Source: Escherichia phage vB_VIPECOMC06
Sequence record: PQ416618.1
Direction: 5' to 3' (one strand)
Length of the DNA: 64,000 nucleotides
The translations under genes were made by a program, and so were the position numbers. The notes beneath the pieces were generated by a model, which was not told the origin of the DNA, did no database searches, and saw nothing but the letters and a program-made list of their open reading frames with translations. Positions 1-64,000 of this stretch are shown here, piece by piece. Each line of letters starts with the position of its first letter. The stretch's first letter is position 1.

Positions 1-29
1 CGTCTTCTGCGATGTGCTAAGGAATCATT

Positions 30-302
30 ATGTCTAAAGAACAAACCGAACTGGCCGAAGCCGTAGAAAAAATCTATGCAGCTATTGAGGCTGCCAAAGA
101 AATTGCTGATAAACAAAACACAACATTCGACTTGTATCCAGCTTATGGTATGGGTGGAACCTATCATTCACCTGGACAACTTAAAGCCGATCTTGAACGT
201 TGTACAAAAAACGGCTATGCTGAATGGGCTGACGTTTACCAATACGACTACAACCTGAGCCTCGAAACCGGTGGTTGGATTGCATCTTCTCACACTTGCT
301 AA
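30..302 (+). CDS. hypothetical protein (90 aa)
   Basis: ORF with AAGGAA SD before ATG; C-terminal GWIASSHTC resembles the C-terminus of the next ORF. Confidence 0.45.
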   Translation: MSKEQTELAEAVEKIYAAIEAAKEIADKQNTTFDLYPAYGMGGTYHSPGQLKADLERCTKNGYAEWADVYQYDYNLSLETGGWIASSHTC

Positions 303-311
303 GGAAATCAT

Positions 312-509
312 ATGTCTCGTGAATTAGATTGTGCTGTACGTACGGCAGTAGCTGCTCTGGAAAACCTGTTCCAAATTGCAACAGAAGAACGCGAAGAAGT
401 TACATTATGGATTGAAGATAACGCAGGTCTGAATCTCCAGAATGCAATCTCGGTATCAAATAATAGTATTACTGTTCAAGGCTGGGTATCATCTAGTTAT
501 TCTTGCTAA
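312..509 (+). CDS. hypothetical protein (65 aa), paralog of preceding ORF
   Basis: Near-identical SD/start context (AAGGAAATCATATGTCT) and similar C-terminus QGWVSSSYSC. Confidence 0.45.
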   Translation: MSRELDCAVRTAVAALENLFQIATEEREEVTLWIEDNAGLNLQNAISVSNNSITVQGWVSSSYSC

Positions 510-513
510 AACA

Positions 514-552
514 GTTTACAACAAGATAGGGCTATGTTATAGTAGTCCTATC
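514..552 (+). promoter_or_regulatory. early promoter with flanking inverted repeat (PeSL-like)
   Basis: GTTTAC, TGTTATAGT; GATAGGGCTA / TAGTCCTATC arms around the -10. Confidence 0.55.
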
Positions 553-571
553 AAATTAAATGGAGTCCACA

Positions 572-811
572 ATGATTTATTACGAAAGTATCGGAACCAA
601 AGTGGTTGGTAAAACCATTACTCGTGAAAAGTTTGCAAAGATATTCGATATGCGTTATAAAAAATCTGAACACAAAGGCATCAGATTCGAAGATGCACAC
701 TGTACAATTTGCCCTTATAATGAAGACATAAATGGTACAATCGTTCCATTGGTAGAGGCTTCACATGACGACCTCTGGGATGAATATAATATCGCATGTC
801 GCGAAATTTAA
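572..811 (+). CDS. hypothetical protein (~80 aa)
   Basis: ORF downstream of early-promoter cassette; GGAG SD before ATG at 572 (track start 560 is upstream in-frame). Confidence 0.4.
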   Translation: MIYYESIGTKVVGKTITREKFAKIFDMRYKKSEHKGIRFEDAHCTICPYNEDINGTIVPLVEASHDDLWDEYNIACREI

Positions 812-839
812 GTTAATGAATTAATCCGAGGAAATTATT

Positions 840-1796
840 ATGATGTTAGTTATTGGTTCTCGTGCACTTCACTATCATGGACTTATTGATTCTAACGCTA
901 TCAAAAATAGTGACTGGGACTTTATTGCGGACCAAGGTTCTTGGAATACATTCAAAAATCAAATGATGGGTGTATATGTTCACCAAGATAACCCTGATGT
1001 CCAAGTTTTCAAATGCTTCCATAACGGACGCGAAACTCATTTTGAAGCATATATTGTTCCGGCAATCACTAATGTCCGTGAATTAGTCGGTGAACTCACT
1101 CCTGAAGATTTCACGTCTTCTTACGACCTTTTAAAATACGCCAAGAAAAATTTAACTAAAGACCGTTTGAACGGGTTTTACTGGGCAACTCCTGGGATGT
1201 GTCTTGCAATTAAGATGTCTCATCGTTTCAAGAAAAATAATCCATTCTTTTTAAAGACTATGAACCATATTCAGTATCTTCGTGGTAAAGGTGTTACACT
1301 GAACGATGAACTTACTGAAATTATGCTGAAACGCCAGAAAGAAACCTTGAACTATGCTCACCCAGTTCTTGACACTTCTAAAAGTGCGTTCTTTAAAGAT
1401 GACATCTATACATATGACCATGATACTATTCATGAAGCCATTGCACTAACAGACCGTCCAGCATATACATTTTATATGAAAGACGGTTCTGAAGTCATGA
1501 CCTCACGCGAGAAGTTTGAATCATTACCAGAAATGGTCAAATTGGCCGGTGTATACGAAGAATCATGTGTACTAGCATTAGAACGTTCTCAGATTCCTAA
1601 TGACTTTAAAATTAACCCTGAATCCAGTTTCATGATGGCATTGGAAAAAGTCTGTACAAGCATCACCTCCGGTTGGTTCCGTGAGTATGCCTGGGAAAAC
1701 TACAGCAAAGTAGTAAGTATGTACCAAAGCTTAGGACATGATGATTACGTCAAACGTTTCAAACAAAATTTCCATATGGTAAAACCTTTCAAATAA
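840..1796 (+). CDS. hypothetical protein (318 aa)
   Basis: Long ORF with GAGGAAA SD; no family recognised. Confidence 0.55.
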   Translation: MMLVIGSRALHYHGLIDSNAIKNSDWDFIADQGSWNTFKNQMMGVYVHQDNPDVQVFKCFHNGRETHFEAYIVPAITNVRELVGELTPEDFTSSYDLLKYAKKNLTKDRLNGFYWATPGMCLAIKMSHRFKKNNPFFLKTMNHIQYLRGKGVTLNDELTEIMLKRQKETLNYAHPVLDTSKSAFFKDDIYTYDHDTIHEAIALTDRPAYTFYMKDGSEVMTSREKFESLPEMVKLAGVYEESCVLALERSQIPNDFKINPESSFMMALEKVCTSITSGWFREYAWENYSKVVSMYQSLGHDDYVKRFKQNFHMVKPFK

Positions 1797-1808
1797 CTTC
1801 ACAAAACT

Positions 1809-1846
1809 GTTTACAACATGATAGGACTATGTTATAGTAGTCCTAT
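1809..1846 (+). promoter_or_regulatory. early promoter with flanking inverted repeat (PeSL-like)
   Basis: GTTTAC, TGTTATAGT; ATAGGACTA / TAGTCCTAT perfect arms. Confidence 0.55.
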
Positions 1847-1866
1847 TAAAACATGAGGAGAATATT

Positions 1867-2172
1867 ATGAAATTAGGCGAAACCAACCGAATTGGTCTTT
1901 TAACAATATTTGCATCACCTTTTTACGCAGCCCTTTCTGTTGCAGTATTACAAAAGGCTTACGATATGGATGGTGTTCCTGGTTTTGTATTCTTATCGCC
2001 GTTTTTGCTATTCGTTGGAGCATTGTTATTATATGCCACGACTAGTTTCGACCATAACGTCTGGGTCAATTATAAATGTAAATTGTCTGAAGAAGAACAC
2101 GCGGAAGCTCGTAAAAAAGCTATTGAATCTACTAATCTAGAAAATTTCATTAAAGAATGTCGAGGAAAATAA
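1867..2172 (+). CDS. predicted membrane protein (101 aa)
   Basis: Two hydrophobic helices (LLTIFASPFYAALSVAVL, FVFLSPFLLFVGALLLYA); SD GAGGAGA upstream. Confidence 0.5.
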   Translation: MKLGETNRIGLLTIFASPFYAALSVAVLQKAYDMDGVPGFVFLSPFLLFVGALLLYATTSFDHNVWVNYKCKLSEEEHAEARKKAIESTNLENFIKECRGK

Positions 2173-2243
2173 TATGAATAGTTGATGGCAATGAAGGTAT
2201 TTCATACTATTCAGTAGATTGGACATCCTGTCCATCCTACTTA

Positions 2244-2642
2244 GTGAAACATATTTGCCAAGAATTTAAAATCGACCAGCCAGCAGGTATTATCGTGAAC
2301 AGATACATTAATGGATATCAACCTATCGATGAAGTAATACGAACAACCCAAGCTGAGCTTGAAAAGTTTTTCAATAAGTGCCAATGGATAACAGGATGGA
2401 TTATATTTGTACCATCGGTATGGTTTTTTAGTACTAAAGTAAGTGCCTTTGCCGTACTAGATATTATCGCCATCTTATTAGCATCTATTATCATAAGTGT
2501 TGTTGGTGGCATCATTGGCGGCGGTACCGCCGCCATCATTATTAATCTTATTAAAAGTAGTTTACAAGAACGTAAAGACAAGATAAAAGCCAAGAATAAT
2601 GAAGTTGAACGTTTTATTACCGAATGCAGGAATTTGAGATGA
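2244..2642 (+). CDS. predicted membrane protein (132 aa)
   Basis: Hydrophobic core with Gly-rich helix VVGGIIGGGTAAIII; start may be downstream of the track start. Confidence 0.45.
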   Translation: MKHICQEFKIDQPAGIIVNRYINGYQPIDEVIRTTQAELEKFFNKCQWITGWIIFVPSVWFFSTKVSAFAVLDIIAILLASIIISVVGGIIGGGTAAIIINLIKSSLQERKDKIKAKNNEVERFITECRNLR

Positions 2643-3097
2643 TGAGTAAGAAAAATAAAGTGAAAGAACTATCAGCCGGTATTATTTTCCTTACCGAAGA
2701 TAAAGAATTATTCATGGGGCGTGTAACTGGTTCTCGTCCTAAAGGTTCTTTAGCTCATCGGTGGGATATTCCTAAAGGTCGTGTCGAGCCCGGCGAATCT
2801 CCTATTGAAGCCGCTATTCGTGAATGTGAAGAAGAAACTGGGTTTACACAATATGACCCTGCCTTCCTGAAAGACCTAGGTGAACATCGTTACTCAGACA
2901 ATAAGAATATTCATCTGTTCCTATATACCATCCCTGTAGAGCACGAGCAATTCAGAAACAGTGTTTGTAATTCCTATCATACGTTCCCAGACGGACGACA
3001 GATTCCTGAATTTGATGCATTCGCTTTAATTAAACCTTCTCAATGGGAATATGTAATGGGCAAATCATTATATAAGGTGCTCACTACCCTCCTATAA
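2639..3097 (+). CDS. nudE: Nudix hydrolase
   Basis: Nudix box GRVEPGESPIEAAIRECEEETGF; sits immediately upstream of lysozyme as in T4 (e.1); ATGA overlap with upstream ORF. Confidence 0.8.
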   Translation: MMSKKNKVKELSAGIIFLTEDKELFMGRVTGSRPKGSLAHRWDIPKGRVEPGESPIEAAIRECEEETGFTQYDPAFLKDLGEHRYSDNKNIHLFLYTIPVEHEQFRNSVCNSYHTFPDGRQIPEFDAFALIKPSQWEYVMGKSLYKVLTTLL

Positions 3098-3104
3098 GTA
3101 ATAA

Positions 3105-3130
3105 ATACCTCCTATAAACGTGGGAGGTAT
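3105..3130 (+). promoter_or_regulatory. SD-sequestering hairpin with internal late-promoter-like box upstream of e
   Basis: ATACCTCC / GGAGGTAT inverted repeat; loop TATAAACG; right arm contains the e Shine-Dalgarno. Confidence 0.6.
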
Positions 3131-3131
3131 T

Positions 3132-3620
3132 ATGAATATATTTGAAATGCTTCGTAATGACGAAGGTCTTAGACTGACTTTATACAAAGACACTGAAGGC
3201 TTTTGGACGATTGGCATAGGTCATTTAGTAACAAAGAACCCGTCTTTAGCTGTAGCTAAAGCCGAACTTGACAGAATGATCGGGCGTAAATGCAACGGTA
3301 CAATTACCCTTGATGAGGCTGAAAAGTTATTTAATGAAGACGTTGATAAAGCTGTTCGCGGAATCTTGGGTAATGCTAAACTTAAACCGGTGTATGATTC
3401 TTTAGATGCAGTTCGTCGATGTGCATTGGTCAATATGGTCTTCCAAATGGGTGTAGCAGGCGTCGCCGGTTTTACTAATTCTCTTCGTATGCTTCAACAG
3501 AAACGTTGGGACGAAGCGGCAGTAAATCTAGCCCAATCTAAATGGTATCGTCAGACACCTAATCGCGCGAAACGCGTAATCTCAACATTTAAAACAGGAA
3601 CTTGGAAAGCGTATATATGA
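3132..3620 (+). CDS. e: endolysin (T4-type lysozyme)
   Basis: N-terminus [28 protein letters not shown] is the T4 lysozyme signature; ATG at 3132 (track start 3120 is a GTG inside the regulatory hairpin). Confidence 0.95.
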
Positions 3621-3898
3621 AAACATATAGTGAATTTTTATCAGAATCTATTCTTAACGAAGCTACTGACACATTTGCAACTAAGCTAGGTGCAGCTTTG
3701 GTTGAAGCTGAAAGTTTATTAGCACGTATTTCTGAACTTGCTAGTAAGATAGATACTCGCAAATTTGAGCGCACCAGTGATATCGTTAAGCTTGAAGCCT
3801 TGTTGCGTATGTGCGATAAACCAGAAGAAATCGCTAAGAACGGCTCGCTGATGAAACAACGTCTTGAAAAATATATTTCAGGCGCTTCAGAAAAATAG
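3617..3898 (+). CDS. internal-protein-like protein with capsid-targeting N-terminus
   Basis: Starts [10 protein letters not shown], resembling the T4 IP capsid targeting sequence MKTYQEFIAE; ATGA coupling to e. Confidence 0.5.
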
Positions 3899-3899
3899 T

Positions 3900-3953
3900 G
3901 TTTACTTCCTCCAAGGACTTTGATACTATACATTCATCAACTACTTGGAGGAA
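3900..3953 (+). promoter_or_regulatory. early promoter cassette with SD-pairing inverted repeat (denV)
   Basis: GTTTAC -35, TGATACTAT extended -10; TTCCTCCAAG (3906-3915) is the exact reverse complement of CTTGGAGGAA (3944-3953). Confidence 0.55.
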
Positions 3954-3956
3954 ATT

Positions 3957-4370
3957 ATGACTCGTATCAATTTAACACTTGTTTCTGAACTGACCGACCA
4001 ACATCTTATGGCGGAGTATCGTGAATTACCACGCGTATTTGGTGCAGTCCGTAAACATGTTCAAAACGGTAAACGTGTAAAGGATTTTAAAATCTCTCCA
4101 ACATTTATCTTAGGCACAGGACACGTAACATTCTTTTACGACAAACTCGAATTTTTACGTTTACGTCAAATCGAGCTAATCGCTGAATGCTTGAAACGTG
4201 GTTTCAAAATCAAGGACACGACTGTCCAGGATATTTCCGACATCCCTGCAGAATTTCGTAATAATTATGTCCCGTCCGAAGCGTCCATTGCGATAAGTCA
4301 AGCACGCTTAGACGAAAAAATTGCCCAACGTCCTACTTGGTACAAATACTATGGTAAATCAATTTACTAA
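3957..4370 (+). CDS. denV: endonuclease V (pyrimidine dimer DNA glycosylase)
   Basis: [32 protein letters not shown] matches the T4 endo V family; ATG at 3957 after GGAGG SD. Confidence 0.9.
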
Positions 4371-4401
4371 GGAAAAAGGTTGCGATGGTAAAGCTTAAAT
4401 T

Positions 4402-4431
4402 GTTTACGCTTAAGTATTAATATGGTATAAT
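4402..4431 (+). promoter_or_regulatory. early promoter upstream of internal protein genes
   Basis: GTTTAC, 18-bp spacer, TGGTATAAT. Confidence 0.55.
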
Positions 4432-4461
4432 TACTCTATCAAAACAAACAAGGAAACAAAA

Positions 4462-4776
4462 ATGAAAACGTATAAAGAATTTATTGCAGAATCCGCCAAC
4501 CAACGCGTTGAAGGTGGTTATATTTGGATTGAACAAGTTGAGCCACCGAGCCGCACTTCTACAGGTAAATGGAAAATTACTGTTGATGGTCCTGGTGGTA
4601 AACGTAGGACTCTTAAAGAAATTAATGGGTACTATGAAGAAGCTCTTTCGGATGCAGGAACTTACATGATGCAAATCATGATTAAAAACCCTGAAAACCG
4701 TTTTGCAGCTAAAGTCTTCCGTCGCATCGGTAATAAACTTTATGACGCATACTCTAAAAACTTCCCTAAAGAATAA
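4462..4776 (+). CDS. internal protein (injected, capsid-targeted)
   Basis: N-terminus MKTYKEFIAE (T4 IP capsid-targeting sequence with prohead-protease site). Confidence 0.7.
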   Translation: MKTYKEFIAESANQRVEGGYIWIEQVEPPSRTSTGKWKITVDGPGGKRRTLKEINGYYEEALSDAGTYMMQIMIKNPENRFAAKVFRRIGNKLYDAYSKNFPKE

Positions 4777-4802
4777 CATGAATTAAAACAATAGGAACAA
4801 AA

Positions 4803-5381
4803 ATGAAAACATATAAAGAATTTATCGCCGAGGCCTTTGCAGGAAAAGCTCAAGGCATTAATAAGGACGAGTGGACTTATCGTGGTGGAAACGGCTTTGA
4901 CCCTAAAACTGCTCCACTTGAACGATATCTAGCCACAAAGGCTTCCGACTTTAAAGCTTTCGCTTGGGAAGGACTTCGCTGGCGTAACGATCTAAATATT
5001 GAAGTTGACGGACTTAAATTTGCTCATATTGAAGATGTTGTTGCTAGTAACTTAGACGCAGCTTTTGTTAAAGCCGACAGTGATCTTCGACGCTGGAATT
5101 TAAAACTGTTCTCTAAACAAAAAGGACCGAAGTTTGTGCCTAAAGCTGGTAAATGGGTCATTGATAATAAATTAGCTAAGGCTGTCAACTACGCTGGTCT
5201 TGAATTCGCCAAGCACAAATCATCATGGAAAGGTCTTGATGCAATGGCTTTCCGTAAAGAATTTGCTGATGTTATGGCTAAAGGCGGCTTTAAGGCAGAA
5301 ATAGATACCTCTAAAGGTACGTTTAAAGACGCTAATGTTCAGTACGCTTACGCCGTTGCTAATGCAGCCCGTGGTAATTAA
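4803..5381 (+). CDS. internal protein (IPIII-like, 192 aa)
   Basis: N-terminus MKTYKEFIAEA; size similar to T4 IPIII. Confidence 0.7.
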   Translation: MKTYKEFIAEAFAGKAQGINKDEWTYRGGNGFDPKTAPLERYLATKASDFKAFAWEGLRWRNDLNIEVDGLKFAHIEDVVASNLDAAFVKADSDLRRWNLKLFSKQKGPKFVPKAGKWVIDNKLAKAVNYAGLEFAKHKSSWKGLDAMAFRKEFADVMAKGGFKAEIDTSKGTFKDANVQYAYAVANAARGN

Positions 5382-5402
5382 GGCCTATACTTAGGCCTAT
5401 TT
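5381..5402 (+). terminator. stem-loop, putative terminator after IPIII-like gene
   Basis: AGGCCTA-TACT-TAGGCCT perfect 7-bp stem followed by ATTT. Confidence 0.4.
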
Positions 5403-5419
5403 ACATTTAAAGGACACAT

Positions 5420-5749
5420 ATGAAAACATATCAAGAGTTTATCACTGAAGTTACATTATCTGCGGAACAGAAAGCTGCTATCGAAGAAGGTAAAAATCCC
5501 AAAGTAACATATAAAGTAAATAGTAAAGGCGTTTTTGATGGCTTGGTTCAAGACCCTGAATTGAAAAAAGCTCTTTCTAAAACTAATGCGTACTTTGCTC
5601 CTAAATTTAACACAGCCGGTGTACTTATTGGATTGGATGTATTCAACTCTAAAGGTGTTCTATCTAGTGCCTTTGGTTATGCCGCTAACAAAATTACCAA
5701 AGCCGCATGGGAATCCAATACCAAACAAGCTCAAAAGCCTAGAGTATAA
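5420..5749 (+). CDS. internal protein (109 aa)
   Basis: N-terminus MKTYQEFITE. Confidence 0.7.
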   Translation: MKTYQEFITEVTLSAEQKAAIEEGKNPKVTYKVNSKGVFDGLVQDPELKKALSKTNAYFAPKFNTAGVLIGLDVFNSKGVLSSAFGYAANKITKAAWESNTKQAQKPRV

Positions 5750-5922
5750 TTCTTGCCTAATAAAGGGAAACGCAACCTCTCCTTATGAACGTCGAGTCCT
5801 CTGAGTGATGTACCTTTTCCAACCTGTAATAAGGTCGAGCCCAAGTGCGGTAATGGGTTTACATAGCGAGTCGAAGGACCTAACATGTGCCACGGAATGG
5901 CCCCAACCTTAAGAGAAACTAA

Positions 5923-6462
5923 ATGAGAACATTTTTAACTGGACCTTATCTATCCCTGATGAATGCTTTTACACACCATTCTGATGCTAGAGTAGAAGAA
6001 ATTTGTAAGAACGGTTATGCCCCACCATTTGAAGACGTACTCAAGCAGTACTGTACACTTCGTTTAGATGGTGGCAGACAATCTGGTAAATCAACTGCAG
6101 TAACTAATTTTGCTGTTAATTGGCTGTATGACGGTGGAACGATTATTGTTCTTTCTAATACTTCAGCTTATGCTAAAATTTCTGCTGGCAACATTGAAAA
6201 AGAATTTTCTCGTTATTCTAGCGACGATATTCGATTCCGTTTATTTACTGATTCTGTTCGTAGTTTTATTGGCAATGAAGGTTCTAAATTCCGTGGATTA
6301 ACGCTTTCTCGTATTCTGTATATAATTGATGAGCCTATTAAAGCTCCTGATATGGATAAGATTTACAATGTCCATATTAAAACAGTCCAACACTGTTGCA
6401 AAAGCAAATATTGCATCAGCGGTAATGCTCGTCCTCAATTTTTTGTGATTGGAATGCAATGA
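5923..6462 (+). CDS. P-loop-containing hypothetical protein (179 aa)
   Basis: Walker-A-like GGRQSGKST; no family recognised. Confidence 0.45.
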   Translation: MRTFLTGPYLSLMNAFTHHSDARVEEICKNGYAPPFEDVLKQYCTLRLDGGRQSGKSTAVTNFAVNWLYDGGTIIVLSNTSAYAKISAGNIEKEFSRYSSDDIRFRLFTDSVRSFIGNEGSKFRGLTLSRILYIIDEPIKAPDMDKIYNVHIKTVQHCCKSKYCISGNARPQFFVIGMQ

Positions 6463-6767
6463 TGACAACTATTGAAGTTTTTGAGTATTGTTATAACAGC
6501 CCAGTATGCAATAAAAGGGCTCTTGTAGAAAATTATGAGATTTATCATTTTAAACCTAAACGATATCGTTTGACTAAAGGTCCGTTCGCAGGGCAGCAGG
6601 TTCTTTGTACTGCTCCTAATGCACGGTTGATGACTAGTATTCCGCATTTCAAAATGGAATTTATTGATGGGCCGTTTAAGGGATTAATCACTCAAAGTTT
6701 AATGGCGTTTAATTCCGACCCATTTTTGATTAAAGAAAAATCTTGGATAAATTTATTTTCTAATTGA
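6459..6767 (+). CDS. hypothetical protein (102 aa)
   Basis: ATGA start/stop overlap with upstream gene. Confidence 0.4.
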   Translation: MMTTIEVFEYCYNSPVCNKRALVENYEIYHFKPKRYRLTKGPFAGQQVLCTAPNARLMTSIPHFKMEFIDGPFKGLITQSLMAFNSDPFLIKEKSWINLFSN

Positions 6768-6773
6768 GGTTAT

Positions 6774-7136
6774 ATGAAAGCATATCAAATTCTTGAAGGC
6801 ACGCATAAAGGTACTATTTATTTTGAAGACGGTATTCAAGCACGAATTATTGTCTCTAAAACTTTTAAAGAAGACGCTATTGTAGACCCGGAAATTTTCT
6901 ACGGTTTGAATGCTCGTGAAATTGAAATTGAACATCAACCTAAAGTTAAAATTGAAGGTGGTCAACACCTGAACGTTAACGTTCTGCGTCGCGAAACTCT
7001 GGAAGATGCAGTTAAGCATCCAGAAAAATATCCACAGCTGACCATCCGTGTATCTGGTTATGCAGTTCGCTTTAACTCTCTGACTCCAGAACAGCAGCGC
7101 GACGTTATCGCTCGTACCTTTACTGAGAGTCTATAA
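6774..7136 (+). CDS. autonomous glycyl-radical cofactor (GrcA/YfiD-like)
   Basis: C-terminal glycyl radical motif [25 protein letters not shown]; ~120 aa as in GrcA and T4 Y06I. Confidence 0.8.
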
Positions 7137-7360
7137 TGGCTAAATTGATTATAGAAGGGTCTGAAGATGTTTTAAAATGTTTTGCCGCCTGGTTTAGTTG
7201 CTCAGGCGAGCAATCATTCATTGAAGCATTTAGAACGGGTGATATTACTGGAAAATATCCGTCAACCGATATCACTGTACGCGGATATGGTATTAATGAG
7301 CCTATCCAATTGGTCGAATATGACCTTGCCACCGATGAGGAAATTCCTTATGTCGATTGA
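7136..7360 (+). CDS. hypothetical protein (74 aa)
   Basis: Start overlaps upstream stop (TAATG). Confidence 0.4.
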   Translation: MAKLIIEGSEDVLKCFAAWFSCSGEQSFIEAFRTGDITGKYPSTDITVRGYGINEPIQLVEYDLATDEEIPYVD

Positions 7361-7616
7361 AGACATCAAAGGCTACAAGCCGCATACCGATGATAAAATC
7401 AGTAAAGTGAACGCTATTAAAGATGCAGAAGTCCGTCTTGGATTGATGTTTGATGCTCTGATTGAAGAAGCATATATCTTGAAAGAAAATGAATCAGAGC
7501 AACAAACCAAAGAAGATATGGATGCAGTGCAGGCTCTTAAGTATGCTAAGCAACATCTAAAAGAAGCCAGCATGTGGGCATGTCGTGCAGTATTTCGACC
7601 TGAGGAAAAATACTAA
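7350..7616 (+). CDS. hypothetical protein (~88 aa)
   Basis: In-frame ATG at 7350 overlapping the upstream stop; the longer track ORF from 7182 would overlap the upstream gene. Confidence 0.35.
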   Translation: MSIEDIKGYKPHTDDKISKVNAIKDAEVRLGLMFDALIEEAYILKENESEQQTKEDMDAVQALKYAKQHLKEASMWACRAVFRPEEKY

Positions 7617-7831
7617 TGGCTTCTACTATTACTGGGTTATTGGACTTTCAAGAAAAGGTCAACAAAATTTGTAGTGAATACTTAAAGTATCTTGAAGAAG
7701 ACCTTGAAGATTGTAAGGAAGAAGGCGAAGAAGACTATGCTGACCAGCGTCGTCGCCAAATCGAAGAGATGAGGCATTTCGCCGATATGGTATCTAAAGA
7801 ATCTTGGGCTTTAACTCCATTTTATCAATAA
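7616..7831 (+). CDS. hypothetical acidic protein (71 aa)
   Basis: TAATG coupling; highly acidic. Confidence 0.4.
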   Translation: MASTITGLLDFQEKVNKICSEYLKYLEEDLEDCKEEGEEDYADQRRRQIEEMRHFADMVSKESWALTPFYQ

Positions 7832-7835
7832 AGTA

Positions 7836-7886
7836 GTTTACTTCTCCTCTAGATGTGTTACTATAGACCTGTCAACTAGAGGAGAA
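7836..7886 (+). promoter_or_regulatory. early promoter cassette with SD-pairing inverted repeat (regB)
   Basis: GTTTAC, TGTTACTAT; TCTCCTCTAG (7843-7852) complementary to CTAGAGGAGA (7877-7886). Confidence 0.55.
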
Positions 7887-7892
7887 ATCAAA

Positions 7893-8351
7893 ATGACTAT
7901 CAATTCTGACGTTTTTATCCGCCGTAATAAACTCCGTCGAATCTTTGAAACGGAGTTCCGCAAAATAAATGCCGGTATAAAAGATGCTGCAAAGTCTCTT
8001 GGAATACCAGGCTTTCATATCAAGTATTCTCAACATCTCTTAGATCGTGCTATCCAGAGAGAAATAGATGAGAACTACGTTTTTGAATTATTTCGTAAAG
8101 TAAAAAATCATGTTAAAGAAGTTGCAGAATTTTTATCAATGCCGGCACGTCCAGATGTTGATGAAGATTTTGTCGAAGGTGTTGAATATCGCCCAGGCCG
8201 TTTAGAAATAACTGACGGAAATCTTTGGTTAGGACTTACAGTTTGTCGCGAAAATCCAGCATTCAAAATGAAGACTCTTCAATGCAGAATGGCTATTATT
8301 AACAGTAAACGACTACCAGGAAAAGCTTCTAAAGCAGTGATTAAAATCTAG
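7893..8351 (+). CDS. regB: RegB-like sequence-specific endoribonuclease
   Basis: MTINSDVFIRRNKLRR...HLLDRAIQREIDE...EYRPGRLEITDGNLWLG resembles T4 RegB as recalled; size ~152 aa; correct locus between denV and tk. Confidence 0.7.
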   Translation: MTINSDVFIRRNKLRRIFETEFRKINAGIKDAAKSLGIPGFHIKYSQHLLDRAIQREIDENYVFELFRKVKNHVKEVAEFLSMPARPDVDEDFVEGVEYRPGRLEITDGNLWLGLTVCRENPAFKMKTLQCRMAIINSKRLPGKASKAVIKI

Positions 8352-8359
8352 AGGTAAAC

Positions 8360-8902
8360 ATGAGAAAAGCACTACTCGCTGGTCTATTTGCTCTTTCATT
8401 ATCAGCACATAGCTCCGAGCATACTTTTAGTAATGTCCAACTCGATAACTTGAATTATGCTTATCAGTTTGGGGAACAGTTTTCTAAGGACGGAAAATTT
8501 AAAACGCATGAAAATATGCATAAGAAAGGACTTGGATACATAATGGCCGCAATACTATGGCAGGAATCATCTGCCGGTATTAATCTTAAAGATAAGAAAG
8601 GTCACCATGCGTATGGAATGTTCCAAAATTATCTACCAACAATGAGGGCAAGAATTAACCAGCTTGGTTATAATATGACTGATGCCCAAATTAAGAAAAT
8701 GCTATCTAAGCGGTCTAATTCAGCCAGATGGGCTTATATCGAATTTTCTTATTGGTTAAATATACATAACGGGGATATAAGAAAAGCTATATCCTCATAT
8801 AATGCGGGATGGAAGACGAGTGCTGGAAGTAAATATGCTTCTGAAGTCCTAGAAAAGGCTAATTACCTTAAATCAAACAAACTACTGGAAATAAAAGAAT
8901 GA
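8360..8902 (+). CDS. secreted protein, possible lytic transglycosylase-like
   Basis: Signal peptide MRKALLAGLFALSLSAHS; QESS...GxxQ motif region; family assignment tentative. Confidence 0.45.
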   Translation: MRKALLAGLFALSLSAHSSEHTFSNVQLDNLNYAYQFGEQFSKDGKFKTHENMHKKGLGYIMAAILWQESSAGINLKDKKGHHAYGMFQNYLPTMRARINQLGYNMTDAQIKKMLSKRSNSARWAYIEFSYWLNIHNGDIRKAISSYNAGWKTSAGSKYASEVLEKANYLKSNKLLEIKE

Positions 8903-9246
8903 CCAAAATGTTGGCTTTAATAGTTGGCTTGGTTTCATTTAACGCTCTTGCTAATACTACATATACTGATGTAACGGAGTATACAAACAGAACAGCGTCT
9001 GATTATTGTGGTAAAAGTCAAGAGTGTAAAGTAGATTTTTCACAAAAATTGTTATATGCGTATAAAGACGGAGAAAAAGATGGGGCGTCTAGTAGGTTCA
9101 AGGCGTCTACCTTAATTAAAAGATACTATAAAAAATGGCAAATATTAGAATGCTCGGTGGCGGAACCTAAAGATAAGGCAGCATGCAATTCTATGGTGGA
9201 CCGTCTAGTTGACTCTTATACTAGAGGACTTGCAGCAAGTGATTAA
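8899..9246 (+). CDS. secreted protein (115 aa)
   Basis: Signal peptide MTKMLALIVGLVSFNALA; Cys-containing mature part. Confidence 0.45.
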   Translation: MTKMLALIVGLVSFNALANTTYTDVTEYTNRTASDYCGKSQECKVDFSQKLLYAYKDGEKDGASSRFKASTLIKRYYKKWQILECSVAEPKDKAACNSMVDRLVDSYTRGLAASD

Positions 9247-9706
9247 AAACTATATCAAGGGCGATATTGTCGCCCTGTTTTCTAAAGGTAATAATATTGC
9301 TCATGGGTGTAATTGTTTTCATACAATGGGCGCTGGTGTGGCAGGACAATTAGCAAAGGCTTATCCAAAAATTCTAGAAGCCGATAAACTTCAAACCGAA
9401 TTCGGAGACGAGTCTAAACTCGGGACTTATTCGGTTTATGAAAAATATTTTAAGACCCATAAAGCTTATTGCTTTAATCTTTATACACAGTTTGAGCCTG
9501 GACCTAATTTTGAGTACTATGCTTTAATGAATTGTATAATAGAATTAAATGAATTCGGAAAGAATAAGATAACAAAGCCTGTAATTTATATGCCAAGAAT
9601 TGGTGCAGGTATCGGTGGCGGAAACTGGGATGTCATCGAAGAGATTTTAGATACGTATTCCACTAAACTAGAAATTGTGATTGTTGATTGGGAACCATTA
9701 TTATGA
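9209..9706 (+). CDS. macro-domain protein (ADP-ribose binding/processing)
   Basis: Macro-domain-like core NNIAHGCNCFHTMGAGVAGQLAKAYP and C-terminal GAGIGGGNW; start uncertain (overlaps upstream ORF by 38 nt). Confidence 0.55.
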   Translation: MTLILEDLQQVIKNYIKGDIVALFSKGNNIAHGCNCFHTMGAGVAGQLAKAYPKILEADKLQTEFGDESKLGTYSVYEKYFKTHKAYCFNLYTQFEPGPNFEYYALMNCIIELNEFGKNKITKPVIYMPRIGAGIGGGNWDVIEEILDTYSTKLEIVIVDWEPLL

Positions 9707-9915
9707 ATATACATTATCCACATCCATATGACCCAAAGAATAAGGCAGTAATTATTCGTCAATGGGAACGCATTTGTCGTACCAAATGTCCAATTAATAG
9801 TCCACACGATGTAGATAAAGACTACATCGGAACATTCGTTGAATATACCTTTATTGATAAGAAAGGCCGTAAACAACATGTAGAAGAATACTGCTTAAAG
9901 GTGACATGGCTATGA
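9703..9915 (+). CDS. hypothetical protein (~70 aa)
   Basis: ATGA overlap with macro-domain gene stop. Confidence 0.4.
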   Translation: MNIHYPHPYDPKNKAVIIRQWERICRTKCPINSPHDVDKDYIGTFVEYTFIDKKGRKQHVEEYCLKVTWL

Positions 9916-10097
9916 GTTTAAGCAAAGAACAAAAAGACAAACTCTTTTCTCTTATCCATGAAGTTATGGATAAAAATAGTGAATTGGAAAAAGTTTGTAA
10001 TGAATGCGGTCCTTTTAGTGCAAACGAGTACGAAGAACTTTCTAAAGAATTCGATAATAAAGAGCAAGAACTCATTGATTATATAAATTCCTTATGA
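9906..10097 (+). CDS. hypothetical protein (~61-63 aa)
   Basis: Overlapping start region with upstream stop (ATG at 9906 or 9912). Confidence 0.4.
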   Translation: MAMSLSKEQKDKLFSLIHEVMDKNSELEKVCNECGPFSANEYEELSKEFDNKEQELIDYINSL

Positions 10098-10291
10098 TTA
10101 CTCGCAAACAAAAGAACGAAATATTATTTTTAGTTAGTGAAATTGTTAGTTTAGAAAAGGATTTGTCTTTTGAAATATCTTCTGAATACGGAGATGCCGA
10201 AACATATTACGAATTAGTAAAATCTATCGATAAAGCTGAAAATGATTTAGAAACATATTTAGAAAATTTAACTAAGGACTCTTATGGCTAG
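10094..10291 (+). CDS. hypothetical acidic protein (65 aa)
   Basis: ATGA coupling. Confidence 0.4.
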   Translation: MITRKQKNEILFLVSEIVSLEKDLSFEISSEYGDAETYYELVKSIDKAENDLETYLENLTKDSYG

Positions 10292-10865
10292 TTTAATTTT
10301 TACATATGCCGCTATGAACGCTGGTAAATCTGCTTCATTACTTACTGCCGCACATAACTATAAAGAACGTGGCATGGGTGTATTAGTTCTTAAACCGGCT
10401 ATTGATACTCGCGATTCAAAAGGTGAAATAGTCTCTCGTATTGGTATTCGTCAGGACGCCAATATAATTACAAAAGACATGGATATCTTTGAATTCTATA
10501 AATGGGCTGCAGCACAAAAGGATATTCATTGTGTATTTGTTGACGAAGCTCAGTTTTTAACTACTGAAAAGGTGTATCAACTTAGTCGTATTGTTGACGT
10601 ATACAATGTGCCGGTAATGGCATATGGACTACGAACAGATTTTAAAGGTAATTTATTTGAAGGTTCTCAAGCATTAATGGCTATTGCCGATAAACTTGTT
10701 GAACTTAAAGGTGTCTGTCATTGCGGTAAAAAGGCCACAATGGTAGCTAGAGTCACGGAAGATGGACTTCCAATTACAGACGGCAGTCAAATTGAAATTG
10801 GTGATACTGATAGATATGTGTCATTATGCCGGAAGCATTGGAATGATTTGACAGGGTTGTTATAA
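10284..10865 (+). CDS. tk: thymidine kinase
   Basis: P-loop AAMNAGKSASLL, FVDEAQF, C-terminal Zn-binding CHCGKKAT...LCRKH; 193 aa as in T4 Tk. Confidence 0.9.
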   Translation: MASLIFTYAAMNAGKSASLLTAAHNYKERGMGVLVLKPAIDTRDSKGEIVSRIGIRQDANIITKDMDIFEFYKWAAAQKDIHCVFVDEAQFLTTEKVYQLSRIVDVYNVPVMAYGLRTDFKGNLFEGSQALMAIADKLVELKGVCHCGKKATMVARVTEDGLPITDGSQIEIGDTDRYVSLCRKHWNDLTGLL

Positions 10866-10892
10866 ATACTAATATCTAACCAAGAGGTATAT

Positions 10893-11105
10893 ATGCAGCA
10901 ATTAAACGAAAGACAACTTCGTAATCTTACTGTAACCCAATTGGATGAAATCCGAAGAGAATTAGGACATTCTATTTCTCATTTAAACGAGGATATCCGT
11001 CAAACTGGTTCTAAAGCTGATTATACACGCAAGCGCAAGCTGGAAAAATACCTCACAGATGTTAAGGCCGTCCAAAGGCGAAAAATAAATACTGGCCAAA
11101 ATTAA
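10893..11105 (+). CDS. hypothetical protein (70 aa)
   Basis: SD AAGAGG before ATG. Confidence 0.4.
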
Positions 11106-11117
11106 CAGGAGGCCTAT

Positions 11118-11420
11118 ATGGCCTTAAGAGCGATAGCTGTCATGGCGATGCTGGGGTTTTTTGCAGCAACAACTCCTATCGTTGGTACTGCGTACACTGA
11201 CCCATATTTTGATAACTTTATGGAATCAGGGATTAAAAACGTATATACTTTGTTTGAAATTCAAAATGTCGAGAATTCTGAAAAATTCTATAAGTATATG
11301 GCAAAGCATTACAAAAATAGCCCCTGTGATGATGCATTTGAATGTCATGAACAAGGCATAAAAACTGCTAGACAATTTGCCGAGTTCATGAAAATAAAAT
11401 TAGAGCCTACATCTATCTAA
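11118..11420 (+). CDS. hypothetical protein with N-terminal hydrophobic segment (100 aa)
   Basis: SD AGGAGG; N-terminus MALRAIAVMAMLGFFAATTPIVGTA is signal-peptide-like. Confidence 0.4.
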   Translation: MALRAIAVMAMLGFFAATTPIVGTAYTDPYFDNFMESGIKNVYTLFEIQNVENSEKFYKYMAKHYKNSPCDDAFECHEQGIKTARQFAEFMKIKLEPTSI

Positions 11421-11426
11421 TTTACT

Positions 11427-11454
11427 AGCCCCTTCCTTACGGTTGGGGCTTTTT
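11427..11454 (+). terminator. putative rho-independent terminator
   Basis: AGCCCC...GGGGCT stem followed by TTTT. Confidence 0.5.
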
Positions 11455-11465
11455 GGCATTTAGCA

Positions 11466-11494
11466 GTTTACTTTTCCTCAGGTTGTGTTATAGT
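11466..11494 (+). promoter_or_regulatory. early promoter
   Basis: GTTTAC, 17-bp spacer, TGTTATAGT. Confidence 0.55.
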
Positions 11495-11521
11495 AGACCT
11501 TACTTACTAGAGGAGAACGTT

Positions 11522-11701
11522 ATGTCACGTAAAGAAAAAATTTCTAAGTTAATGTTTTTGATTGAAGAGTACGCTAATGCGGTGTCTGATTGGGAAAATG
11601 CTCATGGTTGCGAAGATGGAGACATCGACATTAACAGAGCTATGAAAAAGATGGCAGATGCCCACACTGAATTACAAATGTATGTTAACGAGATTATGTG
11701 A
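11522..11701 (+). CDS. hypothetical protein (~59 aa)
   Basis: ATG at 11522 after GAGGAGA SD; track start 11453 lies inside the promoter. Confidence 0.35.
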   Translation: MSRKEKISKLMFLIEEYANAVSDWENAHGCEDGDIDINRAMKKMADAHTELQMYVNEIM

Positions 11702-11708
11702 GGATATT

Positions 11709-11876
11709 ATGCTTTACGATTATACCGGAAAATCTGAAGACGGTGTATTTGAACTTTTACCTGAAAGCGCTGAAGATGATGATATGGTGGTGATATATTG
11801 TGTTGGTTGTCAATCAATGCATGATGAAATTTTTAAACGTGAACCAAGAAACTGTTGGCACAGGAGCATGAGATGA
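11709..11876 (+). CDS. hypothetical protein (~55 aa), member of tandem paralog pair
   Basis: Starts MLYDYTGKSEDGVFELLPE; similar to ORF at 11968. Confidence 0.4.
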   Translation: MLYDYTGKSEDGVFELLPESAEDDDMVVIYCVGCQSMHDEIFKREPRNCWHRSMR

Positions 11877-11967
11877 TTTATTATCTTGAACCTTGGGCTT
11901 GGTTAACAATGGCTGTAGGACCTGTTTTAATTGGTTTATTCTTTTCATGGTTAGCGAGGAAACTGTA

Positions 11968-12183
11968 ATGTTATATGACCCAAGCGGTTGTTCTGAAGAT
12001 GGTGTGATTGTTCTGGAGCCTGAGCATCCAGTTGGTGATGTATATCGCACCGTTGAAGTATGCGAATGTAATTTCGTTGAAGGTAATACTGGCGGAATTT
12101 CCATTGAGCAAGATGATGATGTTATTTACCTGGATGCAAGCCAAGTAGAAGCTCTTTATAACATTTTAAAACATAATCGGTAG
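11968..12183 (+). CDS. hypothetical protein (~71 aa), member of tandem paralog pair
   Basis: Starts MLYDPSGCSEDGVIVLEPE; SD GAGGAAA. Confidence 0.4.
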   Translation: MLYDPSGCSEDGVIVLEPEHPVGDVYRTVEVCECNFVEGNTGGISIEQDDDVIYLDASQVEALYNILKHNR

Positions 12184-12221
12184 TTTACGTCTTGGTAGGA
12201 CTATGATATAGTAATCCTACC
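12183..12221 (+). promoter_or_regulatory. early promoter with flanking inverted repeat (PeSL-like)
   Basis: GTTTAC, TGATATAGT; GGTAGGACTA / TAATCCTACC arms. Confidence 0.55.
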
Positions 12222-12528
12222 AAAACAAATGGAGAACAAAATGAAACTTTTGCTTATCGCTTATGTTGTAGTACAATACAATTATCCGATGTTTACTTAT
12301 AACATGGTAAACGGCATAGTGAATCTTATTGAAACGAGTATGGTAAAATGACCCGTGAACAAGCTAATAAATTGATGGACCTTATCCATGACTTACGTGA
12401 AGCCGATTCAGATTTGAATGATGTAGCTTATCACGCGGTAAATGATAACGGAGACTTTTATGAAAATCAGGTTGATGCTTGCCAGAATGCTTTGGTGAAT
12501 TTTGTTGAAACTTTAATTGGTGAATAAT

Positions 12529-13059
12529 ATGAAAACTGTAATTGAAACGACCGAACTGTTCGGTGATTTGACTATCGAAAAACGTGGTAATGTATACGTT
12601 CTGACTCAGGAAGATGATGGTATTACTATTTGTCCTATGGAACTAGACGAGATTTTGAAACTCAATCCGCCTGGTCATGCATCGGCAATTAATATTGGTG
12701 GAGACCTTCAGGCTCGTTTTTATCATGGGCTTTATAACGGTGCTAATATCGAAACTGAAGACAAATGCCTTTCTATCGATAACTGGAAAACATTCGTTGC
12801 TAAGGTGAAAGAATTCTTGGAATCCGAACCACCTGAAAAGGCTAAACTTAAATGGGGTATCAGTCGTGGTGCTTACATTATTAATCCAATAGCTCCAAAC
12901 TATACCACGACTTTGGCTGTCATGAATTCTTATGAAGATGGTGATGTAGTAACTATTCGCCAAAATGATGATTTACGTTCACATGTTACTACATTTACCA
13001 AAGACGAAGCTGTAGCTCTTAAAGCTTATCTCGATTCCATTATCCCAACTTTGAAATAA
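12529..13059 (+). CDS. hypothetical protein (~176 aa)
   Basis: ATG at 12529 (track start is a TTG). Confidence 0.5.
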   Translation: MKTVIETTELFGDLTIEKRGNVYVLTQEDDGITICPMELDEILKLNPPGHASAINIGGDLQARFYHGLYNGANIETEDKCLSIDNWKTFVAKVKEFLESEPPEKAKLKWGISRGAYIINPIAPNYTTTLAVMNSYEDGDVVTIRQNDDLRSHVTTFTKDEAVALKAYLDSIIPTLK

Positions 13060-13068
13060 GGAATTATT

Positions 13069-13542
13069 ATGATTATCAATGAAAACTCTTGGCACTTTAA
13101 AATTTATGCCGCGTTCAATAGTACATGGAATCGTCCGAAAACGTTGTGTGTTTATTTTTGGAAAACGTTAATCCCGGTATTGGCTGTTTCAATTATTGGA
13201 TTTGCTATTTTAGCCGCAGTCACAATTATTGGCCAGGAATTTTTAACTAGATTCTTTGTTTTTAGTAGTCTATGGACATTAGTTCCGGCCTCAATTGGCG
13301 TAGGCATTTTAATGGTAGCAGTCATGGCTTTTATTGCTGCCGGGGCGGTAATTGGTCCGTCTTGGTTGTTAGACAAATATAACGACAGAAAATATTATAA
13401 AGAAATTGAGCTCATTGCGCAAAACCAAGAACGAATTAAAAATGGACTTGAACCTATTGAACGTAAGAAATCATTAATAGGTGAATACCTTAAAGCTCGT
13501 AAAGAAAAAGTCTGTCCTACTCTTGAATATAAGGCTAAATGA
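13069..13542 (+). CDS. predicted membrane protein (157 aa)
   Basis: Three hydrophobic helices; C-terminal charged tail. Confidence 0.5.
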   Translation: MIINENSWHFKIYAAFNSTWNRPKTLCVYFWKTLIPVLAVSIIGFAILAAVTIIGQEFLTRFFVFSSLWTLVPASIGVGILMVAVMAFIAAGAVIGPSWLLDKYNDRKYYKEIELIAQNQERIKNGLEPIERKKSLIGEYLKARKEKVCPTLEYKAK

Positions 13543-14528
13543 TGAAAACAATTATGAAAGGCTACTTTGGTAGCCACCTTTATGGAACGTCTACTCCTGA
13601 ATCTGACGTCGATTTTAAAGAAATTTATGTCCCTCACGCTCGTGATATCTTGACCGGTAACGTTAAAGAACACATGAGCAAGAACACGAATAACACATCT
13701 TCTAAGAACACAAAAGACGACGTGGACCATGAGTTGTATAGTCTCAAATATTTCTTTAAACTAGCTGCAGACGGTGAAACCGTCGCATTAGATATGCTTC
13801 ACACTCCACAAAGTCTAGTAGTTAAATCTGATTTGCCTGATGTATGGAAGTATATTCAAGATAACAGGTCTCGTTTCTATACTACTAACATGAAATCTTA
13901 TTTAGGGTATGTCCGTAAGCAAGCTTCTAAATATGGTGTCAAGGGTTCTCGACTGGCTGTTCTTCGTCAAGCCCTTAAACGTTCTAATGAATGGGGACAA
14001 TACTTTGATAATGGTGCAGTAATTCGTTTATCACATATGAAGAATGTTCTGCCTATAGGTGAATTTGCTTCATGGGTTGAAACAGAAAACGAGAAAACAG
14101 GTAAGCAAACATTCTATAATCTGTTAGACCGTAAATTCCAAGACACATTAACCAATAAAGAGTTCAATGCCATCCTGGTTAAACTGGAAGAGAACTATGG
14201 TGAACGTGCTCGTAAGGCAGAAGCTAACGAAGGTATTGACTGGAAAGCATTGAGTCATGCATGTCGTGGTGGACTTCAATTATTGGAAATTTACAAAACC
14301 GGCGACCTGGTTTACCCACTTCAGGATGCTCCATTTATTCTCGATGTTAAGCTTGGTAAACATACTTTTAAAACTGTACAAGAATTCCTAGAAGATATCG
14401 TTGACCAAGTTGAACATGCGTCAGAACAAGCTGCCAAGAACGGTATGCAACAAAAAGTAGATATGAGTTTCTGGGATGACTTCCTTGAACAGGTCTATCT
14501 CGAAAATCATAATTCTTACTATAAATAA
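13539..14528 (+). CDS. predicted pol-beta-superfamily nucleotidyltransferase (329 aa)
   Basis: N-terminal GSHLYGTSTPESDVDF (GS...SDxD nucleotidyltransferase signature); ATGA coupling. Confidence 0.55.
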   Translation: MMKTIMKGYFGSHLYGTSTPESDVDFKEIYVPHARDILTGNVKEHMSKNTNNTSSKNTKDDVDHELYSLKYFFKLAADGETVALDMLHTPQSLVVKSDLPDVWKYIQDNRSRFYTTNMKSYLGYVRKQASKYGVKGSRLAVLRQALKRSNEWGQYFDNGAVIRLSHMKNVLPIGEFASWVETENEKTGKQTFYNLLDRKFQDTLTNKEFNAILVKLEENYGERARKAEANEGIDWKALSHACRGGLQLLEIYKTGDLVYPLQDAPFILDVKLGKHTFKTVQEFLEDIVDQVEHASEQAAKNGMQQKVDMSFWDDFLEQVYLENHNSYYK

Positions 14529-14559
14529 GTAGATAAATAACCATTAACTTGAGGTAAAT

Positions 14560-14823
14560 ATGAAAAAATTGGTAATTGGTTTATTCGCAGTAATGATGGC
14601 ATTCTCTGTTGGTGCTACCACGGGTGCAGCCGGCGGTAACCAGACTTCTGGGCCTTCTAATGGTTCGGTAAATGCATCACATTCTCAGGGTATTGAGAAC
14701 ATTAAATCAAGCTATATTAATAGCACGGCCGGACAAGCAACTGAAGCATGGTCAAAGGGACGAGTAGTTACTCGCTCCGTATTCTGTGATATGCCTAATT
14801 ATGTTGCTAAGTGCGATAAGTAA
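14560..14823 (+). CDS. small secreted protein (87 aa)
   Basis: Signal peptide MKKLVIGLFAVMMAFSVGA; followed by GGGACC-TTCG-GGTCCC stem-loop. Confidence 0.45.
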   Translation: MKKLVIGLFAVMMAFSVGATTGAAGGNQTSGPSNGSVNASHSQGIENIKSSYINSTAGQATEAWSKGRVVTRSVFCDMPNYVAKCDK

Positions 14824-14826
14824 ATG

Positions 14827-14843
14827 TGGGGACCTTCGGGTCC
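14827..14843 (+). terminator. stem-loop, putative terminator
   Basis: GGGGACC-TTCG-GGTCCC; weak T-tract (TTTAGGGGG). Confidence 0.4.
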
Positions 14844-14875
14844 CTTTAGGGGGTTAAAATATTTTTAAAAAAGTA

Positions 14876-14904
14876 GTGTACATGCTTTTAGGATATGTTA
14901 TTAT
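14876..14904 (+). promoter_or_regulatory. early promoter variant
   Basis: GTGTAC, 17-bp spacer, TGTTATTAT. Confidence 0.5.
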
Positions 14905-14942
14905 AGACCTATCGAAACGAAATGAGTAAATTGGAGAATAAA

Positions 14943-15923
14943 ATGTTCAACGTTCAAATCAAAAAAGGTATCTATCGTAATAACGAAATCTCTGGTTCTT
15001 ATGTTGCCACAAAGACATGGTTCCCGGCAAAGCTTAATCCTGAATGTTCCCACTTAGGTGATGGTAAAATTTTCGTTATGATTGATGGTTCTGAACGTGG
15101 AGTATGGGTCTTCAAATCAGACATCGTAATGGAAGGAGTTGAGACATCACCAGTTGCAGTTGTTGAAAGCACTGAAGATATGAAAACTCGTATCAACAAA
15201 CGCTTTAAAGTAATGAACATGATGACGAATGGCATTATCGATGGCAAAATTCGTTCACTCATTATTTCAGGTGCAGCTGGTATTGGTAAGACGTATTCTC
15301 TGGATAAAGCACTTAATAACGCTAATGATAATGGTTTCATCAAATACAAAAGCATTAATGGTAAAATCTCTGGTATTGGCCTTTACGAACAACTTTGGCT
15401 CAACCGTGATGCAGACAGCGTTCTCTTAATCGACGACGTTGACGTATTCTCAGATATGGACATCTTGAACCTTCTTAAAGCAGCATTAGATACTGGAGAT
15501 AAACGCAAAGTTTGCTGGAGCACTGCGTCATCTTATCTCGATGATAAGGGTATTGATAAAGAATTTGAGTTTGAAGGTACTATCGTTTTCATTACAAACG
15601 TTGATATCGATAAAGAGTTAGAACGCGGTTCGAAACTTGCTCCACACCTTCAAGCTTTAGTATCTCGTTCAGTGTATCTCGACCTTGGAGTACACTCTAA
15701 TGAAGAGATTATGGTTCGAGTTGAAGATGTAATATTATCTACTGACATGATGCAGAAACGTGGTCTGACAGATGCAGAAACGTATAAAGCATTGTCCTGG
15801 ATGAAGGCTAACGTATCTCGTCTTCGCAATGTATCATTACGTACGGCTCTTTACGTAGCAGATTTTATTTCAACTGATAAAGATGGTTGGGAGGAAATCT
15901 CTGAAGTTACTTTACTGAAATAA
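14943..15923 (+). CDS. AAA+/P-loop ATPase (~326 aa)
   Basis: Walker A SGAAGIGKT and Walker B VLLIDDVD; ATG at 14943 preceded by GGAG. Confidence 0.6.
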   Translation: MFNVQIKKGIYRNNEISGSYVATKTWFPAKLNPECSHLGDGKIFVMIDGSERGVWVFKSDIVMEGVETSPVAVVESTEDMKTRINKRFKVMNMMTNGIIDGKIRSLIISGAAGIGKTYSLDKALNNANDNGFIKYKSINGKISGIGLYEQLWLNRDADSVLLIDDVDVFSDMDILNLLKAALDTGDKRKVCWSTASSYLDDKGIDKEFEFEGTIVFITNVDIDKELERGSKLAPHLQALVSRSVYLDLGVHSNEEIMVRVEDVILSTDMMQKRGLTDAETYKALSWMKANVSRLRNVSLRTALYVADFISTDKDGWEEISEVTLLK

Positions 15924-15939
15924 GCTTATAGGAAGTTCT

Positions 15940-15985
15940 GAGGTAACAAAAGCCATAAAGATGAATAATCATATGGCTTACCTCA
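15940..15985 (+). other. long imperfect hairpin in intergenic region
   Basis: GAGGTAA..GCCATA / TATGGC..TTACCTC nested inverted repeats. Confidence 0.35.
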
Positions 15986-16061
15986 AAGAAGGACACCAGG
16001 AACCTACTGAGGGCATAGAAATATTTAAAAATAATGTTGTACAAATCAAAGAGGCTATGTT

Positions 16062-16349
16062 ATGGATTTTATGCAAAAAATTAAAGCCGCAGTAGAACTG
16101 TATGCTCATCGTATGGTTAGTTCTACAATGCAATATAGCGAGGAGGTTCGCCAGGACTCTTCCTTGAAAGGAAAAACTAAAGCCTTAATTACCTTAGATC
16201 GTTTGCAAAAGAATGCCCTAGAGTTGTTCCAGTACGACAAGGATGCATATAAGAAAGAACAGGAAGAGAAACTTAAATCTGAAAAATTACAGAAAATTCC
16301 GAAATCAGTTTGGTTCAGTGGAAAAAATACCGAAAAAAGTTTCTTTTAG
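16062..16349 (+). CDS. hypothetical protein (95 aa)
   Basis: ORF, Lys/Glu-rich. Confidence 0.4.
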   Translation: MDFMQKIKAAVELYAHRMVSSTMQYSEEVRQDSSLKGKTKALITLDRLQKNALELFQYDKDAYKKEQEEKLKSEKLQKIPKSVWFSGKNTEKSFF

Positions 16350-16351
16350 TT

Positions 16352-16386
16352 GTTTACAAGGTCTATGGTTATGTTATTATAGACCT
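16352..16386 (+). promoter_or_regulatory. early promoter with flanking inverted repeat (PeSL-like)
   Basis: GTTTAC, TGTTATTAT; AGGTCTAT / ATAGACCT arms. Confidence 0.55.
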
Positions 16387-16407
16387 ATCAACTACTGGAG
16401 GTAAAAC

Positions 16408-16935
16408 ATGAACGCTAAAGATATTTTCAACCTGGTAAATTATAACGACGGTAAATTTAAATCTGAAGCACAAAGCAAGTTCTTTAATGACGTTGCTTAT
16501 GGTAACGAGATTACCGTGGACGGAGGTCAGATTTTCAAATCTCGCTGGAATTGGATTGTTATCATCGATTCAGTTGGAATTGTGGAAGTCTACAAAAACA
16601 CTAACAAAAAACGTACATTATTCTGGTCTCGTGAAACTAACGAGCAGTACAAAAAGGATAAAGCATCTCGTTTATCTAAAGTAACCCAGGAAGATATCGA
16701 GTTTATCAAGAAAGATATCGAGATGTACGAAAATTTAATCGCTGAAGACCAGGCAGTACTCGATAAGTTTGATGAAATTAAAGCTTCTCGTGAAATCCCT
16801 GACTTCATGAAAGAAACAGTAAACGAACGATACGCTCTCACTTCAGAACGTATTGCAAACTATACAAAACAGAAAGCAGAACGTATTAGTACTCTTCGGA
16901 AATTTGAAGAACGTTTAAAGACGGTTCACGCATAA
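16408..16935 (+). CDS. hypothetical protein (175 aa)
   Basis: SD GGAGG; downstream of promoter cassette. Confidence 0.45.
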   Translation: MNAKDIFNLVNYNDGKFKSEAQSKFFNDVAYGNEITVDGGQIFKSRWNWIVIIDSVGIVEVYKNTNKKRTLFWSRETNEQYKKDKASRLSKVTQEDIEFIKKDIEMYENLIAEDQAVLDKFDEIKASREIPDFMKETVNERYALTSERIANYTKQKAERISTLRKFEERLKTVHA

Positions 16936-16997
16936 ACGCTTTACCCAAGGACGGGTTATAATGGTTCTGAGTTCCAATTAAATCTGAGGAAATAGTT

Positions 16998-17993
16998 ATG
17001 AGCATTACATCTGATGCGGTAAAACATGAAATTAACGGTTTATGTGCTTCACAGATTAAAGTGTGGTTTAAAGACCATAATGATCGCAGAGCACTTAATT
17101 ATGAGCAAATTGCTATCCAAGTTCATCAATTACTGACTAGTAAATTTGATTTTCATATGCCGTCTGAAATCTATACTAATCTACCGCGAGCGCTTATTAA
17201 AGCGTGTAAAGGTTATGGAAAATCAATGGCTGATGGAATCTTCAGCGCGCTGAATAAACTTAACGTTCTGTCGATGATTAACTCTAACAACATCCTGCGT
17301 AATCTAGGACGTACTGATTTGTTCGGTCGTGAACAGTGTAAAATGCCTTTGAAATGGATTGTTGCTCATCTTAACGAGAACCAAACACGTTTTATGGCTG
17401 TATCAGCACGCTTACAAATGGGCCTAGATCGTCAGATGAACTTTAAAACTCATCCACGTTATTCAGGTTCAACAGACTTTTATAAATGTGAGCTTCAAAA
17501 GGTTGCAGGTAAAACTGTCTTAGTAGTTCGTGTAACGTTTGAAGGACGACGTCAAGGATATTTTGACCTAATCGGCTCTGGTCTTAAACATTGTGGATTT
17601 ATTGACGAAGTTGATATCAAGCGAGACAGCATTGGATACCGTATTGGATATGTTTGTACTCTTAAAGAAGAGATTTCAGGACCAGTACCAGGACTAAAAG
17701 ACGTTAGATATAAAGACGAGCTCGTTGAAGAAATAAAAGAAGTTGAATATGATATCAACCAAGAAGATGCTCTTAAAGACCTTATTGATGAACTAAACCA
17801 AGACGTTATTCCGGTTCAGAAATTTGAATCAAAACATGCTGAGCAAATCAAATACTTTGAAGCTTTGATTAACGAACTTAATGTAACTATTCAACAGACT
17901 GACGATGAAATCTCGCGATTAGCAGGCTTAAACGGTAAAAATAAAACGGAACGAGCTAATCTTATTCAGGTAGTAAAACTTCTTAAGGAATGA
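16998..17993 (+). CDS. hypothetical protein with C-terminal coiled coil (331 aa)
   Basis: SD GAGGAAA; heptad-like C-terminus. Confidence 0.5.
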   Translation: MSITSDAVKHEINGLCASQIKVWFKDHNDRRALNYEQIAIQVHQLLTSKFDFHMPSEIYTNLPRALIKACKGYGKSMADGIFSALNKLNVLSMINSNNILRNLGRTDLFGREQCKMPLKWIVAHLNENQTRFMAVSARLQMGLDRQMNFKTHPRYSGSTDFYKCELQKVAGKTVLVVRVTFEGRRQGYFDLIGSGLKHCGFIDEVDIKRDSIGYRIGYVCTLKEEISGPVPGLKDVRYKDELVEEIKEVEYDINQEDALKDLIDELNQDVIPVQKFESKHAEQIKYFEALINELNVTIQQTDDEISRLAGLNGKNKTERANLIQVVKLLKE

Positions 17994-18022
17994 TGTACAA
18001 CCAAGGATGGTTGGAGTATAAT
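17994..18022 (+). promoter_or_regulatory. repeated promoter cassette CAACCAAGGATGGTTGGAGTATAAT (copy 1)
   Basis: TGTACA -35-like, palindrome CAACCA-AGGA-TGGTTG, -10 TATAAT. Confidence 0.55.
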
Positions 18023-18048
18023 AAATTTTTCAACATGAGGAATATAAA

Positions 18049-18981
18049 ATGGCTTTTATTACACGTAGAGAACTTATCAAAGAATTTACCTCGAACGCAT
18101 ATACTCCAGGACCTAATCCTATCCGTATGCCTGTAAAGACTCCTGAAGAGATTGAGGAAATCTGTTCATATTATGGGATTAATTCTCGTAAGTTTACTCA
18201 ATTTGAATGCGTTACTAACACACCCGTTAAAGAGTTCATTAAAAATGGTGAGTTCAGCCGTTTATTAGCCAAACAGAAACTTCGTAATTTTTGTATCGGC
18301 GGTGAAGGACAATATTTCGCTAAGCAGTTCAGGAATAACCTTAACAATCTGATGGCCATTGCTTCTCGTATTCGTCCTCAAGCAATTAACATGAAACATT
18401 TGAAATATACTTACGATAAGTTAGAAATCATGGTTATCAGTGAGAACGAGTTCACTCTTAAGTATAAACCTAAGAATGATAACGTTGCTCGTGTATTCCA
18501 CCAAGCGTTGGAAGTTTTAGGTGATAATATCCACCAGATTAAAGCAATTTATTCTCGTGAGCTTAATATTATCGACCCTATCAAGAATAAGGGCCATATC
18601 GCTATCCAGGCTCGTGTATCTATTGGTAAAAAGGTTCCTGCGCCATGGTGGCACAAAGACTCTGAATATTATAAAAATCTTAAAAAGGAAAATGCAACGT
18701 TTGAAGCGTCAATTATTGTCGCCCCGACTATCGGTAAGATTAACGCAGCTTCAGCACAACCTGTTATGTTTAACGGCACGTCTTCGACTAAACTGGAAAT
18801 CTCTAATGGTCTTCTTCCTGCCGAAGATTACTATTATAATCAAATCAAAGCCACTGTGGACCAACTGTCTGTTGAACTTGACAAAGCACAAGCTAAGCTT
18901 CGTGATGCTCAACAAGTAGTTACCAAGCTCCAGTTGCAGTACTCTAAACTTTTTAACGCAATGAATGCATTAAAATCATAA
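18049..18981 (+). CDS. hypothetical protein with C-terminal coiled coil (310 aa)
   Basis: Preceded by CAACCAAGGATGGTTGGAGTATAAT cassette; C-terminal LDKAQAKLRDAQQVVTKLQLQ. Confidence 0.5.
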   Translation: MAFITRRELIKEFTSNAYTPGPNPIRMPVKTPEEIEEICSYYGINSRKFTQFECVTNTPVKEFIKNGEFSRLLAKQKLRNFCIGGEGQYFAKQFRNNLNNLMAIASRIRPQAINMKHLKYTYDKLEIMVISENEFTLKYKPKNDNVARVFHQALEVLGDNIHQIKAIYSRELNIIDPIKNKGHIAIQARVSIGKKVPAPWWHKDSEYYKNLKKENATFEASIIVAPTIGKINAASAQPVMFNGTSSTKLEISNGLLPAEDYYYNQIKATVDQLSVELDKAQAKLRDAQQVVTKLQLQYSKLFNAMNALKS

Positions 18982-18985
18982 ATCA

Positions 18986-19015
18986 GTTTACAACCAAGGA
19001 TGGTTGGAGTATAAT
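18986..19015 (+). promoter_or_regulatory. repeated promoter cassette (copy 2)
   Basis: GTTTAC, CAACCAAGGATGGTTGG, TATAAT. Confidence 0.6.
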
Positions 19016-19043
19016 CTTTCTATCTTAACGAGAGGAAAATATT

Positions 19044-19994
19044 ATGACACGTTCACATTACATTGATTATTTTGCAGGTCTTATCGCTAACGTTCATGCC
19101 CAACGTGCTTCTGGTTCATTAGGATTTGATGTTCCACACCGAGTTGTAGTAAGTGGTATTCTTCGCGATTTTGGTACATACACAGGCCAAGAAAATCATA
19201 TCTGTAAAGATACTCAGAATGCGTATTCTCATTCATTAGGGACACTGCTTCAATGGTTCAAACGTTCTCGTTTATTATCTTCTACTGTAGCTCGCGATAA
19301 CATTAAAAACTTTATGAAGCCGAGCTTTATTAAATCTGTGACATCTAAAACCGATTTGGTTGAATTTACTATTATTAACGATGTTAAAAAGACTCATTTA
19401 GCTGATTGGTTATCTACCATTCCTGAAACTAAATTTGCTGATAAATTTGCTTGTGAATTCAATAACCAAGTGAATATGCTTTTTAAACATTCTCGTAAAT
19501 TATTCACAGGTGGCGATGATCGTACAAATAAAGTTCATGTTAAAGATTGGGTTACTGCAGTATTCAAACCGACCGGTAATGGTAACGCATCATTGTCAAT
19601 TGATATCCAGGTTCCGTATTACTACTCACGTAATCTCGGCACCATGAAAGCTGAAGAAATTAAGAAGCACAACAAAACCATTCGTTCGCTGTCTTATAAA
19701 CTTCGCATGATGTTAAGAATCATGGACGTGGTAGAAATGTATGATGAAACCGAAGATAACGGTTCAATGTTATTCAGTTCTCGTATTCAAATTAAGCTGA
19801 AGAACCCTAACGAGTATAAGCCTAAGCCTATTAAAGAGACTAAAGCAGAAAAAGCTGATAATTTAAGAGAAGAACGCGAATATCTCAAATCTCGTCTGAA
19901 AGAAGTCGAAGCCCAGATTGCAGAACAAACTAAATCATTAAAAGCTCTGAATGCAAAAGCTGATGGTTTACGAAATGCTATTGAGGTTTTATAA
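19044..19994 (+). CDS. hypothetical protein with C-terminal coiled coil (316 aa)
   Basis: Preceded by the same promoter cassette; C-terminal LKSRLKEVEAQIAEQTKSLKALNAKADGL. Confidence 0.5.
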   Translation: MTRSHYIDYFAGLIANVHAQRASGSLGFDVPHRVVVSGILRDFGTYTGQENHICKDTQNAYSHSLGTLLQWFKRSRLLSSTVARDNIKNFMKPSFIKSVTSKTDLVEFTIINDVKKTHLADWLSTIPETKFADKFACEFNNQVNMLFKHSRKLFTGGDDRTNKVHVKDWVTAVFKPTGNGNASLSIDIQVPYYYSRNLGTMKAEEIKKHNKTIRSLSYKLRMMLRIMDVVEMYDETEDNGSMLFSSRIQIKLKNPNEYKPKPIKETKAEKADNLREEREYLKSRLKEVEAQIAEQTKSLKALNAKADGLRNAIEVL

Positions 19995-20299
19995 TGAAAC
20001 TACGTCTTTTAGAGGATATTGATATGAGCACTAATCACGGCTTGGTTAAGTTTATTGACGATAGTTCAAAGATTGAATTTGTTCAGCGAGATAAAATCCA
20101 CGGTGAAGAAGAGTTCGTTCCTCCGGCATGGAACGAAATCATGAAAATGGTTGAACGACGTGAAAATGCTGCCAAATCGGCAGCAAAACATCCGTGCCCG
20201 GAATGTGGAACTATCCAAGTCCAACTGGTTAACTGGACCACTGATAACTTGAAATTGAAATGCCGTAAATGCTTCCACAAATTTGAGAGAACATTATAA
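19994..20299 (+). CDS. zinc-ribbon protein (101 aa)
   Basis: CPECG...CRKCFH four-Cys motif. Confidence 0.45.
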   Translation: MKLRLLEDIDMSTNHGLVKFIDDSSKIEFVQRDKIHGEEEFVPPAWNEIMKMVERRENAAKSAAKHPCPECGTIQVQLVNWTTDNLKLKCRKCFHKFERTL

Positions 20300-20712
20300 T
20301 GAGATATAGCCTTCGTTGTTTTATCGCAGCTTTAGTTTTTGCCATCATTCCATTCATTTGGAACAGCCAGAATACTTACATGGAAACTAAAGTAATTCCT
20401 GTGGAGGTAGTGGAATTAATCTCAGGCCAATCTACAGGAAAATATTCTAAATTGGAATTTATTGCAGTTTATAAAGATGAACAAGGTCGAGTTTTTGACA
20501 GGCATGTATCACCGTCGTTTTATACGCTTCTGAATAAAGGTGATACGATAGCTATAGAAATTCGTGAGATGGATATCAAACAAACTACTAAAGATAACTT
20601 GATTTGGTTCTTTGGTACAGTGTTGTTGGTTTCTATCTGTATCACAGGTTTTATTACATGTATTGTATTTGGCATTACATATTTAATCGATGAAAGGAAA
20701 AATAATGTTTAA
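20299..20712 (+). CDS. predicted membrane protein (137 aa)
   Basis: N- and C-terminal hydrophobic helices. Confidence 0.45.
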   Translation: MRYSLRCFIAALVFAIIPFIWNSQNTYMETKVIPVEVVELISGQSTGKYSKLEFIAVYKDEQGRVFDRHVSPSFYTLLNKGDTIAIEIREMDIKQTTKDNLIWFFGTVLLVSICITGFITCIVFGITYLIDERKNNV

Positions 20713-20968
20713 AGTGTATGGTTATGACTCTACTATTCATAAATGCATTTATTGCGATAATGTAAAACGATTGCTGACTGTTAAGAAACAGCCATTCGAA
20801 TTCATTAATGTTATGCCAGAAAAAGGTATTTTTGATGATGAGAAAATTGCTGAGCTTCTGGTTAAGCTTGGACGTGAATCACAAGTCGGATTGACTATGC
20901 CTCAAGTGTTTGCTCCTGATGGAACTTCGATCGGTGGCTTTGACCAACTACGAGAATATTTTAAATGA
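20705..20968 (+). CDS. nrdC: thioredoxin/glutaredoxin-like (T4 NrdC type)
   Basis: MFKVYGYDS..HKCIYCDN..FDQLREYFK; 87 aa; CxYC active site; ATG at 20705 after AGGAAA. Confidence 0.85.
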   Translation: MFKVYGYDSTIHKCIYCDNVKRLLTVKKQPFEFINVMPEKGIFDDEKIAELLVKLGRESQVGLTMPQVFAPDGTSIGGFDQLREYFK

Positions 20969-21321
20969 CATATTCATTAAATCTTAAAGATTTCCAAGAT
21001 GTATACGAAGTTTGTGCTAATGAACTTGGTCCTGATGCTCCAACTATTATTGAAGTTTTAAATGTGCTCCCTTCATCATTAGCTTACGAAGCCAAATCAT
21101 GGGGTTGGAACGACACTGTCGTTCGTGATGACCTTTACGTCCTGATGAACGATATGATGGTTAAAAAGGCAGAACAGGCTGCACCAATGGTTACCATTAC
21201 CGTTAAAGAATATAATCGCCTGCAAGCCATTGAAGAGCTTCTGTGGAACATTGAATGTGACCTGCCATCCGGACTAGAATCCTGGATTGATTATGAAGAG
21301 CTCAATAAACTCCGGGGTTAA
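20965..21321 (+). CDS. hypothetical protein (118 aa)
   Basis: ATGA coupling to nrdC. Confidence 0.45.
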   Translation: MTYSLNLKDFQDVYEVCANELGPDAPTIIEVLNVLPSSLAYEAKSWGWNDTVVRDDLYVLMNDMMVKKAEQAAPMVTITVKEYNRLQAIEELLWNIECDLPSGLESWIDYEELNKLRG

Positions 21322-21333
21322 ACCGTGGTATTC

Positions 21334-21357
21334 GGCTCGATGGGAGACAGTCGAGCC
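21334..21357 (+). terminator. stem-loop, putative terminator
   Basis: GGCTCGA-(10 nt)-TCGAGCC perfect 7-bp stem. Confidence 0.35.
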
Positions 21358-21370
21358 AGACGTCGAAACA

Positions 21371-21400
21371 GTTTACAACGACGAAGAAAAATGTTATGAT
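21371..21400 (+). promoter_or_regulatory. early promoter
   Basis: GTTTAC, TGTTATGAT. Confidence 0.5.
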
Positions 21401-21449
21401 GAGCCTTCAATAAATGAATTAATTGATATGGAAATGGGAAGAGATTATT

Positions 21450-21620
21450 ATGCAAGTTAAATTATTGTACCGTTTATTAAAAAATGGCAAGCATGATTGG
21501 TATTTGCTTATTAAAACCGATCCGAATTTTTTCTCTGGACAACCATTTACAGTTCGTCCTACTAAACGTCAGCTTCGCAAAGCTAAACGTTCTCATCATA
21601 ACTTTTATAGAGAATATTGA
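21450..21620 (+). CDS. small basic protein (~56 aa)
   Basis: ATG at 21450; C-terminus VRPTKRQLRKAKRSHHNFYREY; paralog of the ORF at 22046. Confidence 0.35.
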   Translation: MQVKLLYRLLKNGKHDWYLLIKTDPNFFSGQPFTVRPTKRQLRKAKRSHHNFYREY

Positions 21621-21621
21621 T

Positions 21622-22035
21622 ATGAATATTTCTGAAACTCGCGGTAAATGGTTCAAGATTGTTAAAGAAGACGAAGAACTCCAAGATAAGTTTCCTGAAT
21701 TAAAGAAAGATACGATCATCAAGGTAATTGGTACTACTACCGAAGATGGTTATGGCGACCATGGCATTATCGAAGTGATGTTGAACACAGGTGAGAAACT
21801 TTGCATCTATGACCGTGATACTTCTCTTTGGTGCTTCTGGGAATCCCATTCAATAGATGAACTCGAAGAAATTGACCAAGTAGTTTGTGATGGTGGACTT
21901 GGCGAATTCGAAGGTGAACGTATTTCTTATGCTTTAGCTAAATTAGCCGCCCAAGAAAATAATGACGGTTATGAAGGTAATCTGATGCAAGCCGCAGCGG
22001 AATACATTGAATATTTAGAAAGACGTTTAAGTTAA
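21622..22035 (+). CDS. hypothetical acidic protein (~137 aa)
   Basis: ATG at 21622 just after upstream stop. Confidence 0.45.
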   Translation: MNISETRGKWFKIVKEDEELQDKFPELKKDTIIKVIGTTTEDGYGDHGIIEVMLNTGEKLCIYDRDTSLWCFWESHSIDELEEIDQVVCDGGLGEFEGERISYALAKLAAQENNDGYEGNLMQAAAEYIEYLERRLS

Positions 22036-22045
22036 GGGCTTATTA

Positions 22046-22225
22046 TGAAAACTGCATTATTTTTTGGCGAAAGAACAAACGGTCAAAAATCTTGGAAATT
22101 TGTTATGATTGGTGCTCCAAACAATCCGAACATGAGGACTTCAATCATTTCTGTAACACGTCCTACTAAAAGAATGATTCGCCAATACAAACGTTTCCAT
22201 CGTGACTTTTATAACATTTATTAAA
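22046..22225 (+). CDS. small basic protein (59 aa)
   Basis: Below track cutoff; C-terminus VTRPTKRMIRQYKRFHRDFYNIY parallels the ORF at 21450. Confidence 0.3.
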
Positions 22226-22226
22226 T

Positions 22227-22257
22227 TATAAATACCCTTATCTAATATGGTAAGGGT
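22227..22257 (+). promoter_or_regulatory. late promoter plus SD-sequestering hairpin upstream of gene 49
   Basis: Exact TATAAATA at 22227-22234; ACCCTTA / TAAGGGT stem including the SD. Confidence 0.65.
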
Positions 22258-22262
22258 TTATT

Positions 22263-22736
22263 ATGTTATTATCAGGCGCAAAATATAAAGAAGAAAAACA
22301 AAAATTTTATGATGCACAGAATGGTAAGTGTCCTATTTGCCACCGTGAATTAGACCCTGATGTTCAAGGTAACCATCTTGACCACGACCACGAATTAAAC
22401 GGGCCAAAAGCAGGTAGAGTTCGTGGGTTACTCTGTAATCTGTGCAACGCAGCAGAAGGCCAAATGAAGCATAAGTTCAACCGTTCGGGTCTTAAAGGAC
22501 GTGATGTCGACTACCTCGAATGGCTTGAAGCTCTTCTTGCTTATTTGAAACAAGATTATTCTGATAATAATATCCATCCTAATTTTGTTCCAGACAAAAC
22601 TAAAGAGTTCTCAAGACTAGGTAAAGAGGAAATGATGGCCGAGATGCTTCAAAGAGGATTTGAATATAATGAATCTGATACTAAAACACAATTAATAGCT
22701 TCATTCAAAAAGCAGCTTAGAAAGAGTTTAAAATGA
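22263..22736 (+). CDS. 49: endonuclease VII (Holliday junction resolvase)
   Basis: MLLSGAKYKEEKQKFYDAQNGKCPIC..HLDHDHELNGPKAG..RGLLCNLCN; 157 aa as in T4 gp49. Confidence 0.9.
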   Translation: MLLSGAKYKEEKQKFYDAQNGKCPICHRELDPDVQGNHLDHDHELNGPKAGRVRGLLCNLCNAAEGQMKHKFNRSGLKGRDVDYLEWLEALLAYLKQDYSDNNIHPNFVPDKTKEFSRLGKEEMMAEMLQRGFEYNESDTKTQLIASFKKQLRKSLK

Positions 22737-24550
22737 AAATTGAAAAAGAAATTGAAGGATTAATTCATAAAACTAATAAAGATCTTTTGAACGAGAATGC
22801 TAATAAAGATTCTCGTGTTTTTCCAACTCAACGGGACCTTATGGCTGGTATTGTGTCTAAGCACATTGCCAAAAATATGGTCCCGTCTTTTATTATGAAA
22901 GCACATGAAAGCGGAATTATCCATTTCCATGATATTGATTATTCCCCTGCTCTTCCATTTACTAATTGTTGTTTAGTAGATTTAAAGGGAATGCTTGAAA
23001 ATGGGTTTAAGCTAGGTAATGCTCAAATTGAAACGCCTAAATCTATCGGTGTTGCTACTGCAATTATGGCACAAATTACCGCACAGGTTGCTTCCCATCA
23101 ATATGGCGGAACGACTTTTGCTAATGTAGATAAAGTACTTTCTCCTTATGTTAAACGCACCTATGCAAAACATATTGAGGATGCAGAAAAATGGCAAATC
23201 GCTGATGCGTTGAATTATGCCCAATCTAAAACAGAAAAAGACGTATACGATGCATTTCAAGCTTATGAGTATGAAGTAAATACTCTTTTTAGCTCAAACG
23301 GTCAAACGCCTTTTGTAACAATTACATTTGGTACTGGAACTGACTGGACTGAACGAATTATTCAGAAGGCAATTCTTAAAAACCGCATTAAAGGCCTTGG
23401 TCGTGATGGAATAACTCCTATTTTCCCTAAACTTGTTATGTTCGTTGAAGAGGGTGTCAATCTTTATAAAGACGACCCGAACTACGATATTAAGCAGCTT
23501 GCTCTAGAGTGTGCAAGCAAAAGAATGTATCCTGATATTATTTCAGTTAAGAACAATAAAGCTATCACCGGTTCATCTATTCCTGTTTCTCCAATGGGTT
23601 GTCGTAGTTTCTTGAGTGTATGGAAAGATTCGACAGGTAATGAAATTCTTGATGGGCGTAATAATCTTGGTGTTGTAACACTGAATCTTCCTCGTATTGC
23701 GTTAGATTCTTATATTGGAACACAGTTCAATGAACAAAAATTTACTGAATTGTTCAATGAGCGAATGGATCTGTGTTTTGAAGCATTGATGTGTAGAATT
23801 AGTTCCTTAAAAGGAGTTAAAGCTACTGTTGCTCCTATTCTTTACCAAGAAGGTGCATTTGGGGTCCGTCTTAAACCTGATGATGATATAATTGAGTTAT
23901 TTAAAAACGGTAGAAGTTCAGTGTCCTTAGGATACATTGGAATTCACGAATTGAATATTCTTGTCGGACGTGATATTGGACAGGAAATTTTGACTAAAAT
24001 GAATGCTCGTCTTAAGCAGTGGACTGAAAGAACCGGTTTTGCTTTTAGCTTGTATTCTACTCCTGCTGAAAACCTGTGCTATCGATTCTGTAAACTTGAT
24101 ACTGAGAAATATGGAAGGGTAAAAGATGTTACTGATAAAGGCTGGTACACTAATAGTTTCCACGTTTCGGTAGAAGAAAATATTACTCCGTTTGAAAAGA
24201 TTTCTCGCGAAGCCCCATATCATTTCATTGCGACTGGCGGACACATTTCTTATGTTGAACTTCCTGATATGAAAAATAACCTAAAAGGTCTTGAGGCTGT
24301 CTGGGATTATGCTGCGCAACATTTAGATTATTTTGGTGTTAATATGCCGGTAGATAAATGTTTTACGTGTGGAAGTACTCATGAAATGACTCCTACTGAA
24401 AACGGATTTGTTTGTTCTATTTGTGGAGAAACTGATCCTAAAAAGATGAACACAATAAGAAGAACTTGTGGTTATTTGGGAAATCCGAATGAACGCGGAT
24501 TTAATCTCGGCAAAAATAAAGAAATCATGCATAGGGTTAAACACCAATGA
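22733..24550 (+). CDS. nrdD: anaerobic ribonucleoside-triphosphate reductase (class III)
   Basis: 605 aa; C-terminal Zn ribbon CFTCGS..CSICG and glycyl radical motif RRTCGYLG; uninterrupted (no intron). Confidence 0.95.
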   Translation: MKIEKEIEGLIHKTNKDLLNENANKDSRVFPTQRDLMAGIVSKHIAKNMVPSFIMKAHESGIIHFHDIDYSPALPFTNCCLVDLKGMLENGFKLGNAQIETPKSIGVATAIMAQITAQVASHQYGGTTFANVDKVLSPYVKRTYAKHIEDAEKWQIADALNYAQSKTEKDVYDAFQAYEYEVNTLFSSNGQTPFVTITFGTGTDWTERIIQKAILKNRIKGLGRDGITPIFPKLVMFVEEGVNLYKDDPNYDIKQLALECASKRMYPDIISVKNNKAITGSSIPVSPMGCRSFLSVWKDSTGNEILDGRNNLGVVTLNLPRIALDSYIGTQFNEQKFTELFNERMDLCFEALMCRISSLKGVKATVAPILYQEGAFGVRLKPDDDIIELFKNGRSSVSLGYIGIHELNILVGRDIGQEILTKMNARLKQWTERTGFAFSLYSTPAENLCYRFCKLDTEKYGRVKDVTDKGWYTNSFHVSVEENITPFEKISREAPYHFIATGGHISYVELPDMKNNLKGLEAVWDYAAQHLDYFGVNMPVDKCFTCGSTHEMTPTENGFVCSICGETDPKKMNTIRRTCGYLGNPNERGFNLGKNKEIMHRVKHQ

Positions 24551-25017
24551 ATTATGATAGATTTTATCCTTGCGATTTTGTGAATGGCCCTGGTTGCAGG
24601 GTCGTTCTTTTCGTTACAGGTTGTTTGCATAAATGCGAAGGGTGTTATAATAAATCAACATGGAACGCTAGAAATGGTATTCCATTCACGGGTGAAACAC
24701 TAGAGCAATTAATTGAATGTTTGAATAATGATTATATAGAAGGATTAACTATAACTGGAGGAGACCCTCTCTATCCTGATAACCGAGATGATGTTCATTG
24801 CATTGCTCAAACAGTAAAAAATCTTTATCCCAATAAAAGCATTTGGTTGTGGACAGGGTACAAGTTTGAAGATATTAAACAACTAGAAATGCTTAAATAT
24901 GTTGATGTTATTATTGATGGGAAGTATGAGAAAAATCTTCCGACTAAAAAGCTGTGGCGAGGATCAGATAATCAGCGACTTTGGTCAAATACCGATGGGG
25001 TGTGGAAACATGATTAA
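24547..25017 (+). CDS. nrdG: anaerobic RNR activating enzyme (radical SAM)
   Basis: N-terminal Cys-rich radical-SAM-type region (FVTGCLHKCEGCYNK); ATGA coupled to nrdD. Confidence 0.9.
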   Translation: MNYDRFYPCDFVNGPGCRVVLFVTGCLHKCEGCYNKSTWNARNGIPFTGETLEQLIECLNNDYIEGLTITGGDPLYPDNRDDVHCIAQTVKNLYPNKSIWLWTGYKFEDIKQLEMLKYVDVIIDGKYEKNLPTKKLWRGSDNQRLWSNTDGVWKHD

Positions 25018-25131
25018 ATTGAATTATATTATGGATACTATAAATGATATGATTTTTCATTTTGGTCCAGAATTTTATTCACAATATAGTTTAGTGTTTA
25101 TCAATGCTTGGTTAATTAATTAAGGGTAAAT

Positions 25132-25347
25132 ATGTATAAATTTCGTAAAGGTTTAGCTGATTTTCTTACAACTGTAACGTTCTTTTTGTTTATGGCAGTT
25201 GGAGCTATTTTTCTTATTCCTTTTACTGTTGTATTTTTCTTGATTAGTTTAATTTCTCCGGAAAAGGGTTTATCCTCCAGCGAATTCAATGAACGTTTGG
25301 ACAAAATTACTAATAAACTGAATTCTGTTCTTGATAAAAAGGCTTAA
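25132..25347 (+). CDS. small membrane protein (71 aa)
   Basis: Hydrophobic helix FFLFMAVGAIFLIPFTVVFFLISLI. Confidence 0.4.
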   Translation: MYKFRKGLADFLTTVTFFLFMAVGAIFLIPFTVVFFLISLISPEKGLSSSEFNERLDKITNKLNSVLDKKA

Positions 25348-25349
25348 TT

Positions 25350-25667
25350 ATGATTAGTTTTGAGCAGTATGTGGTAGAGAGTTGGAAAGGTTTTGATATG
25401 TTCGGTAATGACTATTATTTTTATGAATGTAGTCTAAATCCTAGTTTTTGGGCTGGACGTGAACGAGATCTCGAAGAAATTAATGCTCGTGTCGAATTGT
25501 TAGGTGAACTGCCTACAGTTTATTTTACCTTTGATGAATCTGGATTTGTTATCCAGGTTTATTTTCCTGAAGAAAACTCTGGCGAGGATTCTGTTAATCC
25601 TCCTTATTGGGCTTACCAAGGAATTATTTCTCGTGGAACAAAACTCGAACTTAAAGAACAAGATTGA
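25350..25667 (+). CDS. hypothetical protein (105 aa)
   Basis: ORF directly after upstream stop. Confidence 0.4.
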   Translation: MISFEQYVVESWKGFDMFGNDYYFYECSLNPSFWAGRERDLEEINARVELLGELPTVYFTFDESGFVIQVYFPEENSGEDSVNPPYWAYQGIISRGTKLELKEQD

Positions 25668-25956
25668 AATCTATGGCATCCCTGAAGAAGTAGGACGTTG
25701 TCCCGGATGTTATACTGTTACAAAACTTTTAAAGGAGCTCAATGCTCCTTATACATTTTATAAAGTCCTCACTAATAATGGTAAGATTGAATATGACCGT
25801 CCTTTAATCGTATCTCTTGCTAAACGTGCAGGATTCACTTCACTTAATATTCGTTATCCTGTCATATTTTTAAATGATAAGAAACAAAAGAATATTGCAG
25901 AGTTTAAAAAGTCCTTGATTTCATTAGGATATGACTCTGATATCATAGAAGATTGA
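25633..25956 (+). CDS. nrdH: glutaredoxin-like protein (NrdH-like)
   Basis: KIEIYGIPEEVGRCPGCYTV (CxxC redox motif) in the T4 nrdH position; no in-frame ATG, so a GTG at 25633 is assumed; start uncertain. Confidence 0.45.
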   Translation: MEQNSNLKNKIEIYGIPEEVGRCPGCYTVTKLLKELNAPYTFYKVLTNNGKIEYDRPLIVSLAKRAGFTSLNIRYPVIFLNDKKQKNIAEFKKSLISLGYDSDIIED

Positions 25957-26064
25957 CCAGGTGCCGCCTGGTCTTCTTTATCTCATTTCTAATATAATCC
26001 ATTGGAATCTTCACTTCACTATCTCCTTGTGCCCCTCTCAAATCAAAAATATTTTCATAAAACA

Positions 26065-26093
26065 GTTTACATCCTCAATAGATGTGTTAAGAT
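26065..26093 (+). promoter_or_regulatory. early promoter
   Basis: GTTTAC, 17-bp spacer, TGTTAAGAT. Confidence 0.5.
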
Positions 26094-26121
26094 TAAACCA
26101 TCTACTATAGAGGAAAATAAA

Positions 26122-26370
26122 ATGATTAGTTTAGATTCAAAGAAAGTTGTTCTAACTCTTAATGTAAACAACGAACGTCTGATATTCATTACCATTTCCG
26201 ATTTGAACGTTGAAATTGCTAATGGCGTCCGTACTTATCAAACGTCTAAAACACAATGGGACTATATCCCAATGTTGACGCTTACTCAGCGTTTAGAATC
26301 AATCGGTCTTAAAGACCTTTCAGTAAGTGAAGTGAATTTTATCAAACGCATTGTATCAATCAACCTCTGA
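26122..26370 (+). CDS. hypothetical protein (~82 aa)
   Basis: ATG at 26122 after AGAGGAAA SD, downstream of promoter cassette. Confidence 0.4.
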   Translation: MISLDSKKVVLTLNVNNERLIFITISDLNVEIANGVRTYQTSKTQWDYIPMLTLTQRLESIGLKDLSVSEVNFIKRIVSINL

Positions 26371-26377
26371 GGTACTT

Positions 26378-26671
26378 ATGGGTAAAACGTATCGTCGTAA
26401 AGATTTGAAAGTTCGTGATTACGACTATTTTGGTAAACGTAAAGCTCCTGACGGTGTTAGCCACAAAGACATGGTTGAAAACATTTTCCGCTCAGATAAA
26501 TGGAAACGTATGAAAGGTGTTGATTCTGAAGTCAAGAACGAAATGAATCGACAACTTCGCAAAGAAGTTCGTAAGTTGAAAAAAGATGTTTACAGTAAAG
26601 AAGATTATGATTATAATACTTCTCATACTGAAGCCAAACGTAAAGCTAACGAATGTTATCGTTACAGTTGA
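26378..26671 (+). CDS. small basic protein (~97 aa)
   Basis: ATG at 26378 after GAGG SD; Lys/Arg-rich. Confidence 0.4.
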   Translation: MGKTYRRKDLKVRDYDYFGKRKAPDGVSHKDMVENIFRSDKWKRMKGVDSEVKNEMNRQLRKEVRKLKKDVYSKEDYDYNTSHTEAKRKANECYRYS

Positions 26672-26678
26672 GGAAATT

Positions 26679-26813
26679 ATGAATATCAAACGAATGCTTT
26701 TTAAGCAGGGATTATATACTTTAAATGCTAATCCAAAGGGTGATACAACTAAATGGTCTGTAAATGACTGGATTAAGTTCATCGACGAAAACGGGGCGTG
26801 GAACACAAAATGA
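26679..26813 (+). CDS. hypothetical small protein (~44 aa)
   Basis: ATG at 26679 after GAGGAAA SD; the longer track ORF from 26586 overlaps the upstream gene. Confidence 0.3.
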   Translation: MNIKRMLFKQGLYTLNANPKGDTTKWSVNDWIKFIDENGAWNTK

Positions 26814-27010
26814 ATCCTGAAAATATTGTGTCATGGCAACTTCGTGAAGAACGTGCCGAATTCTTTGCCAATATGAAACTCAACGGTGTTGAGGACGAAG
26901 ACTTTTTACGTTGGTTCTGGATTTACAAATACAAAGAATGCCAGCACGCTGTACTACTGACTTGTGCAGTTATGTATGAAGGCTGGAAAGGCGCTAAAAA
27001 GTTCGGTTAA
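26810..27010 (+). CDS. hypothetical protein (~66 aa)
   Basis: ATG at 26810 overlapping upstream stop (ATGA). Confidence 0.35.
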   Translation: MNPENIVSWQLREERAEFFANMKLNGVEDEDFLRWFWIYKYKECQHAVLLTCAVMYEGWKGAKKFG

Positions 27011-27023
27011 TAATATACAACGA

Positions 27024-27057
27024 TAGGAAGACATGTTATTATCTTCCTATCGTCTTA
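27024..27057 (+). other. perfect 12-bp inverted repeat (PeSL-like stem-loop)
   Basis: ACGATAGGAAGA-(10 nt)-TCTTCCTATCGT. Confidence 0.5.
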
Positions 27058-27073
27058 AAATGAGGAAAATATC

Positions 27074-27313
27074 ATGGAACAAGAATTAGACATTATTACA
27101 TCGAAAAAACGTCTTGAAGTCGTAGTGAATGGCTCAACTATTAAGTTTGTATACGACACTTTAACTGATGCTATTACTGTTAGTTGTGGTGGAAAGGCTT
27201 TTAGTCTAGATTCTACTGAAAACAAATACCCGTTCTATAAAGGTATCTTTGATATGGGTGTTGATATCAGTGTTCGTCAAGCAAACTATTTACATTATCT
27301 TATCACGGAATAA
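27074..27313 (+). CDS. hypothetical protein (79 aa)
   Basis: SD GAGGAAA; downstream of inverted-repeat cassette. Confidence 0.4.
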   Translation: MEQELDIITSKKRLEVVVNGSTIKFVYDTLTDAITVSCGGKAFSLDSTENKYPFYKGIFDMGVDISVRQANYLHYLITE

Positions 27314-27381
27314 TGCACAAACTCTTGAGAGCAGAGTATAATGCTCTCTCATTGGATAATAAAATAACCGAGGAAAATAAT

Positions 27382-27714
27382 ATGTCTACTAAAATCAAAA
27401 ACGTAGTTAATTCTTTCGCTTTCGATAAAGTTGTTGCTCTTCTGGAATCCGGCAATATTGTTACTCCTCAAGTCCTTGACGCGTGGGAATTCCGTCTTTA
27501 TGAAATCATGCAAAAACACGACCAGAAAATTGGACGTAATTCTATTCGCGAAATTCTAGTACAATATATTCTTTCTGAATTTGACGTTGCTGCATTTGGT
27601 GTTGAATCTAAAGCTTATCAGAAACATGAAATCTCTGAAAAAACTATCCGTCGTATGAAAAATCAACGTAAGAAAAAATTCGTTGACCTGAAAATTGTTA
27701 AGGCGGTAAAATGA
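27382..27714 (+). CDS. hypothetical protein (~110 aa)
   Basis: ATG at 27382 after GAGGAAA SD. Confidence 0.4.
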   Translation: MSTKIKNVVNSFAFDKVVALLESGNIVTPQVLDAWEFRLYEIMQKHDQKIGRNSIREILVQYILSEFDVAAFGVESKAYQKHEISEKTIRRMKNQRKKKFVDLKIVKAVK

Positions 27715-27938
27715 GCGTATTAACAGAAACTTTGATTAATGACCTGCGTCTAGCTGGTTACGAAGTTGGTACAAATAGCCTAGGTCTTTCTCAGATTGAA
27801 GGGCTTGGATTTATCCTAGAATATGAATTCAAACAATGGTGGCTATATGCTACGGCTGACGATGCGTTGAATATCGATTTCGTTGACCAATTTGATTCGT
27901 TGGATGATGCTCTTGAAGCAGCAAAGGAACTAGAATGA
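27711..27938 (+). CDS. hypothetical acidic protein (75 aa)
   Basis: ATGA coupling. Confidence 0.4.
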   Translation: MSVLTETLINDLRLAGYEVGTNSLGLSQIEGLGFILEYEFKQWWLYATADDALNIDFVDQFDSLDDALEAAKELE

Positions 27939-28204
27939 AATTAACTCGAATCAGTATAACTGAAGAAAAGCTGGGCGAATTTTATGTTGACGAATACATG
28001 AAAGTCACGTATTTTCCATTCGTTAAAGGTGTTGGTTTTTGGGAAACTCATGTATCTCAATTAAACGAAGGCGACTATAACGAAACTCATGAGAACTTTT
28101 TAGATTTTCTTTATAATGCCGGTCTTACTGAGCTTTATATCGATATCCATGAGTTCAAACGTTTAATGGAAAAAGTGTTTCAGGCTTATTGTTTGCTCCG
28201 ATAG
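27935..28204 (+). CDS. hypothetical protein (89 aa)
   Basis: ATGA coupling. Confidence 0.4.
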   Translation: MKLTRISITEEKLGEFYVDEYMKVTYFPFVKGVGFWETHVSQLNEGDYNETHENFLDFLYNAGLTELYIDIHEFKRLMEKVFQAYCLLR

Positions 28205-28211
28205 TATCTCG

Positions 28212-28250
28212 TGCTTTAAGATAGGTCTCTAAATATTATGATATAATAGA
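28212..28250 (+). promoter_or_regulatory. putative middle/early promoter with inverted repeat upstream of gene 55
   Basis: MotA-box-like TGCTTTA; ATAGGTCT / AGACCTAT arms flanking TATGATATAAT. Confidence 0.4.
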
Positions 28251-28276
28251 CCTATGAATTGAGCTAAGAGGTACTT

Positions 28277-28834
28277 ATGACTGAACAAAAACCTAAAAAT
28301 AACTATGTGAATAATAAAGAGCTTCTCGCCGCTATAATCGAGTGGAAAAAGGAGCTCTTAAATAATAAAGACCCAAACAAAATTATTCGTCAGAATGATA
28401 CCATCGGTTTAGCAATTATGCTTATCGCCGAAGGCCTGTCCAAACGTTTCAACTTTTCAGGATATACCCAGTCTTGGAAGCAGGAGATGATTGCAGATGG
28501 GATTGAAGCCTCTATTAAGGGACTTCATAATTTCGACGAAACTAAGTACAATAACCCACATGCATACATAACTCGAGCTTGTTTTAATGCTTTTGTCCAA
28601 CGTATCAAAAAAGAACGTAAGGAAGTTGCAAAGAAATATAGTTACTTCGTTCATAACGTCTACGACAGTCATGACGATGATATGGTAGCGTTGGTAGATG
28701 AAACGTTTATTCAAGACATCTACGATAAAATGACGCATTACGAAGAATCCGCTTATAAAGCTCCTGGGGCTGAAAAGAAGGAAGTTGTTAGCGATTCGCC
28801 TAGTTTGGATTTTTTATATGAGGATGACAATTGA
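28277..28834 (+). CDS. 55: late sigma factor gp55
   Basis: 185 aa as in T4 gp55; position between nrdD side and gene 47; sequence recalled as gp55-like. Confidence 0.8.
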
Positions 28835-29033
28835 CATCTCTAACTACTTAGAAGAACCTTTTGACGAAGCAATCCCTTATTTGGTAAAACTGTTGGGTCG
28901 TGAATTTAAAATTAATTTTGACATCGACCCTTTGAACCCACATGACGTGTCATTTTCGATAAATGGGACTCCGGTTGAGTATGAGTTCTGTATTGAAGAG
29001 GACGGACGTTTTTATTTTAATTTAATGAGATAA
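28824..29033 (+). CDS. hypothetical protein (~69 aa)
   Basis: ATG overlapping end of gene 55. Confidence 0.35.
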
Positions 29034-29034
29034 T

Positions 29035-29358
29035 ATGACTACCGAGATTATTGAAAATAAAGAAGCAGAAGATGCAGTAGCTAAAATGCTACAAGAAATC
29101 CAAAAGAAAAATGAAGCTGAAGCACGTAAAAAATCCGAAAAGATTCTTAAAAAGAATCGTTTTGAACTAAACCGTCTTTATGCTCATGCTCAAGAAGCAG
29201 CAATTCAAAACAACTTCGAAGCTTATGAATATGCTATTAAGAAATCTCGGGATATTCTACGACAACCATATAATGACAAGTTAATTAAAATCCAGTGGGT
29301 TACTACACGTCAGGCTATTGAGGACATCATTAATGGCGCTAGTTCAAACAAAGTTTAA
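29035..29358 (+). CDS. hypothetical protein (107 aa)
   Basis: Lys/Glu-rich helical ORF. Confidence 0.4.
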   Translation: MTTEIIENKEAEDAVAKMLQEIQKKNEAEARKKSEKILKKNRFELNRLYAHAQEAAIQNNFEAYEYAIKKSRDILRQPYNDKLIKIQWVTTRQAIEDIINGASSNKV

Positions 29359-29539
29359 ACGTCTGAAGTTGAACGCAGGGTTCACCCTTAAATTGGGAGG
29401 TCCTCTTTGTGTTAAAATCTCTGAAAAGGAATATCACGACGGTTCTATTACAGAAATTTGTCCGCCTATTGTAAAGGCAGACCCAAAACAACTCGTGTGG
29501 GTTGATTCATTTCAAGTTAAGAAATGGTGGAAACGATGA
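29333..29539 (+). CDS. hypothetical protein (~68 aa)
   Basis: ATG at 29333 overlapping upstream gene end. Confidence 0.35.
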   Translation: MALVQTKFKRLKLNAGFTLKLGGPLCVKISEKEYHDGSITEICPPIVKADPKQLVWVDSFQVKKWWKR

Positions 29540-29578
29540 GAGAAATCGATTTAGGTATTTTCTGAGAGGTGATTATGC

Positions 29579-29752
29579 ATGACGAACGACCTGACCTCTG
29601 AAAATTTCGATAAAATCCGTAAAGGCAAAGCAGAAAGAATGAGACGTTTTAAAGAGTCTTATGATAAAGCTAAAGCCGAAGGAACTATTACATACAAGCC
29701 CATTCGATTTAAAAGTTCAAATGAGCCTCTGTACGGTGTACTATGTGGATAG
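29579..29752 (+). CDS. hypothetical small protein (57 aa)
   Basis: Below track cutoff; followed directly by a strong terminator. Confidence 0.3.
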   Translation: MTNDLTSENFDKIRKGKAERMRRFKESYDKAKAEGTITYKPIRFKSSNEPLYGVLCG

Positions 29753-29775
29753 GAACTCTTCGGAGTTCCTTTTTT
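29752..29775 (+). terminator. rho-independent terminator
   Basis: GGAACTC-TTCG-GAGTTCC followed by TTTTTT. Confidence 0.8.
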
Positions 29776-29821
29776 GCTTTATAAACGGATGATAGAATGA
29801 ATTAACTAATGAGGAAATAAT

Positions 29822-30841
29822 ATGAAAATTTTAAATTTAGGTGATTGGCATTTAGGTGTTAAAGCTGATGATGAGTGGGTTCAATCCATTCAGTTGGATG
29901 GAATTAAGCAGGCGATAGAATATTCTAAGAAAAATGGAATTACTACATGGATTCAATACGGTGATATTTTTGATGTGCGAAAAGCAATCACGCATAAAAC
30001 TATGGAGTTCGCACGTGAAATAGTTCAAATGCTTGATGATGCTGGTATTACCCTACATACTGTTGTAGGAAACCATGATATGCACTTTAAAAATACTTTA
30101 ACTCCAAACGCTTCTACTGAGCTTTTAGCTAAATATCCTAATGTTAAAGTATATGATAAGCCTACTACAGTAGATTTTGACGGATGTTTGATTGATTTAA
30201 TTCCTTGGATGTGCGAAGAAAATACTGGTGAAATTCTTGAACATATCAAAACTTCATCTGCTTCTTTTTGTGTTGGGCACTGGGAACTGAATGGCTTTTA
30301 TTTCTATAAAGGAATGAAGTCTCATGGGCTTGAACCTGATTTCTTAAAGACCTATAAACAAGTCTGGTCCGGCCACTTCCACACAATCTCTGAAGCTGCT
30401 AACGTCAAATATATTGGGACACCATGGACACTTACTGCAGGTGATGAGAATGACCCGCGCGGATTCTGGGTATTTGACACTGATGTTGAACGTATGGAAT
30501 TTATTCCTAATGAAACAACATGGCATCGACGAATCACTTATCCGTTTAAAGGCAAAATCAATTATTCTGATTATACTAATCTAGCCGTACGTGTTATAGT
30601 ATCAGAAATTGATTCAGAGTTGACTAAGTTTGAATCTGAACTTGAAAAAGTAGTTCACTCTCTTCGTATGGTTTCTAAAGTTGATAACAGTGTTGAATCT
30701 GATGATGACCAGGAAATCGAGATTAAATCACTTCAAGATATCATTAAAGAATATATTGACGCGATTCCAGATATCTCAGACGAAGACAGAGAAGCGCTGG
30801 TCAAATATTCTAACGAACTTTATATTGAGGCAACACAATGA
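29822..30841 (+). CDS. 47: recombination endonuclease subunit gp47 (Mre11/SbcD-like)
   Basis: Phosphoesterase motifs GDWHLG, GDIFD, GNHD, GHWE; 339 aa. Confidence 0.9.
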   Translation: MKILNLGDWHLGVKADDEWVQSIQLDGIKQAIEYSKKNGITTWIQYGDIFDVRKAITHKTMEFAREIVQMLDDAGITLHTVVGNHDMHFKNTLTPNASTELLAKYPNVKVYDKPTTVDFDGCLIDLIPWMCEENTGEILEHIKTSSASFCVGHWELNGFYFYKGMKSHGLEPDFLKTYKQVWSGHFHTISEAANVKYIGTPWTLTAGDENDPRGFWVFDTDVERMEFIPNETTWHRRITYPFKGKINYSDYTNLAVRVIVSEIDSELTKFESELEKVVHSLRMVSKVDNSVESDDDQEIEIKSLQDIIKEYIDAIPDISDEDREALVKYSNELYIEATQ

Positions 30842-31095
30842 CTTTAGATGAATTTAACAATGCTGGGCTTGGGCTTGAAGTTGAAATGGACGTTAAAGAT
30901 GATGACGGATTCGAGAACACTATCAAGTATTGGATTGAGCCATTACGCGTTGAAGGCAATGAAGTTAAAGCAGTTCATGTCTGCACCGACTGGGCTATTG
31001 AATTTAGCTTTAATATAATGGACAACGATACTCCTGGCTCTATTCTTAAAATGGCTGAAGCATGTATTGAGGACGCGTATAATGACGAAGACTGA
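30838..31095 (+). CDS. hypothetical acidic protein (85 aa)
   Basis: ATGA coupling to gene 47. Confidence 0.4.
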   Translation: MTLDEFNNAGLGLEVEMDVKDDDGFENTIKYWIEPLRVEGNEVKAVHVCTDWAIEFSFNIMDNDTPGSILKMAEACIEDAYNDED

Positions 31096-31321
31096 TTATG
31101 AAATCCATCGTCATGAATTTAGTATTGGCGACGGTTATATTGGTGTCGTTGAATGGACTGAGAATTACGAGGAATCAACTCCTCGTTTCTTTGGAACCAT
31201 GTATGTTACCTGTGAGTACGCACCAGGTGTTGTCATGTATGCAGAACTAGATGAATATTTTGCTGATAGAGATGACATGTTAAAATATGTAGAGGACTTC
31301 ATTCGAAGAGAATACATATGA
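31082..31321 (+). CDS. hypothetical protein (~79 aa)
   Basis: ATG at 31082; start uncertain. Confidence 0.4.
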   Translation: MTKTDYEIHRHEFSIGDGYIGVVEWTENYEESTPRFFGTMYVTCEYAPGVVMYAELDEYFADRDDMLKYVEDFIRREYI

Positions 31322-33006
31322 AATCATTTAAATTAAATCGTGTTCGTTATCAAAACATCATGTCGGTAGGTGGGAATCCTATTGACATCCAATTAGATAA
31401 AGTCCAAAAGACATTAATCACTGGTAAAAATGGTGGTGGTAAATCTACGATGTTAGAAGCCATTACTTTCGGACTTTTCGGTAAACCATTTCGTGATGTT
31501 AAGAAAGGGCAAATCATTAATAGCACGAACAAGAAAGAGCTCTTAGTTGAGCTTTGGATGGAATTTGATGGTAAAAAATACTTCATTAAACGTGGCCAAA
31601 AGCCCAATATTTTCGAAATCTCCGTTGACGGTGTTCGTCTCGATGAATCTGCCAGCAGTCGTGACTTCCAAGAAGAATTTGAACGTAGCATCGGAATGTC
31701 ATACGCGTCTTTTAAACAAATCGTTGTGCTTGGGACGGCAGGGTATACCCCTTTCATGGCTCTTAGCACCCCTGCTCGCAGAAAACTTGTCGAAGACCTT
31801 TTAGAAGTCGGCACACTCGCTGAAATGGATAAAATCAATAAGTCTCAAGTTCGAGAACTTAATTCCCAAGGACAAGTTCTCGATGCCAAGAAAGATGGTA
31901 TTATCCAACAAATTAAGATTTATAACGAGAATATCGAACGTCAAAAGAAATTATCTGGTGATAATGTAGCGCGTCTACAGAATATGTATGACGACCTAGC
32001 CAAAGAAGCTCGTTCATTAAAAGCAGAAATCGAAGAAGCTAACGAGCGTCTACTTAATATCGTTCTTGACGAAGACCCTACTGAGGCATTCAACAAGATA
32101 GGACAAGAAGCATTCTTGATTAAATCTAAAATTGACTCATATAATAAAGTTATTAAGATGTATCATGATGGTGGTACATGTCCTACTTGTGCATCACAGT
32201 TGCACCAGGGTGATCCTATTGTCTCTAAGATTACCGATAAGCTTCATGAATGTAATCACTCATTCGAGCAACTTACCTGTCACAGAGATAATCTGAGTGT
32301 CCTAGTGGACGAATATAGAGCTAATGTTAAGACTAAACAGGACCTTGCATCTGATATTCGTACTAAGAAACAAGCAATGATTGCCACTATTGATAAAGCT
32401 AAGAAAGTTAAAGCTGCAATAGAACAAGCCTCAGCGGAATTTATCGACCATGCTGATGAGATAGCTTTGCTTCAAAAAGAACTTGATAAAATCATTAAAA
32501 CAAAATCGGATATCGTTCTTGAAAAATACCATCGTGGTATTATCACAGATATGTTAAAAGATTCCGGTATTAAAGGTGCTATCATTAAAAAATATGTGCC
32601 TCTGTTCAACAAGCAGATTAACTATTATCTTAAAATCATGGAAGCTGATTATGTGTTTTCTATTGACGAAGAATTCAATGAATCTATAAAATCACGTGGT
32701 CGTGAAGATTTTAGTTATGCTTCATTTAGTCAAGGTGAAAAGGCACGTATCGATATCGCATTGTTGTTTACATGGCGAGATATTGCTGAAAAGGTCTCTG
32801 GTGTTAAAATCAACACTCTGATTCTTGATGAGGTTTTTGATGGTGCTGTCGATTCTGAGGCTGTTAAGGCTATAGATACCATTCTTGGAAGTTTACAAAA
32901 TACTAATGTGTTCATTATCTCTCATCGAGACCATGACCCTCAACGTTATGGACAACATCTTCAAATGAGCAAAGTTGGACGATTTACGGTAATGACTGTT
33001 TCATAA
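31318..33006 (+). CDS. 46: recombination endonuclease subunit gp46 (Rad50/SbcC-like)
   Basis: Walker A GKNGGGKST, central coiled coil with Zn-hook-like CPTC, C-terminal signature/Walker B LILDEVFDG; 562 aa. Confidence 0.9.
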   Translation: MKSFKLNRVRYQNIMSVGGNPIDIQLDKVQKTLITGKNGGGKSTMLEAITFGLFGKPFRDVKKGQIINSTNKKELLVELWMEFDGKKYFIKRGQKPNIFEISVDGVRLDESASSRDFQEEFERSIGMSYASFKQIVVLGTAGYTPFMALSTPARRKLVEDLLEVGTLAEMDKINKSQVRELNSQGQVLDAKKDGIIQQIKIYNENIERQKKLSGDNVARLQNMYDDLAKEARSLKAEIEEANERLLNIVLDEDPTEAFNKIGQEAFLIKSKIDSYNKVIKMYHDGGTCPTCASQLHQGDPIVSKITDKLHECNHSFEQLTCHRDNLSVLVDEYRANVKTKQDLASDIRTKKQAMIATIDKAKKVKAAIEQASAEFIDHADEIALLQKELDKIIKTKSDIVLEKYHRGIITDMLKDSGIKGAIIKKYVPLFNKQINYYLKIMEADYVFSIDEEFNESIKSRGREDFSYASFSQGEKARIDIALLFTWRDIAEKVSGVKINTLILDEVFDGAVDSEAVKAIDTILGSLQNTNVFIISHRDHDPQRYGQHLQMSKVGRFTVMTVS

Positions 33007-33046
33007 ACGCTTTAACACGATGTGGTTATAATGACCACATCAAATT
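33007..33046 (+). promoter_or_regulatory. putative middle promoter with hairpin after gene 46
   Basis: CGCTTTA box, TATAAT 13 bp downstream, inside ATGTGGT-TATAATG-ACCACAT hairpin. Confidence 0.4.
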
Positions 33047-33060
33047 AAATGGAGAACAAC

Positions 33061-33249
33061 ATGGAGTATTCAACCGGACAACATCTTCTCGTTGTCCCTG
33101 AAATTAAAAAATATGTTTTGACCAATACGTTTTCAGGTGAAGAACATATTGTTACTGAACAAATGCTCAAATCTGCTTTTAAAGATGAGTATAATAAAAT
33201 AATGTCTAATCGCAATTCCGCATGGACAGTTACCGACTTCTACGAATAA
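33061..33249 (+). CDS. hypothetical protein (~62 aa)
   Basis: ATG at 33061 after GGAG; downstream of hairpin/promoter. Confidence 0.35.
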   Translation: MEYSTGQHLLVVPEIKKYVLTNTFSGEEHIVTEQMLKSAFKDEYNKIMSNRNSAWTVTDFYE

Positions 33250-33261
33250 GAGAGAAATAAT

Positions 33262-33678
33262 ATGTTTACTACTGCTAAAGGTTTCACTGCTGCTGATCTG
33301 AAAGTTACTTCTATCCGTACTGACGCTAACCCACATAACCATAATCGTGTTCGTAAAGCATGGGTCCTGCATTGTGATGACGCAAGTGCTAAAAAACTCC
33401 AATCTTTGCCACAAGAAACTCGTTTTATGATTTATGGTTTTATTGATAACGATGTATCTGATATGTGGATTCATCTGATGCGTAAGCACTATAAAGATTC
33501 TATTGAAGCCGGCGGAAAAATCGTTCTTGATAAAGATGGTTCTGAGCGTCTGGAAGATTTCTACTGTGTTGATGCCGACGAACAACTAATTGCAGCTGGC
33601 GAAATTGTTGCTTCTAAAATTCCAGAATATATTGAATCATTGCCTGAAGCTATTAAAAAGCAGATGGTTGCTGCATAA
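33262..33678 (+). CDS. rpbA: RNA polymerase-binding protein RpbA-like
   Basis: Position between gene 46 and gene 45 as in T4; ~138 aa; assignment is positional. Confidence 0.5.
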   Translation: MFTTAKGFTAADLKVTSIRTDANPHNHNRVRKAWVLHCDDASAKKLQSLPQETRFMIYGFIDNDVSDMWIHLMRKHYKDSIEAGGKIVLDKDGSERLEDFYCVDADEQLIAAGEIVASKIPEYIESLPEAIKKQMVAA

Positions 33679-33720
33679 TAAATTTGTTATAAACTTTGAA
33701 TTGTCTTGAAAGGAAATAAA

Positions 33721-34407
33721 ATGAAACTGTCTAAAGATACTATCGCTATTCTGAAAAACTTTGCCTCTATTAACTCTGGTATTCTGCTGAGTCAAGGTAA
33801 ATTTATTATGACTCGTGCAGTTAATGGCACCACTTATGCGGAAGCAAATATCTCTGATGAAATTGATTTTGACGTAGCACTTTATGATTTGAATAGCTTC
33901 TTAAGCATTTTGAGTCTAGTGTCTGATGACGCCGAAATTTCAATGCACACCGATGGCAATATTAAAATTGCAGATACACGTTCCACGGTTTATTGGCCTG
34001 CCGCTGACAAGAGCACCATTGTTTTTCCTAATAAGCCAATTCAATTCCCAGTGGCTTCTGTGATTACTGAAATTAAAGCTGAAGACCTTCAACAATTGCT
34101 TCGAGTTTCACGTGGTCTTCAGATTGATACAATTGCTATTACAAATAAAGATGGTAAAATTGTTATCAATGGCTATAATAAAGTTGAAGATTCTGGACTA
34201 ACTCGTCCTAAGTATTCTTTGACTCTTACCGATTATGATGGTTCTAACAATTTTAACTTCGTAATCAATATGGCTAATATGAAAATCCAGCCAGGTAACT
34301 ATAAAGTAATGTTGTGGGGAGCTGGTGATAAAGTTGCAGCCAAGTTTGAAAGCTCTCAAGTAAGTTATGTTATTGCGATGGAAGCCGATTCTACTCACGA
34401 CTTCTAA
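33721..34407 (+). CDS. 45: sliding clamp gp45
   Basis: MKLSKDTIAILKNFASINSGI...EADSTHDF; 228 aa as T4 gp45; ATG at 33721 (track start is a TTG). Confidence 0.9.
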   Translation: MKLSKDTIAILKNFASINSGILLSQGKFIMTRAVNGTTYAEANISDEIDFDVALYDLNSFLSILSLVSDDAEISMHTDGNIKIADTRSTVYWPAADKSTIVFPNKPIQFPVASVITEIKAEDLQQLLRVSRGLQIDTIAITNKDGKIVINGYNKVEDSGLTRPKYSLTLTDYDGSNNFNFVINMANMKIQPGNYKVMLWGAGDKVAAKFESSQVSYVIAMEADSTHDF

Positions 34408-34482
34408 GTCAAAGCTTTACGTTTATTGTGATACGATTATGGAGGAGAAATCCTCCAGTTTAATGATAATGAGGAAAATTAC

Positions 34483-35445
34483 ATGATTACTATCAATTCC
34501 AAAGAACACATTCTAGAACAGAAATATCGTCCTTCTTCCATTGACGAATGTATTCTGCCTGCGTATGACCATGAAACATTCAAGTCTTTAGTATCTAAAG
34601 GAAAACTTCCTCATATTATTTTGCACTCTCCTTCTCCTGGTACAGGTAAAACAACCGTAGCAAAAGCATTATGTAATGATATCAATGCCGAAATGATGTT
34701 CGTCAACGGTTCTGATTGTAAGATTGATTTTGTGCGGGGTCCGTTAACCGCATTCGCTCGTTCAGTCTCAATGGAAGGCAAGCCTAAAGTTATTGTTATT
34801 GATGAATTTGACCGTAGTGGCCTCGCCGAATCACAACGTCACCTTCGTACGTTTATGGAAGAATTCTCTAGTAACTGTTCTATTATTATTACTGCTAACA
34901 ACATCGATGGAATTATTGAACCATTACGTAGTCGTTGTCGAGTTATCGAATTCGGACGTCCAACCGAAGAAGATAAAATCTCGATGATGAAGAAAATGAT
35001 TCATCGTATGGTTGAAATCTGTAAGAACGAAAATATCGAAATCGCTGATATGAAAGTTGTTGCAGCTCTGGTTAAAAAGAACTTCCCGGACTTTCGTCGC
35101 ACAATCGGTCAATTAGACCAGTACTCGTCTAAAGGTGTTCTTGATGCGGGTATTTTGTCTATCGTAACTAATGACCGTGGCACAGTCTCTGATGTTATCG
35201 AAGCAATGAAGAACAAAGATATCAAACAGCTTCGTGCATTAGCTCCAAAATATGCCGCAGATTATTCATGGTTCATCGATAAATTAGTTTCAGAATGTTA
35301 TGACCAAGTTGCACCTGGTAAAAGTATTATTTCGCTTTATGAAATTGCAGGCGAAAACAATAAGTTTCATGGATTAGCAAGTAATATTGAATTACATGTT
35401 ATGTATATGCTTCTTCAACTGACCTGCGAACTGACTTGGAAATAA
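34483..35445 (+). CDS. 44: clamp loader large subunit gp44 (AAA+)
   Basis: Walker [11 protein letters not shown], Walker [12 protein letters not shown] motif LRSRC; 320 aa. Confidence 0.9.
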
Positions 35446-35446
35446 T

Positions 35447-36010
35447 ATGAACTTATTTGATGATGACGTCCAGCTTAACGAGCACCAAATTGCATGGAAG
35501 TCTAATGACGCTGATGCGATTCAAAAATGTGCTGATATGTTTAAAGAAAAACCTGAGAATGAATTCTTTAAAATCATTAATGCTATTAATGAAAAGAAAT
35601 CTATGTCAATTGCTCAGGTCGACTACTCAAAATTTATGGTTGAGAACTCATTATCCCAGTTCCCAGAATGTATGCCAGCTGTTTACATGATGAACTTAGT
35701 CGGTTCTGAATTAAGTGATGAAGCGCACTTCAACTATATGATGGCGGCAATTCCGCGTGGTCGTCGATTCTCTAAATGGGCTAAACTAGTCGAAGACACT
35801 TCAGAGTTACTAGTTATCAAACTGTTGATGAAACATTACACAATCAACATGAATGATGCTACAGAGTATAAGCGGCTCCTTGAAAAAAATAACAAGTTGC
35901 CAATAGTCCTTAAAGAACTGAAGGCCATGGTCACTGATGAGTTTCTCAAAGAAGTTACAAAAAATGTGAAAGAACAAAAACAATTTAAAAAATTAGCATT
36001 GGAATGGTAA
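35447..36010 (+). CDS. 62: clamp loader small subunit gp62
   Basis: 187 aa immediately after gene 44, as in T4. Confidence 0.85.
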
Positions 36011-36012
36011 AA

Positions 36013-36381
36013 ATGATTGAAATTAAATTGAAGAACCCTGAAGATTTTCTGAAAGTCAAAGAGACTTTGACCCGTATGGGCATCGCTAATAACAAGGATA
36101 AAGTCCTTTACCAGTCTTGTCATATCCTCCAAAAGCAAGGTAAGTACTATATCGTCCACTTTAAAGAAATGCTGCGTATGGACGGACGTCAGGTTGATAT
36201 TGATGGTGAAGACTATCAGCGACGTGATTCGATTGCTCAGTTGCTTGAAGAATGGGGATTGATTGTTATTGAAGACTCTGCTCGTGAAGATCTGTTTGGC
36301 CTGACTAATAACTTCCGTGTTATCTCTTTTAAACAGAAAGATGACTGGACTTTGAAAGCAAAATATACAATTGGTAATTAA
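36013..36381 (+). CDS. regA: translational repressor RegA
   Basis: MIEIKLKNPEDFLKVKETLTRMGIANNKDKVLYQSCHILQK; 122 aa; ATG at 36013. Confidence 0.85.
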   Translation: MIEIKLKNPEDFLKVKETLTRMGIANNKDKVLYQSCHILQKQGKYYIVHFKEMLRMDGRQVDIDGEDYQRRDSIAQLLEEWGLIVIEDSAREDLFGLTNNFRVISFKQKDDWTLKAKYTIGN

Positions 36382-36385
36382 AGCA

Positions 36386-36415
36386 ATGGGACTTCGGTCC
36401 CATTTGGAGTATAAT
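36386..36415 (+). promoter_or_regulatory. stem-loop plus -10 element between regA and gene 43
   Basis: ATGGGAC-TTCG-GTCCCAT hairpin followed by GAGTATAAT. Confidence 0.5.
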
Positions 36416-36462
36416 AAGTTCATCAACAAACAAAAGACAATAACTCGTCTAAAGGAAATTAA

Positions 36463-39174
36463 ATGAAAGAATTTTACTTAACGGTTGAACAGATTGGTGA
36501 TTCAATTTTTGAACGTTACATCGATTCTAATGGCCGTGAACGTACTCGTGAAGTAGAATATAAACCATCACTGTTTGCTCATTGTCCAGAAAGTCAGGCT
36601 ACGAAATATTTCGATATCTACGGTAAGCCGTGTACTCGTAAGTTGTTCGCCAATATGCGTGATGCCTCCCAATGGATTAAACGCATGGAAGATATCGGAC
36701 TTGAAGCACTTGGCATGGACGATTTCAAATTGGCGTATTTGTCTGACACTTATAACTATGAAATCAAATACGACCATACAAAAATTCGTGTGGCTAACTT
36801 CGACATCGAAGTAACATCTCCAGATGGGTTCCCTGAGCCGGCACAAGCAAAACATCCTATTGATGCTATCACCCATTATGACTCAATTGACGACAGGTTC
36901 TACGTATTTGATCTATTGAATTCTCCATATGGTAATGTAGAAGAATGGTCTATCGAAATTGCGGCTAAGCTTCAAGAACAAGGTGGTGATGAAGTTCCAT
37001 CTGAAATTATCGATAAAATCATTTATATGCCGTTCGATAACGAAAAAGAATTGTTGATGGAATATCTCAACTTCTGGCAACAGAAAACTCCTGTCATTTT
37101 GACTGGATGGAACGTTGAGTCATTTGATATTCCATATGTGTATAACCGAATCAAGAATATTTTTGGCGAATCTACTGCGAAACGTTTATCACCACATCGT
37201 AAAACTCGTGTTAAAGTTATCGAAAACATGTATGGTTCTCGTGAAATCATTACATTGTTCGGTATCTCTGTTCTTGATTACATTGACCTTTACAAAAAAT
37301 TCTCTTTTACCAATCAACCGTCATATTCCCTGGATTACATTTCAGAATTTGAATTGAACGTTGGTAAACTGAAATATGACGGCCCTATTTCTAAGCTTCG
37401 TGAAAGCAATCACCAACGATATATTTCTTATAACATTATCGACGTGTATCGTGTATTGCAAATTGATGCTAAGCGTCAGTTCATCAACTTGAGTTTGGAC
37501 ATGGGTTATTATGCTAAAATTCAGATTCAATCTGTGTTTAGCCCAATTAAAACATGGGATGCTATTATTTTTAATAGCCTTAAAGAGCAGAACAAGGTGA
37601 TTCCACAAGGTCGTTCTCATCCGGTTCAACCTTATCCTGGCGCTTTTGTTAAGGAACCTATTCCAAATCGATACAAATATGTAATGAGTTTCGACCTTAC
37701 ATCTCTGTATCCAAGTATTATTCGCCAAGTGAATATTAGCCCAGAAACAATAGCAGGAACGTTTAAAGTAGCTCCATTGCATGATTATATTAACGCTGTT
37801 GCTGAACGTCCTTCTGATGTGTACAGTTGTTCTCCTAACGGCATGATGTATTATAAAGACCGTGACGGTGTTGTTCCAACTGAAATCACTAAGGTCTTTA
37901 ATCAACGTAAAGAACATAAAGGTTACATGCTTGCAGCTCAACGTAATGGTGAAATAATTAAAGAGGCATTGCATAATCCTAATCTTTCTGTTGACGAACC
38001 ATTAGATGTTGATTATCGTTTCGACTTCAGTGATGAGATTAAAGAAAAGATTAAAAAGTTGTCTGCTAAATCTCTTAATGAAATGTTGTTTAGAGCTCAA
38101 CGTACTGAAGTTGCAGGTATGACTGCCCAAATTAACCGTAAATTGCTCATCAACTCGCTTTATGGTGCGCTTGGCAACGTTTGGTTCCGTTATTACGATT
38201 TGCGTAATGCTACTGCAATCACAACATTTGGTCAAATGGCTTTACAGTGGATTGAACGTAAAGTTAATGAATATCTGAATGAAGTTTGTGGCACAGAAGG
38301 TGAAGCTTTCGTTCTTTATGGTGATACAGACTCTATTTACGTATCTGCCGATAAAATTATCGATAAGGTTGGTGAATCTAAATTCCGTGATACCAACCAT
38401 TGGGTAGACTTCTTAGATAAGTTTGCACGTGAACGTATGGAACCAGCTATTGATAGAGGTTTCCGTGAAATGTGTGAATACATGAACAATAAACAACACT
38501 TAATGTTCATGGACCGAGAAGCTATCGCTGGGCCTCCACTCGGTTCTAAAGGTATTGGCGGATTCTGGACCGGTAAGAAACGTTATGCATTAAACGTGTG
38601 GGATATGGAAGGTACTCGTTACGCTGAGCCTAAACTCAAAATCATGGGTCTAGAGACTCAGAAATCTTCGACTCCTAAAGCAGTACAGAAAGCTCTTAAA
38701 GAATGTATTCGTCGTATGCTTCAAGAAGGTGAAGAATCATTACAAGAATATTTTAAAGAGTTTGAAAAAGAATTCCGTCAATTGAATTATATTAGCATCG
38801 CGTCGGTATCTTCTGCGAATAACATTGCTAAATATGATGTAGGTGGATTCCCTGGTCCCAAATGCCCGTTCCATATTCGTGGAATTCTGACGTATAACCG
38901 GGCTATCAAAGGTAATATCGATGCACCGCAAGTTGTAGAAGGTGAAAAAGTATATGTTCTGCCTTTACGTGAAGGAAACCCATTCGGTGATAAATGTATC
39001 GCATGGCCTTCCGGTACTGAAATCACAGATTTAATTAAAGACGACGTACTTCATTGGATGGACTACACTGTTCTCCTTGAGAAGACATTTATTAAACCAC
39101 TTGAAGGATTCACATCAGCAGCGAAACTCGAGTATGAGAAGAAAGCATCTCTGTTCGATATGTTCGATTTTTGA
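36463..39174 (+). CDS. 43: DNA polymerase (family B) gp43
   Basis: 903 aa; exo motifs FDIEV and YNIIDV, polymerase motifs DLTSLYPSII, KLLINSLYG, YGDTDS; length and N-terminus typical of the RB69-type enzyme. Confidence 0.97.
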   Translation: MKEFYLTVEQIGDSIFERYIDSNGRERTREVEYKPSLFAHCPESQATKYFDIYGKPCTRKLFANMRDASQWIKRMEDIGLEALGMDDFKLAYLSDTYNYEIKYDHTKIRVANFDIEVTSPDGFPEPAQAKHPIDAITHYDSIDDRFYVFDLLNSPYGNVEEWSIEIAAKLQEQGGDEVPSEIIDKIIYMPFDNEKELLMEYLNFWQQKTPVILTGWNVESFDIPYVYNRIKNIFGESTAKRLSPHRKTRVKVIENMYGSREIITLFGISVLDYIDLYKKFSFTNQPSYSLDYISEFELNVGKLKYDGPISKLRESNHQRYISYNIIDVYRVLQIDAKRQFINLSLDMGYYAKIQIQSVFSPIKTWDAIIFNSLKEQNKVIPQGRSHPVQPYPGAFVKEPIPNRYKYVMSFDLTSLYPSIIRQVNISPETIAGTFKVAPLHDYINAVAERPSDVYSCSPNGMMYYKDRDGVVPTEITKVFNQRKEHKGYMLAAQRNGEIIKEALHNPNLSVDEPLDVDYRFDFSDEIKEKIKKLSAKSLNEMLFRAQRTEVAGMTAQINRKLLINSLYGALGNVWFRYYDLRNATAITTFGQMALQWIERKVNEYLNEVCGTEGEAFVLYGDTDSIYVSADKIIDKVGESKFRDTNHWVDFLDKFARERMEPAIDRGFREMCEYMNNKQHLMFMDREAIAGPPLGSKGIGGFWTGKKRYALNVWDMEGTRYAEPKLKIMGLETQKSSTPKAVQKALKECIRRMLQEGEESLQEYFKEFEKEFRQLNYISIASVSSANNIAKYDVGGFPGPKCPFHIRGILTYNRAIKGNIDAPQVVEGEKVYVLPLREGNPFGDKCIAWPSGTEITDLIKDDVLHWMDYTVLLEKTFIKPLEGFTSAAKLEYEKKASLFDMFDF

Positions 39175-39214
39175 TATAATGTCATGGACGGTAAACTAAT
39201 TAAATGAGAGAAAT

Positions 39215-39850
39215 ATGAAAACTACTCCTATTACTATCGCTATTGACGCAATCATAAAACAAGCTTCTTCTTTGGCCGCTATGGCCAAAGTAATTAGTCA
39301 AAACCCTGCTCGTTATAATGCTATTCTAGAAACTCTTCGACGCCCAGGACTTAGTAATTATGAAAGCCGAGTAATTATTACAGGTGTTGGTAAGAATGCT
39401 AATATTGCAACTAAAGCTTCTGAGACATTTGCTTCACTCGGTATCCCGAGTATGTACTTGAACACAGGGCATTATTCTCATGGTGATGCAGGATTCATTG
39501 CGCCTAATGATGTGTTGATTCATATTAGTCGTTCTGGTAAAACTGAAGAAATGATAGGTGTGGCTAAGCATCTTAAAATGATTCGTCCGAACGTCAAACA
39601 GATTCTGTTGCATTGTAACCCTGACATTCCACAAGAATACGAAGCTCTTTTTGATTATACGTTCTGTACAGGCATCGCAGTAGAGGTTGATGAGAATTCT
39701 CTGGCTCCGACCATGTCCACTACATTGTTGTTAGCGCTTATCGATACGTTTGCTATCAACCTTTCGTCTGAACGTGGATTTACCTCTAATGACTTCCTTA
39801 AGTTCCACCCTGGCGGTGCACTAGGTGCCATGTTACGAGGCGAACAATGA
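39215..39850 (+). CDS. SIS-domain sugar-phosphate isomerase (KdsD/GutQ-like arabinose-5-phosphate isomerase, no CBS domains)
   Basis: SIS core VIITGVGKNANIATKASETFASLGIPSMYLNTGHYSHGDAGFIAPNDVLIHISRSGKTEEM parallels the KdsD N-terminal domain. Confidence 0.7.
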   Translation: MKTTPITIAIDAIIKQASSLAAMAKVISQNPARYNAILETLRRPGLSNYESRVIITGVGKNANIATKASETFASLGIPSMYLNTGHYSHGDAGFIAPNDVLIHISRSGKTEEMIGVAKHLKMIRPNVKQILLHCNPDIPQEYEALFDYTFCTGIAVEVDENSLAPTMSTTLLLALIDTFAINLSSERGFTSNDFLKFHPGGALGAMLRGEQ

Positions 39851-39990
39851 AAGCAATAACAATAGGACTTTTACTATTGATGCTTGTCATGACTATCTAC
39901 TGGAGCTTAACGGCTCCAGTATTGATTCCAACACTTGTAATCGGATGGATTATGATTGGACTACAAGCAAAGTATGAATGCTTTAACTAG
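39847..39990 (+). CDS. small hydrophobic peptide (47 aa)
   Basis: ATGA-coupled to the SIS gene; two hydrophobic segments; not in ORF track (<60 aa). Confidence 0.35.
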   Translation: MKAITIGLLLLMLVMTIYWSLTAPVLIPTLVIGWIMIGLQAKYECFN

Positions 39991-40003
39991 AATAGTGTAC
40001 AAT
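39979..40003 (+). promoter_or_regulatory. putative MotA-dependent middle promoter for the nucleotidyltransferase/kinase gene
   Basis: MotA-box TGCTTTA (39979-39985) with TACAAT 12 bp downstream. Confidence 0.4.
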
Positions 40004-40031
40004 ACACCTACTTACCAATGAGGACCACAAC

Positions 40032-41717
40032 ATGAAAAAAGCTGTTATTCTTGGTGCTGGATTGGCAACTCGTTTGTATCCAATAACGCATCATATTCCT
40101 AAGGTGCTTGTTAACTATAAACAAGACACTATTCTGAGCAATTTGTATACAATTTATTCTGACCTTGGCGCAGATGAAATTATTGTAGTAGTTCATTCAA
40201 AATTTGCTGAAACTGTTCGAGCTTATTGTGAGCAAGAAGGGTTCAATGTGACTATTCGTACAGTTGATGAAGCGTATGGTTCTGCTTATGCTCTTGCTAA
40301 ATTACACAAAGATTTAGACGGCCATAATGTAATTGTTAACTGGTGTGATATTATTCCTGATTTCGGTTCATGGTCTTGGAATGTTAACGCAATCTATGTT
40401 AAGGGTGACGAATGTCGATATAATTTCGACGGTGAAAATATCACTAACGTAGGTTCAACAGGTGGTAATGTTGTAGGAATTTATCAGTTCAAAGACTGGG
40501 AATTCTATATGGGTTCTACTGATGAGGAAATTCATGAATACTGCAAAGGACGTGATTTCGTAGAATTCCTTTACGGCAGCGCATTCAATAAATCAGAGCT
40601 TATGAATCTAATTGATTTAGGTGATATGCCTAAACTTGAAAAAGCTCATGAAGTTCGTGAACTTAATCGTAGTTTTAATGCAGTTGAAATTGGTGAAGAA
40701 ACTGTAACTAAATTCGCATTAACCGAACAGGGCCGAGCTCTTCAGAAAGATGAGATTTCATGGTATCTTAAAGTGAAATCAGATTCAGTTCCTCAGTTAG
40801 TTTCTGTTAATGAAAATAACTTTGAAATGGAACGCATTAAAGGTAAGCCGGCATTTGAATATATTAAATCCAAATCAAGTCTTGCTCGTCCACAAATTGT
40901 TGATGCAATTTTAGACGCACTGAAATTCAGCACAGACACTTATTTTGTAAGTCCTGAAACTGTTCGTCGTGATTTCACTAAAGAATTCTATACGAAAGTT
41001 ATTGATCGTTGTGAAAGTATTCAACCATTGATTGATTCATTTGGTAAAATCACACATGTAAACTACACTAAGATTGGGCGTCTGAAGCCAATGTTGAAAC
41101 AAGCTTTAGAACACCTTATTCGTTATCATAACCGTTCTCAGGGACAGTACTCTGTTATTCATGGTGACCCGAACTTCAGTAATACTATGATTACTGATAA
41201 CGGTGAAGTCAAGTTTATCGACCCTCGTGGATATTTTGGCGAAACCAAGATTTACGGGCCAAAATTGTATGATGAAGCTAAAGTGCTTTATGCTGTTTCA
41301 GGTTATGATGAATTCAACGCTAATCCGACCTGGGGGCAGTTTACTATTGATGAAACAACTTGTAATGTGACTATTAACATCAATCCATTAGTTTACAAAT
41401 ATGGAAAGATGAGTTCGTTTAACGAGTATCATCATTTGGCAGTGGCAATTATCTGGATTGCATTAGGTGGTTATTTCAAGAATAATCCACTTAAAGCGGT
41501 AGCCGCATATTATAAAGGTATGGAACTTCTGACTAAGCAATTACGTAACATGGGCCGTGTACTTCAGGACGGCTCTATTAGTTATGACGTAGCAGAACCT
41601 GTAACGGCTACTCTGATTACAAAAAATCCTGGTAAATGGGTACTAACTGATAAAGAAACTGGTGTTTCCTATCGTCCAATCGGTGGCGATATCACTCATC
41701 AATGGGAACGAATCTAA
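40032..41717 (+). CDS. bifunctional sugar-1-phosphate nucleotidyltransferase / anomeric sugar kinase (561 aa)
   Basis: N-terminal RmlA/MurU-type motif AVILGAGLATRLYP; C-terminal APH/choline-kinase-type catalytic loop VIHGDPNFSN and FIDPRGYFG. Confidence 0.7.
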   Translation: MKKAVILGAGLATRLYPITHHIPKVLVNYKQDTILSNLYTIYSDLGADEIIVVVHSKFAETVRAYCEQEGFNVTIRTVDEAYGSAYALAKLHKDLDGHNVIVNWCDIIPDFGSWSWNVNAIYVKGDECRYNFDGENITNVGSTGGNVVGIYQFKDWEFYMGSTDEEIHEYCKGRDFVEFLYGSAFNKSELMNLIDLGDMPKLEKAHEVRELNRSFNAVEIGEETVTKFALTEQGRALQKDEISWYLKVKSDSVPQLVSVNENNFEMERIKGKPAFEYIKSKSSLARPQIVDAILDALKFSTDTYFVSPETVRRDFTKEFYTKVIDRCESIQPLIDSFGKITHVNYTKIGRLKPMLKQALEHLIRYHNRSQGQYSVIHGDPNFSNTMITDNGEVKFIDPRGYFGETKIYGPKLYDEAKVLYAVSGYDEFNANPTWGQFTIDETTCNVTININPLVYKYGKMSSFNEYHHLAVAIIWIALGGYFKNNPLKAVAAYYKGMELLTKQLRNMGRVLQDGSISYDVAEPVTATLITKNPGKWVLTDKETGVSYRPIGGDITHQWERI

Positions 41718-42103
41718 TGCACCGTGTAAAAAACATGCTTAATCTTTGTTTTGATGTCGATGATTGTATAACAGAGTGGAATAACAATCGTGATTACGTG
41801 AACTTCAAACCAGACGTCGAAATGGTATCTGCCATTAATGCTCTGTATGATGCAGGGCATACCATAACGCTTTACACTGCTCGCGGTATGAAGTCAGTCG
41901 GTCCTGGTCGTATAGCAATCGACATTCTCCCAAGTCTGATTCAGAACTTGGCAAACATTGGCTTGAAGTACCATAATTTGCTAACACATAAACCAGTATA
42001 TGATTGGATTATCGACGACAAAGCTATGCGTCCTGACGAATTCAAAGCTCTTATGAATAAAGGCGAATTCGAAACATTTAAATCATATAAACCGAATCTA
42101 TAA
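41717..42103 (+). CDS. HAD-superfamily phosphatase (KdsC-like)
   Basis: HAD motif I FDVDDCITE, motif II TLYTARG, motif III K (THKPVYD), motif IV IIDDKA; start uncertain (41717 or 41735). Confidence 0.65.
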   Translation: MHRVKNMLNLCFDVDDCITEWNNNRDYVNFKPDVEMVSAINALYDAGHTITLYTARGMKSVGPGRIAIDILPSLIQNLANIGLKYHNLLTHKPVYDWIIDDKAMRPDEFKALMNKGEFETFKSYKPNL

Positions 42104-42157
42104 TAATTTAAGTAAGACCTGCAAAAACCATCGCAACAATTAACGCGAGATGCAAAA

Positions 42158-43318
42158 ATGAATACCTTTAAAATCGGAACGAATTTTGATTTAGCTCTTC
42201 TTGATAAAATCGTAGAGCTCAATAAAACTTATCCTAATAGCTTGATAAACGAAGTATACGGCTCTACAAGAGAAATGGCTTTTGTAGCAGCCAGACCTGA
42301 TTTTAGGCTTCCTGACGTTGACAAAAAGATGTTAGAAGATTACGTTAAACGTTGTAACGAATTAGGTATTTGCTTTAACTATACACTCAACACGATAAAT
42401 CCTGGTTCAAAAAGAGAACTAGTTGAGTGGAAGAAGAAAGCTATTCAGGATTATGTTCAGTATCTTTGGTCAATAGGCGTATGGCGTATTACTATCGCTA
42501 ACCCTGTTGTTATGGAAATTGTTCGTGAAGTCAATAAAGACATTGAGATTGAAGTTTCAACAATTCTACATGTCGATGCTGTAACTCAAATCAAATACTT
42601 GCATGACCAGTATAATATCAAAAAGGTCTGCTGTGGAATTCATAAGAACCGTTCAGTTTCTTTCCTGAAGCGTGCAGCAGAGTTTTGCAATAAGAACAAT
42701 ATAATATTTGAAGTTCTTGTAAATGAGTTCTGTTCTAATGCTGGTAAAGGGTATACAACACATTGTAGTTATCGTGACTCTTGCTATATTTTCCATAGCA
42801 CCGATGTTACAGTAGATGATGCCAAATCCTTAAATGGATATCCAATGCAACACTGCATTAAAGCTCGTGATACAGACCCATTTAACTGGTTGAGAACTCG
42901 TTTTGTTCGTCCTCAAGATTTGAAACTTTATAATGATATTGGTATCACTCAATTTAAAGTTTCTGGACGTACAGGTAGCACCGACTACATTTTGAAAGTT
43001 CTTGAAGCTTATGCTTCTGAAAAGTTTGAAGGTAATTTGTTAGAACTGTGGAAGCCTTTAGAGACTATTTTCACTCTTGAAAACGAAACTGAGTTTTCAC
43101 ATACGGTAAATATTGAAACCTCTTTGTTAGATGGCTTTTTAGAAAAAAGGTGGTTCAAACATCCAGATTTCGATTGTGCTAATGAAATCTGTGGGACGAC
43201 GTGTACATATTGTGAAAGATATTATAAACGTCAGTTATCTAAAAACGGGTTATCAGAAAATTCTATATCTATTATTGATATAACTAACTCTGATGACGCT
43301 TTGAGGTACCCAGAATGA
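42158..43318 (+). CDS. Cys-rich enzyme of unknown function (386 aa)
   Basis: Cys cluster EFCSNAGKGYTTHCSYRDSC and C-terminal CANEICGTTCTYC; weak resemblance to the TIM-barrel peptidase-U32 (RlhA/UbiU) pattern; part of the sugar-nucleotide cassette. Confidence 0.55.
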   Translation: MNTFKIGTNFDLALLDKIVELNKTYPNSLINEVYGSTREMAFVAARPDFRLPDVDKKMLEDYVKRCNELGICFNYTLNTINPGSKRELVEWKKKAIQDYVQYLWSIGVWRITIANPVVMEIVREVNKDIEIEVSTILHVDAVTQIKYLHDQYNIKKVCCGIHKNRSVSFLKRAAEFCNKNNIIFEVLVNEFCSNAGKGYTTHCSYRDSCYIFHSTDVTVDDAKSLNGYPMQHCIKARDTDPFNWLRTRFVRPQDLKLYNDIGITQFKVSGRTGSTDYILKVLEAYASEKFEGNLLELWKPLETIFTLENETEFSHTVNIETSLLDGFLEKRWFKHPDFDCANEICGTTCTYCERYYKRQLSKNGLSENSISIIDITNSDDALRYPE

Positions 43319-43458
43319 TTTCTAGAAAAACTTTTAACCACCAACTTAATGAAGAGATTTTGACTATTAAAATTAACAGCAACGAACAAATTCTTAAACA
43401 GGCCCATAAGGGCCTGTTTGAAACTAAAGCGGCTAAAGTGATTAAAGAACCTAACTAG
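43315..43458 (+). CDS. hypothetical small ORF (47 aa)
   Basis: ATGA-coupled to upstream gene; contains CAGGCCC-ATAA-GGGCCTG hairpin; may be noncoding. Confidence 0.2.
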   Translation: MISRKTFNHQLNEEILTIKINSNEQILKQAHKGLFETKAAKVIKEPN

Positions 43459-43591
43459 AATACTACGCTGATGCATTTCTTCATAGTGTTCTTGGAAGTA
43501 TCGATGCCGAAGCTTTACGTTATATCAACATCGCTAAGAAATTCAAATAAGCTTTATGAATTGAGTATATAATAACTGTATTGAGGTAAAC

Positions 43592-44308
43592 ATGGGAAAA
43601 CATAACACAATGAAATATATTAAAGCCGCAGATTTTCAATCCGCATTTAAAGCAGTCAATCGTGAAATTTTAGAAAACCCGGAATTCGTAACTGATTCTC
43701 GTATTGGACGTTGTAATGAAATTGGGTCTATGACAGTAGTTGTTGACACTCCATCTTCATTCAAAATGACCGATCCACGTATTAACCGCATCTCTTATGA
43801 ATATGCTGAAGATTTCTGGAAGTTTATGATTTCTGGTGGTACTGATGCAGAAGAAGCATTTAAGGCATATCCTAACGTTGCTAAATTTATTTCTAAACCT
43901 AAATCAGACGCTTTGCCTGCAAACTTCAACACTTTCTATGGTCCACGAATTGCGGCCCAGTTACCAGCTCTTTTAAAAGAACTTAAAGAGAAACCTAACT
44001 CCCGAAGAGTTGTGTTCCAAATTCTTGAAAGTTCAGATCAGGCTTTGCTTGATTCAGACGAAACACTTGAATATCCATGTACTGACTCAGTGACTTATTA
44101 TATTCGTGATGGTAAGCTTTATACCCACTGTCATATGCGTTCACAGAACTGTGCTGTTGTTATGCAGTTGGATTTTTATCTCCAAGGAAAATTACTTCAT
44201 TATATCGCTAAAGAATGTGGTGTAGAAGTTGGTGATTATACTCATACCATGGTAAGTGCCCATGTGTTTGAACGTGATTTTGATTATGTTAAAGGATTCC
44301 TTGACTAA
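43592..44308 (+). CDS. 42: thymidylate-synthase-fold pyrimidine hydroxymethylase (dCMP hydroxymethylase-like)
   Basis: TS-family pattern NSRR, catalytic Cys in YPCTDSVTYYIRDGK, MRSQN; position of gene 42 between 43 and uvsX; N-terminal half differs from T4 gp42 as recalled. Confidence 0.6.
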   Translation: MGKHNTMKYIKAADFQSAFKAVNREILENPEFVTDSRIGRCNEIGSMTVVVDTPSSFKMTDPRINRISYEYAEDFWKFMISGGTDAEEAFKAYPNVAKFISKPKSDALPANFNTFYGPRIAAQLPALLKELKEKPNSRRVVFQILESSDQALLDSDETLEYPCTDSVTYYIRDGKLYTHCHMRSQNCAVVMQLDFYLQGKLLHYIAKECGVEVGDYTHTMVSAHVFERDFDYVKGFLD

Positions 44309-45207
44309 TGGCTATTTTCCGCGTACCTATCTTGAGTATGCGGTCTTATGAAACTGGACAGTATGCTATCCTTAAGGATGGCAACTTCCAACTTCATTTG
44401 CACCGTGCTAATCCAGGTGATGTGATTACATATCCACGTAATGCATCTGATATTAAAGAATGCGAACGTCTTTTCCCAGAATTTAAGTTTGTTCCATTAT
44501 GGTATAAAGATAACGCGTATAACACTCGTAAATATTTCTGGTCTGAAAATGAATTTGTGGTTGATTCATTAATTGATTATTATGATTGTGATTTTCTAAT
44601 CACAGATATCACTGGATATGACGGCGCTTTTGATGTGGAATTCAATTTCAATATCACTGCAGACCCTAATAAACCACGTTTTTATATTGACGAATTCTTA
44701 AAAACCGACATGTTGTCTGTTAATCGTTCACTTCAAACTACTGTGTTGAATGAACGTCAAAAAGAAGTGCTGGTTAACGCAGGTGCAGATGGTAATAAGA
44801 TTATCGTAACCCAGAAAGTTATACGTCCTTCCATCATGCAGCGTCTTGTAGGTGATTTGGCTCCTATTCATCTAGATGGTATTTTTCATCCATTTCGAAT
44901 TAGTGACCCATGCTATCGTTTTGAACAAGTGGTTGAATGCGCAATTCAATTAGGCCAACCGCTTTATATAACCGATCCAAATAATAGCTTCGACAGAAAT
45001 AAGTATCCTGAAGAAGCGCTGATTCGAATTTTTAATCCAACTAAAACTGAGTACTATCAAATTCTTAAAGGACGTCCGAAGATTCAATATTTCGAAAATC
45101 CTGAAGAAGTATTCCATCCAGGTCTTGGTGAGTTCATCTACTTTAATGCTTTAATTTCTTCGCCGTATAATATACCTAAATATGAAGATGTCGTAATCGA
45201 GGAATAA
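44308..45207 (+). CDS. hypothetical protein in the beta-gt slot (299 aa); candidate DNA sugar transferase
   Basis: TAATG-coupled to gene 42; occupies the locus where T4 has beta-glucosyltransferase; no motif recognised. Confidence 0.5.
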   Translation: MAIFRVPILSMRSYETGQYAILKDGNFQLHLHRANPGDVITYPRNASDIKECERLFPEFKFVPLWYKDNAYNTRKYFWSENEFVVDSLIDYYDCDFLITDITGYDGAFDVEFNFNITADPNKPRFYIDEFLKTDMLSVNRSLQTTVLNERQKEVLVNAGADGNKIIVTQKVIRPSIMQRLVGDLAPIHLDGIFHPFRISDPCYRFEQVVECAIQLGQPLYITDPNNSFDRNKYPEEALIRIFNPTKTEYYQILKGRPKIQYFENPEEVFHPGLGEFIYFNALISSPYNIPKYEDVVIEE

Positions 45208-45208
45208 A

Positions 45209-45757
45209 ATGGCTAAAATTATTTTAGTAGATGGCCCGGATAATGCCGGTAAAACAACTTTCATTAATGACATAATGGAAATTAGTGAAAGATATGTAAA
45301 GATTGATTTCCCTAAACGAACAGTTGATGGACGTTTCGATGTTAAGTCTCGAAATGAAGTTGGCTGTTTCGAAACGATGTTGAATTATTTAGACCCTACT
45401 AAGATTTATCTGTTAGACCGTGGATATATTAGTAACTGGGTTTATGGACGTATTCGACAAGATGCGGACTCGGTTCTTGACGTTTATGAACAGGATTATG
45501 TTCGTCTTTGCCAAAACCATGATGTGTTCACAATTATTTTAACACGTAACGAAATGACTGAAAGTTTTGAAGACGACCTTATTACTTTGTCTTCATTCGG
45601 TTTTAATACAGTCATTTCATATTTTGAAGAGTTTGCAATTCATAACAAAATTCAAACGTATCAATTACTTAATCATGATGGTGCTAACAAAGTTATAGGA
45701 TTTAATGCAAGCGAACGTAATAATTTGATTACAGAAATTATCAAATGGGCTCGTTAA
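45209..45757 (+). CDS. P-loop nucleoside/nucleotide kinase-like protein (182 aa)
   Basis: Walker A ILVDGPDNAGKTT, LLDRGY; resembles dNK/TMK-type kinases, not T4 gp1. Confidence 0.55.
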   Translation: MAKIILVDGPDNAGKTTFINDIMEISERYVKIDFPKRTVDGRFDVKSRNEVGCFETMLNYLDPTKIYLLDRGYISNWVYGRIRQDADSVLDVYEQDYVRLCQNHDVFTIILTRNEMTESFEDDLITLSSFGFNTVISYFEEFAIHNKIQTYQLLNHDGANKVIGFNASERNNLITEIIKWAR

Positions 45758-45856
45758 GAGCCTGTTTAAAGTTTTAAATGCTGTATAACCGTTAGTATAT
45801 AATCGTCTTATCTTTTAAACATGAGTAAAATATAATGATGCCTATGGAAAAATACA

Positions 45857-47029
45857 ATGTCTGATTTAAAATCTCGTCTGATTAAAGCTTCTACTTCTAA
45901 AATGACTGCAGACTTGACTAAGTCTAAGCTGTTTAATAATCGTGATGAAGTCCCTACTCGTATTCCGATGTTGAATATTGCATTAGGTGGTGCACTGAAT
46001 GCCGGGTTGCAATCAGGCTTAACTATTTTTGCTGCTCCTTCTAAACACTTTAAAACGTTGTTTGGACTGACCATGGTTGCAGCGTATATGAAGAAATATA
46101 AAGATGCAATTTGTTTGTTCTATGATTCAGAATTTGGTGCTTCAGAATCTTATTTTCGTTCAATGGGTGTTGATTTAGACCGTGTAGTTCATACCCCGAT
46201 TCAATCTGTCGAACAACTTAAAGTTGATATGACTAATCAGCTTGACGCGATTGAACGCGGTGATAAAGTTATTATCTTTATCGATTCAATCGGTAATACT
46301 GCATCTAAGAAAGAAACCGAAGATGCGTTGAACGAGAAAGTTGTAGGTGATATGTCTCGTGCTAAGGCACTTAAATCTCTGTTCCGCATTGTGACTCCTT
46401 ATCTGACTATTAAAGATATTCCATGTGTTGCAATCAACCACACAGCAATGGAAATCGGCGGACTATATCCTAAAGAGATTATGGGTGGTGGTACAGGTAT
46501 TCTTTACTCTGCTAACACTGTGTTCTTTATCTCTAAACGTCAGGTTAAAGAAGGTACAGAATTGACTGGTTATGACTTCACACTGAAAGCAGAAAAATCT
46601 CGTACAGTTAAAGAGAAATCTACTTTCCCGATCACGGTTAATTTTGATGGCGGTATTGACCCATTCAGTGGCTTGTTAGAAATGGCAACTGAAATTGGTT
46701 TTGTAGTTAAGCCTAAAGCTGGTTGGTATGCTCGCGAATTCCTTGACGAAGAAACAGGCGAAATGATTCGTGAAGAAAAATCATGGCGTGCTAAAGCTAC
46801 TGATTGTGTAGAATTCTGGGGGCCGTTGTTTAAACATAAGCCTTTCCGTGACGCAATTGAAACTAAATATAAACTAGGTGCTATCTCTTCTATTAAAGAA
46901 GTTGATGATGCTGTTAACGACCTTATTAATTGCAAAGCAACAACTAAAGTTCCGGTTAAAACTTCTGATGCTCCGTCTGCAGCAGATATAGAAAACGACC
47001 TTGACGAAATGGAAGATTTCGATGAATAA
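45857..47029 (+). CDS. uvsX: RecA-like recombinase UvsX
   Basis: Walker A region FAAPSKHFKT, 390 aa, acidic C-terminus DLDEMEDFDE; order uvsX-40-41. Confidence 0.95.
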   Translation: MSDLKSRLIKASTSKMTADLTKSKLFNNRDEVPTRIPMLNIALGGALNAGLQSGLTIFAAPSKHFKTLFGLTMVAAYMKKYKDAICLFYDSEFGASESYFRSMGVDLDRVVHTPIQSVEQLKVDMTNQLDAIERGDKVIIFIDSIGNTASKKETEDALNEKVVGDMSRAKALKSLFRIVTPYLTIKDIPCVAINHTAMEIGGLYPKEIMGGGTGILYSANTVFFISKRQVKEGTELTGYDFTLKAEKSRTVKEKSTFPITVNFDGGIDPFSGLLEMATEIGFVVKPKAGWYAREFLDEETGEMIREEKSWRAKATDCVEFWGPLFKHKPFRDAIETKYKLGAISSIKEVDDAVNDLINCKATTKVPVKTSDAPSAADIENDLDEMEDFDE

Positions 47030-47363
47030 TCTCGATGATTTAAATCTAGAAATCGTTGATGAATCCCCTTCTTCGGAAGGGGAAGACATTCGCAAAGAAC
47101 GAGTGTTTAATGAATCTCTTAAAATTATCCGTTCAGCAATGGAAAATGTCATTCAAGAGATTCTGATTACACTTGAAGATGGTTCTCATCATATAGTCTA
47201 TATTACAAAACTAGACTGGGTTGATGGTAAAATCGTAATGGACTTTGCAGTTCTTGACCAGGACAGAAAAGCAGAACTTGCACCACATGTTGAAAAATGT
47301 GTTACAATGCAAGTACAACAAGCTTTTAATGAACGGGCCAAGAAAAAATTTAAATTCTTTTAA
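47022..47363 (+). CDS. 40: gp40-like protein (head vertex assembly accessory)
   Basis: Small ORF between uvsX and gene 41 as in T4; ATG at 47022 overlapping uvsX end. Confidence 0.55.
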   Translation: MNNLDDLNLEIVDESPSSEGEDIRKERVFNESLKIIRSAMENVIQEILITLEDGSHHIVYITKLDWVDGKIVMDFAVLDQDRKAELAPHVEKCVTMQVQQAFNERAKKKFKFF

Positions 47364-47372
47364 GGAGTTATC

Positions 47373-48815
47373 GTGGTAGAAATTATTTTGTCTCATCTAG
47401 TATATGACCAGGCTTATTTTTCTAAGGTCTGGCCTTATATGGATTCTGAGTATTTTGAGCGTGGACCGGCAAAAAACGTCTTTAAAATTATAAAGAGCCA
47501 CGTTAACGAATATAATGCAATGCCGTCTATCAATGCATTAAAGGTGGCTTTAGATAACAGTTCTTTAACTGAAGCCGAATATAAAGGAACTTCAGACCTA
47601 ATTGAAAAATTGGCTGATACTCCTGAAGACCATGAATGGTTGGTTAAAGAAACTGAGAAATATGTCCAGCAAAAAGCGATGTATAATGCTACATCCAAAA
47701 TCATTGAGATTCAGTCTAATGCTGAACTACCTCCAGAACAACGTAACAAGAAAATGCCTGATGTAGGAGCTATTCCTGATATTATGCGTCAAGCACTTTC
47801 AATTTCGTTTGATAGTTATGTTGGACATGACTGGATGGAAGACTACGAAGCACGCTGGCTTTCTTATCTGAACAAAGCACGTAAGGTCCCGTTCAAATTA
47901 AACATTCTGAATAAAATCACTAAAGGTGGTGCTGAAACCGGTACACTGAATGTTTTAATGGCTGGTGTTAACGTTGGTAAATCTTTAGGCCTTTGTTCAC
48001 TTGCTGCAGATTATCTTCAAACAGGTCATAACGTTCTTTATATTTCCATGGAAATGGCTGAAGAAGTTTGTGCTAAGCGTATAGATGCAAACATGCTTGA
48101 CGTATCGCTCGATGATATCGATGATGGTAACGTATCTTATGCTGAATATAAAGCTAAGATGGAAAAATGGCGTTCAAAAACAACATTAGGACGTTTAGTA
48201 GTTAAACAGTATCCTACTGGCGGAGCTAATGCTAATACATTCCGTGCATTGCTTAATGAATTGAAACTCAAGAAGAACTTTGTGCCGTCTGTAATCATGG
48301 TTGATTACTTAGGTATTTGTGGGTCTTGTCGTATCAGAGTTTACACTGAAAATAGCTACACATTAGTTAAAGCTATCGCAGAAGAACTTCGGGCATTAGC
48401 AGTAGAATCTGAAACAGTTCTATGGACTGCAGCTCAAGTAGGACGTGCAGCATGGGATGCTTCGGATATGAACATGAGTGATATTGCAGAATCAGCAGGT
48501 TTACCAGCAACGGCAGATTTCATGTTGGCTGTAATTGAAACCGAAGAACTTGCACAAGCTGAACAACAACTTATCAAGCAAATCAAATCACGATATGGCG
48601 ATAAGAATAAGTGGAATAAATTCCTGATGGGTGTACGTAAAGGCAACCAGAAATGGGTTGAGATTGAGCAAGAAGGCATGAACACACCTAACACAGTAAA
48701 TGAAAACGCAGGTGCTCAGATGCGTCAGGCAGAGGTGAATCGTACGGAACGCGTAGGTAAAGCCAAAGCAACACGTGCTGACCTAGATAGCTTAGCCAAT
48801 GAGTTAAAATTTTAA
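47373..48815 (+). CDS. 41: replicative DNA helicase gp41 (DnaB-like)
   Basis: MVEIILSHL...Walker A GVNVGKSLG; 480 aa; GTG start after AAGGAG SD. Confidence 0.95.
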   Translation: MVEIILSHLVYDQAYFSKVWPYMDSEYFERGPAKNVFKIIKSHVNEYNAMPSINALKVALDNSSLTEAEYKGTSDLIEKLADTPEDHEWLVKETEKYVQQKAMYNATSKIIEIQSNAELPPEQRNKKMPDVGAIPDIMRQALSISFDSYVGHDWMEDYEARWLSYLNKARKVPFKLNILNKITKGGAETGTLNVLMAGVNVGKSLGLCSLAADYLQTGHNVLYISMEMAEEVCAKRIDANMLDVSLDDIDDGNVSYAEYKAKMEKWRSKTTLGRLVVKQYPTGGANANTFRALLNELKLKKNFVPSVIMVDYLGICGSCRIRVYTENSYTLVKAIAEELRALAVESETVLWTAAQVGRAAWDASDMNMSDIAESAGLPATADFMLAVIETEELAQAEQQLIKQIKSRYGDKNKWNKFLMGVRKGNQKWVEIEQEGMNTPNTVNENAGAQMRQAEVNRTERVGKAKATRADLDSLANELKF

Positions 48816-48821
48816 TAAAAA

Positions 48822-48840
48822 GGAGACTTCGGTCTCCTTT
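48822..48840 (+). terminator. rho-independent terminator after gene 41
   Basis: GGAGAC-TTCG-GTCTCC followed by TTT. Confidence 0.65.
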
Positions 48841-48844
48841 CGGG

Positions 48845-48875
48845 GTTTACATCTTCCTCTAGGCATGATATGATA
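48845..48875 (+). promoter_or_regulatory. early promoter
   Basis: GTTTAC, TGATATGAT. Confidence 0.5.
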
Positions 48876-48903
48876 TACTTACACTAACCAAGAGGAGAAC
48901 AAA

Positions 48904-49221
48904 ATGGAAACCATCGATTGTAAAGCAGAATTTAAGATTTTTTATCACGGTTCAAGCAGTTCAGCTAACATCGAAAACATGCTTTGTCCTCCTGAGGAAA
49001 CAGGAGTTCTGTCTGAAACTGGACGTAAGAAAAACTTGGATCGTGTATTCTTTACTGAAGATATCGGTTTAGCAAAGATTTATGCAGGACGAGCAGCACG
49101 CTCTTATGGAGGTGAACCACGTCTCTATCGAGTAATTTCTCCGGTAGACGTAGTTCAAATGAATAATACTAAAGGTGCTACAGTTTATCACGCTGAATGG
49201 GCATTTTGCGAGGAAATATGA
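48904..49221 (+). CDS. hypothetical protein (105 aa)
   Basis: SD AGAGGAGAA downstream of promoter cassette. Confidence 0.4.
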   Translation: METIDCKAEFKIFYHGSSSSANIENMLCPPEETGVLSETGRKKNLDRVFFTEDIGLAKIYAGRAARSYGGEPRLYRVISPVDVVQMNNTKGATVYHAEWAFCEEI

Positions 49222-49406
49222 ACAAATTAACTAAAGTTACTTTTATCGGTTGGTTTAAAAGCGGCGAGATGTTCACTAAAGATATCATGTTATCAGGTGA
49301 TCGCGAAGAAATCGAGTGGGTTGCGGTACAACTCGCTGAAGTGAACAGTGCACTTGTTAAAGCATTTGTCGATGATAAGAAAGTTTTTGAAGCAGATTTT
49401 CGATAA
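49218..49406 (+). CDS. dmd: Dmd-like antitoxin (inhibitor of host RnlA/LsoA toxins)
   Basis: VTFIGWFKSGEMFTKDI...WVAVQLAEVNSALVKAFVDDKKVFEADFR matches the T4 Dmd pattern as recalled; ~62 aa; next to gene 41. Confidence 0.6.
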   Translation: MNKLTKVTFIGWFKSGEMFTKDIMLSGDREEIEWVAVQLAEVNSALVKAFVDDKKVFEADFR

Positions 49407-49419
49407 TTTTAAAATAACT

Positions 49420-49449
49420 GTTTACAAGCATCGCATACTGTGTTACTAT
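49420..49449 (+). promoter_or_regulatory. early promoter
   Basis: GTTTAC, 18-bp spacer, TGTTACTAT. Confidence 0.55.
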
Positions 49450-49477
49450 CTTTCTATCAACTACAGAGGAAATTGAA

Positions 49478-49846
49478 ATGAAAAAATTAATCGCTTTAGC
49501 AATGGTATTTGGATTAACCGGATGTGGTGCCCATGGCTTTATCCCTAATAACGTCGGCCAATTGATTTACAATCCGAATGTTAAACAGTATGACCAACCT
49601 AAAGTTGAAGTGGAAGACCCGGTTACTGTAGGTAATCGAATGATTCAAGCTGATGCCCATGCTCAACGTTATCGTGACTCTGATACTGTAGCATTGTCAA
49701 AAGAACAACGCGTTAAAGAACATTGTCTACAGGCTACTGAAATCGCATTCATTCGCTATGTTGAAACAACTGGTAAAGAGCCTACCCAGAAACAAATCGC
49801 AAATAACTACGTCCAGTGTATTGAACGTTTAAACAAATTTAACTAA
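49478..49846 (+). CDS. predicted lipoprotein (122 aa)
   Basis: Signal peptide with lipobox LTGC (MKKLIALAMVFGLTGC). Confidence 0.5.
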   Translation: MKKLIALAMVFGLTGCGAHGFIPNNVGQLIYNPNVKQYDQPKVEVEDPVTVGNRMIQADAHAQRYRDSDTVALSKEQRVKEHCLQATEIAFIRYVETTGKEPTQKQIANNYVQCIERLNKFN

Positions 49847-49907
49847 TTGGTTTATACCAAAGTTAAAATAAGATATTATAAACATAACAAATCAAGAGGA
49901 AATTAAC

Positions 49908-50156
49908 ATGGAATTATTCGTAGCTAGTTCAGTAGCTGTTTTAATCGCAGGTATTGGTTCAATCATCATTTACATGTTGCCTTGGGTAATCGCACTTATT
50001 CGTGGCACAAAAAGCACAACAGCAATCTTTTTTGTATCTTTACTCTTTAACTGGACGATGATTGGTTGGATTGGAACTTTAATTTGGTCTATCGTTGCCG
50101 AAAAGAAATCTGCTCAGCAGCCTCAACAAGTAATTATTATTCGCGAAAAAGAATAA
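49908..50156 (+). CDS. small inner-membrane protein (82 aa)
   Basis: Two hydrophobic helices; size and topology reminiscent of superinfection-immunity-type proteins. Confidence 0.45.
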   Translation: MELFVASSVAVLIAGIGSIIIYMLPWVIALIRGTKSTTAIFFVSLLFNWTMIGWIGTLIWSIVAEKKSAQQPQQVIIIREKE

Positions 50157-50160
50157 ACTT

Positions 50161-50198
50161 GTTTACATTATAGATGGACTATAGTATAGTAGTCCTAT
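50161..50198 (+). promoter_or_regulatory. early promoter with flanking inverted repeat (PeSL-like)
   Basis: GTTTAC; GGACTAT / TAGTCC arms around TATAGT. Confidence 0.5.
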
Positions 50199-50219
50199 CA
50201 AATCAACTAAGGAGTTAAA

Positions 50220-50513
50220 ATGAAAAAGTTATCATTGGCAGCAATCTTACTTGCAGTATCATGTGCACCGGCTCCAGTTACGGCAGGTTATGATAAAGAC
50301 CTCTGTGAGTGGTCAATGACTGCAAATCAAGAAGATGTTGAACAACAAATCTTCTCTGATATCATGAACATCACTAAACGAGACCGTCCTAATATGGTTA
50401 ATAAAGTTGTTGAACAACTTAAGTCTGGCGGTATCATGCAGTACAATTATGTTTTGTATTGTGACCCTAATTTCGATAACAAAGATATCGTAACCGAAAT
50501 CACAGGTGAATAA
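50220..50513 (+). CDS. sp: spackle-like periplasmic protein (97 aa)
   Basis: Signal peptide MKKLSLAAILLAVSCAPAPVTAG; mature part GYDKDLCEWSMT...YNYVLYCD; size and locus (41-61 interval) as T4 sp. Confidence 0.45.
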   Translation: MKKLSLAAILLAVSCAPAPVTAGYDKDLCEWSMTANQEDVEQQIFSDIMNITKRDRPNMVNKVVEQLKSGGIMQYNYVLYCDPNFDNKDIVTEITGE

Positions 50514-50514
50514 T

Positions 50515-51165
50515 ATGATTTATTATATGCACAAAAATGCGCCATTTAAATATGGTAAATTTCCTAATGCACAATGTTATAATATAACGCCGAACGAAAA
50601 TAATAACGGATATCATATTGGTGTAATTTTTGTAATTGTTAAAGATAACGAAATCGTTGCCTGGGCAGATTTTAAAGGTACAACGTATGATGTTAATCCA
50701 GTGCCTTTCACATATTACAATATAATGGATTTGGCATATGATTATAATTGGTTTAATCACGACGCGTTGGCTCATATTGAAGGTGTAGGATTTGACATCT
50801 CTTATTCTAGCTATTCATTATGTCCTATGAGCCGAGCTCACGGTAAAGATGCATCATATCTTTCATTTCGGAAACGTGTAAACTTCAAACGTAGTACAGA
50901 GTATGTCGGTGGACTCTTTGTTAAAGATAATAAAATAACCCGTATTAGTTATCCTTTAAGTGTAGGTCAAAAAGATGTTGATGTTGATTTAGACTTAACC
51001 GAAAATAACATTAATCATATTGCTTCTGTATATTTTGATATCGATGAAAAAATTGTAGTGTGTGGATACGAATTACCACCTGAAGAAAAGGCCGAAACAA
51101 TTGAAGTCGAATTAGAAATTTCTGTTGATGACCAAATATTTAATGCATTTATGAATCGAGGTTAA
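50515..51165 (+). CDS. hypothetical protein (~216 aa)
   Basis: ATG at 50515 (track start is a GTG overlapping the upstream stop). Confidence 0.45.
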   Translation: MIYYMHKNAPFKYGKFPNAQCYNITPNENNNGYHIGVIFVIVKDNEIVAWADFKGTTYDVNPVPFTYYNIMDLAYDYNWFNHDALAHIEGVGFDISYSSYSLCPMSRAHGKDASYLSFRKRVNFKRSTEYVGGLFVKDNKITRISYPLSVGQKDVDVDLDLTENNINHIASVYFDIDEKIVVCGYELPPEEKAETIEVELEISVDDQIFNAFMNRG

Positions 51166-51166
51166 A

Positions 51167-51364
51167 ATGACTACTGCAATTTGCACTGGTTCTAAAATTA
51201 GTGTTTTTACAAGTTTTGAAGATTATGAAGTTGTTTCAAAACACCAATACCATATTAGCGTAAAAGCTAATGATGGTGTAATTTGGAATATTCCACAGTA
51301 TGAAGGCACCACATATGAAGTCACAGATATAAATGGTGACAAAGCAATCTTTGTAATTGATTAA
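51167..51364 (+). CDS. hypothetical protein (65 aa)
   Basis: SD GAGG before ATG. Confidence 0.4.
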   Translation: MTTAICTGSKISVFTSFEDYEVVSKHQYHISVKANDGVIWNIPQYEGTTYEVTDINGDKAIFVID

Positions 51365-51383
51365 ATATACTCAGGAGGTACCT

Positions 51384-51851
51384 ATGGGTATTATTAACAC
51401 TGCAATAGATTCTGTTTATGCATATAAGTTTATTCGACTAATGCAAAAACCTTTTATCGAATGGAAAGCATACGAAGCCAAAATCATCGATGAACGTGGA
51501 AGCGTTCTTAAACGTCCTTCTACTCCCGAAGAGAAAGCGGCGTATACACCTTTTCATGCTTCAGTTCGTTCAATGAAGCGAATGATGAGCACTGTTCCGG
51601 GTCTTAATGGAATGGCCTCAATGATGTCTGCCTGGAGTGCTGTAGCATCCCGCTATAACATTACAGAAGAACAACAGAAAGAAATATTTAAAGAACTCCC
51701 TTTATTTGAGGATATGGTTGCTGGTGATTCAGGTGGCAGCCCCCAAGCTATTGCATCAGGAACAACTACAGGTGCAGTCGTAAATAAAGGTCCAGAACAA
51801 ATTCCTTCCAAGAAAAGAAAGCGAATTAAAGTAAATATTAATAAGTTGTGA
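51384..51851 (+). CDS. hypothetical protein (~155 aa)
   Basis: ATG at 51384 after AGGAGG SD; basic C-terminus KKRKRIK. Confidence 0.45.
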   Translation: MGIINTAIDSVYAYKFIRLMQKPFIEWKAYEAKIIDERGSVLKRPSTPEEKAAYTPFHASVRSMKRMMSTVPGLNGMASMMSAWSAVASRYNITEEQQKEIFKELPLFEDMVAGDSGGSPQAIASGTTTGAVVNKGPEQIPSKKRKRIKVNINKL

Positions 51852-51890
51852 TATGATGGCCTTATTAATTTAAGGCCTCTGGAGAATACT

Positions 51891-52913
51891 ATGGCTGAAT
51901 GGATAGATAATGAATTTGCTTATCGTGCGTTTTCTCACCTACCTCGTTTTAGACAAATCAATAATTCAAGCACATTTAAATTAACATTTCGATGTCCAGT
52001 TTGTGGCGACTCCCAGACAGATGCAATGAAAGCTCGCGGATGGTATTATGGCGGTACTCCTGGTAATGTACATTGCTATAATTGTCAATACCACAATACA
52101 ATTTCCGGATACTTAAAAGAGTATGATGAAGAGCTTTATCGCGAATATCTAATGGAAGTTCGTAAAGAAAAAGCTAGAATGGAACCAAAGATTGAAAAGG
52201 TTCCTGAACATAAACCAGAGCCGGAGAAAAAGACTATAAATTCTTTGCCGTCTTGTTCTCGTCTGGACAAGCTGCCTGAAGAGCATCCTATTGTGAAATA
52301 TGTTAAGTCTCGATGCATTCCTAAAGAATCATGGAACAGATTATGGTTCACATTAGAATGGCCTAAATTGGTCAACAAGATTCAACCCGGCACATATAAG
52401 AAAGAGATTCCTGAACCGCGTTTGGTTATTCCTATTTTTAATAAAGACGGGAAGGCTGAGTCATTCCAAGGACGTGCACTTCGTAAAGATGCTCCTCAGA
52501 AATATATCACTATTAAAGCGTTTGAGTCTGCAACAAAAATTTATGGTGTTGAACGTGTTAAGGAAGGAGACGTCTGGGTAATGGAAGGCCCTATTGATAG
52601 TTTATTCATACCCAATGCAATAGCTATTACAGGCGGCTCGATAGATTTAGATGTGGTACCATTTAAAGAACGTCGGGTATGGGTAATGGATAATGAACCT
52701 AGGCATCCGGATACTATAGCTCGCATGAAGCGATTAGTTGATGCAGGCGAACGTGTCATGTTCTGGGACCGAGCTCCGTGGAGATCAAAGGATGTGAATG
52801 ATATGGTGATGAAAGAAAATGCAACACCACAAGAAATTTTAGAATATATGAAACAGAATATTTCAAGTGGGTTGCATGCTAAAATGAGATTATCTCGTTA
52901 TTCGAAGATTTAA
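51891..52913 (+). CDS. 61: DNA primase gp61
   Basis: Zn ribbon CPVCGDS...CYNC followed by TOPRIM-like region (VMEGPIDS); 340 aa. Confidence 0.9.
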   Translation: MAEWIDNEFAYRAFSHLPRFRQINNSSTFKLTFRCPVCGDSQTDAMKARGWYYGGTPGNVHCYNCQYHNTISGYLKEYDEELYREYLMEVRKEKARMEPKIEKVPEHKPEPEKKTINSLPSCSRLDKLPEEHPIVKYVKSRCIPKESWNRLWFTLEWPKLVNKIQPGTYKKEIPEPRLVIPIFNKDGKAESFQGRALRKDAPQKYITIKAFESATKIYGVERVKEGDVWVMEGPIDSLFIPNAIAITGGSIDLDVVPFKERRVWVMDNEPRHPDTIARMKRLVDAGERVMFWDRAPWRSKDVNDMVMKENATPQEILEYMKQNISSGLHAKMRLSRYSKI

Positions 52914-53107
52914 ACAAGCCCTATAATAGCAAAGGCCAAATCAACTACAGTATCCAATGGAACAGAAGGAACTATAATACCATGGGCAACTAACAATGGT
53001 GCAATCCCGAAGTTCCACGAAATAATGCCACCTACAACTATTGCAGCGATAGCAGTTTTCTTTTTATTGCCTTTAATAGCGTTGATTAACGATGGAAGTT
53101 TAAACAT
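52910..53107 (-). CDS. small hydrophobic membrane protein (65 aa)
   Basis: Only convincing minus-strand gene: strong SD (AAGGAG, 5-nt spacer) before ATG on the minus strand; lies in the 61-56 intergenic gap. Confidence 0.5.
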   Translation of the reverse strand: MFKLPSLINAIKGNKKKTAIAAIVVGGIISWNFGIAPLLVAHGIIVPSVPLDTVVDLAFAIIGLV

Positions 53108-53196
53108 AATATCTCCTTAGTTACCTTATTATTTATTACGCTTTATAAAATTAATGTTAGAATTAACTCTCTTATACTGAATTGAAAGGAAAAATA

Positions 53197-53718
53197 ATGG
53201 CGCACTTTAACGAATGTTCACAACTTATTTCTGGTGTTGATAAAGCAGAAGAAGCTTATTTTAATGCTCTGATTCACGAAGATAAAGACCCACTGCAGGT
53301 AATGCTTGATATGCAGAAATCTTTACAAGTTCGTCTGGCAAATGACAAGCCTGAACATAACAAACATCCTGATGAATTGGCCACTGCTGGTGATGTTGTT
53401 GATTGGCTGCGTAATCAGAAAGATTATATTGATGATGAATTCCGTGAACTGTTGACTTCACTTGGCGGTATGAGCAATGGTGAAAAAGCCGCTAGCTCTG
53501 TATGGAAACCGTGGAAGGCACAACATGCTGAATATCGAAATCGTCGTATCGATGAACTGTCTCCTGAAGACCAGCTTGAAATTAAATTCGAGATGATTGA
53601 TATCCTCCACTTTGTCCTGAACATGTTCCAAGGTCTGGGTCTTTCTGCTGAAGAAATCTTTAAACTGTATTACTTGAAAAACCAACACAACTTTGAACGT
53701 CAGGATAATGGTTACTAA
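53197..53718 (+). CDS. 56: dCTP pyrophosphatase (dCTPase) gp56
   Basis: MAHFNECSQLISGVDKAEE...EIFKLYYLKNQHNFERQDNGY matches the T4 gp56 pattern; ATG at 53197. Confidence 0.85.
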   Translation: MAHFNECSQLISGVDKAEEAYFNALIHEDKDPLQVMLDMQKSLQVRLANDKPEHNKHPDELATAGDVVDWLRNQKDYIDDEFRELLTSLGGMSNGEKAASSVWKPWKAQHAEYRNRRIDELSPEDQLEIKFEMIDILHFVLNMFQGLGLSAEEIFKLYYLKNQHNFERQDNGY

Positions 53719-53724
53719 TTAAGT

Positions 53725-53732
53725 TATAAATA
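53725..53732 (+). promoter_or_regulatory. late promoter (soc)
   Basis: Exact T4 late consensus TATAAATA about 30 nt upstream of soc ATG. Confidence 0.65.
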
Positions 53733-53763
53733 CACCTGTAATTAAACAACAAAGGAGTTAATT

Positions 53764-54000
53764 ATGGGTGGTTATGTAAACATCAAAACCTTTACGCATC
53801 CTGCCGGTGAAGGCAAAGAAGTTAAAGGTATGGAAGTTTCTGTACCGTTTGAGATTTATTCAAACGAACATCGGATTGCAGATTCTCATTACCAAATCTT
53901 TCCGTCAGAAAAGGCAGCATATTCTACTGTAGTTTCTGATGCAGCTGATTGGAAAACTAAGAATGCTGCAATGTTTACCCCTACACCGGTAAGCGGTTAA
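53764..54000 (+). CDS. soc: small outer capsid protein Soc
   Basis: GYVNIKTF...HYQIFPSEKAAYSTV; 78 aa; preceded by exact late-promoter box TATAAATA and followed by a strong terminator. Confidence 0.75.
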   Translation: MGGYVNIKTFTHPAGEGKEVKGMEVSVPFEIYSNEHRIADSHYQIFPSEKAAYSTVVSDAADWKTKNAAMFTPTPVSG

Positions 54001-54008
54001 TAATTTAA

Positions 54009-54042
54009 GGAATCCTTCGGGATTCCTTTTTTTTTTTTTTGT
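54009..54042 (+). terminator. strong rho-independent terminator after soc
   Basis: GGAATCC-TTCG-GGATTCC followed by a 16-nt T-tract. Confidence 0.9.
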
Positions 54043-54049
54043 TTCTACA

Positions 54050-54078
54050 GTTTACAACCACTAAAAACTGTGTTAAGA
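54050..54078 (+). promoter_or_regulatory. early promoter
   Basis: GTTTAC, TGTTAAGAT. Confidence 0.5.
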
Positions 54079-54108
54079 TAATTCTTACTTACTCAAGAGG
54101 AGAACAAT

Positions 54109-54336
54109 ATGTTAAATCGTTGGATTAAACCTAATAACACATTAGGTGCTTTGATTGCTCAAGAAGTTTCGTTGAAATACGGTCTTGGATATTACGATGA
54201 TGTAGTCGTACACTCATTCATGATGGATGGTGAAGACGTCAAATTTAATGCCGAAATCCGTTGGGATGATGGTGGTGTTCGTTTTGTTCGAGGAACAATT
54301 AATGCTTACGATGCTGAAGAAGTTGTTTGCTGTTAA
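54109..54336 (+). CDS. hypothetical protein (75 aa)
   Basis: SD GAGGAGAA downstream of promoter. Confidence 0.45.
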   Translation: MLNRWIKPNNTLGALIAQEVSLKYGLGYYDDVVVHSFMMDGEDVKFNAEIRWDDGGVRFVRGTINAYDAEEVVCC

Positions 54337-54349
54337 ACCAGGCGAAGGT

Positions 54350-54550
54350 ATGATGCCTATTCCCGATGCACACGAAAAAAGTTGGGAATATATCGGTGAC
54401 GGAATGGTGGAAGAAGTTGTTCGTCCAAAAACAAAACAGGTTAATGTTTCAAGCTCTTCAAGTTATAATCATTCATACGTATCGTCTTGGCCCGGTGATT
54501 CTGGGTCAAGTTATTCTGATTGTGGTTCAAGCTCAGGGAGCTGCGAATGA
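54350..54550 (+). CDS. hypothetical Ser-rich protein (~66 aa)
   Basis: ATG at 54350; Ser-rich C-terminus. Confidence 0.35.
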   Translation: MMPIPDAHEKSWEYIGDGMVEEVVRPKTKQVNVSSSSSYNHSYVSSWPGDSGSSYSDCGSSSGSCE

Positions 54551-54726
54551 ACAGAGTGATAAGATGGTTTAAAAGCTGGGACGATGGTGTCGGTCCGGAA
54601 GATTGGCTGGATGTTCTTGAAGAGAATATGGCTAAAGAATTCCAGAAACACGAAGAGAAGCTCATCGAAGATGAAGGCGAACGTATTGTAAAACTTTATA
54701 TGGGTGAACCATTGAGGAAATTATAA
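54547..54726 (+). CDS. hypothetical protein (~59 aa)
   Basis: ATGA coupling. Confidence 0.35.
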   Translation: MNRVIRWFKSWDDGVGPEDWLDVLEENMAKEFQKHEEKLIEDEGERIVKLYMGEPLRKL

Positions 54727-55190
54727 TGGATGCTATGTTATTTAAAATGTATTTGCTTGAAGCCAAGTCGTTTAAACATATACCAGTAGAAGATAAGACT
54801 CCACTAGAAATAGCTATTCTCATTAACAAAAGTCTAAATAATCCGCAATATATCGTAGAAGAATTCTGTAAATTGCAGATTCCTAAAGGTTACAAAATTC
54901 GTGTAGAGCGAGTTGGAGCTATTACTCATTCTAAAAATTCTCCGTTTAGTCTTGAAGAAGGCATAAAGGACTTAGGTTATGAATCTACGGAAAATGCCGT
55001 TTATGTTAATCCTGAAAAGCGTTTAGATTTGTTTGAAAAGCGAGACCATAAGTATTTTGCTAAAAAATACTTTATTACATCATTAGCAGATTTAACCCAT
55101 TTGCAACGAGCTATTTGGAAATTTTTTAAGACAAAAGGTGTATCGCTAGAAACATTCTCTGAACCTGCTAGTTTTTATCTCGGTGAATAA
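54726..55190 (+). CDS. hypothetical protein (154 aa)
   Basis: TAATG coupling. Confidence 0.45.
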   Translation: MDAMLFKMYLLEAKSFKHIPVEDKTPLEIAILINKSLNNPQYIVEEFCKLQIPKGYKIRVERVGAITHSKNSPFSLEEGIKDLGYESTENAVYVNPEKRLDLFEKRDHKYFAKKYFITSLADLTHLQRAIWKFFKTKGVSLETFSEPASFYLGE

Positions 55191-55191
55191 T

Positions 55192-55371
55192 ATGGACTTG
55201 ATGAGTATGTTTGATGAGCCTGAAGTTGAGGCTCCTAAAGTGCATCGTAGTGAACTTGTTGATGAACTAGATAGTATTATACAACGTCACGGCTTTAGTT
55301 TACCTGTTGAAGCCCTGAAAGACCTTGCCTCTTATTATGATGACCCTCCACCATGGAGTCCTTGGAAATGA
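55192..55371 (+). CDS. hypothetical acidic protein (~59 aa)
   Basis: ATG at 55192. Confidence 0.35.
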   Translation: MDLMSMFDEPEVEAPKVHRSELVDELDSIIQRHGFSLPVEALKDLASYYDDPPPWSPWK

Positions 55372-55532
55372 AAGAGAAATTTAAAGAGAAATTCTTACTA
55401 GAAATCAAGGAAAAAGACTTTGAGACATGGTATCGAATGGTGAAAGGGTTGACATTGCTTTTTAAAGCATCGTTATTCATGTTAGAACAACCTGGACCTG
55501 ATGGACCTTTAGTAGGAAAGCTTAAAAAGTAG
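55368..55532 (+). CDS. hypothetical small protein (54 aa)
   Basis: ATGA coupling; below track cutoff. Confidence 0.3.
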   Translation: MKEKFKEKFLLEIKEKDFETWYRMVKGLTLLFKASLFMLEQPGPDGPLVGKLKK

Positions 55533-55560
55533 TTTACATTCCCTCCTCTCGTGTTATGAT
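55532..55560 (+). promoter_or_regulatory. early promoter
   Basis: GTTTAC, 17-bp spacer, TGTTATGAT. Confidence 0.5.
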
Positions 55561-55660
55561 AGGCTTATCTTTAAATGGAGGTCTATCATGACATGTCAAT
55601 CTGAACTTCAAGAACGCGAATACCTAACAAAATCATTCATTTAAAAATATTGAATTTTTA

Positions 55661-55690
55661 GTGTACAATCTCTTCCGATGATGATACTAT
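55661..55690 (+). promoter_or_regulatory. early promoter variant upstream of the ART gene
   Basis: GTGTAC, TGATACTAT. Confidence 0.45.
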
Positions 55691-55718
55691 ACCTTTATCA
55701 ACCATAGGAGAAACCTAA

Positions 55719-56327
55719 ATGTTTATGCCGTATAATGAATGTGAAATTGAAGAAATGGTTCGTCGTGCTCAATGCCCGGACTATCAGGATGAACTTCAGT
55801 ACAAAATAGATGAGCAATTCAGTGACATTGAACAAAGTGTACTGTGGCAATGTATGGAAAACAAGCCAGACAGCATCCAACAAGATTTAAGTGCAATTGT
55901 TCGTAGAAATTGGTCTTCTTCTGTTCCTGAGACAATGTATCGTGGAATCTCTAAGAAAACTATGGCCACACTCGATGATAAAGGCATTGGTAGTATTATT
56001 AAATTTGACAGAGTAATGAGCTTCAGCCCAGTGTTCAGTGTAGCACGTAACTTCGCTTCATATAATTTTTATGGAACATTTAATATGTTCTGCATCAAAG
56101 ATGCACCATTTGCTTTCAACTTCCGTGAACATATGCTTAACATGATTCTGGCTGCACCATCTTGCGAGTTCAATGGAGCTTTCCCTGAAGCTACAAGACG
56201 GTCTAATGCTAGACTTATATCTGACGAATGTGAATTTATGCTCCCTATAGGGACTACACTGCGTGTAGATTCTATTATTCAAGATGGACGTTATACAATC
56301 TGGAATCTGTCTATTGTAGGTTACTGA
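55719..56327 (+). CDS. ADP-ribosyltransferase (T4 ModA/ModB-like)
   Basis: ART triad-like elements: Arg in YRGIS, S-x-S in FSPVFSV, ExE in SDECEFM; ~200 aa; locus between soc and dda as T4 mod genes. Confidence 0.55.
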   Translation: MFMPYNECEIEEMVRRAQCPDYQDELQYKIDEQFSDIEQSVLWQCMENKPDSIQQDLSAIVRRNWSSSVPETMYRGISKKTMATLDDKGIGSIIKFDRVMSFSPVFSVARNFASYNFYGTFNMFCIKDAPFAFNFREHMLNMILAAPSCEFNGAFPEATRRSNARLISDECEFMLPIGTTLRVDSIIQDGRYTIWNLSIVGY

Positions 56328-56401
56328 CTGGATTGGAATAACCAGATGGAACTCAGAACCATTATAACACATAAAAAATTAAAGCATTTTACGAAAAAAG
56401 A

Positions 56402-56430
56402 GTGTACACTACCTGAGGGCATGATATTAT
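56402..56430 (+). promoter_or_regulatory. early promoter variant
   Basis: GTGTAC, 17-bp spacer, TGATATTAT. Confidence 0.45.
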
Positions 56431-56479
56431 AAGCTTATCAGCTAAACGACCTAACGTCCGTAAGACAGAGGAAAATATT

Positions 56480-57226
56480 ATGTTATCAAATAATAAAATT
56501 AACAAAATCAATCGTCGTCTTGACCACACCAGAGCTTCTGCGAAGAGACGCTCTAAGGATTTTAACTTAGACTTTAATTACCTTAAAAACATTCTTGATC
56601 AAAAGGTCTGCGCTTACTCAGGTGAATCTTTCAATAACTCTGTTGAAGGTGAGAAATTATCCTTAGAACGTTTTAATAATGATATAGGCTACATTAAAGG
56701 TAATGTTATCCCAGTTAAGAAAAAATATAACACGGCTCGTTCTGATTTAACATTAGAAGAGCTTATTGAGAAACGTGATGCCATTGCAAGACGTATCGCT
56801 AATCCTTCTGCCCGTAAAGTAGAGAAACTTAACCTCGACGAGAAGAAATGGGCCCAAATTAAAAAGGTTTATGGTACTATTTTAAAAATCCGAGCAAAAC
56901 GTGAAAATCGTGTTAAGCATATGGCGAACATGATGAAAAATCAACCTTTATCTAACGAATCTAAACTTAGAATTGTTGCTTTGAAAGCACGCATTAATGG
57001 CTCACATCAAGCAGAAGGCCATGAACTTACTAAACTCAACGTTCTTCTTAAAGGCTCTGACTGGAAAACTAAAACTAAATTAACTGACGCTGAATCGCTT
57101 TTCGATACATATGATAAAGTTATCCAAGGTCTGCAACGTTTTGAAAAGATCGGTTTCATTGGTAAATTAAAATTGAAACGTGGCTTACCACTTAGCGCAT
57201 CATTATTCCAACTGATTAAAGGTTAA
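56480..57226 (+). CDS. hypothetical basic protein (248 aa), possibly Srd-like
   Basis: Position corresponds to T4 srd (upstream of dda.1/dda); assignment is positional only. Confidence 0.4.
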   Translation: MLSNNKINKINRRLDHTRASAKRRSKDFNLDFNYLKNILDQKVCAYSGESFNNSVEGEKLSLERFNNDIGYIKGNVIPVKKKYNTARSDLTLEELIEKRDAIARRIANPSARKVEKLNLDEKKWAQIKKVYGTILKIRAKRENRVKHMANMMKNQPLSNESKLRIVALKARINGSHQAEGHELTKLNVLLKGSDWKTKTKLTDAESLFDTYDKVIQGLQRFEKIGFIGKLKLKRGLPLSASLFQLIKG

Positions 57227-57228
57227 TT

Positions 57229-57540
57229 ATGGTTTATGTATATGCAATAGTTTATCGAGATATGGAAGGATTTACTGTCCCGGTTCCACTTGATGAGCAT
57301 CGTCCTGCAGTATTTTTTAGAAAGGATATTGCAGATAAAGTTTTCGATACTTTGAAAACACAGTATAAAACAGATTTAAAAATGGGAGTTCTAAGAATGG
57401 TCGAAACTCCGCGTAAGTTCTGGTTTAATAAGCTTGAAATGAAACACGTTAAACTGGATGCGGAGACGCAAAAATTGTATCAACGAATCCTGGACACAGG
57501 CCGTATTGTTAGTATTCCAATTGCAGGGACTTTACGATGA
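57229..57540 (+). CDS. hypothetical protein (103 aa)
   Basis: Immediately upstream of dda, ATGA-coupled. Confidence 0.45.
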   Translation: MVYVYAIVYRDMEGFTVPVPLDEHRPAVFFRKDIADKVFDTLKTQYKTDLKMGVLRMVETPRKFWFNKLEMKHVKLDAETQKLYQRILDTGRIVSIPIAGTLR

Positions 57541-58850
57541 CATTTGATGATTTGACTGAAGGCCAGAAAAACGCCTTCAACGTTGTTATGAACGCTATTA
57601 AAGAAAAGAAACATCACGTAACTATTAATGGGCCTGCTGGTACAGGTAAAACAACCCTTACTAGATTCATCGTTGAAGCCCTTATTTCTTCTGGAGAATC
57701 AGGTATTATTTTAGCAGCCCCTACACATGCCGCTAAAAAGGTTCTAAGCAAACTTGCTGGACAAGAAGCATCGACTATTCATAGCATTCTTAAAATCAAC
57801 CCAACTACATACGAAGAAAACGTATTGTTTGAACAGAAAAAGGTTCCCGACTTAGCCTTGTGCCGTGTACTGTTATTTGATGAAGCATCAATGTGCGACC
57901 GTTCTCTGTTTAAAATAATGTTAGCTAGTATCCCTAAATGGTGTACAGTAATTGGAATCGGCGACCGATGCCAGATTCGTCCAGTAGACCCAGGCGAATC
58001 AACTGCGTATCTAAGTCCTTTCTTCACTCACAAAGACTTCGTGCAATGCAACCTTACAGAAGTTAAACGTAGCAATGCGCCAATTATTGATGTTGCGACT
58101 GATATTCGTAATGGCAAATGGATTTATGATAAAGTAGTTGATGGACATGGTGTTCATGGATATACAGACCTTAAATCGTATATGATGAACTATTTTAATG
58201 TCGTTAAAACTCCTGAAGACCTTTTCGAAAATCGAATGATGGCATTCACAAATAAGTCGGTGGACAAGTTAAATTCAATTATTCGCCGAAAACTTCTTGA
58301 AACAGAAAAACCATTTATTAAAGACGAAGTCATTGTTCTACAAGAGCCATTTACTAAGACATATAAGCTAGATGGTAAAAATATGACCGAAATGCTTTTC
58401 AATAACGGTCAATTCGTTCGTATTCGAGATGCTGTAGAAACGTCTACATTCGTTAAAGCACGTGGTGTTTCGGGCGAATATATGATACGATACTGGAATC
58501 TTACAGTAGAAACATATGGGGATGATGAAGAATACATCCGTGAAGATATAAAGGTTATTTCTTCTGAAGAAGAGCTTTATAAATTCAATTTGTTTTTGGC
58601 TAAGACAGCAGAAACATACAAATTCTGGAATAAAGGTGGTAAAGCTCCATGGAGCGAATTCTGGGATGCTAAACGTATGTTCACTAAGGTGAAGGCACTA
58701 CCAGTATCAACCTTCCATAAGGCTCAGGGTATGTCTGTTGACACGGCCTTTGTTTATACACCGTGTATCCATTATGCCGATTCAGAATTAGCTAAACAGT
58801 TATTGTATGTCGGCACAACTCGTGGCCGGTTTGACGTCCATTTTATTTGA
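57537..58850 (+). CDS. dda: SF1 DNA helicase Dda
   Basis: Walker A GPAGTGKTT, Walker B LFDEASM, C-terminal YVGTTRG; 437 aa. Confidence 0.9.
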   Translation: MTFDDLTEGQKNAFNVVMNAIKEKKHHVTINGPAGTGKTTLTRFIVEALISSGESGIILAAPTHAAKKVLSKLAGQEASTIHSILKINPTTYEENVLFEQKKVPDLALCRVLLFDEASMCDRSLFKIMLASIPKWCTVIGIGDRCQIRPVDPGESTAYLSPFFTHKDFVQCNLTEVKRSNAPIIDVATDIRNGKWIYDKVVDGHGVHGYTDLKSYMMNYFNVVKTPEDLFENRMMAFTNKSVDKLNSIIRRKLLETEKPFIKDEVIVLQEPFTKTYKLDGKNMTEMLFNNGQFVRIRDAVETSTFVKARGVSGEYMIRYWNLTVETYGDDEEYIREDIKVISSEEELYKFNLFLAKTAETYKFWNKGGKAPWSEFWDAKRMFTKVKALPVSTFHKAQGMSVDTAFVYTPCIHYADSELAKQLLYVGTTRGRFDVHFI

Positions 58851-58859
58851 GAGAAAATT

Positions 58860-59537
58860 ATGAGCACTGATGTTATTATAGATTTTGAAACATTCGGCAA
58901 TACATCAAAAGCGGCTGTTATTGACCTTGCGGTTATTGCATATAATTCCGGCCCTGAAGTTGTTGAATCATTTGAAGAACTTGTTCAACGAGGTAAGCGA
59001 ATTAAATTTAATTTAGCTTCTCAGAAAGGGAAGCGAGTTTTCGCTAAATCCACTATGAAATGGTGGAAAGAACAATCGGCTGAAGCACGTAAAAACTTGG
59101 CTCCGTCTGAAGACGATGTCACTACGCTTGAAGGCATTAAAATCTTTTTAGATTATTGTCGAGCTAATAAAGTTGACCAATGGAAATCACAGATGTGGTG
59201 CCGTGGTATGAGCTTTGACTTCCCGATCTTGGTCGATTTGATTCGTGACCTCTATCGTGATGAAGGTGTTCTTGAACCAGATATTGATACTGATAAATTA
59301 GAACCGGTTAAATTCTGGGCTCAACGTGATATTCGTACGGCAATCGAAGCTTACTCGTTGACACGAGGATTAAGTATGTGTCCATTACCGATGGGTACGC
59401 TAAAAGGATTCATTGCCCATGATAGTATTCATGATTGTGCTAAAGATATTTTGATGTTAAAATATGCTCAGCGTTATGCGCTTGGCCTTGAAGATGTCCC
59501 TGAGAATCCTGACCCGTTAAGTGTAAAACAGCGATAA
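58860..59537 (+). CDS. dexA: exonuclease A (DEDD-type)
   Basis: N-terminal IIDFETFG exonuclease motif; 225 aa; adjacent to dda as in T4. Confidence 0.85.
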   Translation: MSTDVIIDFETFGNTSKAAVIDLAVIAYNSGPEVVESFEELVQRGKRIKFNLASQKGKRVFAKSTMKWWKEQSAEARKNLAPSEDDVTTLEGIKIFLDYCRANKVDQWKSQMWCRGMSFDFPILVDLIRDLYRDEGVLEPDIDTDKLEPVKFWAQRDIRTAIEAYSLTRGLSMCPLPMGTLKGFIAHDSIHDCAKDILMLKYAQRYALGLEDVPENPDPLSVKQR

Positions 59538-59542
59538 AACCA

Positions 59543-59572
59543 GTTTACAACCAAGGATGGTTGGAGTATAAT
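59543..59572 (+). promoter_or_regulatory. repeated promoter cassette (copy 3)
   Basis: GTTTAC, CAACCAAGGATGGTTGG, TATAAT; same sequence as at 18986. Confidence 0.6.
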
Positions 59573-59601
59573 GAATTCAATTAAACAAAGAGAGAGAAAT
59601 T

Positions 59602-60057
59602 ATGATTACTATTGGTGAAATTAAGTATGTATCGCCTGTATCTCGTTCTAAAGCTGCAGGACGATTGGTTGAAGTGGTGGGACTTCGCACAAATGGCATG
59701 GGACGCATTAAAGAAGTTAAAGTTCGAATCATTCATAACTCCGGGCAAAAAGATGTTCAGTTCGCTTATGTAAGTCCTAAATTCTTGGAAACTCCTGCGA
59801 GCGCTCATTCTGCTTCTACCGAACCTAATGTACAGTTCAAATGGGCCCTTTGCAAAGGCGTTGAATTTATAACCGATAAAGAATTTGATTACATCGACGA
59901 ATACGGTTATCCAAGCAAAACTGATACTATGTGTGGCTTCATTAGTGACCAATGGGTTGAAGATGGTGAAAAGCTATACAATATCGTATTCTTAGGTGAC
60001 TTCCGAGTTGTTAAAGAATCTGAAATCACTCGCTATGTGTCTCCTCGTAAAGCTTAA
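59602..60057 (+). CDS. hypothetical protein (151 aa), tandem paralog A
   Basis: Shares FKWxLC..GFISDxWVEDGxKLYNIVF with the next ORF. Confidence 0.5.
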   Translation: MITIGEIKYVSPVSRSKAAGRLVEVVGLRTNGMGRIKEVKVRIIHNSGQKDVQFAYVSPKFLETPASAHSASTEPNVQFKWALCKGVEFITDKEFDYIDEYGYPSKTDTMCGFISDQWVEDGEKLYNIVFLGDFRVVKESEITRYVSPRKA

Positions 60058-60066
60058 GGAATTATT

Positions 60067-60486
60067 ATGAATATTGTAAATCTCTCTACAGGTGATTACG
60101 TATATGTATCTGTTGCTTCTCACTCTAAAGTTGCCGGGAAGTTGGTTGAAGTTCTTTCTGTGAGTGATCCGGTTTTTGGACGTAACCAAGTTAAAGTTCG
60201 TGATGCTAATGGTAATATTGGTTACGTTAAAAGCCAATTCATTGAACCAGAAGAAAAAGCGTTCAAATGGGGACTATGCAGATCAGTTTCTGTTGAAAAA
60301 GACCATGAATTCACTATTGCTGCGGCAACTGATGGAACACCGTGGAAAACTAAGCAAATCGCCGGATTTATTAGCGACCGTTGGGTAGAAGATGGTGTTA
60401 AGCTTTATAACATCGTTTTCGCTGGACAGTTCATGGTAGTTCCTGAATTCCAAATTAAAAAATATAGCCCAGCTGCTTTCGCATAA
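60067..60486 (+). CDS. hypothetical protein (139 aa), tandem paralog B
   Basis: Paralog of the ORF at 59602. Confidence 0.5.
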   Translation: MNIVNLSTGDYVYVSVASHSKVAGKLVEVLSVSDPVFGRNQVKVRDANGNIGYVKSQFIEPEEKAFKWGLCRSVSVEKDHEFTIAAATDGTPWKTKQIAGFISDRWVEDGVKLYNIVFAGQFMVVPEFQIKKYSPAAFA

Positions 60487-60490
60487 AGTT

Positions 60491-60541
60491 GTTTACTTCT
60501 CCTCCGGTTTTGATATTATAACCATATCAACCAGAGGAGAA
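60491..60541 (+). promoter_or_regulatory. early promoter cassette with SD-pairing inverted repeat
   Basis: GTTTAC, TGATATTAT; TTCTCCTCCGGTT vs AACCAGAGGAGAA (12/13 complementary). Confidence 0.5.
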
Positions 60542-60545
60542 TAAT

Positions 60546-61070
60546 ATGTTAGTTTACCGCGTAGAACGTAGTTTTTGTACTCAACGTGAATCATTACCAG
60601 GAATTGCTATCGAAGATGGTAAAGCCGTCAGAATTTGGGAAACCTCTTGGAATAAAGAACCTCGCTCGCCATACGGTTGGTCGGGCACCGACAACTCTGA
60701 AGAAACATGGGAGTTCCTTGATAAGCATGGAATAATCTCAGGTAACTTCTACCATCACGGCGACAACTATAATGTCCCTAATCGTCCTACAGTAAATGAA
60801 GACAAACTCCTTGAACAAAATATCTTAAGATACCATAGAATTGAGCACACATTTGAATTGAGTGAAGATTGGGCTCAAGGGTTCTATTTTGGATTTGAAA
60901 GTGTTGACGCGGTTTATGCATGGTTTGATGACCAGATGGATGTTGAACTCTTGAAAGCTAAAGGATACTACATCGCGATCTATGAAGCACCTGATTTCAT
61001 CCTCGGAAGTTGTCAATTAATGTTTAGACGTTCATTGGCAGAACAAGTTGATTTTATTTTGCTAAAATGA
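60546..61070 (+). CDS. hypothetical protein (174 aa)
   Basis: SD GAGGAGAA. Confidence 0.45.
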   Translation: MLVYRVERSFCTQRESLPGIAIEDGKAVRIWETSWNKEPRSPYGWSGTDNSEETWEFLDKHGIISGNFYHHGDNYNVPNRPTVNEDKLLEQNILRYHRIEHTFELSEDWAQGFYFGFESVDAVYAWFDDQMDVELLKAKGYYIAIYEAPDFILGSCQLMFRRSLAEQVDFILLK

Positions 61071-61103
61071 TGTACAACAACTACGGTCTATGATACTATA
61101 GAC
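61071..61103 (+). promoter_or_regulatory. early promoter variant with flanking inverted repeat
   Basis: TGTACA, TGATACTAT; GGTCTAT / ATAGACC arms. Confidence 0.45.
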
Positions 61104-61127
61104 CTATCAAAACAAGAGGAGAATATT

Positions 61128-61355
61128 ATGAAACGTCAAATCATTAAAAACGTGACTACTGATTCAAACATCGATGAGTTTGAAGATGTTCTGTTTAATC
61201 CTGATTTAGTTGTTGTACAGAAAAACTGGACCGAATTTTTATGCTACACTGAAGTGGTTTACGTTTATGAAAAACTCGGTGATGAAATGCCTATCTATGG
61301 TATCTTCCGTGAAATCACTGAAAACGGTACAACTTATTGGAAGGAAACTTACTAA
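61128..61355 (+). CDS. hypothetical protein (75 aa)
   Basis: SD AGAGGAGAA. Confidence 0.4.
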
Positions 61356-61765
61356 TGGCTAATAAATTCCGCGTTAACTCATGGTACCAATTTATAGATA
61401 AACGTGCCCAAGAAGAGTTTATTAAAGACCACACTGATAACGGGATTTATGCACGACGTCTTGGCATGGAACCATTTAAAGTATTAGATGTTGACCATCT
61501 TGGTCGTCCTACTAAAATTGTGACATCTACTGGCACGGTTGGATACGCAACAGGCGGTGATATTCTTGATGAAAACTTTATCTGGCTCTCTACTAGTGAA
61601 GCAGAGTTTTTTGACGAAGTGGGAAATCCATATCAAGCGTCTGAAGAGCAAGATTCTGGTGAACTTGACGAATTGACTGAATTTCCTGTGATGACGATTA
61701 CTATCGAAAATAACGACCAGGCATGGTCTTTGTATCAAATGTTGAAAGCACATTTTAAGGAATAA
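61355..61765 (+). CDS. hypothetical acidic protein (~136 aa)
   Basis: ATG at 61355 overlapping upstream stop (TAATG). Confidence 0.45.
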
Positions 61766-61767
61766 TA

Positions 61768-61947
61768 ATGCCGTTATACGACTATAAATGTCAATCTGAA
61801 GATTGTGGTCATGAATATGAAAAAATTAAAAGGATCTCTGAACGAGAAAACGATGTTTGCCCTGAATGTCATCGTCTGTCTACTCGTCGGGTTTCTGCTC
61901 CTAAACATGTAAATGGTGGTTTTTACGACTTACTTAAGAAGGGTTAA
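61768..61947 (+). CDS. FmdB-type zinc-ribbon protein (59 aa)
   Basis: MPLYDYKCQSEDCGHEYE...CPECH; below track cutoff. Confidence 0.4.
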   Translation: MPLYDYKCQSEDCGHEYEKIKRISERENDVCPECHRLSTRRVSAPKHVNGGFYDLLKKG

Positions 61948-61949
61948 TT

Positions 61950-62375
61950 ATGGCTTTTAAAGGTTTTGAAGTTGGTAAGAAATATCGTATTATCAAAGGA
62001 CAGGAAGATAATTTCTTGAGAATGCTTAATACGACTGGTAAACGTCTTAATACTAATCTGCATACTACTTTATTGTCCAAAGATTTTATTGTAGAAGAGA
62101 TGATTGGTTACGGCGTTTCGATTATTGCTGTAGAAGCCGTAGGCGATTATGGCCGAACTATTCATAGTATGCAAGGTGATATTCTGCTTTATGGTGCAGA
62201 ATTTAAATTCTTTGAAGAAGTTCCGGAACCAGATACAGCTGTCGATTTCAAAAAAGGCTCTGTAGAATTTGTTGATGGTTCGGTGATCGTATCAGGTGAT
62301 GTGGTCATTACAGTTAAAAGTGAACAAGGGCGTTTGGCTGCAATTGATGCACTTCAGAAAATTAAATTTAAATAA
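61950..62375 (+). CDS. hypothetical protein (141 aa)
   Basis: Followed by GGGC-TTCG-GCCC-TTTTT terminator. Confidence 0.45.
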   Translation: MAFKGFEVGKKYRIIKGQEDNFLRMLNTTGKRLNTNLHTTLLSKDFIVEEMIGYGVSIIAVEAVGDYGRTIHSMQGDILLYGAEFKFFEEVPEPDTAVDFKKGSVEFVDGSVIVSGDVVITVKSEQGRLAAIDALQKIKFK

Positions 62376-62392
62376 GGGCTTCGGCCCTTTTT
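62376..62392 (+). terminator. rho-independent terminator upstream of gene 39
   Basis: GGGC-TTCG-GCCC followed by TTTTT. Confidence 0.75.
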
Positions 62393-62438
62393 GCTTTAGA
62401 TTTCGGATGATAGAATACCTTCATAACGAGGAGACAAC

Positions 62439-64000
62439 ATGATTAAAAATGAAATTAAGGTATTGTCAGATGTAGAACATATTAAGAAACGCAGTGGCAT
62501 GTATATTGGTTCTTCGGCCAAAGAAGCCCACGAGCGTTTTTTGTTTGGTAAATATCAACAAGTTGAATATGTTCCTGGTCTGGTTAAATTAATCGATGAG
62601 ATTATTGACAACTCGGTTGATGAAGCTATTCGTACATCATTTAAGTTTGCAAATAAAATCGATGTGCAAATTAAAAATAATCAAGTTTCGGTGGAAGATA
62701 ACGGACGTGGTATTCCTCAAGGTTTAGTTACTGACCAAACAGGTGAACAAATTCCTGGGCCTGTAGCAGCCTGGACTATTCCAAAGGCTGGCGGCAACTT
62801 TGGCGATGACTCTGAACGCAAGACTGGTGGTATGAACGGCGTCGGGAGTAGTTTAACTAATATCTTCTCTACGTTGTTTACAGGCATCACGTCAGATGGC
62901 GAAAATGAAATCACCGTTAACTGTTCAAACGGAATGGAAAACAAATCATGGTCTTCTAAGAAATCTAAAGGTAAAGGCACTAAAGTAATCTTCACTCCTG
63001 ATTTCTCTTCATTTGAAGAACATAATTTATCTCAAATTTATTTAGATATTACTTTAGACCGACTTCAAACGTTGGCAGTCGTTTATCCTGATATCAAGTT
63101 CACATTTAATGGTAAAAAGGTTGATGGTAATTTTAAACGATTTGCTAAACAATTTGGCGAAGATAACATCATTCAAGAAAATGATAAAGTCTCTATAGCA
63201 TTCACAACATCACCAGACGGCTTCCGTCATTTAACTTATGTGAATAACATCCATACTAAAAATGGCGGTCATCATGTTGAATGTGTAATGGATGATATCT
63301 GCGAACATCTTTTGCCGGGTATTAAAAAGAAATATAAGGGTATTGAAGTCACTAAAGCTCGTGTTAAAGAATGCCTCACAATGTTGATGTTTATTAGAGA
63401 CATGAGCAACATGCGTTTTGATTCTCAGACTAAAGAACGTTTAACGTCAACGTATGGTGATATTCGTAATCATATCCAATTAGATGCTAAGAAAATTGCT
63501 CAGGCACTTCTTAAAAACGAAGCCTTGATTATGCCTATTGTTGAAGCAGCATTAGCTCGTAAATTGGCAGCAGAAAAGGCTGCAGAAACTAAAGCAGCTA
63601 AAAAGGCAACTAAAGCTAAGGTTCATAAGCATATTAAAGCTAACCAATGCGGTAAAGATGCAGATACGACATTGTTCTTAACAGAAGGTGATTCAGCAAT
63701 TGGTTATCTCATTGATGTTCGTGACCGTGAACTACACGGCGGATTCCCATTACGTGGTAAGGTGATGAATAGCTGGGGTATGTCATATGCTGATATGATG
63801 AAGAACAAAGAGCTCTTTGATATCTGTGCTATCACAGGTCTTATTCTTGGTGAAAAGGCAGAGAATACAAACTATCGTAATATTGCAATTATGACCGATG
63901 CCGATCATGACGGTCTTGGAAGTATTTATCCGGCTTTGCTTGCTTTCTTTAGTAATTGGCCTGAATTGTTTGAACAAGGACGTATTCGCTTTGTTAAAAC
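62439..64000 (+). CDS. 39: DNA topoisomerase II large subunit gp39 (GyrB-like), 5' partial
   Basis: GHKL ATPase motifs EIIDNSVDE, DNGRGIP, GGMNGVGSS; TOPRIM region TEGDSA; runs off the window end. Confidence 0.9.
   Translation, partial: MIKNEIKVLSDVEHIKKRSGMYIGSSAKEAHERFLFGKYQQVEYVPGLVKLIDEIIDNSVDEAIRTSFKFANKIDVQIKNNQVSVEDNGRGIPQGLVTDQTGEQIPGPVAAWTIPKAGGNFGDDSERKTGGMNGVGSSLTNIFSTLFTGITSDGENEITVNCSNGMENKSWSSKKSKGKGTKVIFTPDFSSFEEHNLSQIYLDITLDRLQTLAVVYPDIKFTFNGKKVDGNFKRFAKQFGEDNIIQENDKVSIAFTTSPDGFRHLTYVNNIHTKNGGHHVECVMDDICEHLLPGIKKKYKGIEVTKARVKECLTMLMFIRDMSNMRFDSQTKERLTSTYGDIRNHIQLDAKKIAQALLKNEALIMPIVEAALARKLAAEKAAETKAAKKATKAKVHKHIKANQCGKDADTTLFLTEGDSAIGYLIDVRDRELHGGFPLRGKVMNSWGMSYADMMKNKELFDICAITGLILGEKAENTNYRNIAIMTDADHDGLGSIYPALLAFFSNWPELFEQGRIRFVK

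What the first reader, a model, noticed from the sequence alone, without database searches (positions are those of the whole stretch)
11709..12183. Tandem MLYDxxG paralogs separated by a 31-aa hydrophobic peptide ORF
The ORFs at 11709 and 11968 begin with near-identical sequences (MLYDYTGKSEDGVFELLPE versus MLYDPSGCSEDGVIVLEPE) and then diverge. Between them, 11873..11968 encodes a small membrane peptide (MIYYLEPWAWLTMAVGPVLIGLFFSWLARKL). This is a recently duplicated accessory unit.
Basis: seen in the sequence. Interest (0 to 1): 0.35.

Follow-up and report, generated by a model that had tools for sequence, protein, structure and literature searches.

The report
Recombination scar, not a gene duplication
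The two look-alike small genes are not a fresh duplication: a three-part gene segment from a different group of T4-like phages replaced the middle of the resident gene, leaving an in-frame leftover of two genes (ORF1) in front of an intact 31-codon membrane-peptide gene and an intact foreign copy of the gene. This is an ordinary example of gene shuffling in the variable regions of T4-like phages.

Summary
ORF1 (11709-11876), a 31-codon hydrophobic ORF2 (11873-11968) and ORF3 (11968-12183) exist as described. The shared N-terminus is real homology: 13/19 identical residues, and both ORFs hit Pfam DUF7189.

The interpretation as a recent duplication fails. The window is a Mosigvirus (RB69/JS09-like T-even phage), in its variable region between rI and nrdC.11.
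- ORF3 is an intact DUF7189 gene of the allele type found in Gaprivervirus phages (VR7/VR20 group).
- ORF1 is a chimera. Codons 1-27 are the start of the resident Mosigvirus DUF7189 gene (RB69 ORF107c type). Codons 28-55 are the last 28 codons of a TraR/DksA-type zinc-finger gene.
- In Gaprivervirus and some Dhakavirus genomes, that zinc-finger gene lies directly upstream of ORF2 and DUF7189.

DNA breakpoints lie at 11790 and about 12142-12183. The two N-termini are only 61% identical in DNA, and most shared residues use different codons.

The junction occurs in 20 records (16 phages), and no phage record carries two full copies. The zinc-finger tail in ORF1 shows relaxed constraint, including a nonsense mutation in one phage. 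ORF2 and ORF3 are conserved.

Verdict: a recombination scar in a known hyperplastic region. Interest is low to moderate.

The parts
11427..11455 (+). GC-rich stem-loop followed by a U-run: intrinsic terminator after rI (antiholin, 11118-11420)
   Evidence: The fold of 11420-11465 gives -15.7 kcal/mol, z = -2.8, with a stem followed by UUUUU. The homologous site is annotated as a rho-independent terminator in phage SA79RD. rI is identified by Pfam Antiholin, E = 3.9e-24.
11467..11494 (+). T4-early-type promoter-like site (TTTACT-16-TGnTATAGT), the likely promoter of the unit mobD.2a-ORF1-ORF2-ORF3
   Evidence: Consensus scan. The homologous site is annotated as a T4 early promoter in SA79RD. 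This is a consensus match only; transcription was not tested.
11522..11701 (+). mobD.2a homologue (59 aa, Pfam DUF7438), a resident backbone gene and the first gene of the unit
   Evidence: Pfam DUF7438, E = 1.4e-16. RB69 MobD.2a is nearly identical.
11709..11876 (+). ORF1, a 55-codon chimeric remnant: resident DUF7189 codons 1-27 fused in frame to the last 28 codons of a TraR/DksA-type zinc-finger gene
   Evidence: tblastn splits it into residues 1-31/45 (Mosigvirus DUF7189) and 15-55 (zinc-finger proteins of other genera). Sequences are compared. Pfam finds only the DUF7189 N-terminus and no zf-dskA_traR hit. The reading frame is kept in 6 of 7 carriers; PhAPEC2 has TGT to TGA at 11855.
11709..11789 (+). 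Resident (Mosigvirus, RB69 ORF107c-type) 5' end of DUF7189, retained with its own ribosome-binding site
   Evidence: Window 11300-11801 is 93-95% identical to RB69 and LF82-1. All informative sites are resident-type up to 11789.
11790..11801 (+). Left junction: a 12-bp patch of imperfect microhomology (GnGATnTnTTGT) between the resident DUF7189 gene and the donor zinc-finger gene
   Evidence: Informative sites switch from resident type (up to 11789) to donor type (from 11791). JS09 switches at the other end of the patch, 11797-11802.
11790..11876 (+). Donor-derived 3' tail of the TraR/DksA-like zinc-finger gene. It keeps only the second CxxC knuckle, and it carries the ribosome-binding site for ORF2.
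   Evidence: It is identical in protein to residues 58-85 of VR20 gp099. gp099 is zf-dskA_traR (Pfam E = 4.9e-9), matches NCBIfam DksA/TraR family models with scores below their curated cut-offs (PRK11019 75.6 vs 96 bits; TraR subfamily 52.3 vs 59.7 bits), and is related to the solved structures YbiI 2kgo and TraR 5w1s. Constraint is relaxed in the chimera: pairwise-summed differences are Sd 0 / Nd 10, against Sd 36 / Nd 10 in intact genes.
11873..11968 (+). ORF2, a 31-codon single-pass hydrophobic peptide gene (PHROG 12165), which arrived with the cassette
   Evidence: phrog_12165, E = 1.7e-25. It is intact over its full length in all 103 phage records that hold it, in every locus inspected directly upstream of DUF7189. 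pN/pS is 0.24 in this frame, against 0.35 and 0.66 in the other two. It is retained in Bp7, QL01 and PSD2002, where the upstream zinc-finger gene is deleted.
11968..12183 (+). ORF3, an intact DUF7189 gene (71 aa) of the Gaprivervirus allele type
   Evidence: Pfam DUF7189 over the full length, E = 1.6e-30. It is 93-94% identical in protein to VR7, VR20 and SP18 and 46% to RB69 ORF107c. pN/pS is 0.17 in frame, against 0.89 and 2.4 out of frame. The AF2 model has three main beta strands (plus a short N-terminal bridge) and a C-terminal helix, pLDDT 74.
12142..12183 (+). Right crossover zone: the conserved 3' end of DUF7189 (QVEALYNILKHNR*), shared by donor and resident alleles
   Evidence: Both the donor-type (to 12179) and the resident-type (from 12142) BLAST alignments cover it. 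The boundary differs among carriers; SA79RD switches near 12130.
12184..12223 (+). Resident early-promoter-like hexamers (TTTACG-17-TGnTATAGT) overlapping a stable stem-loop. This PeSL-like element ends the unit.
   Evidence: Consensus scan. The fold gives -15.7 kcal/mol, z = -3.1, with no U-run after the stem. The sequence is resident-type and unrelated to VR20 beyond the stop codon. It is annotated as a terminator in SA79RD.

Best explanation
The window is a Mosigvirus (RB69/JS09-like T-even phage). Most members of the genus carry a single DUF7189 gene (RB69 ORF107c type) between mobD.2a and a tk.1-like gene.

In an ancestor of the JS09/HX01/ST0/PhAPEC2 group, a segment of about 375-390 bp from a Gaprivervirus-like phage replaced the middle of that resident gene. 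The incoming segment carried three things:
- the last 28 codons of a TraR/DksA-type zinc-finger gene;
- a 31-codon membrane-peptide gene (ORF2);
- the donor's own DUF7189 allele (ORF3).

The right crossover used the conserved 3' end of DUF7189. The left crossover fell, in frame, in a 12-bp patch of imperfect microhomology between codon 27/28 of the resident gene and codon 57/58 of the zinc-finger gene.

ORF1 is the resulting scar. It has the resident ribosome-binding site, start codon and 27 N-terminal codons, joined to half a zinc finger. That is why the two ORFs start alike and then 'diverge'.

Shown: the chimeric composition, the breakpoints, the distribution among phages, the old divergence of the two N-termini, and the conservation of ORF2 and ORF3.

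Inferred:
- ORF1 no longer has either parental function. It lacks the beta-sheet/helix body of DUF7189, and it lacks the first CxxC and the N-terminal helix of the TraR-like protein.
- Its remaining role is passive. It is translated from the resident start and delivers ribosomes to the ATGA-overlapping start of ORF2, then on to ORF3 through the TAATG overlap. This plugs the promoterless cassette into the resident early transcription unit.
- The biochemical roles of ORF2 (single-pass inner-membrane peptide) and DUF7189 remain unknown. As early accessory genes with conserved ends and a hypervariable middle, they most likely act on a host target.
For: - Identity of the backbone.
- tblastn splits ORF1 into a Mosigvirus DUF7189 part (residues 1-31/45) and a zinc-finger part (residues 15-55).
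- ORF1 residues 1-27 match the N-terminus of LF82-1/RB69 ORF107c. Residues 28-55 equal the C-terminus of VR20 gp099.
- DNA identity blocks: 11300-11801 resident type (93-95%), 11790-12179 VR20 type (94%), 12142 onwards resident type again. Informative sites switch between 11789 and 11791.
- The donor order zinc finger - 31-aa ORF - DUF7189 is seen in VR20, PSD2001, RZ, JS98 and dhabil.
- gp099 is a TraR/DksA-family zinc finger by Pfam and by similarity to the solved YbiI and TraR structures; NCBIfam DksA/TraR models match it below their curated cut-offs. ORF1 gives no zf-dskA_traR hit.
- The two N-termini are 35/57 identical in DNA, and 8 of 13 conserved residues use different codons.
- The junction is present in 20 records (16 phages). 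The other records match only one side of the junction, among them many Mosigvirus records that match only up to 11801.
- 255 records give 255 places for DUF7189, so no record has two full copies.
- The same junction in all carriers, with cassette divergence up to 6% (HX01), indicates an old event.
- The zinc-finger tail shows relaxed constraint and one nonsense mutation. ORF2 has pN/pS 0.24 and is intact in 103/103 records; ORF3 has pN/pS 0.17.
Against: - ORF1 keeps an open frame in 6 of the 7 carriers inspected. Even PhAPEC2 loses only 7 codons, so some selection on ORF1 cannot be excluded.
- The constraint estimates for ORF1 rest on only about 4 independent substitutions.
- The 12-bp microhomology (9 of 12 matches) is not statistically remarkable.
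- The true donor is not in the database (best match 95.4%), so the crossover points are approximate.
- A one-step double crossover cannot be told apart from insertion followed by deletion.
- Translational coupling, transcription from the 11467 promoter and translation of ORF1 and ORF2 were not tested.
Confidence: 0.85

Rival explanations
1. Recent tandem duplication of a DUF7189 'unit' within this phage, followed by rapid divergence of the C-terminal parts.
For: The two N-termini are homologous: 13/19 identical residues and the same Pfam family. The ORFs are adjacent, on the same strand, and translationally overlapped.
Against: - DNA identity of the shared part is only 61%, with saturated synonymous differences.
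- Each copy has a >93% identical DNA counterpart in a different phage genus or allele class.
- The downstream part of ORF1 is identical in protein to the tail of an unrelated zinc-finger gene.
- No phage record has two full copies.
Confidence: 0.03
2. Two-step origin. A complete donor block (whole zinc-finger gene, 31-aa ORF and DUF7189) first entered next to or within the resident gene. A later deletion then fused resident codon 27 to zinc-finger codon 58.
For: Deletions that fuse or erase genes do occur in this region:
- Bp7, QL01 and PSD2002 have lost nearly the whole zinc-finger gene, leaving a 7-codon stub.
- The metagenomic protein P0048 fuses the first 26 residues of DUF7189 to the C-terminal half of MobD.1.
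- JS09 and the other carriers differ slightly at the junction.
Against: No record with the postulated intermediate was found. That intermediate would have a resident DUF7189 5' end or full gene followed by an intact zinc-finger gene. Mosigvirus records that match the zinc-finger part always carry the same truncated junction.
Confidence: 0.12
3. ORF1 is a selected new gene. The conserved DUF7189 N-terminal motif is fused to a small Cys/His knuckle (C31, C34, C49, H51). It acts on its own, for example as a decoy or modulator of whatever the DUF7189 N-terminus binds.
For: - The fusion is in frame and has persisted through up to about 6% DNA divergence among carriers.
- The N-terminal 24 codons show Sd 4 / Nd 2 among carriers.
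- C-x2-C ... C-x-H is retained in most carriers.
- The N-terminal motif is the most conserved part of the family, and it is poorly ordered in the model, as a binding motif might be.
Against: - All changes seen in the zinc-finger tail among carriers are non-synonymous or nonsense. PhAPEC2 loses C49 and H51.
- A 3-bp indel and an F/L change occur in the short N-terminal part.
- No family model recognises ORF1 as a domain of its own.
Confidence: 0.08

Closest known systems
RB69 ORF107c (NP_861797) and Pfam DUF7189 (PF23819)
   Same: ORF3 is a full-length member of the family. The first 27 codons of ORF1 are the 5' end of this very gene type, at the same locus between mobD.2a and the tk.1-like gene.
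   Different: ORF3 is the Gaprivervirus allele (46% identical to RB69 ORF107c, 94% to VR7/VR20). ORF1 keeps only positions 1-28 of the 68-position model. The family has no known function.
Gaprivervirus/Dhakavirus block: TraR-like zinc finger (VR20 gp099, JS98 orf95) - unannotated or 31-aa ORF (VR7 ORF105c) - DUF7189 (VR20 gp098)
   Same: Window 11790-12179 is colinear with this block and 94% identical to it, including the ATGA and TAATG overlaps.
   Different: The window holds only the last 28 of the 85 zinc-finger codons, fused to a foreign N-terminus. The upstream neighbours are Mosigvirus genes.
TraR / DksA / YbiI family of RNA-polymerase secondary-channel regulators (PF01258; PDB 5w1s, 6n57, 2kgo)
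   Same: The donor gene of the ORF1 tail belongs to this family by Pfam and by similarity to the solved YbiI and TraR structures; its NCBIfam matches stay below the curated cut-offs.
   Different: ORF1 lacks the N-terminal helix and the first CxxC of the C4 finger. It cannot be filed as a member and is unlikely to work like TraR.
Modular shuffling in hyperplastic regions of T4-type phages, including PeSL-mediated exchange (Arbiol et al. 2010, PMC2839356; Comeau et al. 2014, PMC4122927)
   Same: The event is a replacement of small ORFs of unknown function in a hyperplastic region, between related T4-type phages, using short patches of homology. PeSL-like promoter/stem-loop elements flank the transcription unit.
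   Different: The crossovers lie inside coding sequence, at 11790 and in the DUF7189 3' end, not inside the PeSL-like elements. The exchange therefore produced an in-frame gene chimera rather than a clean cassette swap.

Membership tests
Pfam DUF7189 (PF23819) | Match to the family HMM above the gathering score over the whole 68-position model | tested here: met
   ORF3: 105.6 bits, positions 1-68 of 68. ORF1: 32.8 bits (cut-off 27) but only positions 1-28, so it is a fragment and not a full member.
DksA/TraR C4-type zinc finger (PF01258) | Two CxxC pairs forming a C4 site, preceded by an N-terminal helix | tested here: not met
   ORF1 has only the second CxxC (C31, C34) and gives no PF01258 hit at E <= 1. 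The donor protein VR20 gp099 has both pairs and matches the model at residues 38-66.
Recent tandem gene duplication | The two copies are closer to each other in DNA than to homologues elsewhere, and full-length duplicates or intermediates exist | tested here: not met
   The shared part is 61% identical in DNA. Each copy is 93-95% identical to a different allele class in other phages. There are 255 places in 255 records for DUF7189.
PeSL-mediated cassette exchange (Arbiol et al. 2010) | Crossover points lie within flanking early-promoter/stem-loop elements | tested here: not met
   The left breakpoint, at 11790-11801, is inside ORF1, about 300 bp downstream of the PeSL-like element at 11427-11494. 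The right breakpoint lies within 12142-12183, just upstream of the element at 12184-12223.
Translated small membrane protein (ORF2) | Open frame conserved across divergent genomes, purifying selection in that frame, ribosome-binding site, hydrophobic span; direct evidence of the peptide | tested here: inconclusive
   ORF2 is intact in 103/103 records. It has an AGGAG motif 6 nt upstream of its start. pN/pS is 0.24, but frame +1 gives 0.35, and both ends of the ORF are nearly invariant in DNA. Evidence for the peptide itself cannot be obtained with these tools.

The most novel reading that the evidence does not exclude
DUF7189 may be an arms-race gene built for allele swapping. It has a protein-conserved N-terminal motif (MLYDxxGxSEDG) and a conserved C-terminal helix (QVExLYxILKHNR) around a hypervariable middle. 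Its conserved ends would then double as recombination linkers between T-even genera. Breakpoints are seen at codons ~16 and ~27 and in the 3' end, and independent chimeras exist (ORF1, P0048). On this reading ORF1 is not junk. It would be a retained N-terminal docking motif on a Cys/His knuckle that modulates the same host target, with ORF2 as a membrane partner.
Probability: 0.1. Interest if true: 0.5.

Novelty: new member of a known kind. Interest (0 to 1): 0.22.

Why it matters
The finding is mainly a caution for annotation. Neighbouring ORFs with the same start can be a recombination scar rather than a duplication. ORF1 is deposited as a plain 'hypothetical protein' in 16 phage genomes, although it is a fusion of two gene fragments.

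It also gives a cleanly resolved natural example of inter-genus exchange in a T-even hyperplastic region. The crossovers lie inside coding sequence: one at a 12-bp microhomology and one in a conserved gene end. The exchange created an in-frame chimera and moved a conserved 31-codon membrane-peptide gene along with the DUF7189 allele.

Finally, it marks DUF7189 (conserved ends, variable core, several allele types crossing genus lines) and the 31-aa peptide as candidates for functional study. No new mechanism or system is implied.

Tried and rejected
- **Structure route for DUF7189.** The AF2 model built on 43 homologues has pLDDT 74. Foldseek found nothing significant in the PDB (best E = 1.5). 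In BFVD it found only the protein's own family, plus weak y05I_C-domain hits at E about 1.3. No function could be assigned.
- **'DUF2283 domain-containing protein'.** One record (EAWsc9) uses this name for the ORF3 homologue. Pfam gave no DUF2283 hit at E <= 1.
- **'Helicase loader'.** This PHROG/RefSeq name for the DUF7438 neighbour is unsupported by anything tested here and was not used.
- **PeSL-mediated exchange.** Considered and rejected for the left junction; see the membership test.
- **Homing-endonuclease-driven conversion.** No endonuclease gene lies next to the cassette in the window or in the donor loci. The extra 185-aa ORF in LF82-1 is DUF7338, not a nuclease family.
- **Literature search.** A search for DUF7189, ORF107c, DUF7438 and y05I found nothing relevant.
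- **NCBIfam.** Nothing was found for ORF1-3.
- **Longer ORF3 starts.** Some records annotate a TTG at 11893 or an ATG at 11947. These were rejected. The family starts at MLYD/MSLYD directly after the zinc-finger stop codon in phages that lack ORF2, and GAGG lies 8 nt upstream of 11968.
- **Minus-strand 96-aa ORF (11814-12104).** Not supported. The substitution pattern fits the + strand frames.

Full report
**Context.** Megablast of 10200-13600 matches 380 phage records. The best matches (93-98% identical) are Mosigvirus phages: ZQ3, ST0, JS09, HX01 and PhAPEC2. On the + strand the gene order is tk (10284-10865), rI.1, rI antiholin (11118-11420; Pfam Antiholin), mobD.2a, the three ORFs of the finding, a 40-aa ORF, a tk.1-like gene, mobD.1 (y05I domains), a membrane protein and nrdC.11. 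This is the rI-nrdC 'mobD' hyperplastic region of T-even phages.

**Observation.**
- The N-termini share 13 of 19 residues, pairwise E = 2e-6.
- ORF3 is a full-length Pfam DUF7189 protein. ORF1 hits positions 1-28 of the same model above its cut-off.
- ORF2 is PHROG 12165.
- The ORFs overlap as ATGA and TAATG, and each start has a Shine-Dalgarno-like motif upstream.

**What ORF1 really is.** tblastn of ORF1 against 50,697 phage records splits it in two.
- Residues 1-31 or 1-45 match the single DUF7189 gene of RB69-like Mosigviruses (62-90% identity).
- Residues 15-55 match the C-terminus of 'DksA/TraR-like zinc-finger' proteins. These occur in Gaprivervirus, Dhakavirus, Klebsiella, Citrobacter and Enterobacter T4-like phages, and even in jumbo phages.

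Direct comparison shows the two parts. ORF1 residues 1-27 match the LF82-1/RB69 ORF107c start (MLYDYTGKSEDGV[L/F]ELLPESAEDDDMV). Residues 28-55 equal the last 28 residues of VR20 gp099 (VIYCVGCQSMHDEIFKREPRNCWHRSMR).

gp099 (85 aa) is a zf-dskA_traR protein with CxxC pairs at 40/43 and 61/64. It matches NCBIfam DksA/TraR family models (below their curated cut-offs) and the solved structures YbiI (2kgo) and TraR (5w1s, 6n57). ORF1 keeps only the second CxxC and gives no zinc-finger hit.

**Breakpoints.** BLASTN of 11300-12700 against three reference loci gives three blocks:
- 11300-11801, 93-95% identical to RB69 and LF82-1;
- 11790-12179, 94% identical to VR20;
- 12142 onwards, again 90-92% identical to RB69 and LF82-1.

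Site by site, the window is resident-type up to 11789 and donor-type from 11791. The switch falls inside a 12-bp imperfect microhomology, GnGATnTnTTGT. On the right, both types share the conserved 3' end of DUF7189. Immediately after the stop codon the window follows the Mosigvirus sequence, and VR20 is unrelated. About 375-390 bp of Gaprivervirus-type DNA therefore replaced about 75-110 bp of the resident gene.

The donor gene order zinc finger - 31-aa ORF - DUF7189 is seen in VR20, PSD2001, RZ, JS98 and dhabil.

**Not recent, and not a duplication.**
- The two N-termini are 35/57 identical in DNA. Eight of the 13 identical residues use different codons.
- No record among the 255 with a DUF7189 match has two full copies.
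- The junction-spanning query (11735-11850) is fully covered in 20 records, which are 16 distinct phages, all of the JS09/HX01/ST0/PhAPEC2 kind. The remaining records match only one side of the junction; among those listed, many Mosigvirus records match only up to 11801.
- All carriers share the same junction. Their cassettes have diverged by up to 6% (HX01), about as much as their flanks. This points to one old event.
- The boundaries were modified later. JS09 switches at the other end of the microhomology patch, giving MVVMFC. SA79RD reverts to resident type from about 12130.

**State of the three ORFs.**
- *Zinc-finger tail of ORF1.* In intact zinc-finger genes the 28-codon tail is under strong purifying selection (pairwise sums Sd 36, Nd 10; pN/pS 0.06). 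In the chimera carriers every change is non-synonymous or nonsense (Sd 0, Nd 10). PhAPEC2 has TGT to TGA at 11855. There is also a 3-bp indel and an F/L change in the N-terminal part. The counts are small, but they point to relaxed constraint.
- *ORF3.* pN/pS is 0.17 in frame, against 0.89 and 2.4 out of frame.
- *ORF2.* It is intact and full length in all 103 records that contain it, with 80-100% protein identity. In every locus inspected it lies directly upstream of DUF7189. It is kept in Bp7, QL01 and PSD2002, where the zinc-finger gene is reduced to a 7-codon stub. Its pN/pS of 0.24 is the lowest of the three frames. Kanagawavirus phages (Q7622, PEi20) have the zinc-finger gene followed directly by DUF7189, without ORF2. 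I take ORF2 as probably coding but unproven.

**Expression (inferred).**
- A terminator hairpin follows rI.
- A T4-early-type promoter-like site lies at 11467-11494 (annotated as such in SA79RD).
- A second promoter-like site overlaps a stable hairpin at 12184-12223.

Together these frame a four-gene unit, mobD.2a-ORF1-ORF2-ORF3. The incoming segment has no promoter of its own. The in-frame chimera starts at the resident ribosome-binding site and ends on the ATGA start of ORF2. That would keep ORF2 and ORF3 translationally coupled to the resident unit.

**What DUF7189 is.** Forty-nine family members were collected. Their alignment shows a conserved N-terminus (MLYDPxGxSEDGVIVL), a hypervariable middle and a conserved C-terminus (IxLDAxQVExLYxILKHNR).
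- The AF2 model (pLDDT 74) has three main strands (plus a short N-terminal bridge) and a C-terminal helix, with a poorly ordered N-terminus. It has no significant structural neighbour.
- A profile-profile comparison links DUF7189 residues 37-63 to positions 17-43 of the neighbouring MobD.1 (y05I_N), at 75% probability. Pfam gives a sub-threshold y05I_C hit. This is a hint of shared ancestry, no more.
- Allele types cross genus lines. Dhakavirus phages share about 90% DNA identity with the window only up to about 12014, the end of the conserved N-terminal codons.
- A metagenomic protein (P0048) fuses the first 26 residues to the C-terminal half of MobD.1.

The conserved ends thus behave as recurrent recombination points.

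**Comparison with known systems.** This is modular shuffling in a hyperplastic region, as described for T4-type phages (PMC2839356, PMC4122927). The crossovers, however, are not in PeSL-type promoter/stem-loop elements. They lie inside coding sequence, which is why a gene chimera resulted. ORF1 cannot be filed under DksA/TraR, and ORF3 is an ordinary DUF7189 member.

**Verdict.** The duplication hypothesis is replaced by lateral cassette replacement that left an in-frame chimeric remnant. Novelty is modest: a new, well-resolved instance of a known process. Interest is low to moderate.

Noticed in passing
window 11522-11701 and 12348-12527: The genes flanking the finding (mobD.2a and the tk.1-like gene, both 59 aa) both match Pfam DUF7438 at E about 1e-16. 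They are not detectably similar to each other by BLASTP (E = 0.33). VR20 and Bp7 MobD.3 look like the same kind of protein. PHROGs and RefSeq call the second one 'helicase loader', which nothing here supports.
   Followed up: partly
L007 (Bp7) 880-925; L019 (QL01) and L020 (PSD2002) about 468-500: In these Dhakavirus phages the TraR-like zinc-finger gene is almost wholly deleted, leaving a stub (ATGGCTGATGGCACAGGAGCC..., 'MADGTGA*'). The 31-aa ORF and its ribosome-binding site are kept intact.
   Followed up: partly
P0048 (120 aa, metagenomic contig): This is a second, independent chimera at the same spot. DUF7189 residues 1-26 are fused to the C-terminal half of MobD.1 (y05I_C domain), implying a deletion from DUF7189 codon 26 into the next gene.
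   Followed up: partly
window 11968-12183 vs 12529-13059: The hairpin-plus-helix segment of DUF7189 (residues 37-63) aligns with positions 17-43 of the neighbouring MobD.1 (y05I_N domain) at 75% hhalign probability. Pfam also gives a weak y05I_C hit (E = 0.089). The adjacent genes may be distantly related.
   Followed up: partly
window 12184-12223 and 11427-11494: These are early-promoter-like hexamers combined with stable stem-loops, resembling the PeSL elements described for RB49/phi1. At 12184-12223 the -10 hexamer sits in the loop of the hairpin, and no U-run follows the stem.
   Followed up: partly
window 12229-12351: A 40-aa hydrophobic ORF (MENKMKLLLIAYVVVQYNYPMF...) matches phrog_3515. 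PhAPEC2 annotates it as similar to T4 MobD.2. It is unannotated in RB69, where the corresponding stretch is left as a gap.
   Followed up: no
L005 (LF82-1) 657-1214; TH58 record MT446423.1 53031-57046: Some Mosigviruses carry an extra 185-aa gene (Pfam DUF7338) between rI and mobD.2a. TH58 has about 600 bp of extra sequence somewhere in the 3.4-kb region. Both are further presence/absence variation in the same hyperplastic region.
   Followed up: partly
zinc-finger gene 3' end in L004, L006, L008-L011: The last 12 residues of the TraR-like protein (REPRNCWHRSMR) are invariant from Escherichia to Klebsiella, Citrobacter and Edwardsiella phages, whatever gene follows. The same DNA carries the AGGAG and the ATGA start of the downstream gene, so constraint may act at both protein and translation-signal level.
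   Followed up: no

Follow-up and report, generated by a model that had tools for sequence, protein, structure and literature searches.

A Mosigvirus ortholog of T4 NrdC.11 is a long-form RlaP-family nucleotidyltransferase and a candidate RNA 3'-end fill-in enzyme in phage tRNA repair

The 329-amino-acid ORF at 13539..14528 is, as judged from its sequence, the Mosigvirus ortholog of T4 nrdC.11 and encodes a long-form nucleotidyltransferase of the RlaP family, which on balance probably functions as an RNA 3'-end fill-in enzyme that aids phage tRNA repair together with Pnkp and Rnl1. The gene starts with ATG and lies on the + strand, as do all features described here, within the window, i.e., the whole 64-kb stretch of DNA that was analyzed, and the source phage belongs to the Mosigvirus group (RB69-like, T4-type coliphages). 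The nrdC.11 ortholog is already catalogued as a phage gene and family member, and what is new here is comparative only, namely the delineation of a large long-form subfamily, the finding that its members stand in tandem with short RlaPs, and the Pnkp/ligase operons in uncultivated viruses.

The ORF is confirmed as a real gene, since homologs in 1520 phage records and among 3242 cluster representatives at E ≤ 1e-3 (742 at E ≤ 1e-30) place it far beyond a chance ORF. Its product is 100% identical to the "nucleotidyltransferase" of Escherichia phage vB_EcoM_SA79RD (GenBank), shares 77.7% amino-acid identity with T4 NrdC.11 over 100% of the length, and matches phrog_388 over its full length (residues 1–329, E = 4.5e-126), the group to which these similarities assign it. 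A second in-frame ATG at 13542 would yield an alternative product of 328 aa, which is the version found in most database entries of the ortholog. The only Shine-Dalgarno-like element, AAGG at 13531–13534, is located 4 nt 5' of the first ATG and 7 nt 5' of the second, and either start overlaps the stop codon of the upstream gene.

Membership in the RlaP family of Pol-beta-type nucleotidyltransferases is indicated by a match to PF10127 (RlaP) with 49.5 bits against a gathering cut-off of 23 (E = 5.8e-13), which is limited to profile positions 23–143 of 249; the same profile is matched by 144 of 145 diverse full-length homologs. The family was reportedly named by Burroughs and Aravind in 2016. 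The nucleotidyltransferase core is N-terminal and spans about residues 1–115 (13539..13883). Within it, residues 11–26 (13569..13616), read directly from the sequence, are GSHLYGTSTPESDVDF, as the preliminary description of this DNA had claimed in pointing to a nucleotidyltransferase hallmark, and contain the motif G11-S12 ... D23-x-D25, the predicted nucleotide-binding loop and first two metal-binding carboxylates. Further downstream follows D61-V-D63 (13719..13727), on a strand that the AlphaFold2 model places at residues 62–68, and D63, which hhalign pairs with a residue that is invariant in short RlaPs (D73), is probably the third catalytic carboxylate. Across the 145 diverse homologs G11 never varies, and conservation reaches at least 90% at S12, D23, D25, D61, D63 and D85. 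The Pol-beta signature is thus complete, with a G-S loop, a D-x-D and a later third acidic residue, and the catalytic motif set G11-S12, D23-x-D25 and D61/D63 is intact. The profile score and these near-invariant residues bear out the preliminary assignment to Pol-beta-type nucleotidyltransferases, yet its terms "unknown substrate" and "unassigned" domain say too little, as the protein is a T4 NrdC.11 ortholog in a named family, RlaP, of which two bacterial members act on RNA 3'-OH ends. These are PfRlaP and PaRlaP from Pseudomonas, which add 1–2 NMPs to such ends, as described in a December 2025 preprint that is not peer reviewed (bioRxiv 10.64898/2025.12.29.696909).

The AlphaFold2 model (pLDDT 94.4, pTM 0.87) confidently predicts a two-domain protein, with a nucleotidyltransferase core up to about residue 115; the other ~215 residues form nine helices and a three-stranded beta-sheet. 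The C-terminal, mostly helical domain comprises residues 116–329 (13884..14525), with modeled helices at 119–132, 136–155, 206–228, 235–254, 264–271, 277–300 and 309–328, and the beta-sheet module within it covers residues 177–201 (14067..14141), with strands assigned by DSSP on the model at 177–184, 188–195 and 198–201. The helical domain of about 270 residues given in the preliminary description is therefore no more than a rough approximation. Structure searches with the model gave only nucleotidyltransferases as meaningful matches, while a sequence search of the PDB gave no meaningful match (best E = 0.26). In the 145 homologs the beta-sheet module is only moderately conserved in sequence. 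Conservation among the homologs also delineates a signature of the long form, DWKAxSHAxR, which here reads D234-W-K-A-L-S-H-A-C-R243 (14238..14267); R243 is invariant, and D234, W235, K236, A237, S239, H240 and A241 are at least 90% conserved. A search with the motif alone retrieved 156 relatives of cellular and 376 of viral origin, and the motif may have a role in RNA or NTP binding.

The long-form RlaP subfamily contains 742 cluster representatives at E ≤ 1e-30, with a length of about 320 aa. In profile–profile comparison, the N-terminal domains of long and short RlaPs can be aligned (Prob 94.7, E = 6e-8; ~180 residues aligned), whereas residues past about 181 could not be aligned to short RlaPs, and the last ~150 residues thus appear to be specific to the long-form (NrdC.11-type) subfamily. 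The comparison of the C-terminal halves was non-significant (E = 0.027, Prob 1.8), and a forced global alignment was uninformative past about residue 150. The non-significant alignment pairs DWKAxSHAxR with the K.Y.YALR motif of the short form, which is suggestive only. Against a transfer of the chemistry of short RlaPs stands the observation that the C-terminal domain, the expected RNA holder, is without demonstrable homology to theirs.

The gene immediately upstream encodes a 157-aa membrane protein (13069..13542; phrog_944 "membrane protein", E = 5e-52) with two long hydrophobic stretches at about residues 25–60 and 62–102, and its TGA (13540–13542) overlaps the ATG at 13539–13541 in an "ATGA". 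Coupling to this gene had been mentioned in the preliminary description; the overlap is indeed present, but a conserved partnership is not. Outside Mosigvirus and certain close relatives the membrane gene does not directly adjoin nrdC.11; it lies 0.5–2 kb away in many T-even relatives and is absent at 44 of 80 viral and 80 of 80 cellular loci of homologs. A functional pairing of the two was rejected, as the adjacency is confined to close relatives and T4 has mobD in this place, and the membrane gene is a neighbor by local synteny only. Downstream, an 87-aa ORF with a hydrophobic, signal-like N-terminus (14560..14823; phrog_2243, E = 6.5e-38), present at just 1 of the 80 viral loci examined, is the last before a terminator-like hairpin. 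A consensus scan places this hairpin at 14839–14855, with a tail rich in T, and downstream of it a sigma-70-like promoter at 14877–14904 (14839..14904 together), ahead of the nrdC.10 ortholog; both are putative and pattern matches only. The order in the window, y05I (PF24449/PF24448), membrane gene, nrdC.11, 87-aa ORF and nrdC.10-like AAA protein, matches that in Mosigvirus NC_041863, and nrdC.11 sits in the tk–nrdC early region, between a y05I-like gene and nrdC.10, as in T4. No homologs of Pnkp, Rnl1, RtcB, RtcA, Hen1 or Ro60 were found in the 64-kb window, and tRNA and Rfam scans of it found nothing; close Mosigvirus relatives carry pseT and rnlA.

Outside the T4-type phages, full-length homologs of the long form recur in operons with genes for RNA repair, and in bacteria they often have a short RlaP as a neighbor. 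Of 80 cellular loci, 20 carry one or more RNA-repair genes, counted as RtcB, RtcA, Pnkp, Hen1, Ro60 or T4-type Pnkp/Rnl1, within 6 kb (13 among the 42 loci whose flanks are complete), and 34 of the 80 have either such a gene or another RlaP besides the long one; at 60 of the 80, no recognized repair gene lies within that distance. Several arrangements were confirmed with Pfam. In Nitrosospira (L028), the order is Ro60/TROVE, RtcB, RtcA, long RlaP, short RlaP and Hen1, the long RlaP being 40% identical to the nrdC.11 protein over residues 1–325, and in L053 it is Hen1, Pnkp, long RlaP and short RlaP. L007 has a long RlaP, NT5C, a T4-type Pnkp, an ORF and an Rnl1-type ligase, the viral contig L159 has a long RlaP, an RNA ligase and Pnkp with abutting or overlapping ORFs, and in L136 Rnl1 lies upstream, followed by a kinase gene that overlaps the long RlaP. 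Long-RlaP homologs thus adjoin genes for T4-type Pnkp and RNA ligase in uncultivated viruses. Long and short RlaPs stand side by side at 17 or more bacterial loci, which argues against redundancy and for a possible difference in substrate or product, so that the two forms are probably not interchangeable. An apparent long–short fusion (L069) was rejected because the ORF had been extended too far in a contig rich in GC, and the locus is a tandem pair. Among T4-like phages, the numbers of records with NrdC.11, Pnkp and Rnl1 are nearly equal in each host genus, at 608/635/636 for Escherichia, 286/286/287 for Klebsiella, 83/83/83 for Shigella and 56/56/56 for Enterobacter, a co-occurrence that lies within one phage family and is confounded by shared ancestry.

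Repair by T4 Pnkp and Rnl1 is the classic case of a virus mending RNA cut by a host suicide nuclease, and RloC-like host nucleases are thought to defeat it by also removing a nucleotide. In the mechanism that we favor, tRNAs would be cut by host anticodon nucleases, after which Pnkp (pseT) would take off the 2',3'-cyclic phosphate and phosphorylate the 5' end. Where the 5' fragment has lost nucleotides at its 3' end, e.g., through excision by a nuclease such as RloC, NrdC.11 would then put them back, and the resulting 3'-OH/5'-phosphate nick would be sealed by Rnl1 (rnlA). The reaction expected of NrdC.11 is the template-independent addition of one or a few nucleotides to an RNA 3'-OH, with NTPs and a divalent metal; we infer this chemistry from the two homologous short RlaPs that have been studied biochemically, for which Mn2+ was the preferred metal, and the joint action with the phage healing and sealing enzymes from gene neighborhoods and the repair model of the preprint. 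With a mimic of cleaved tRNA, PfRlaP and PaRlaP act preferentially on the broken end, and they increase the aminoacylation of tRNA repaired after the loss of one nucleotide, and the RlaP product carries a 3'-OH, which is the requirement of a 5'-phosphate ligase such as Rnl1 (bioRxiv 10.64898/2025.12.29.696909). A bolder version, which we regard as tentative and rather doubtful, is that NrdC.11-type long RlaPs supply a third enzyme that T4-type tRNA repair has so far been missing, in that template-independent fill-in after "repair-proof" anticodon nucleases (RloC) would let Pnkp and Rnl1 still rescue translation, and that their substrate or nucleotide specificity is set apart from that of short RlaPs by the unique C-terminal domain with DWKAxSHAxR and the beta-sheet module. 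If NrdC.11 refills such gaps, a third step would be added to the 35-year-old T4 repair pathway, and gap refilling would explain why nearly every T4-like phage retains nrdC.11. The enzyme could also serve as a tool for the addition of nucleotides to RNA 3' ends.

The same family chemistry, in which NMPs are added to RNA 3'-OH ends, could operate outside a ligase pathway, with NrdC.11 restoring or adding 3'-terminal (CCA) nucleotides of phage or host tRNAs, tailing host RNAs for decay or protecting phage RNAs, and we consider this unlikely. The gene is not beside pseT or rnlA in T4-type genomes, an arrangement that speaks against a repair role and is compatible with ligase-independent action, as are the 60 of 80 cellular homologs with no repair gene within 6 kb. 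In total RNA, PfRlaP and PaRlaP also label full-length species with the sizes of tRNA and rRNA, but they have no CCA-like nucleotide specificity, which argues against this alternative (bioRxiv 10.64898/2025.12.29.696909). Moreover, tRNA genes are not enriched next to homologs (3 of 40 loci, i.e., no association), the window contains none, and the recurrent operon neighbors are healing and sealing enzymes rather than factors of tRNA maturation or decay.

Substrates other than RNA ends appear still less plausible. The MntA antitoxin AMPylates HEPN toxins, and a comparable modification of a host defense toxin or another host protein by NrdC.11 was suggested by the mention of toxin-modifying enzymes in the preliminary description, but it is improbable, as the score for the NCBIfam MntA model NF047752 is 12.9 bits where 60 are required, the flanking genes code for a membrane protein and for a small product of secreted type, neither of them a HEPN or toxin-like partner, PADLOC gives no match, and the conserved neighbors elsewhere are RNA-repair enzymes. 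The characterized RlaPs, in addition, are inactive on DNA, protein and 3'-phosphate ends and leave E. coli proteins unlabeled (bioRxiv 10.64898/2025.12.29.696909). The structure search connects the protein to Hailong HalB (PDB 9dbh) and kanamycin nucleotidyltransferase (PDB 1kny/6nlt) with 9–15% identity and ~150 superposed residues, and these differ in what they act on: HalB polymerizes dATP into a signal, whereas the latter modifies an aminoglycoside hydroxyl. That NrdC.11 makes or mimics a nucleotide signal, such as a CD-NTase cyclic oligonucleotide or the oligodeoxyadenylate of HalB, and so perturbs host signaling immunity is highly improbable, since the similarity covers the generic nucleotidyltransferase core only, no solved structure resembles the protein in sequence, and PADLOC finds no match to its models for CD-NTases, which had been mentioned earlier as possible relatives, or for other defense nucleotidyltransferases; family and gene context favor polymeric RNA ends as the substrate. 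A kanamycin nucleotidyltransferase-like activity on a metabolite or antibiotic is hardly credible, given the low TM-scores (0.32–0.39), an identity of about 9%, and a phage and bacterial gene context that gives no hint of a small-molecule substrate.

Among known systems, the closest is T4 NrdC.11 itself (COG3541/PF10127; UniProt-era name Y05K), an ORF between mobD and nrdC.10 that has been predicted to be a nucleotidyltransferase since 2006 and shares the predicted fold family with the protein described here. The T4 order is mobD.1, mobD, nrdC.11 and nrdC.10, with an annotated terminator and early promoter between the last two, so that both phages have the y05I/mobD.1 gene upstream and a terminator/promoter plus the AAA-ATPase gene nrdC.10 downstream. 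Directly upstream of nrdC.11, however, T4 carries the homing endonuclease gene mobD, whereas the present phage carries the membrane-protein gene, and the 87-aa ORF downstream is extra in comparison with T4. Deletion of nrdC.11–mobD.3 is tolerated by T4 in the laboratory. In the preprint, T4 NrdC.11 is named as an uncharacterized RlaP in cluster 5 of the PF10127 similarity network, while PfRlaP and PaRlaP fall into cluster 1a (bioRxiv 10.64898/2025.12.29.696909).

PfRlaP and PaRlaP are canonical short RlaPs from Pseudomonas RtcB–RtcA operons and have in common with the protein described here the family PF10127, the motifs GS, DxD and third Asp, and, as far as the model suggests, an overall plan in which a nucleotidyltransferase is followed by a helical domain; homologs of both types occur in RNA-repair operons. 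The crystal structure of PfRlaP consists of an N-terminal nucleotidyltransferase and a C-terminal helical domain, the last helix of which packs onto the nucleotidyltransferase (bioRxiv 10.64898/2025.12.29.696909), and in the NrdC.11 model a helical domain follows the nucleotidyltransferase core and a long helix (309–328) closes the chain. The phage protein is about 60–75 residues longer than PfRlaP and PaRlaP, and its C-terminal ~150 residues, beta-sheet module and DWKAxSHAxR included, cannot be aligned to the short form. The proposed pathway partner of NrdC.11 is the T4 pair of Pnkp (pseT) and Rnl1 (rnlA), which counters the anticodon nuclease PrrC; classical PrrC repair requires these two enzymes alone (bioRxiv 10.64898/2025.12.29.696909). 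In T4, pseT and rnlA lie about 80 kb from nrdC.11, and such genes are dispersed in T4-type genomes, whereas in L007, L159 and L136 the T4-type Pnkp and RNA ligases are operonic with long-RlaP homologs.

The gene at 13539..14528 (+) is an ortholog of T4 nrdC.11 and encodes an intact long-form RlaP nucleotidyltransferase, with 329 aa counted from the ATG at 13539. The ORF and its GSHLYGTSTPESDVDF motif (residues 11-26) are both present, as the preliminary description claimed, and so is the ATGA overlap with a gene for a hydrophobic protein, as the TGA (13540-13542) of the upstream ORF (13069..13542, +; two hydrophobic stretches, phrog_944 'membrane protein' match) shares bases with the ATG. Another ATG in the same frame is present at 13542, and the sole Shine-Dalgarno-like element (AAGG, 13531-13534) is spaced 4 nt from the ATG at 13539 and 7 nt from this one; the majority of database entries use the 328-aa version, and either start codon overlaps the upstream stop codon. 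Direct adjacency of the phrog_944 gene to nrdC.11 is confined to Mosigvirus and some of its close relatives; the gene lies 0.5-2 kb upstream in many other T-even-like genomes and was not found in 44 of the 80 viral loci or in any of the 80 cellular loci of nucleotidyltransferase homologs, while in T4 its position is occupied by mobD. A conserved two-gene module of nucleotidyltransferase and membrane protein was therefore rejected, and the codon overlap reflects the tight gene packing of the region.

The DNA of the region is 97-98% identical to Mosigvirus phages (RB69-like T4-type coliphages), including Escherichia phage 308Ecol101PP and E. coli O157 typing phage 3. At the protein level, the 'nucleotidyltransferase' of vB_EcoM_SA79RD is 100% identical, T4 nrdC.11 (H48 in the phage-record similarity listing) shows 77.7% identity along the entire length, and 1520 phage records carry a homolog. 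Orthology follows from this similarity and from the conserved gene order, which in the window runs y05I-like gene (PF24449/PF24448), membrane gene, nucleotidyltransferase, 87-aa ORF, terminator-like hairpin with promoter-like site, and nrdC.10-like AAA gene, and in T4 mobD.1, mobD, nrdC.11, terminator, early promoter and nrdC.10; the hairpin and promoter-like site thus stand where T4 has its terminator and early promoter. The gene is already known, being annotated as a nrdC.11 ortholog in a named family, so that its description as unassigned does not hold; a nucleotidyltransferase (COG3541) prediction for nrdC.11 dates from 2006, and T4 survives loss of a segment containing it. What remains of interest is the role of the gene in the phage, together with the documented features of the long-form subfamily.

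Among the neighbors, the 180-aa y05I-like product (12517-13059; PF24449 E=1.9e-36, PF24448 E=1.1e-13) matches both halves of the T4 y05I-like 'putative transcription factor' family; its ORF is listed with a TTG start, and since the annotated NC_041863 homolog has 176 aa, translation probably begins a few codons further downstream. The 87-aa ORF (14560-14823; phrog_2243), between nrdC.11 and the hairpin, encodes a protein that begins with a hydrophobic, signal-like segment and is rich in Gly/Ser/Asn in its middle part; the ORF is not at this position in T4 and was seen in one of the 80 related viral loci listed. Directly 3' of the nrdC.11 transcription unit, the nrdC.10 ortholog (14922-15923; 333 aa, phrog_1250) appears to be a conserved T4-type ATPase; its P-loop matches (AAA_22, AAA_16, nSTAND3) all stay below threshold, and HTH_37 matches weakly close to the C-terminus.

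The assignment to the Pol-beta-type nucleotidyltransferases was correct: PF10127 (RlaP, 'RNA repair pathway DNA polymerase beta family') matches at 49.5 bits against a gathering cut-off of 23, over profile positions 23-143 of 249 only, and phrog_388 'nucleotidyltransferase' matches along the full length. Membership of the RlaP family, taken alone, is very likely. Searched exhaustively with HMMER, 1.84 billion cluster representatives yielded 3242 relatives at E<=1e-3, among them 742 at E<=1e-30; of the best 150 listed, nearly all have ~300-350 aa and align with the query over its whole length. In an alignment of 145 of the E<=1e-30 relatives (35-52% identical to the window protein), residues invariant or at least 90% conserved are G11, S12, D23, D25, K27, N57, D61, D63 and D85 in the N-terminal part and Y124, Q128, K131, Y132, G136, R138, Y220, G221, R223, D234, W235, K236, S239, H240, R243, K271 and G273 in the C-terminal part. 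The window protein carries every one of them, and hence looks like an active enzyme. The AlphaFold2 model built from the same alignment is confident (pLDDT 94.4, pTM 0.87); in it an alpha/beta nucleotidyltransferase core extends to about residue 115, and the part after it comprises nine helices and a three-stranded sheet (177-201). No solved structure was close in Foldseek, run against a PDB copy that lacks the PfRlaP crystal structure, the top match being kanamycin nucleotidyltransferase (E=4e-3, TM 0.32-0.39), and the matching predicted viral structures are other phage and giant-virus 'nucleotidyltransferases'.

Counterparts in many phage records and UniRef entries are named 'thioredoxin', yet a Pfam scan found no thioredoxin domain in the window protein. 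As nrdC itself codes for the phage thioredoxin/glutaredoxin, the label is apparently an error spread from the locus name. In JSE (NC_012740.1, 54603-55271; H79) and FL20 (H80), nrdC.11 is matched in two BLAST pieces, with 86% of the query inside only ~670 bp, which suggests a shortened or rearranged version in RB49/JSE-type phages.

Outside phages, a DWKAxSHAxR scan in which each prokaryotic species was represented by a single genome gave 156 relatives; the best 80 align with the window protein along practically all of its length, at 33-52% identity. In at least 17 of these 80 loci, a second, shorter RlaP (~255-290 aa) lies immediately 3' of the long form, often with overlapping stop and start codons (for example L028, 6004-7746, and L053, 6001-7802; further tandem loci of the scan are L008, L011, L016, L021, L029, L037, L049, L057, L062, L066, L069, L073 and L074). 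The two short proteins scanned, those of L028 and L053, match PF10127 over its full extent (E=3e-51 to 2e-62). A profile-profile comparison between the long family and 14 short neighbors aligned long residues 1-181 to short 14-186 (Prob 94.7, E=6e-8), pairing long D63 with the invariant short-form D73 and long D85 with the invariant E95, and the last ~150 long-form residues gave no significant alignment. Because the match is limited to the N-terminal part, NrdC.11 represents, at the level of sequence profiles, a separate long-form subfamily that has a C-terminal domain of its own. That long and short forms stand in tandem implies that neither makes the other redundant, and the recurrent two-nucleotidyltransferase module suggests a division of labor or a heterodimer.

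Long forms also lie beside RNA-repair genes, in arrangements confirmed by Pfam scans. An uncultured Nitrosospira contig (L028, CAADGK010000054.1) carries on one strand, at 1558-12060, genes for Ro60/TROVE, RtcB, RtcA, long RlaP, short RlaP, Hen1, a MoxR-type AAA ATPase and a VWA/DUF2201 metallopeptidase-like protein, an unusually complete cluster after which a Pnkp-like match follows (~12038-13336). Asticcacaulis (L053) has Hen1, Pnkp (kinase-phosphatase-ligase), long RlaP and short RlaP. In a 4-kb contig binned to a Bathyarchaeota MAG (L007; possibly a viral fragment), the genes for long RlaP, an NT5C-like 5'-nucleotidase and T4-type Pnkp (AAA_33 + HAD_PNKP) have overlapping ends, and after them come a 143-aa ORF that matched nothing in Pfam and a gene for a T4 Rnl1-type ligase (62-3803, one strand), in what looks like a compact operon. 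Abutting or overlapping ORFs for long RlaP, RNA ligase (PF09414) and Pnkp occur in a 53.7-kb IMG/VR viral contig (L159), and in another viral locus (L136) an Rnl1-type ligase lies 5' and a kinase gene overlaps long RlaP. At least one recognized RNA-repair gene was present within 6 kb in 20 of the best 80 of the 156 cellular loci (13 of the 42 with full flanks), and a repair gene or second RlaP in 34 of the 80. Since RNA-repair genes usually occur in at most one copy per genome, we judge this association, by inference, to be far above chance expectation.

Two Pseudomonas RlaPs, encoded between rtcB and rtcA, put one or two NMPs onto RNA 3'-OH ends, using any NTP and also dATP, with Mn2+ as preferred metal; DNA, protein and 3'-phosphorylated RNA were no substrates (Carruthers, Fatma and Huang, preprint of December 2025; bioRxiv 10.64898/2025.12.29.696909). 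They favored the broken end of a cleaved-tRNA mimic and raised the aminoacylation of tRNA repaired after losing one anticodon-loop nucleotide, and the crystal structure of PfRlaP consists of a nucleotidyltransferase domain and a helical domain, with a terminal helix packed back onto the former; RlaP was proposed to be an antidote to nucleotide-excising nucleases such as RloC and PaOrf2 (Carruthers et al., 2025). The same study put T4 NrdC.11 in similarity-network cluster 5, not 1a, and termed it 'of unknown function' (Carruthers et al., 2025).

The substrate of NrdC.11, called unknown in the preliminary description, is by analogy with the RlaP family probably an RNA 3' end. From the short-form biochemistry, NrdC.11 would extend RNA 3'-OH ends by one or a few NMPs. 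In the proposed chain, a tRNA would be cut by a host nuclease, its ends healed by Pnkp, the nucleotides missing from the 3' side of the break refilled by NrdC.11 and the nick sealed by Rnl1. This order is proposed because of the operon context and because a 3'-OH product suits a 5'-phosphate ligase, and for the chain as a whole the odds appear slightly better than even. A ligase-independent role at RNA 3' ends (CCA-end repair or tailing, for example) would use the same chemistry, yet is without specific support, with tRNA genes nearby in just 3 of 40 loci, and seems rather unlikely. Protein modification of the MNT type is improbable, as the protein fails the MntA model, a HEPN partner is missing and the characterized RlaPs have no protein substrates. 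The core-fold match to HalB, the sole basis for a signaling-nucleotide synthase, has no PADLOC support and leaves that function very improbable, and a small-molecule nucleotidyltransferase, for which the weak KNTase match is the one basis, is hardly to be expected.

The Pnkp-NrdC.11-Rnl1 chain can also be set against the T4-like phages themselves, where the NrdC.11/Pnkp/Rnl1 record counts of the phage collection are nearly identical for each host genus: 608/635/636 for Escherichia, 286/286/287 for Klebsiella, 83/83/83 for Shigella, 75/77/77 for Aeromonas, 69/70/69 for Acinetobacter and 56/56/56 for Enterobacter. These nearly equal counts are compatible with a shared pathway, with shared ancestry as a confounder. 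The Pnkp and Rnl1 genes, pseT and rnlA, were not found in the 64-kb window; both are present in its close Mosigvirus relatives (pseT as H98, rnlA as H139), and in T4 they lie ~80 kb away from nrdC.11.

What the first reader, a model, noticed from the sequence alone, without database searches (positions are those of the whole stretch)
16998..19994. Three tandem ~310-330 aa coiled-coil-tailed proteins, each behind a promoter cassette (two copies identical)
The ORFs at 16998, 18049 and 19044 each end in a heptad-rich C-terminus. The latter two are each preceded by the 25-mer CAACCAAGGATGGTTGGAGTATAAT, and a third copy of that cassette sits at 59543. This looks like promoter-plus-gene modules that have been duplicated or shuffled.
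Basis: seen in the sequence. Interest (0 to 1): 0.55.

Follow-up and report, generated by a model that had tools for sequence, protein, structure and literature searches.

The report
Paralog array behind mobile promoter cassettes
Three neighbouring early genes of an RB69-like T4-type coliphage are very old duplicates of one coiled-coil-tailed protein family (a T4 member disarms the bacterial Dsr1 defence). Two of them, plus a distant gene, sit behind an identical short promoter that holds a small conserved hairpin and marks where related phages have gained or lost genes, a variant of the known 'PeSL' cassettes.

Summary
ORFs 16998-17993, 18049-18981 and 19044-19994 are real, conserved genes: the Mosigvirus homologs of T4 nrdC.6, nrdC.5 and nrdC.3. 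The 25-mer occurs exactly three times, at 17998, 18991 and 59548 (not 59543), against none expected by chance.

The three proteins show no pairwise BLAST similarity. Profile-profile comparison with homologs from five genera joins them, together with T4 NrdC.4, into one superfamily (hhalign 87-96%, E 1e-6 to 2e-9; reversed and unrelated controls E >= 0.09). So they are ancient paralogs. T4 NrdC.5 counteracts Dsr1, and neighbouring genes inhibit OLD and Septu, so an anti-defence role is likely but inferred.

The 25-mer is a T4-type early promoter (TTTACA-N17-TATAAT). Its spacer holds a 6-bp hairpin with an invariant AGGA loop. ORF1 instead has a MotA-type promoter with the same hairpin, orthologous to the mapped T4 promoter PnrdC.7. 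The stems covary between T4, Mosigvirus and Dhakavirus.

Related phages differ by whole genes exactly at these cassettes, and the flanks are mosaic. This matches the published PeSL concept, except that the hairpin lies inside the promoter and is not terminator-like. The hairpin's own function is unknown; it resembles a CsrA binding site.

The parts
16934..16962 (+). MotA-type middle promoter in front of ORF1. It has a MotA-box-like AAACGCTTTA (16934-16943), the hairpin ACCC-AAGGAC-GGGT (16943-16956) and the -10 TATAAT (16957-16962).
   Evidence: Sequence. It is orthologous to the T4 nrdC.8>nrdC.7 intergenic GCTTTA-TACCAAGGATGG-TATAAT. The start site predicted for that T4 element, 7 nt after the -10, equals the mapped PnrdC.7 start at 53325.
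16998..17993 (+). ORF1, 331 aa, NrdC.6 homolog with a weaker, interrupted coiled-coil tail.
   Evidence: JS09 annotation. phrog_2257 at E 3e-127. 29% identity to T4 NrdC.6, E 6e-19. hhalign against the merged NrdC.3/4/5/B profile gives 96.3%, E 1.8e-9.
17994..18022 (+). Early-promoter cassette, copy 1. It has -35 TGTACA (17994-17999), hairpin CAACCA-AGGA-TGGTTG (17998-18013), GAG, and -10 TATAAT (18017-18022).
   Evidence: 10 of 12 consensus positions, 17-nt spacer.
18049..18981 (+). ORF2, 310 aa, NrdC.5 homolog (Pfam DUF7235) with a strong C-terminal heptad region.
   Evidence: Pfam PF23882 at E 4.6e-110. phrog_2351. 24% identity to T4 NrdC.5, E 6e-10. Heptad test. T4 NrdC.5 counteracts Dsr1 (PMC9391042).
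18987..19015 (+). Early-promoter cassette, copy 2. It has -35 TTTACA (18987-18992), hairpin (18991-19006) and -10 (19010-19015).
   Evidence: In one search it is the best sigma-70-like site of the region (11 of 12, 17-nt spacer).
19044..19994 (+). ORF3, 316 aa, NrdC.3 homolog with a strong C-terminal heptad region.
   Evidence: phrog_1435. 57% identity to T4 NrdC.3. Heptad test. The AlphaFold model ends in helix 270-315.
59544..59572 (+). Early-promoter cassette, copy 3, between dexA and the first of two MotB-like paralogs.
   Evidence: Its 5' flank equals that of cassette 1 in L032, and its 3' flank equals that of cassette 2 in L032.
59602..60486 (+). Two tandem MotB-like paralogs (59602-60057 and 60067-60486) served by cassette copy 3.
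   Evidence: phrog_1671 at E 5e-62 and 4.5e-50.

Best explanation
The window comes from a Mosigvirus, an RB69/JS09-like T4-type coliphage. ORF1, ORF2 and ORF3 are its nrdC.6, nrdC.5 and nrdC.3 genes. They are non-essential early or middle genes in a hyperplastic stretch that is emerging as an anti-defence island.

The three proteins are ancient paralogs. Together with T4 NrdC.4 and the ~330-aa proteins found at the same position in Winkler-, Jiaoda- and Karam-like phages, they form one superfamily. Its members share a helical N-terminal part, an alpha-alpha-beta-beta-beta-alpha-beta-beta core, a variable linker and a C-terminal coiled coil. I infer that the coiled coil makes oligomers and that the fast-evolving globular part binds a host target. 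At least one family member (T4 NrdC.5) neutralises the SIR2-type defence Dsr1.

Each gene has its own promoter packed into a 55-65 nt intergenic gap:
- ORF1 has a MotA-dependent middle promoter.
- ORF2, ORF3 and the distant MotB-like gene share one sigma-70 early promoter (TTTACA-N17-TATAAT).
- In all four, the spacer holds a short hairpin with an invariant A-AGGA-U/C loop and freely covarying stems.

Because the cassettes are identical over 27-46 nt, they act as portable patches of homology. T4-type recombination between them deletes, inserts or swaps the gene lying between two cassettes and homogenises the cassettes themselves. This is the mechanism published for PeSLs. Here the composite element is more compact, since the hairpin lies inside the promoter, and the hairpin is not a terminator.

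Shown here: gene identity, paralogy, promoter anatomy, hairpin covariation and cassette-bounded indels. Inferred: anti-defence function, oligomerisation, promoter activity of the 25-mer, the recombination mechanism, and what the hairpin does.
For: Identity and context.
- 98.5% DNA identity to Mosigvirus genomes.
- The JS09 annotation names these genes nrdC.6, nrdC.5 and nrdC.3, and T4 has the same order plus nrdC.4.

Families.
- DUF7235 and three PHROGs.
- The families are narrow.

Paralogy.
- hhalign C5 vs C3/4: 91.6%, E 8e-7.
- hhalign C3/4 vs the 'B' proteins: 95.6%, E 1e-8.
- hhalign C6 vs the merged profile: 96.3%, E 1.8e-9 over 215 collinear columns.
- Without the last 65 residues the matches are still 82-95%.
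- Reversed-sequence controls give E 0.09-0.63, and an unrelated neighbouring family gives E >= 0.12.
- Both AlphaFold models show the same order of secondary-structure elements.
- Foldseek places Serratia-phage 'B' proteins right after ORF3's own family.

Function lead.
- NrdC.5 acts against Dsr1, gp49.2 against OLD, and NrdC.1 against Septu.

Promoter.
- The consensus scan finds the cassettes.
- The T4/PST early consensus TTTACW-N17-TAYWAT is quoted.
- The mapped PnrdC.7 start coincides with the T4 cassette.

Hairpin.
- Every AGGA-loop hairpin with a stem of 5 bp or more sits in one of these promoters: 3 in the window and 4 in 150 kb of T4.
- Across 9 distinct versions, 92.6% of cells are paired against 63% in shuffles, with 15 double-sided changes against 5.6 and 0/500 shuffles as good. 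Slid controls give 22-43%.

Shuffling.
- L032 and phiE142 carry dexA-[cassette]-extra gene-[cassette]-motB-like, where the window has one hybrid cassette.
- nrdC.4 is present or absent between cassettes, and nrdC.7 is relocated.
- The flanks CTTT/GAAT + CTATCTTAAC are mosaic between the two loci.
Against: - Pairwise BLASTP among the three proteins is negative. Shallow profiles were also negative. Paralogy therefore rests on small alignments (Neff about 2-5) that I built locally.
- Both AlphaFold models are of low confidence (pLDDT 55.6 and 40.6), so a shared fold is not shown structurally.
- PHROGs and Pfam keep the three families apart.
- The window's NrdC.5 is only 24% identical to the T4 protein that was tested against Dsr1, so the function may differ.
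- No experiment shows that the 25-mer fires. The region as a whole holds no more promoter-like sites than shuffles do (22 vs 24).
- The hairpin is weak (-5.3 kcal/mol) and in context is not more stable than shuffles (z -0.6 to -1.4).
- Some of the hairpins used for the covariation count were found by searching for stems, which inflates the paired fraction.
- In published PeSLs the stem-loop lies upstream of the -35 and acts as a terminator. Neither holds here.
Confidence: 0.7

Rival explanations
1. The conserved hairpin is an RNA element recognised by the host regulator CsrA. It is present only on read-through transcripts from upstream promoters, because the cassette's own start lies downstream of it. 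A CsrA dimer would bridge the hairpin GGA and the GGA of the downstream Shine-Dalgarno sequence, setting translation or stability of the next gene differently on read-through and promoter-proximal mRNAs. Alternatively the sites could titrate CsrA. This is compatible with the recombination role rather than opposed to it.
For: - The invariant columns of the 9 hairpins are CAAGGA.G, with GGA in the loop.
- The T4 versions read ACAAGGAUGU, which is the full core of the SELEX consensus RUACARGGAUGU. The U/C variation matches the CsrB repeat CAGGA(U/A/C)G.
- CsrA prefers short stems and hexaloops and can bridge sites 10-63 nt apart (review PMC7652899). The downstream Shine-Dalgarno GGA lies 34 nt (ORF2) and 36 nt (ORF3) away.
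- An invariant loop with covarying stems is the signature of loop-specific recognition.
- The loop's distance to the -10 differs between cassettes, so it is unlikely to be an RNA polymerase contact.
- ANGGAN-loop hairpins number 16 on the + strand, 5 on the - strand, and 6.3 +/- 2.6 in shuffles.
Against: - The match is a resemblance noticed after the fact, and no binding data exist.
- The window's version has CCA...GG instead of the SELEX-invariant ACA...GU.
- There are only 3-4 sites per genome.
- AGGA is also simply Shine-Dalgarno-like and purine-rich.
- I found no literature linking CsrA to T4-type phage gene control.
Confidence: 0.2
2. The hairpin is an mRNA processing and 3'-end protection element. 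RegB would cut the GGAG that directly follows the hairpin. The upstream cistron would then end in a protective hairpin, and the two cistrons would be separated.
For: - GGAG follows the hairpin in the 25-mer, in IME08, in the L040 type and in T4 nrdC.4>nrdC.3. It also follows an unrelated UUCG hairpin at window 36385.
- A RegB homolog (77% identity to T4 RegB) is encoded at 7893-8345.
- The hairpin starts 4-10 nt after the upstream stop codon.
Against: - The T4 cassettes upstream of nrdC.4, rIIA.1 and nrdC.7, and the window's ORF1 cassette, have no GGAG.
- A purely protective hairpin would not need an invariant loop. T4-type phages normally use UUCG loops for that.
- The stem is weak.
Confidence: 0.12
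3. The dyad is a double-stranded DNA operator for a dimeric phage or host regulator that sits between -35 and -10 and switches these promoters off.
For: - The 6-4-6 dyad lies exactly in the spacer, the classical repressor position.
- Early transcription shut-off in T4 is not fully explained (Hinton review).
Against: - The half-sites covary instead of being conserved: four different pair types occur at one stem position.
- The centre AGGA is not palindromic.
- The element's distance to the -10 varies by up to 6 nt between cassettes.
- A U.G-type wobble (T/G) is tolerated in the L040 type.
Confidence: 0.05
4. The three proteins are unrelated genes of similar size that converged on a coiled-coil tail. 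The profile matches would then be artefacts of composition.
For: - BLASTP is negative.
- The families have separate PHROG and Pfam entries.
- The structure models are poor.
Against: - Matches persist after the tail is removed, are collinear over 110-215 columns, and are absent from reversed and unrelated-family controls.
- Direct BLAST links exist: NrdC.4 to NrdC.3 at E 5e-5, X20 gp85 to T4 NrdC.5 at E 1e-5, and UTI-K4 'b' to X20 gp85 at E 2e-7.
- The motifs LS..A...LRNF and N..h..h.A.RL are shared (alignment).
Confidence: 0.1

Closest known systems
PeSLs (promoter-early stem-loops) of T4-type phages (Arbiol et al. 2010, PMC2839356; Comeau et al. 2014, PMC4122927)
   Same: - A short composite element made of a sigma-70-type early promoter and a stem-loop, followed by a Shine-Dalgarno sequence and ATG.
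- Repeated with high identity in the hyperplastic regions.
- Flanks non-essential genes.
- Coincides with insertions, deletions and replacements between close relatives.
- The promoter consensus given for T4/PST (TTTACW-N17-TAYWAT) is matched.
   Different: - Here the stem-loop lies inside the 17-nt spacer and overlaps the -35, rather than lying upstream of the promoter.
- It is weak, has no U tract and is not terminator-like.
- Its loop (AGGA) is invariant. The published T4/PST stems are described as AGNA...TCNT and the RB49 stems as G-rich/C-rich.
- The same hairpin also occurs in a MotA-type middle promoter.
- Mini-circle formation was not tested.
T4 middle promoter PnrdC.7 (start site 53325; Hinton 2010 review, PMC2988021, Table 1)
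   Same: - The window's ORF1 cassette is its positional and sequence ortholog: the end of nrdC.8, then GCTTTA, the CCAAGGA(T/C)GG hairpin, and TATAATGGTTCT.
   Different: - In T4 it drives nrdC.7 and then nrdC.6. Here it drives nrdC.6 directly, and nrdC.7 lies 3 kb downstream.
- The closing pair of the hairpin is A.C here.
- Activity in this phage was not tested.
T4 NrdC.5, the counter-defence factor against Dsr1 (Srikant et al. 2022, PMC9391042)
   Same: - ORF2 belongs to the same family (DUF7235), lies in the same position, has the same length class and has the same coiled-coil tail.
   Different: - Only 24% identity.
- The mechanism is unknown even for T4.
- ORF1 and ORF3 are only remote paralogs with no functional data.
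CsrA/RsmA binding hairpins (CsrB repeats, glgC leader; review PMC7652899)
   Same: - GGA in the loop of a short hairpin.
- The core CA-R-GGA-U/C-G.
- A second GGA in a Shine-Dalgarno sequence within bridging distance.
   Different: - The element is in a phage promoter spacer.
- The window version lacks the ACA...GU of the SELEX consensus.
- No binding evidence exists. This is a resemblance only.

Membership tests
PeSL (promoter-early stem-loop cassette) | Sigma-70-type early promoter with -35, about 17 nt of spacer and -10, followed by a Shine-Dalgarno sequence and a start codon | tested here: met
   TTTACA-N17-TATAAT at 18987-19015 and 59544-59572, and TGTACA-N17-TATAAT at 17994-18022. GAGGAA or GAGAGA precedes the ATG 27-30 nt after the -10.
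PeSL (promoter-early stem-loop cassette) | Stem-loop placed just upstream of the promoter and acting as an efficient terminator | tested here: not met
   The hairpin lies inside the spacer. Its free energy is -5.3 kcal/mol, it has no U tract, and the terminator scan does not call it. Termination itself cannot be tested here.
PeSL (promoter-early stem-loop cassette) | Several near-identical copies per genome in hyperplastic regions | tested here: met
   3 exact copies in the window. The 32-mer is found at 1-2 places in each of 143 phage records. T4 has its own near-identical pair at positions 2450 and 50963.
PeSL (promoter-early stem-loop cassette) | Coincidence with indels or replacements between close relatives | tested here: met
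   Window compared with L032 and phiE142 at the dexA locus. T4, Mosigvirus and Dhakavirus compared at nrdC.4, nrdC.3 and nrdC.7.
PeSL (promoter-early stem-loop cassette) | AT-rich (UP-like) stretch upstream of the -35 | tested here: inconclusive
   The 20 nt upstream are the ends of the preceding genes. By my count they are about 62-74% A+T, little above the genome's own level.
PeSL (promoter-early stem-loop cassette) | Formation of mini-circles by recombination between neighbouring cassettes | not testable with these tools
   This needs inverse PCR on infected cells. Copies 1 and 2 are 993 bp apart in direct orientation.
T4 MotA-dependent middle promoter (ORF1 cassette) | MotA box (a/t)(a/t)(a/t)TGCTTtA centred near -30, 11-13 bp from a sigma-70 -10 | tested here: met
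   AAACGCTTTA, then 13 nt, then TATAAT (16934-16962). There is one mismatch (C for T). It is orthologous to the mapped T4 PnrdC.7. MotA and AsiA dependence in this phage was not tested.
NrdC.5 / DUF7235 (PF23882) | Full-length match above Pfam's gathering score | tested here: met
   ORF2 scores 368 bits against a cut-off of 30, covering profile positions 1-307 of 307.
NrdC.5 / DUF7235 (PF23882) | Neutralises Dsr1 immunity | not testable with these tools
   Shown only for T4 NrdC.5. ORF2 is 24% identical to it.
Coiled-coil tail | Heptad periodicity of hydrophobic residues over 5 or more heptads without helix breakers | tested here: met
   ORF2 and ORF3 each give 0/500 shuffles as good. ORF1 is only marginal at 36/500, with 2 Gly residues in the stretch. 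Long terminal helices appear in the models. The oligomeric state was not tested.
CsrA binding site | GGA in the loop of a short hairpin, flanked by ACA...GU (SELEX consensus RUACARGGAUGU) | tested here: inconclusive
   GGA lies in the loop in every cassette. ACA...GU is present in the T4 nrdC.4 and rIIA.1 cassettes, but the window 25-mer has CCA...GG. Binding was not tested.
Intrinsic terminator | G+C-rich stem followed by a U tract | tested here: not met

The most novel reading that the evidence does not exclude
The invariant AAGGA(U/C) loop hairpin packed into these promoter spacers is a dedicated RNA signal, most plausibly a high-affinity site for the host regulator CsrA. It would exist only on read-through transcripts and not on transcripts started at the cassette's own promoter. 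The phage would thereby give the same gene two mRNA species with different translational fates, and would tie expression of its anti-defence paralogs to the host's Csr state, or would titrate CsrA early in infection. The same 16 nt would serve at once as promoter spacer, RNA signal and recombination linker.
Probability: 0.15. Interest if true: 0.75.

Novelty: new variant of a known kind. Interest (0 to 1): 0.42.

Why it matters
- It links four 'hypothetical' T4-type gene families (NrdC.3, NrdC.4, NrdC.5, NrdC.6) and their counterparts in other genera into one fast-evolving paralog superfamily. One member of it is a proven counter-defence factor. The untested paralogs therefore become concrete candidates in the search for inhibitors of bacterial immunity.
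- It gives a clean, sequence-level example of how T4-type phages add, drop and exchange such genes: through 27-46-nt promoter cassettes that are kept identical by recombination.
- It shows that the published PeSL idea also covers a more compact design, with the hairpin inside the promoter and also within a MotA promoter.
- The invariant GGA loop with covarying stems is an unexplained conserved signal, and it can be tested directly.

Tried and rejected
- Pairwise BLASTP of the three proteins showed nothing.
- hhalign with shallow family alignments (Neff 1.5) showed nothing, apart from a weak tail match. It became informative only after I added homologs from T4, IME08, ABTNLsp5, X20, UTI-K4, an Enterobacter phage and Ursula.
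- A deep HMM search with the NrdC.3 profile against 1.8 billion representatives returned only 5 proteins, so no deep alignment is obtainable.
- The search for related loci with the NrdC.5 alignment found 3 loci.
- AlphaFold on ORF3 and ORF2 gave low-confidence models (pLDDT 55.6 and 40.6).
- A mixed three-family MAFFT alignment was inspected and judged misaligned, so it was not used for prediction.
- The Foldseek search of BFVD with the poor ORF3 model gave only its own family and weak hits to Serratia-phage proteins.
- No relative has a solved structure.
- There were no PADLOC hits and no Rfam hits.
- The T4 GenBank and RefSeq records carry no promoter features for these sites.
- The Miller 2003 genome review, which lists the early promoters, is not held.
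- Two T4 transcriptome papers do not mention these genes.
- The terminator reading of the hairpin was rejected.
- A dsDNA operator was judged unlikely because the half-sites covary and the position shifts.


Full report
**Where the window comes from**

The 4-kb stretch around the finding is 96-98.5% identical to more than 130 Mosigvirus genomes, the RB69/JS09/phi25-307 group of T4-type coliphages. In the JS09 record the three ORFs are annotated as homologs of T4 nrdC.6, nrdC.5 and nrdC.3. T4 has the same run of genes with nrdC.4 in addition, and with nrdC.7 in a different place. Many GenBank records label these proteins 'thioredoxin'. This is a carry-over from the gene name, because no thioredoxin domain is detected.

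**Checking the observation**

The ORFs are at the stated coordinates and have the stated sizes. The 25-mer occurs exactly three times, at 17998, 18991 and 59548, with no further copies even at 3 mismatches and none in 100 shuffles. All three copies share 27 nt, and copies 2 and 3 share 32 nt.

A simple heptad test on the last 42 residues gave these results:
- ORF2 is clearly positive: all a/d positions are hydrophobic, and 0/500 shuffles do as well.
- ORF3 is clearly positive: 83%, 0/500.
- ORF1 is marginal: 67%, 36/500, with a glycine-containing break.

The low-confidence AlphaFold models of ORF3 and ORF2 each end in one long helix.

**Are the three proteins related?**

Directly, they are not. 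BLASTP finds nothing. They fall into three PHROGs, and into DUF7235 plus two other Pfam families. Profiles built from close relatives alone do not match either. The families are narrow and evolve fast. The window's NrdC.5 and NrdC.6 are only 24% and 29% identical to the T4 proteins. An exhaustive HMM search with the NrdC.3 profile found only five representative clusters.

I therefore fetched the syntenic region, downstream of the widely conserved nrdC.10, from Dhakavirus, Winklervirus, Jiaodavirus, an Enterobacter phage and Citrobacter phage Ursula. Every genus has one to four proteins of about 300 aa at this position, in front of nrdC.2. BLAST links several of them: NrdC.4 to NrdC.3, X20 gp85 to T4 NrdC.5, and UTI-K4 'b' to X20 gp85.

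With these sequences added, hhalign gives:
- NrdC.5 vs NrdC.3/4: 91.6%, E 8e-7.
- NrdC.3/4 vs the other-genus 'B' proteins: 95.6%, E 1e-8.
- NrdC.6 vs the merged profile: 96.3%, E 1.8e-9, over 215 collinear columns.

The matches survive removal of the last 65 residues, staying at 82-95%. They vanish with reversed sequences (E 0.09-0.63). An unrelated neighbouring family scores E >= 0.12. The two AlphaFold models are too poor for a fold comparison, but they show the same order of elements: alpha-alpha, three strands, a helix, two strands, a linker, then a long helix.

I conclude, at roughly 85% confidence, that the three ORFs are ancient paralogs.

**What they may do**

T4 nrdC.5 is an early gene whose expression restores infection of cells carrying the SIR2-type defence Dsr1 (PMC9391042). 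Immediately downstream in T-even phages, gp49.2 inhibits OLD (PMC13096335) and NrdC.1 inhibits Septu (bioRxiv 2025.11.20.689424). The region thus behaves as an anti-defence island.

By homology and position, I infer that the array is a set of diversified host-factor binders held together by a coiled-coil tail. No solved structure, defence-system profile or informative fold match was found. The mechanism is unknown.

**Anatomy of the cassette**

The 25-mer is the 3' end of a -35 hexamer, the whole 17-nt spacer and the -10 of a promoter. That promoter fits the T4/PST early consensus TTTACW-N17-TAYWAT. The -35 is TTTACA in copies 2 and 3 and TGTACA in copy 1. The spacer contains the hairpin CAACCA-AGGA-TGGTTG, followed by GAG.

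ORF1 has a different promoter type: a MotA-box-like AAACGCTTTA, 13 nt, then TATAAT. It contains a related hairpin, ACCC-AAGGAC-GGGT. Its T4 counterpart (GCTTTA-TACCAAGGATGG-TATAAT) predicts a start at 53325. That is exactly the mapped start of the middle promoter PnrdC.7.

**Is the hairpin a real conserved feature?**

Hairpins with an AGGA loop and a perfect stem of at least 5 bp are found only in these cassettes.
- The window has three such hairpins. The ORF1 cassette carries an imperfect relative: a 4-bp stem with an AAGGAC loop.
- The 150 kb of T4 that I scanned has four: upstream of nrdC.7, nrdC.4, nrdC.3 and rIIA.1. The nrdC.4 and rIIA.1 copies lie 48 kb apart and differ by one base.
- Dhakaviruses and IMG/VR contigs add further versions.

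Across nine distinct versions the loop and the two inner pairs are invariant (CAAGGA.G), while the outer stem positions change in a compensating way, with up to four pair types at one position. Overall 92.6% of cells are paired against 63% in shuffles, and there are 15 double-sided changes against 5.6 (0/500). Slid controls give 22-43% paired.

Several of these hairpins were found by looking for stems, so the numbers are optimistic. The orthologous intergenic regions of IME08 and ABTNLsp5, which were not selected that way, show the same behaviour.

The hairpin is weak (-5.3 kcal/mol), lacks a U tract and is not terminator-like. No Rfam family matches. Its distance to the -10 differs between cassettes by up to six positions, which argues against a fixed contact with RNA polymerase. 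Covarying half-sites argue against a double-stranded operator.

**Evidence for shuffling**

First, at the dexA locus, contig L032 and phage phiE142 carry the following arrangement:
- dexA;
- cassette 1, whose 14 nt after the -10 are those of the window's nrdC.5>nrdC.3 cassette;
- an extra 164-aa gene with a MotB-like C-terminus;
- cassette 2, a stem variant (CATCCA...TGGATG);
- the MotB-like gene.

The window has a single cassette there. It has the 5' flank of cassette 1 and the 3' flank of cassette 2. This is the product expected from recombination between two cassettes, or from the reverse insertion.

Second, T4 has nrdC.4 between two cassettes where Mosigviruses have one cassette and no nrdC.4. 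Dhakaviruses keep nrdC.4 and lack nrdC.3. nrdC.7 follows the PnrdC.7 cassette only in T4.

Third, the four bases after the -10 (CTTT or GAAT) and the next ten (CTATCTTAAC) are combined differently at the two loci in different Mosigviruses. This is a mark of ectopic conversion, and it explains why the promoters are identical while the genes are ancient.

**Comparison with what is known**

This is the phenomenon described as PeSLs: promoter-early stem-loop cassettes that mediate modular shuffling in RB49/phi1, T4/PST and KVP40/nt-1.

The present cassettes meet four PeSL criteria: promoter type, copy number, location and association with indels. They differ in the position of the stem-loop (inside the spacer rather than upstream), in not being terminator-like, in having an invariant GGA loop, and in also occurring within a MotA promoter. 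I therefore file them as a variant of a known kind, not as a textbook member.

**An unexplained part, and a lead**

An invariant loop on covarying stems suggests that something reads the loop. The invariant core CAAGGA(U/C)G, with GGA in the loop of a short hairpin, resembles the binding site of the host regulator CsrA.
- The SELEX consensus is RUACARGGAUGU, and the CsrB repeats are CAGGA(U/A/C)G.
- The T4 versions match the ten-base core exactly. The window version replaces the A-U pair with C-G.
- A second GGA lies in the downstream Shine-Dalgarno sequence, 34-36 nt away, which is within CsrA's bridging range.

The hairpin lies upstream of the cassette's own predicted start, so only read-through transcripts would carry it.

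A competing idea involves RegB, whose homolog is encoded in the window. RegB would cut the GGAG that follows the hairpin in many cassettes, though not all. Neither idea could be tested here, and I rate them at about 0.2 and 0.12.

**Verdict**

It is wrong in implying that promoter and gene were copied together. The genes and the cassette principle are already known. What is new is the paralogy of the NrdC.3/4/5/6 families, the compact hairpin-in-spacer design, and the conserved GGA loop.

Noticed in passing
L001 (T4 42000-62000) 9997-10250, - strand: The T4 reference nrdC.6 stops early. The last ~35 residues of the family's coiled-coil tail (ISIQQYDDEIFRLSGLSSKAKSEREKLIKIVDLLKS*) are encoded in another frame, in what is annotated as the nrdC.6>nrdC.5 intergenic region. 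This is a frameshift either in T4 itself or in its record.
   Followed up: partly
window 33005-33045, 27315-27355, 28220-28260; L010, L013 and L014 intergenic 'a>b': Several other promoters have an inverted repeat that brackets the -10 hexamer, for example gatgtggtTATAATgaccacatc. The -10 therefore sits in the loop of a potential hairpin. The same design is found in Serratia, Enterobacter and Citrobacter T4-type phages.
   Followed up: no
window 14829, 29751, 36385, 47064, 48819, 54007, 62374: There are seven UUCG-tetraloop hairpins with stems of 6-9 bp, all on the + strand and none on the - strand. Most lie directly in front of promoter-like sequences. The one at 36385 is followed by TTTGGAGTATAAT, like the 25-mer.
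   Followed up: no
window 8478-8499: An 8-bp stem with an AAGGAC loop (AGTTTTCT-AAGGAC-GGAAAATT) lies about 130 nt after the regB homolog (7893-8345). It has the same loop as the ORF1 cassette hairpin.
   Followed up: no
window 59602-60486; L032 1383-1877: The third cassette copy serves a second tandem paralog array: two MotB-like proteins (phrog_1671). phiE142-like phages have a third, more divergent paralog (phrog_2333 with a MotB-like C-terminus) between two cassettes.
   Followed up: partly
window 20299-20712: The nrdC.7 homolog (a predicted membrane protein, phrog_2547) lies after nrdC.2 here. In T4 it lies directly behind the PnrdC.7 cassette, upstream of nrdC.6.
   Followed up: no
phage records matched: Homologs of NrdC.3, NrdC.5, NrdC.6, NrdC.10 and others are widely labelled 'thioredoxin' in GenBank, and one T6 homolog is labelled 'tail sheath stabilizer'. 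No such domain is detectable. This is annotation carry-over.
   Followed up: partly
window, whole + strand: Hairpins with an ANGGAN hexaloop and a stem of at least 4 bp number 16 on the + strand and 5 on the - strand, against 6.3 +/- 2.6 in dinucleotide shuffles.
   Followed up: partly
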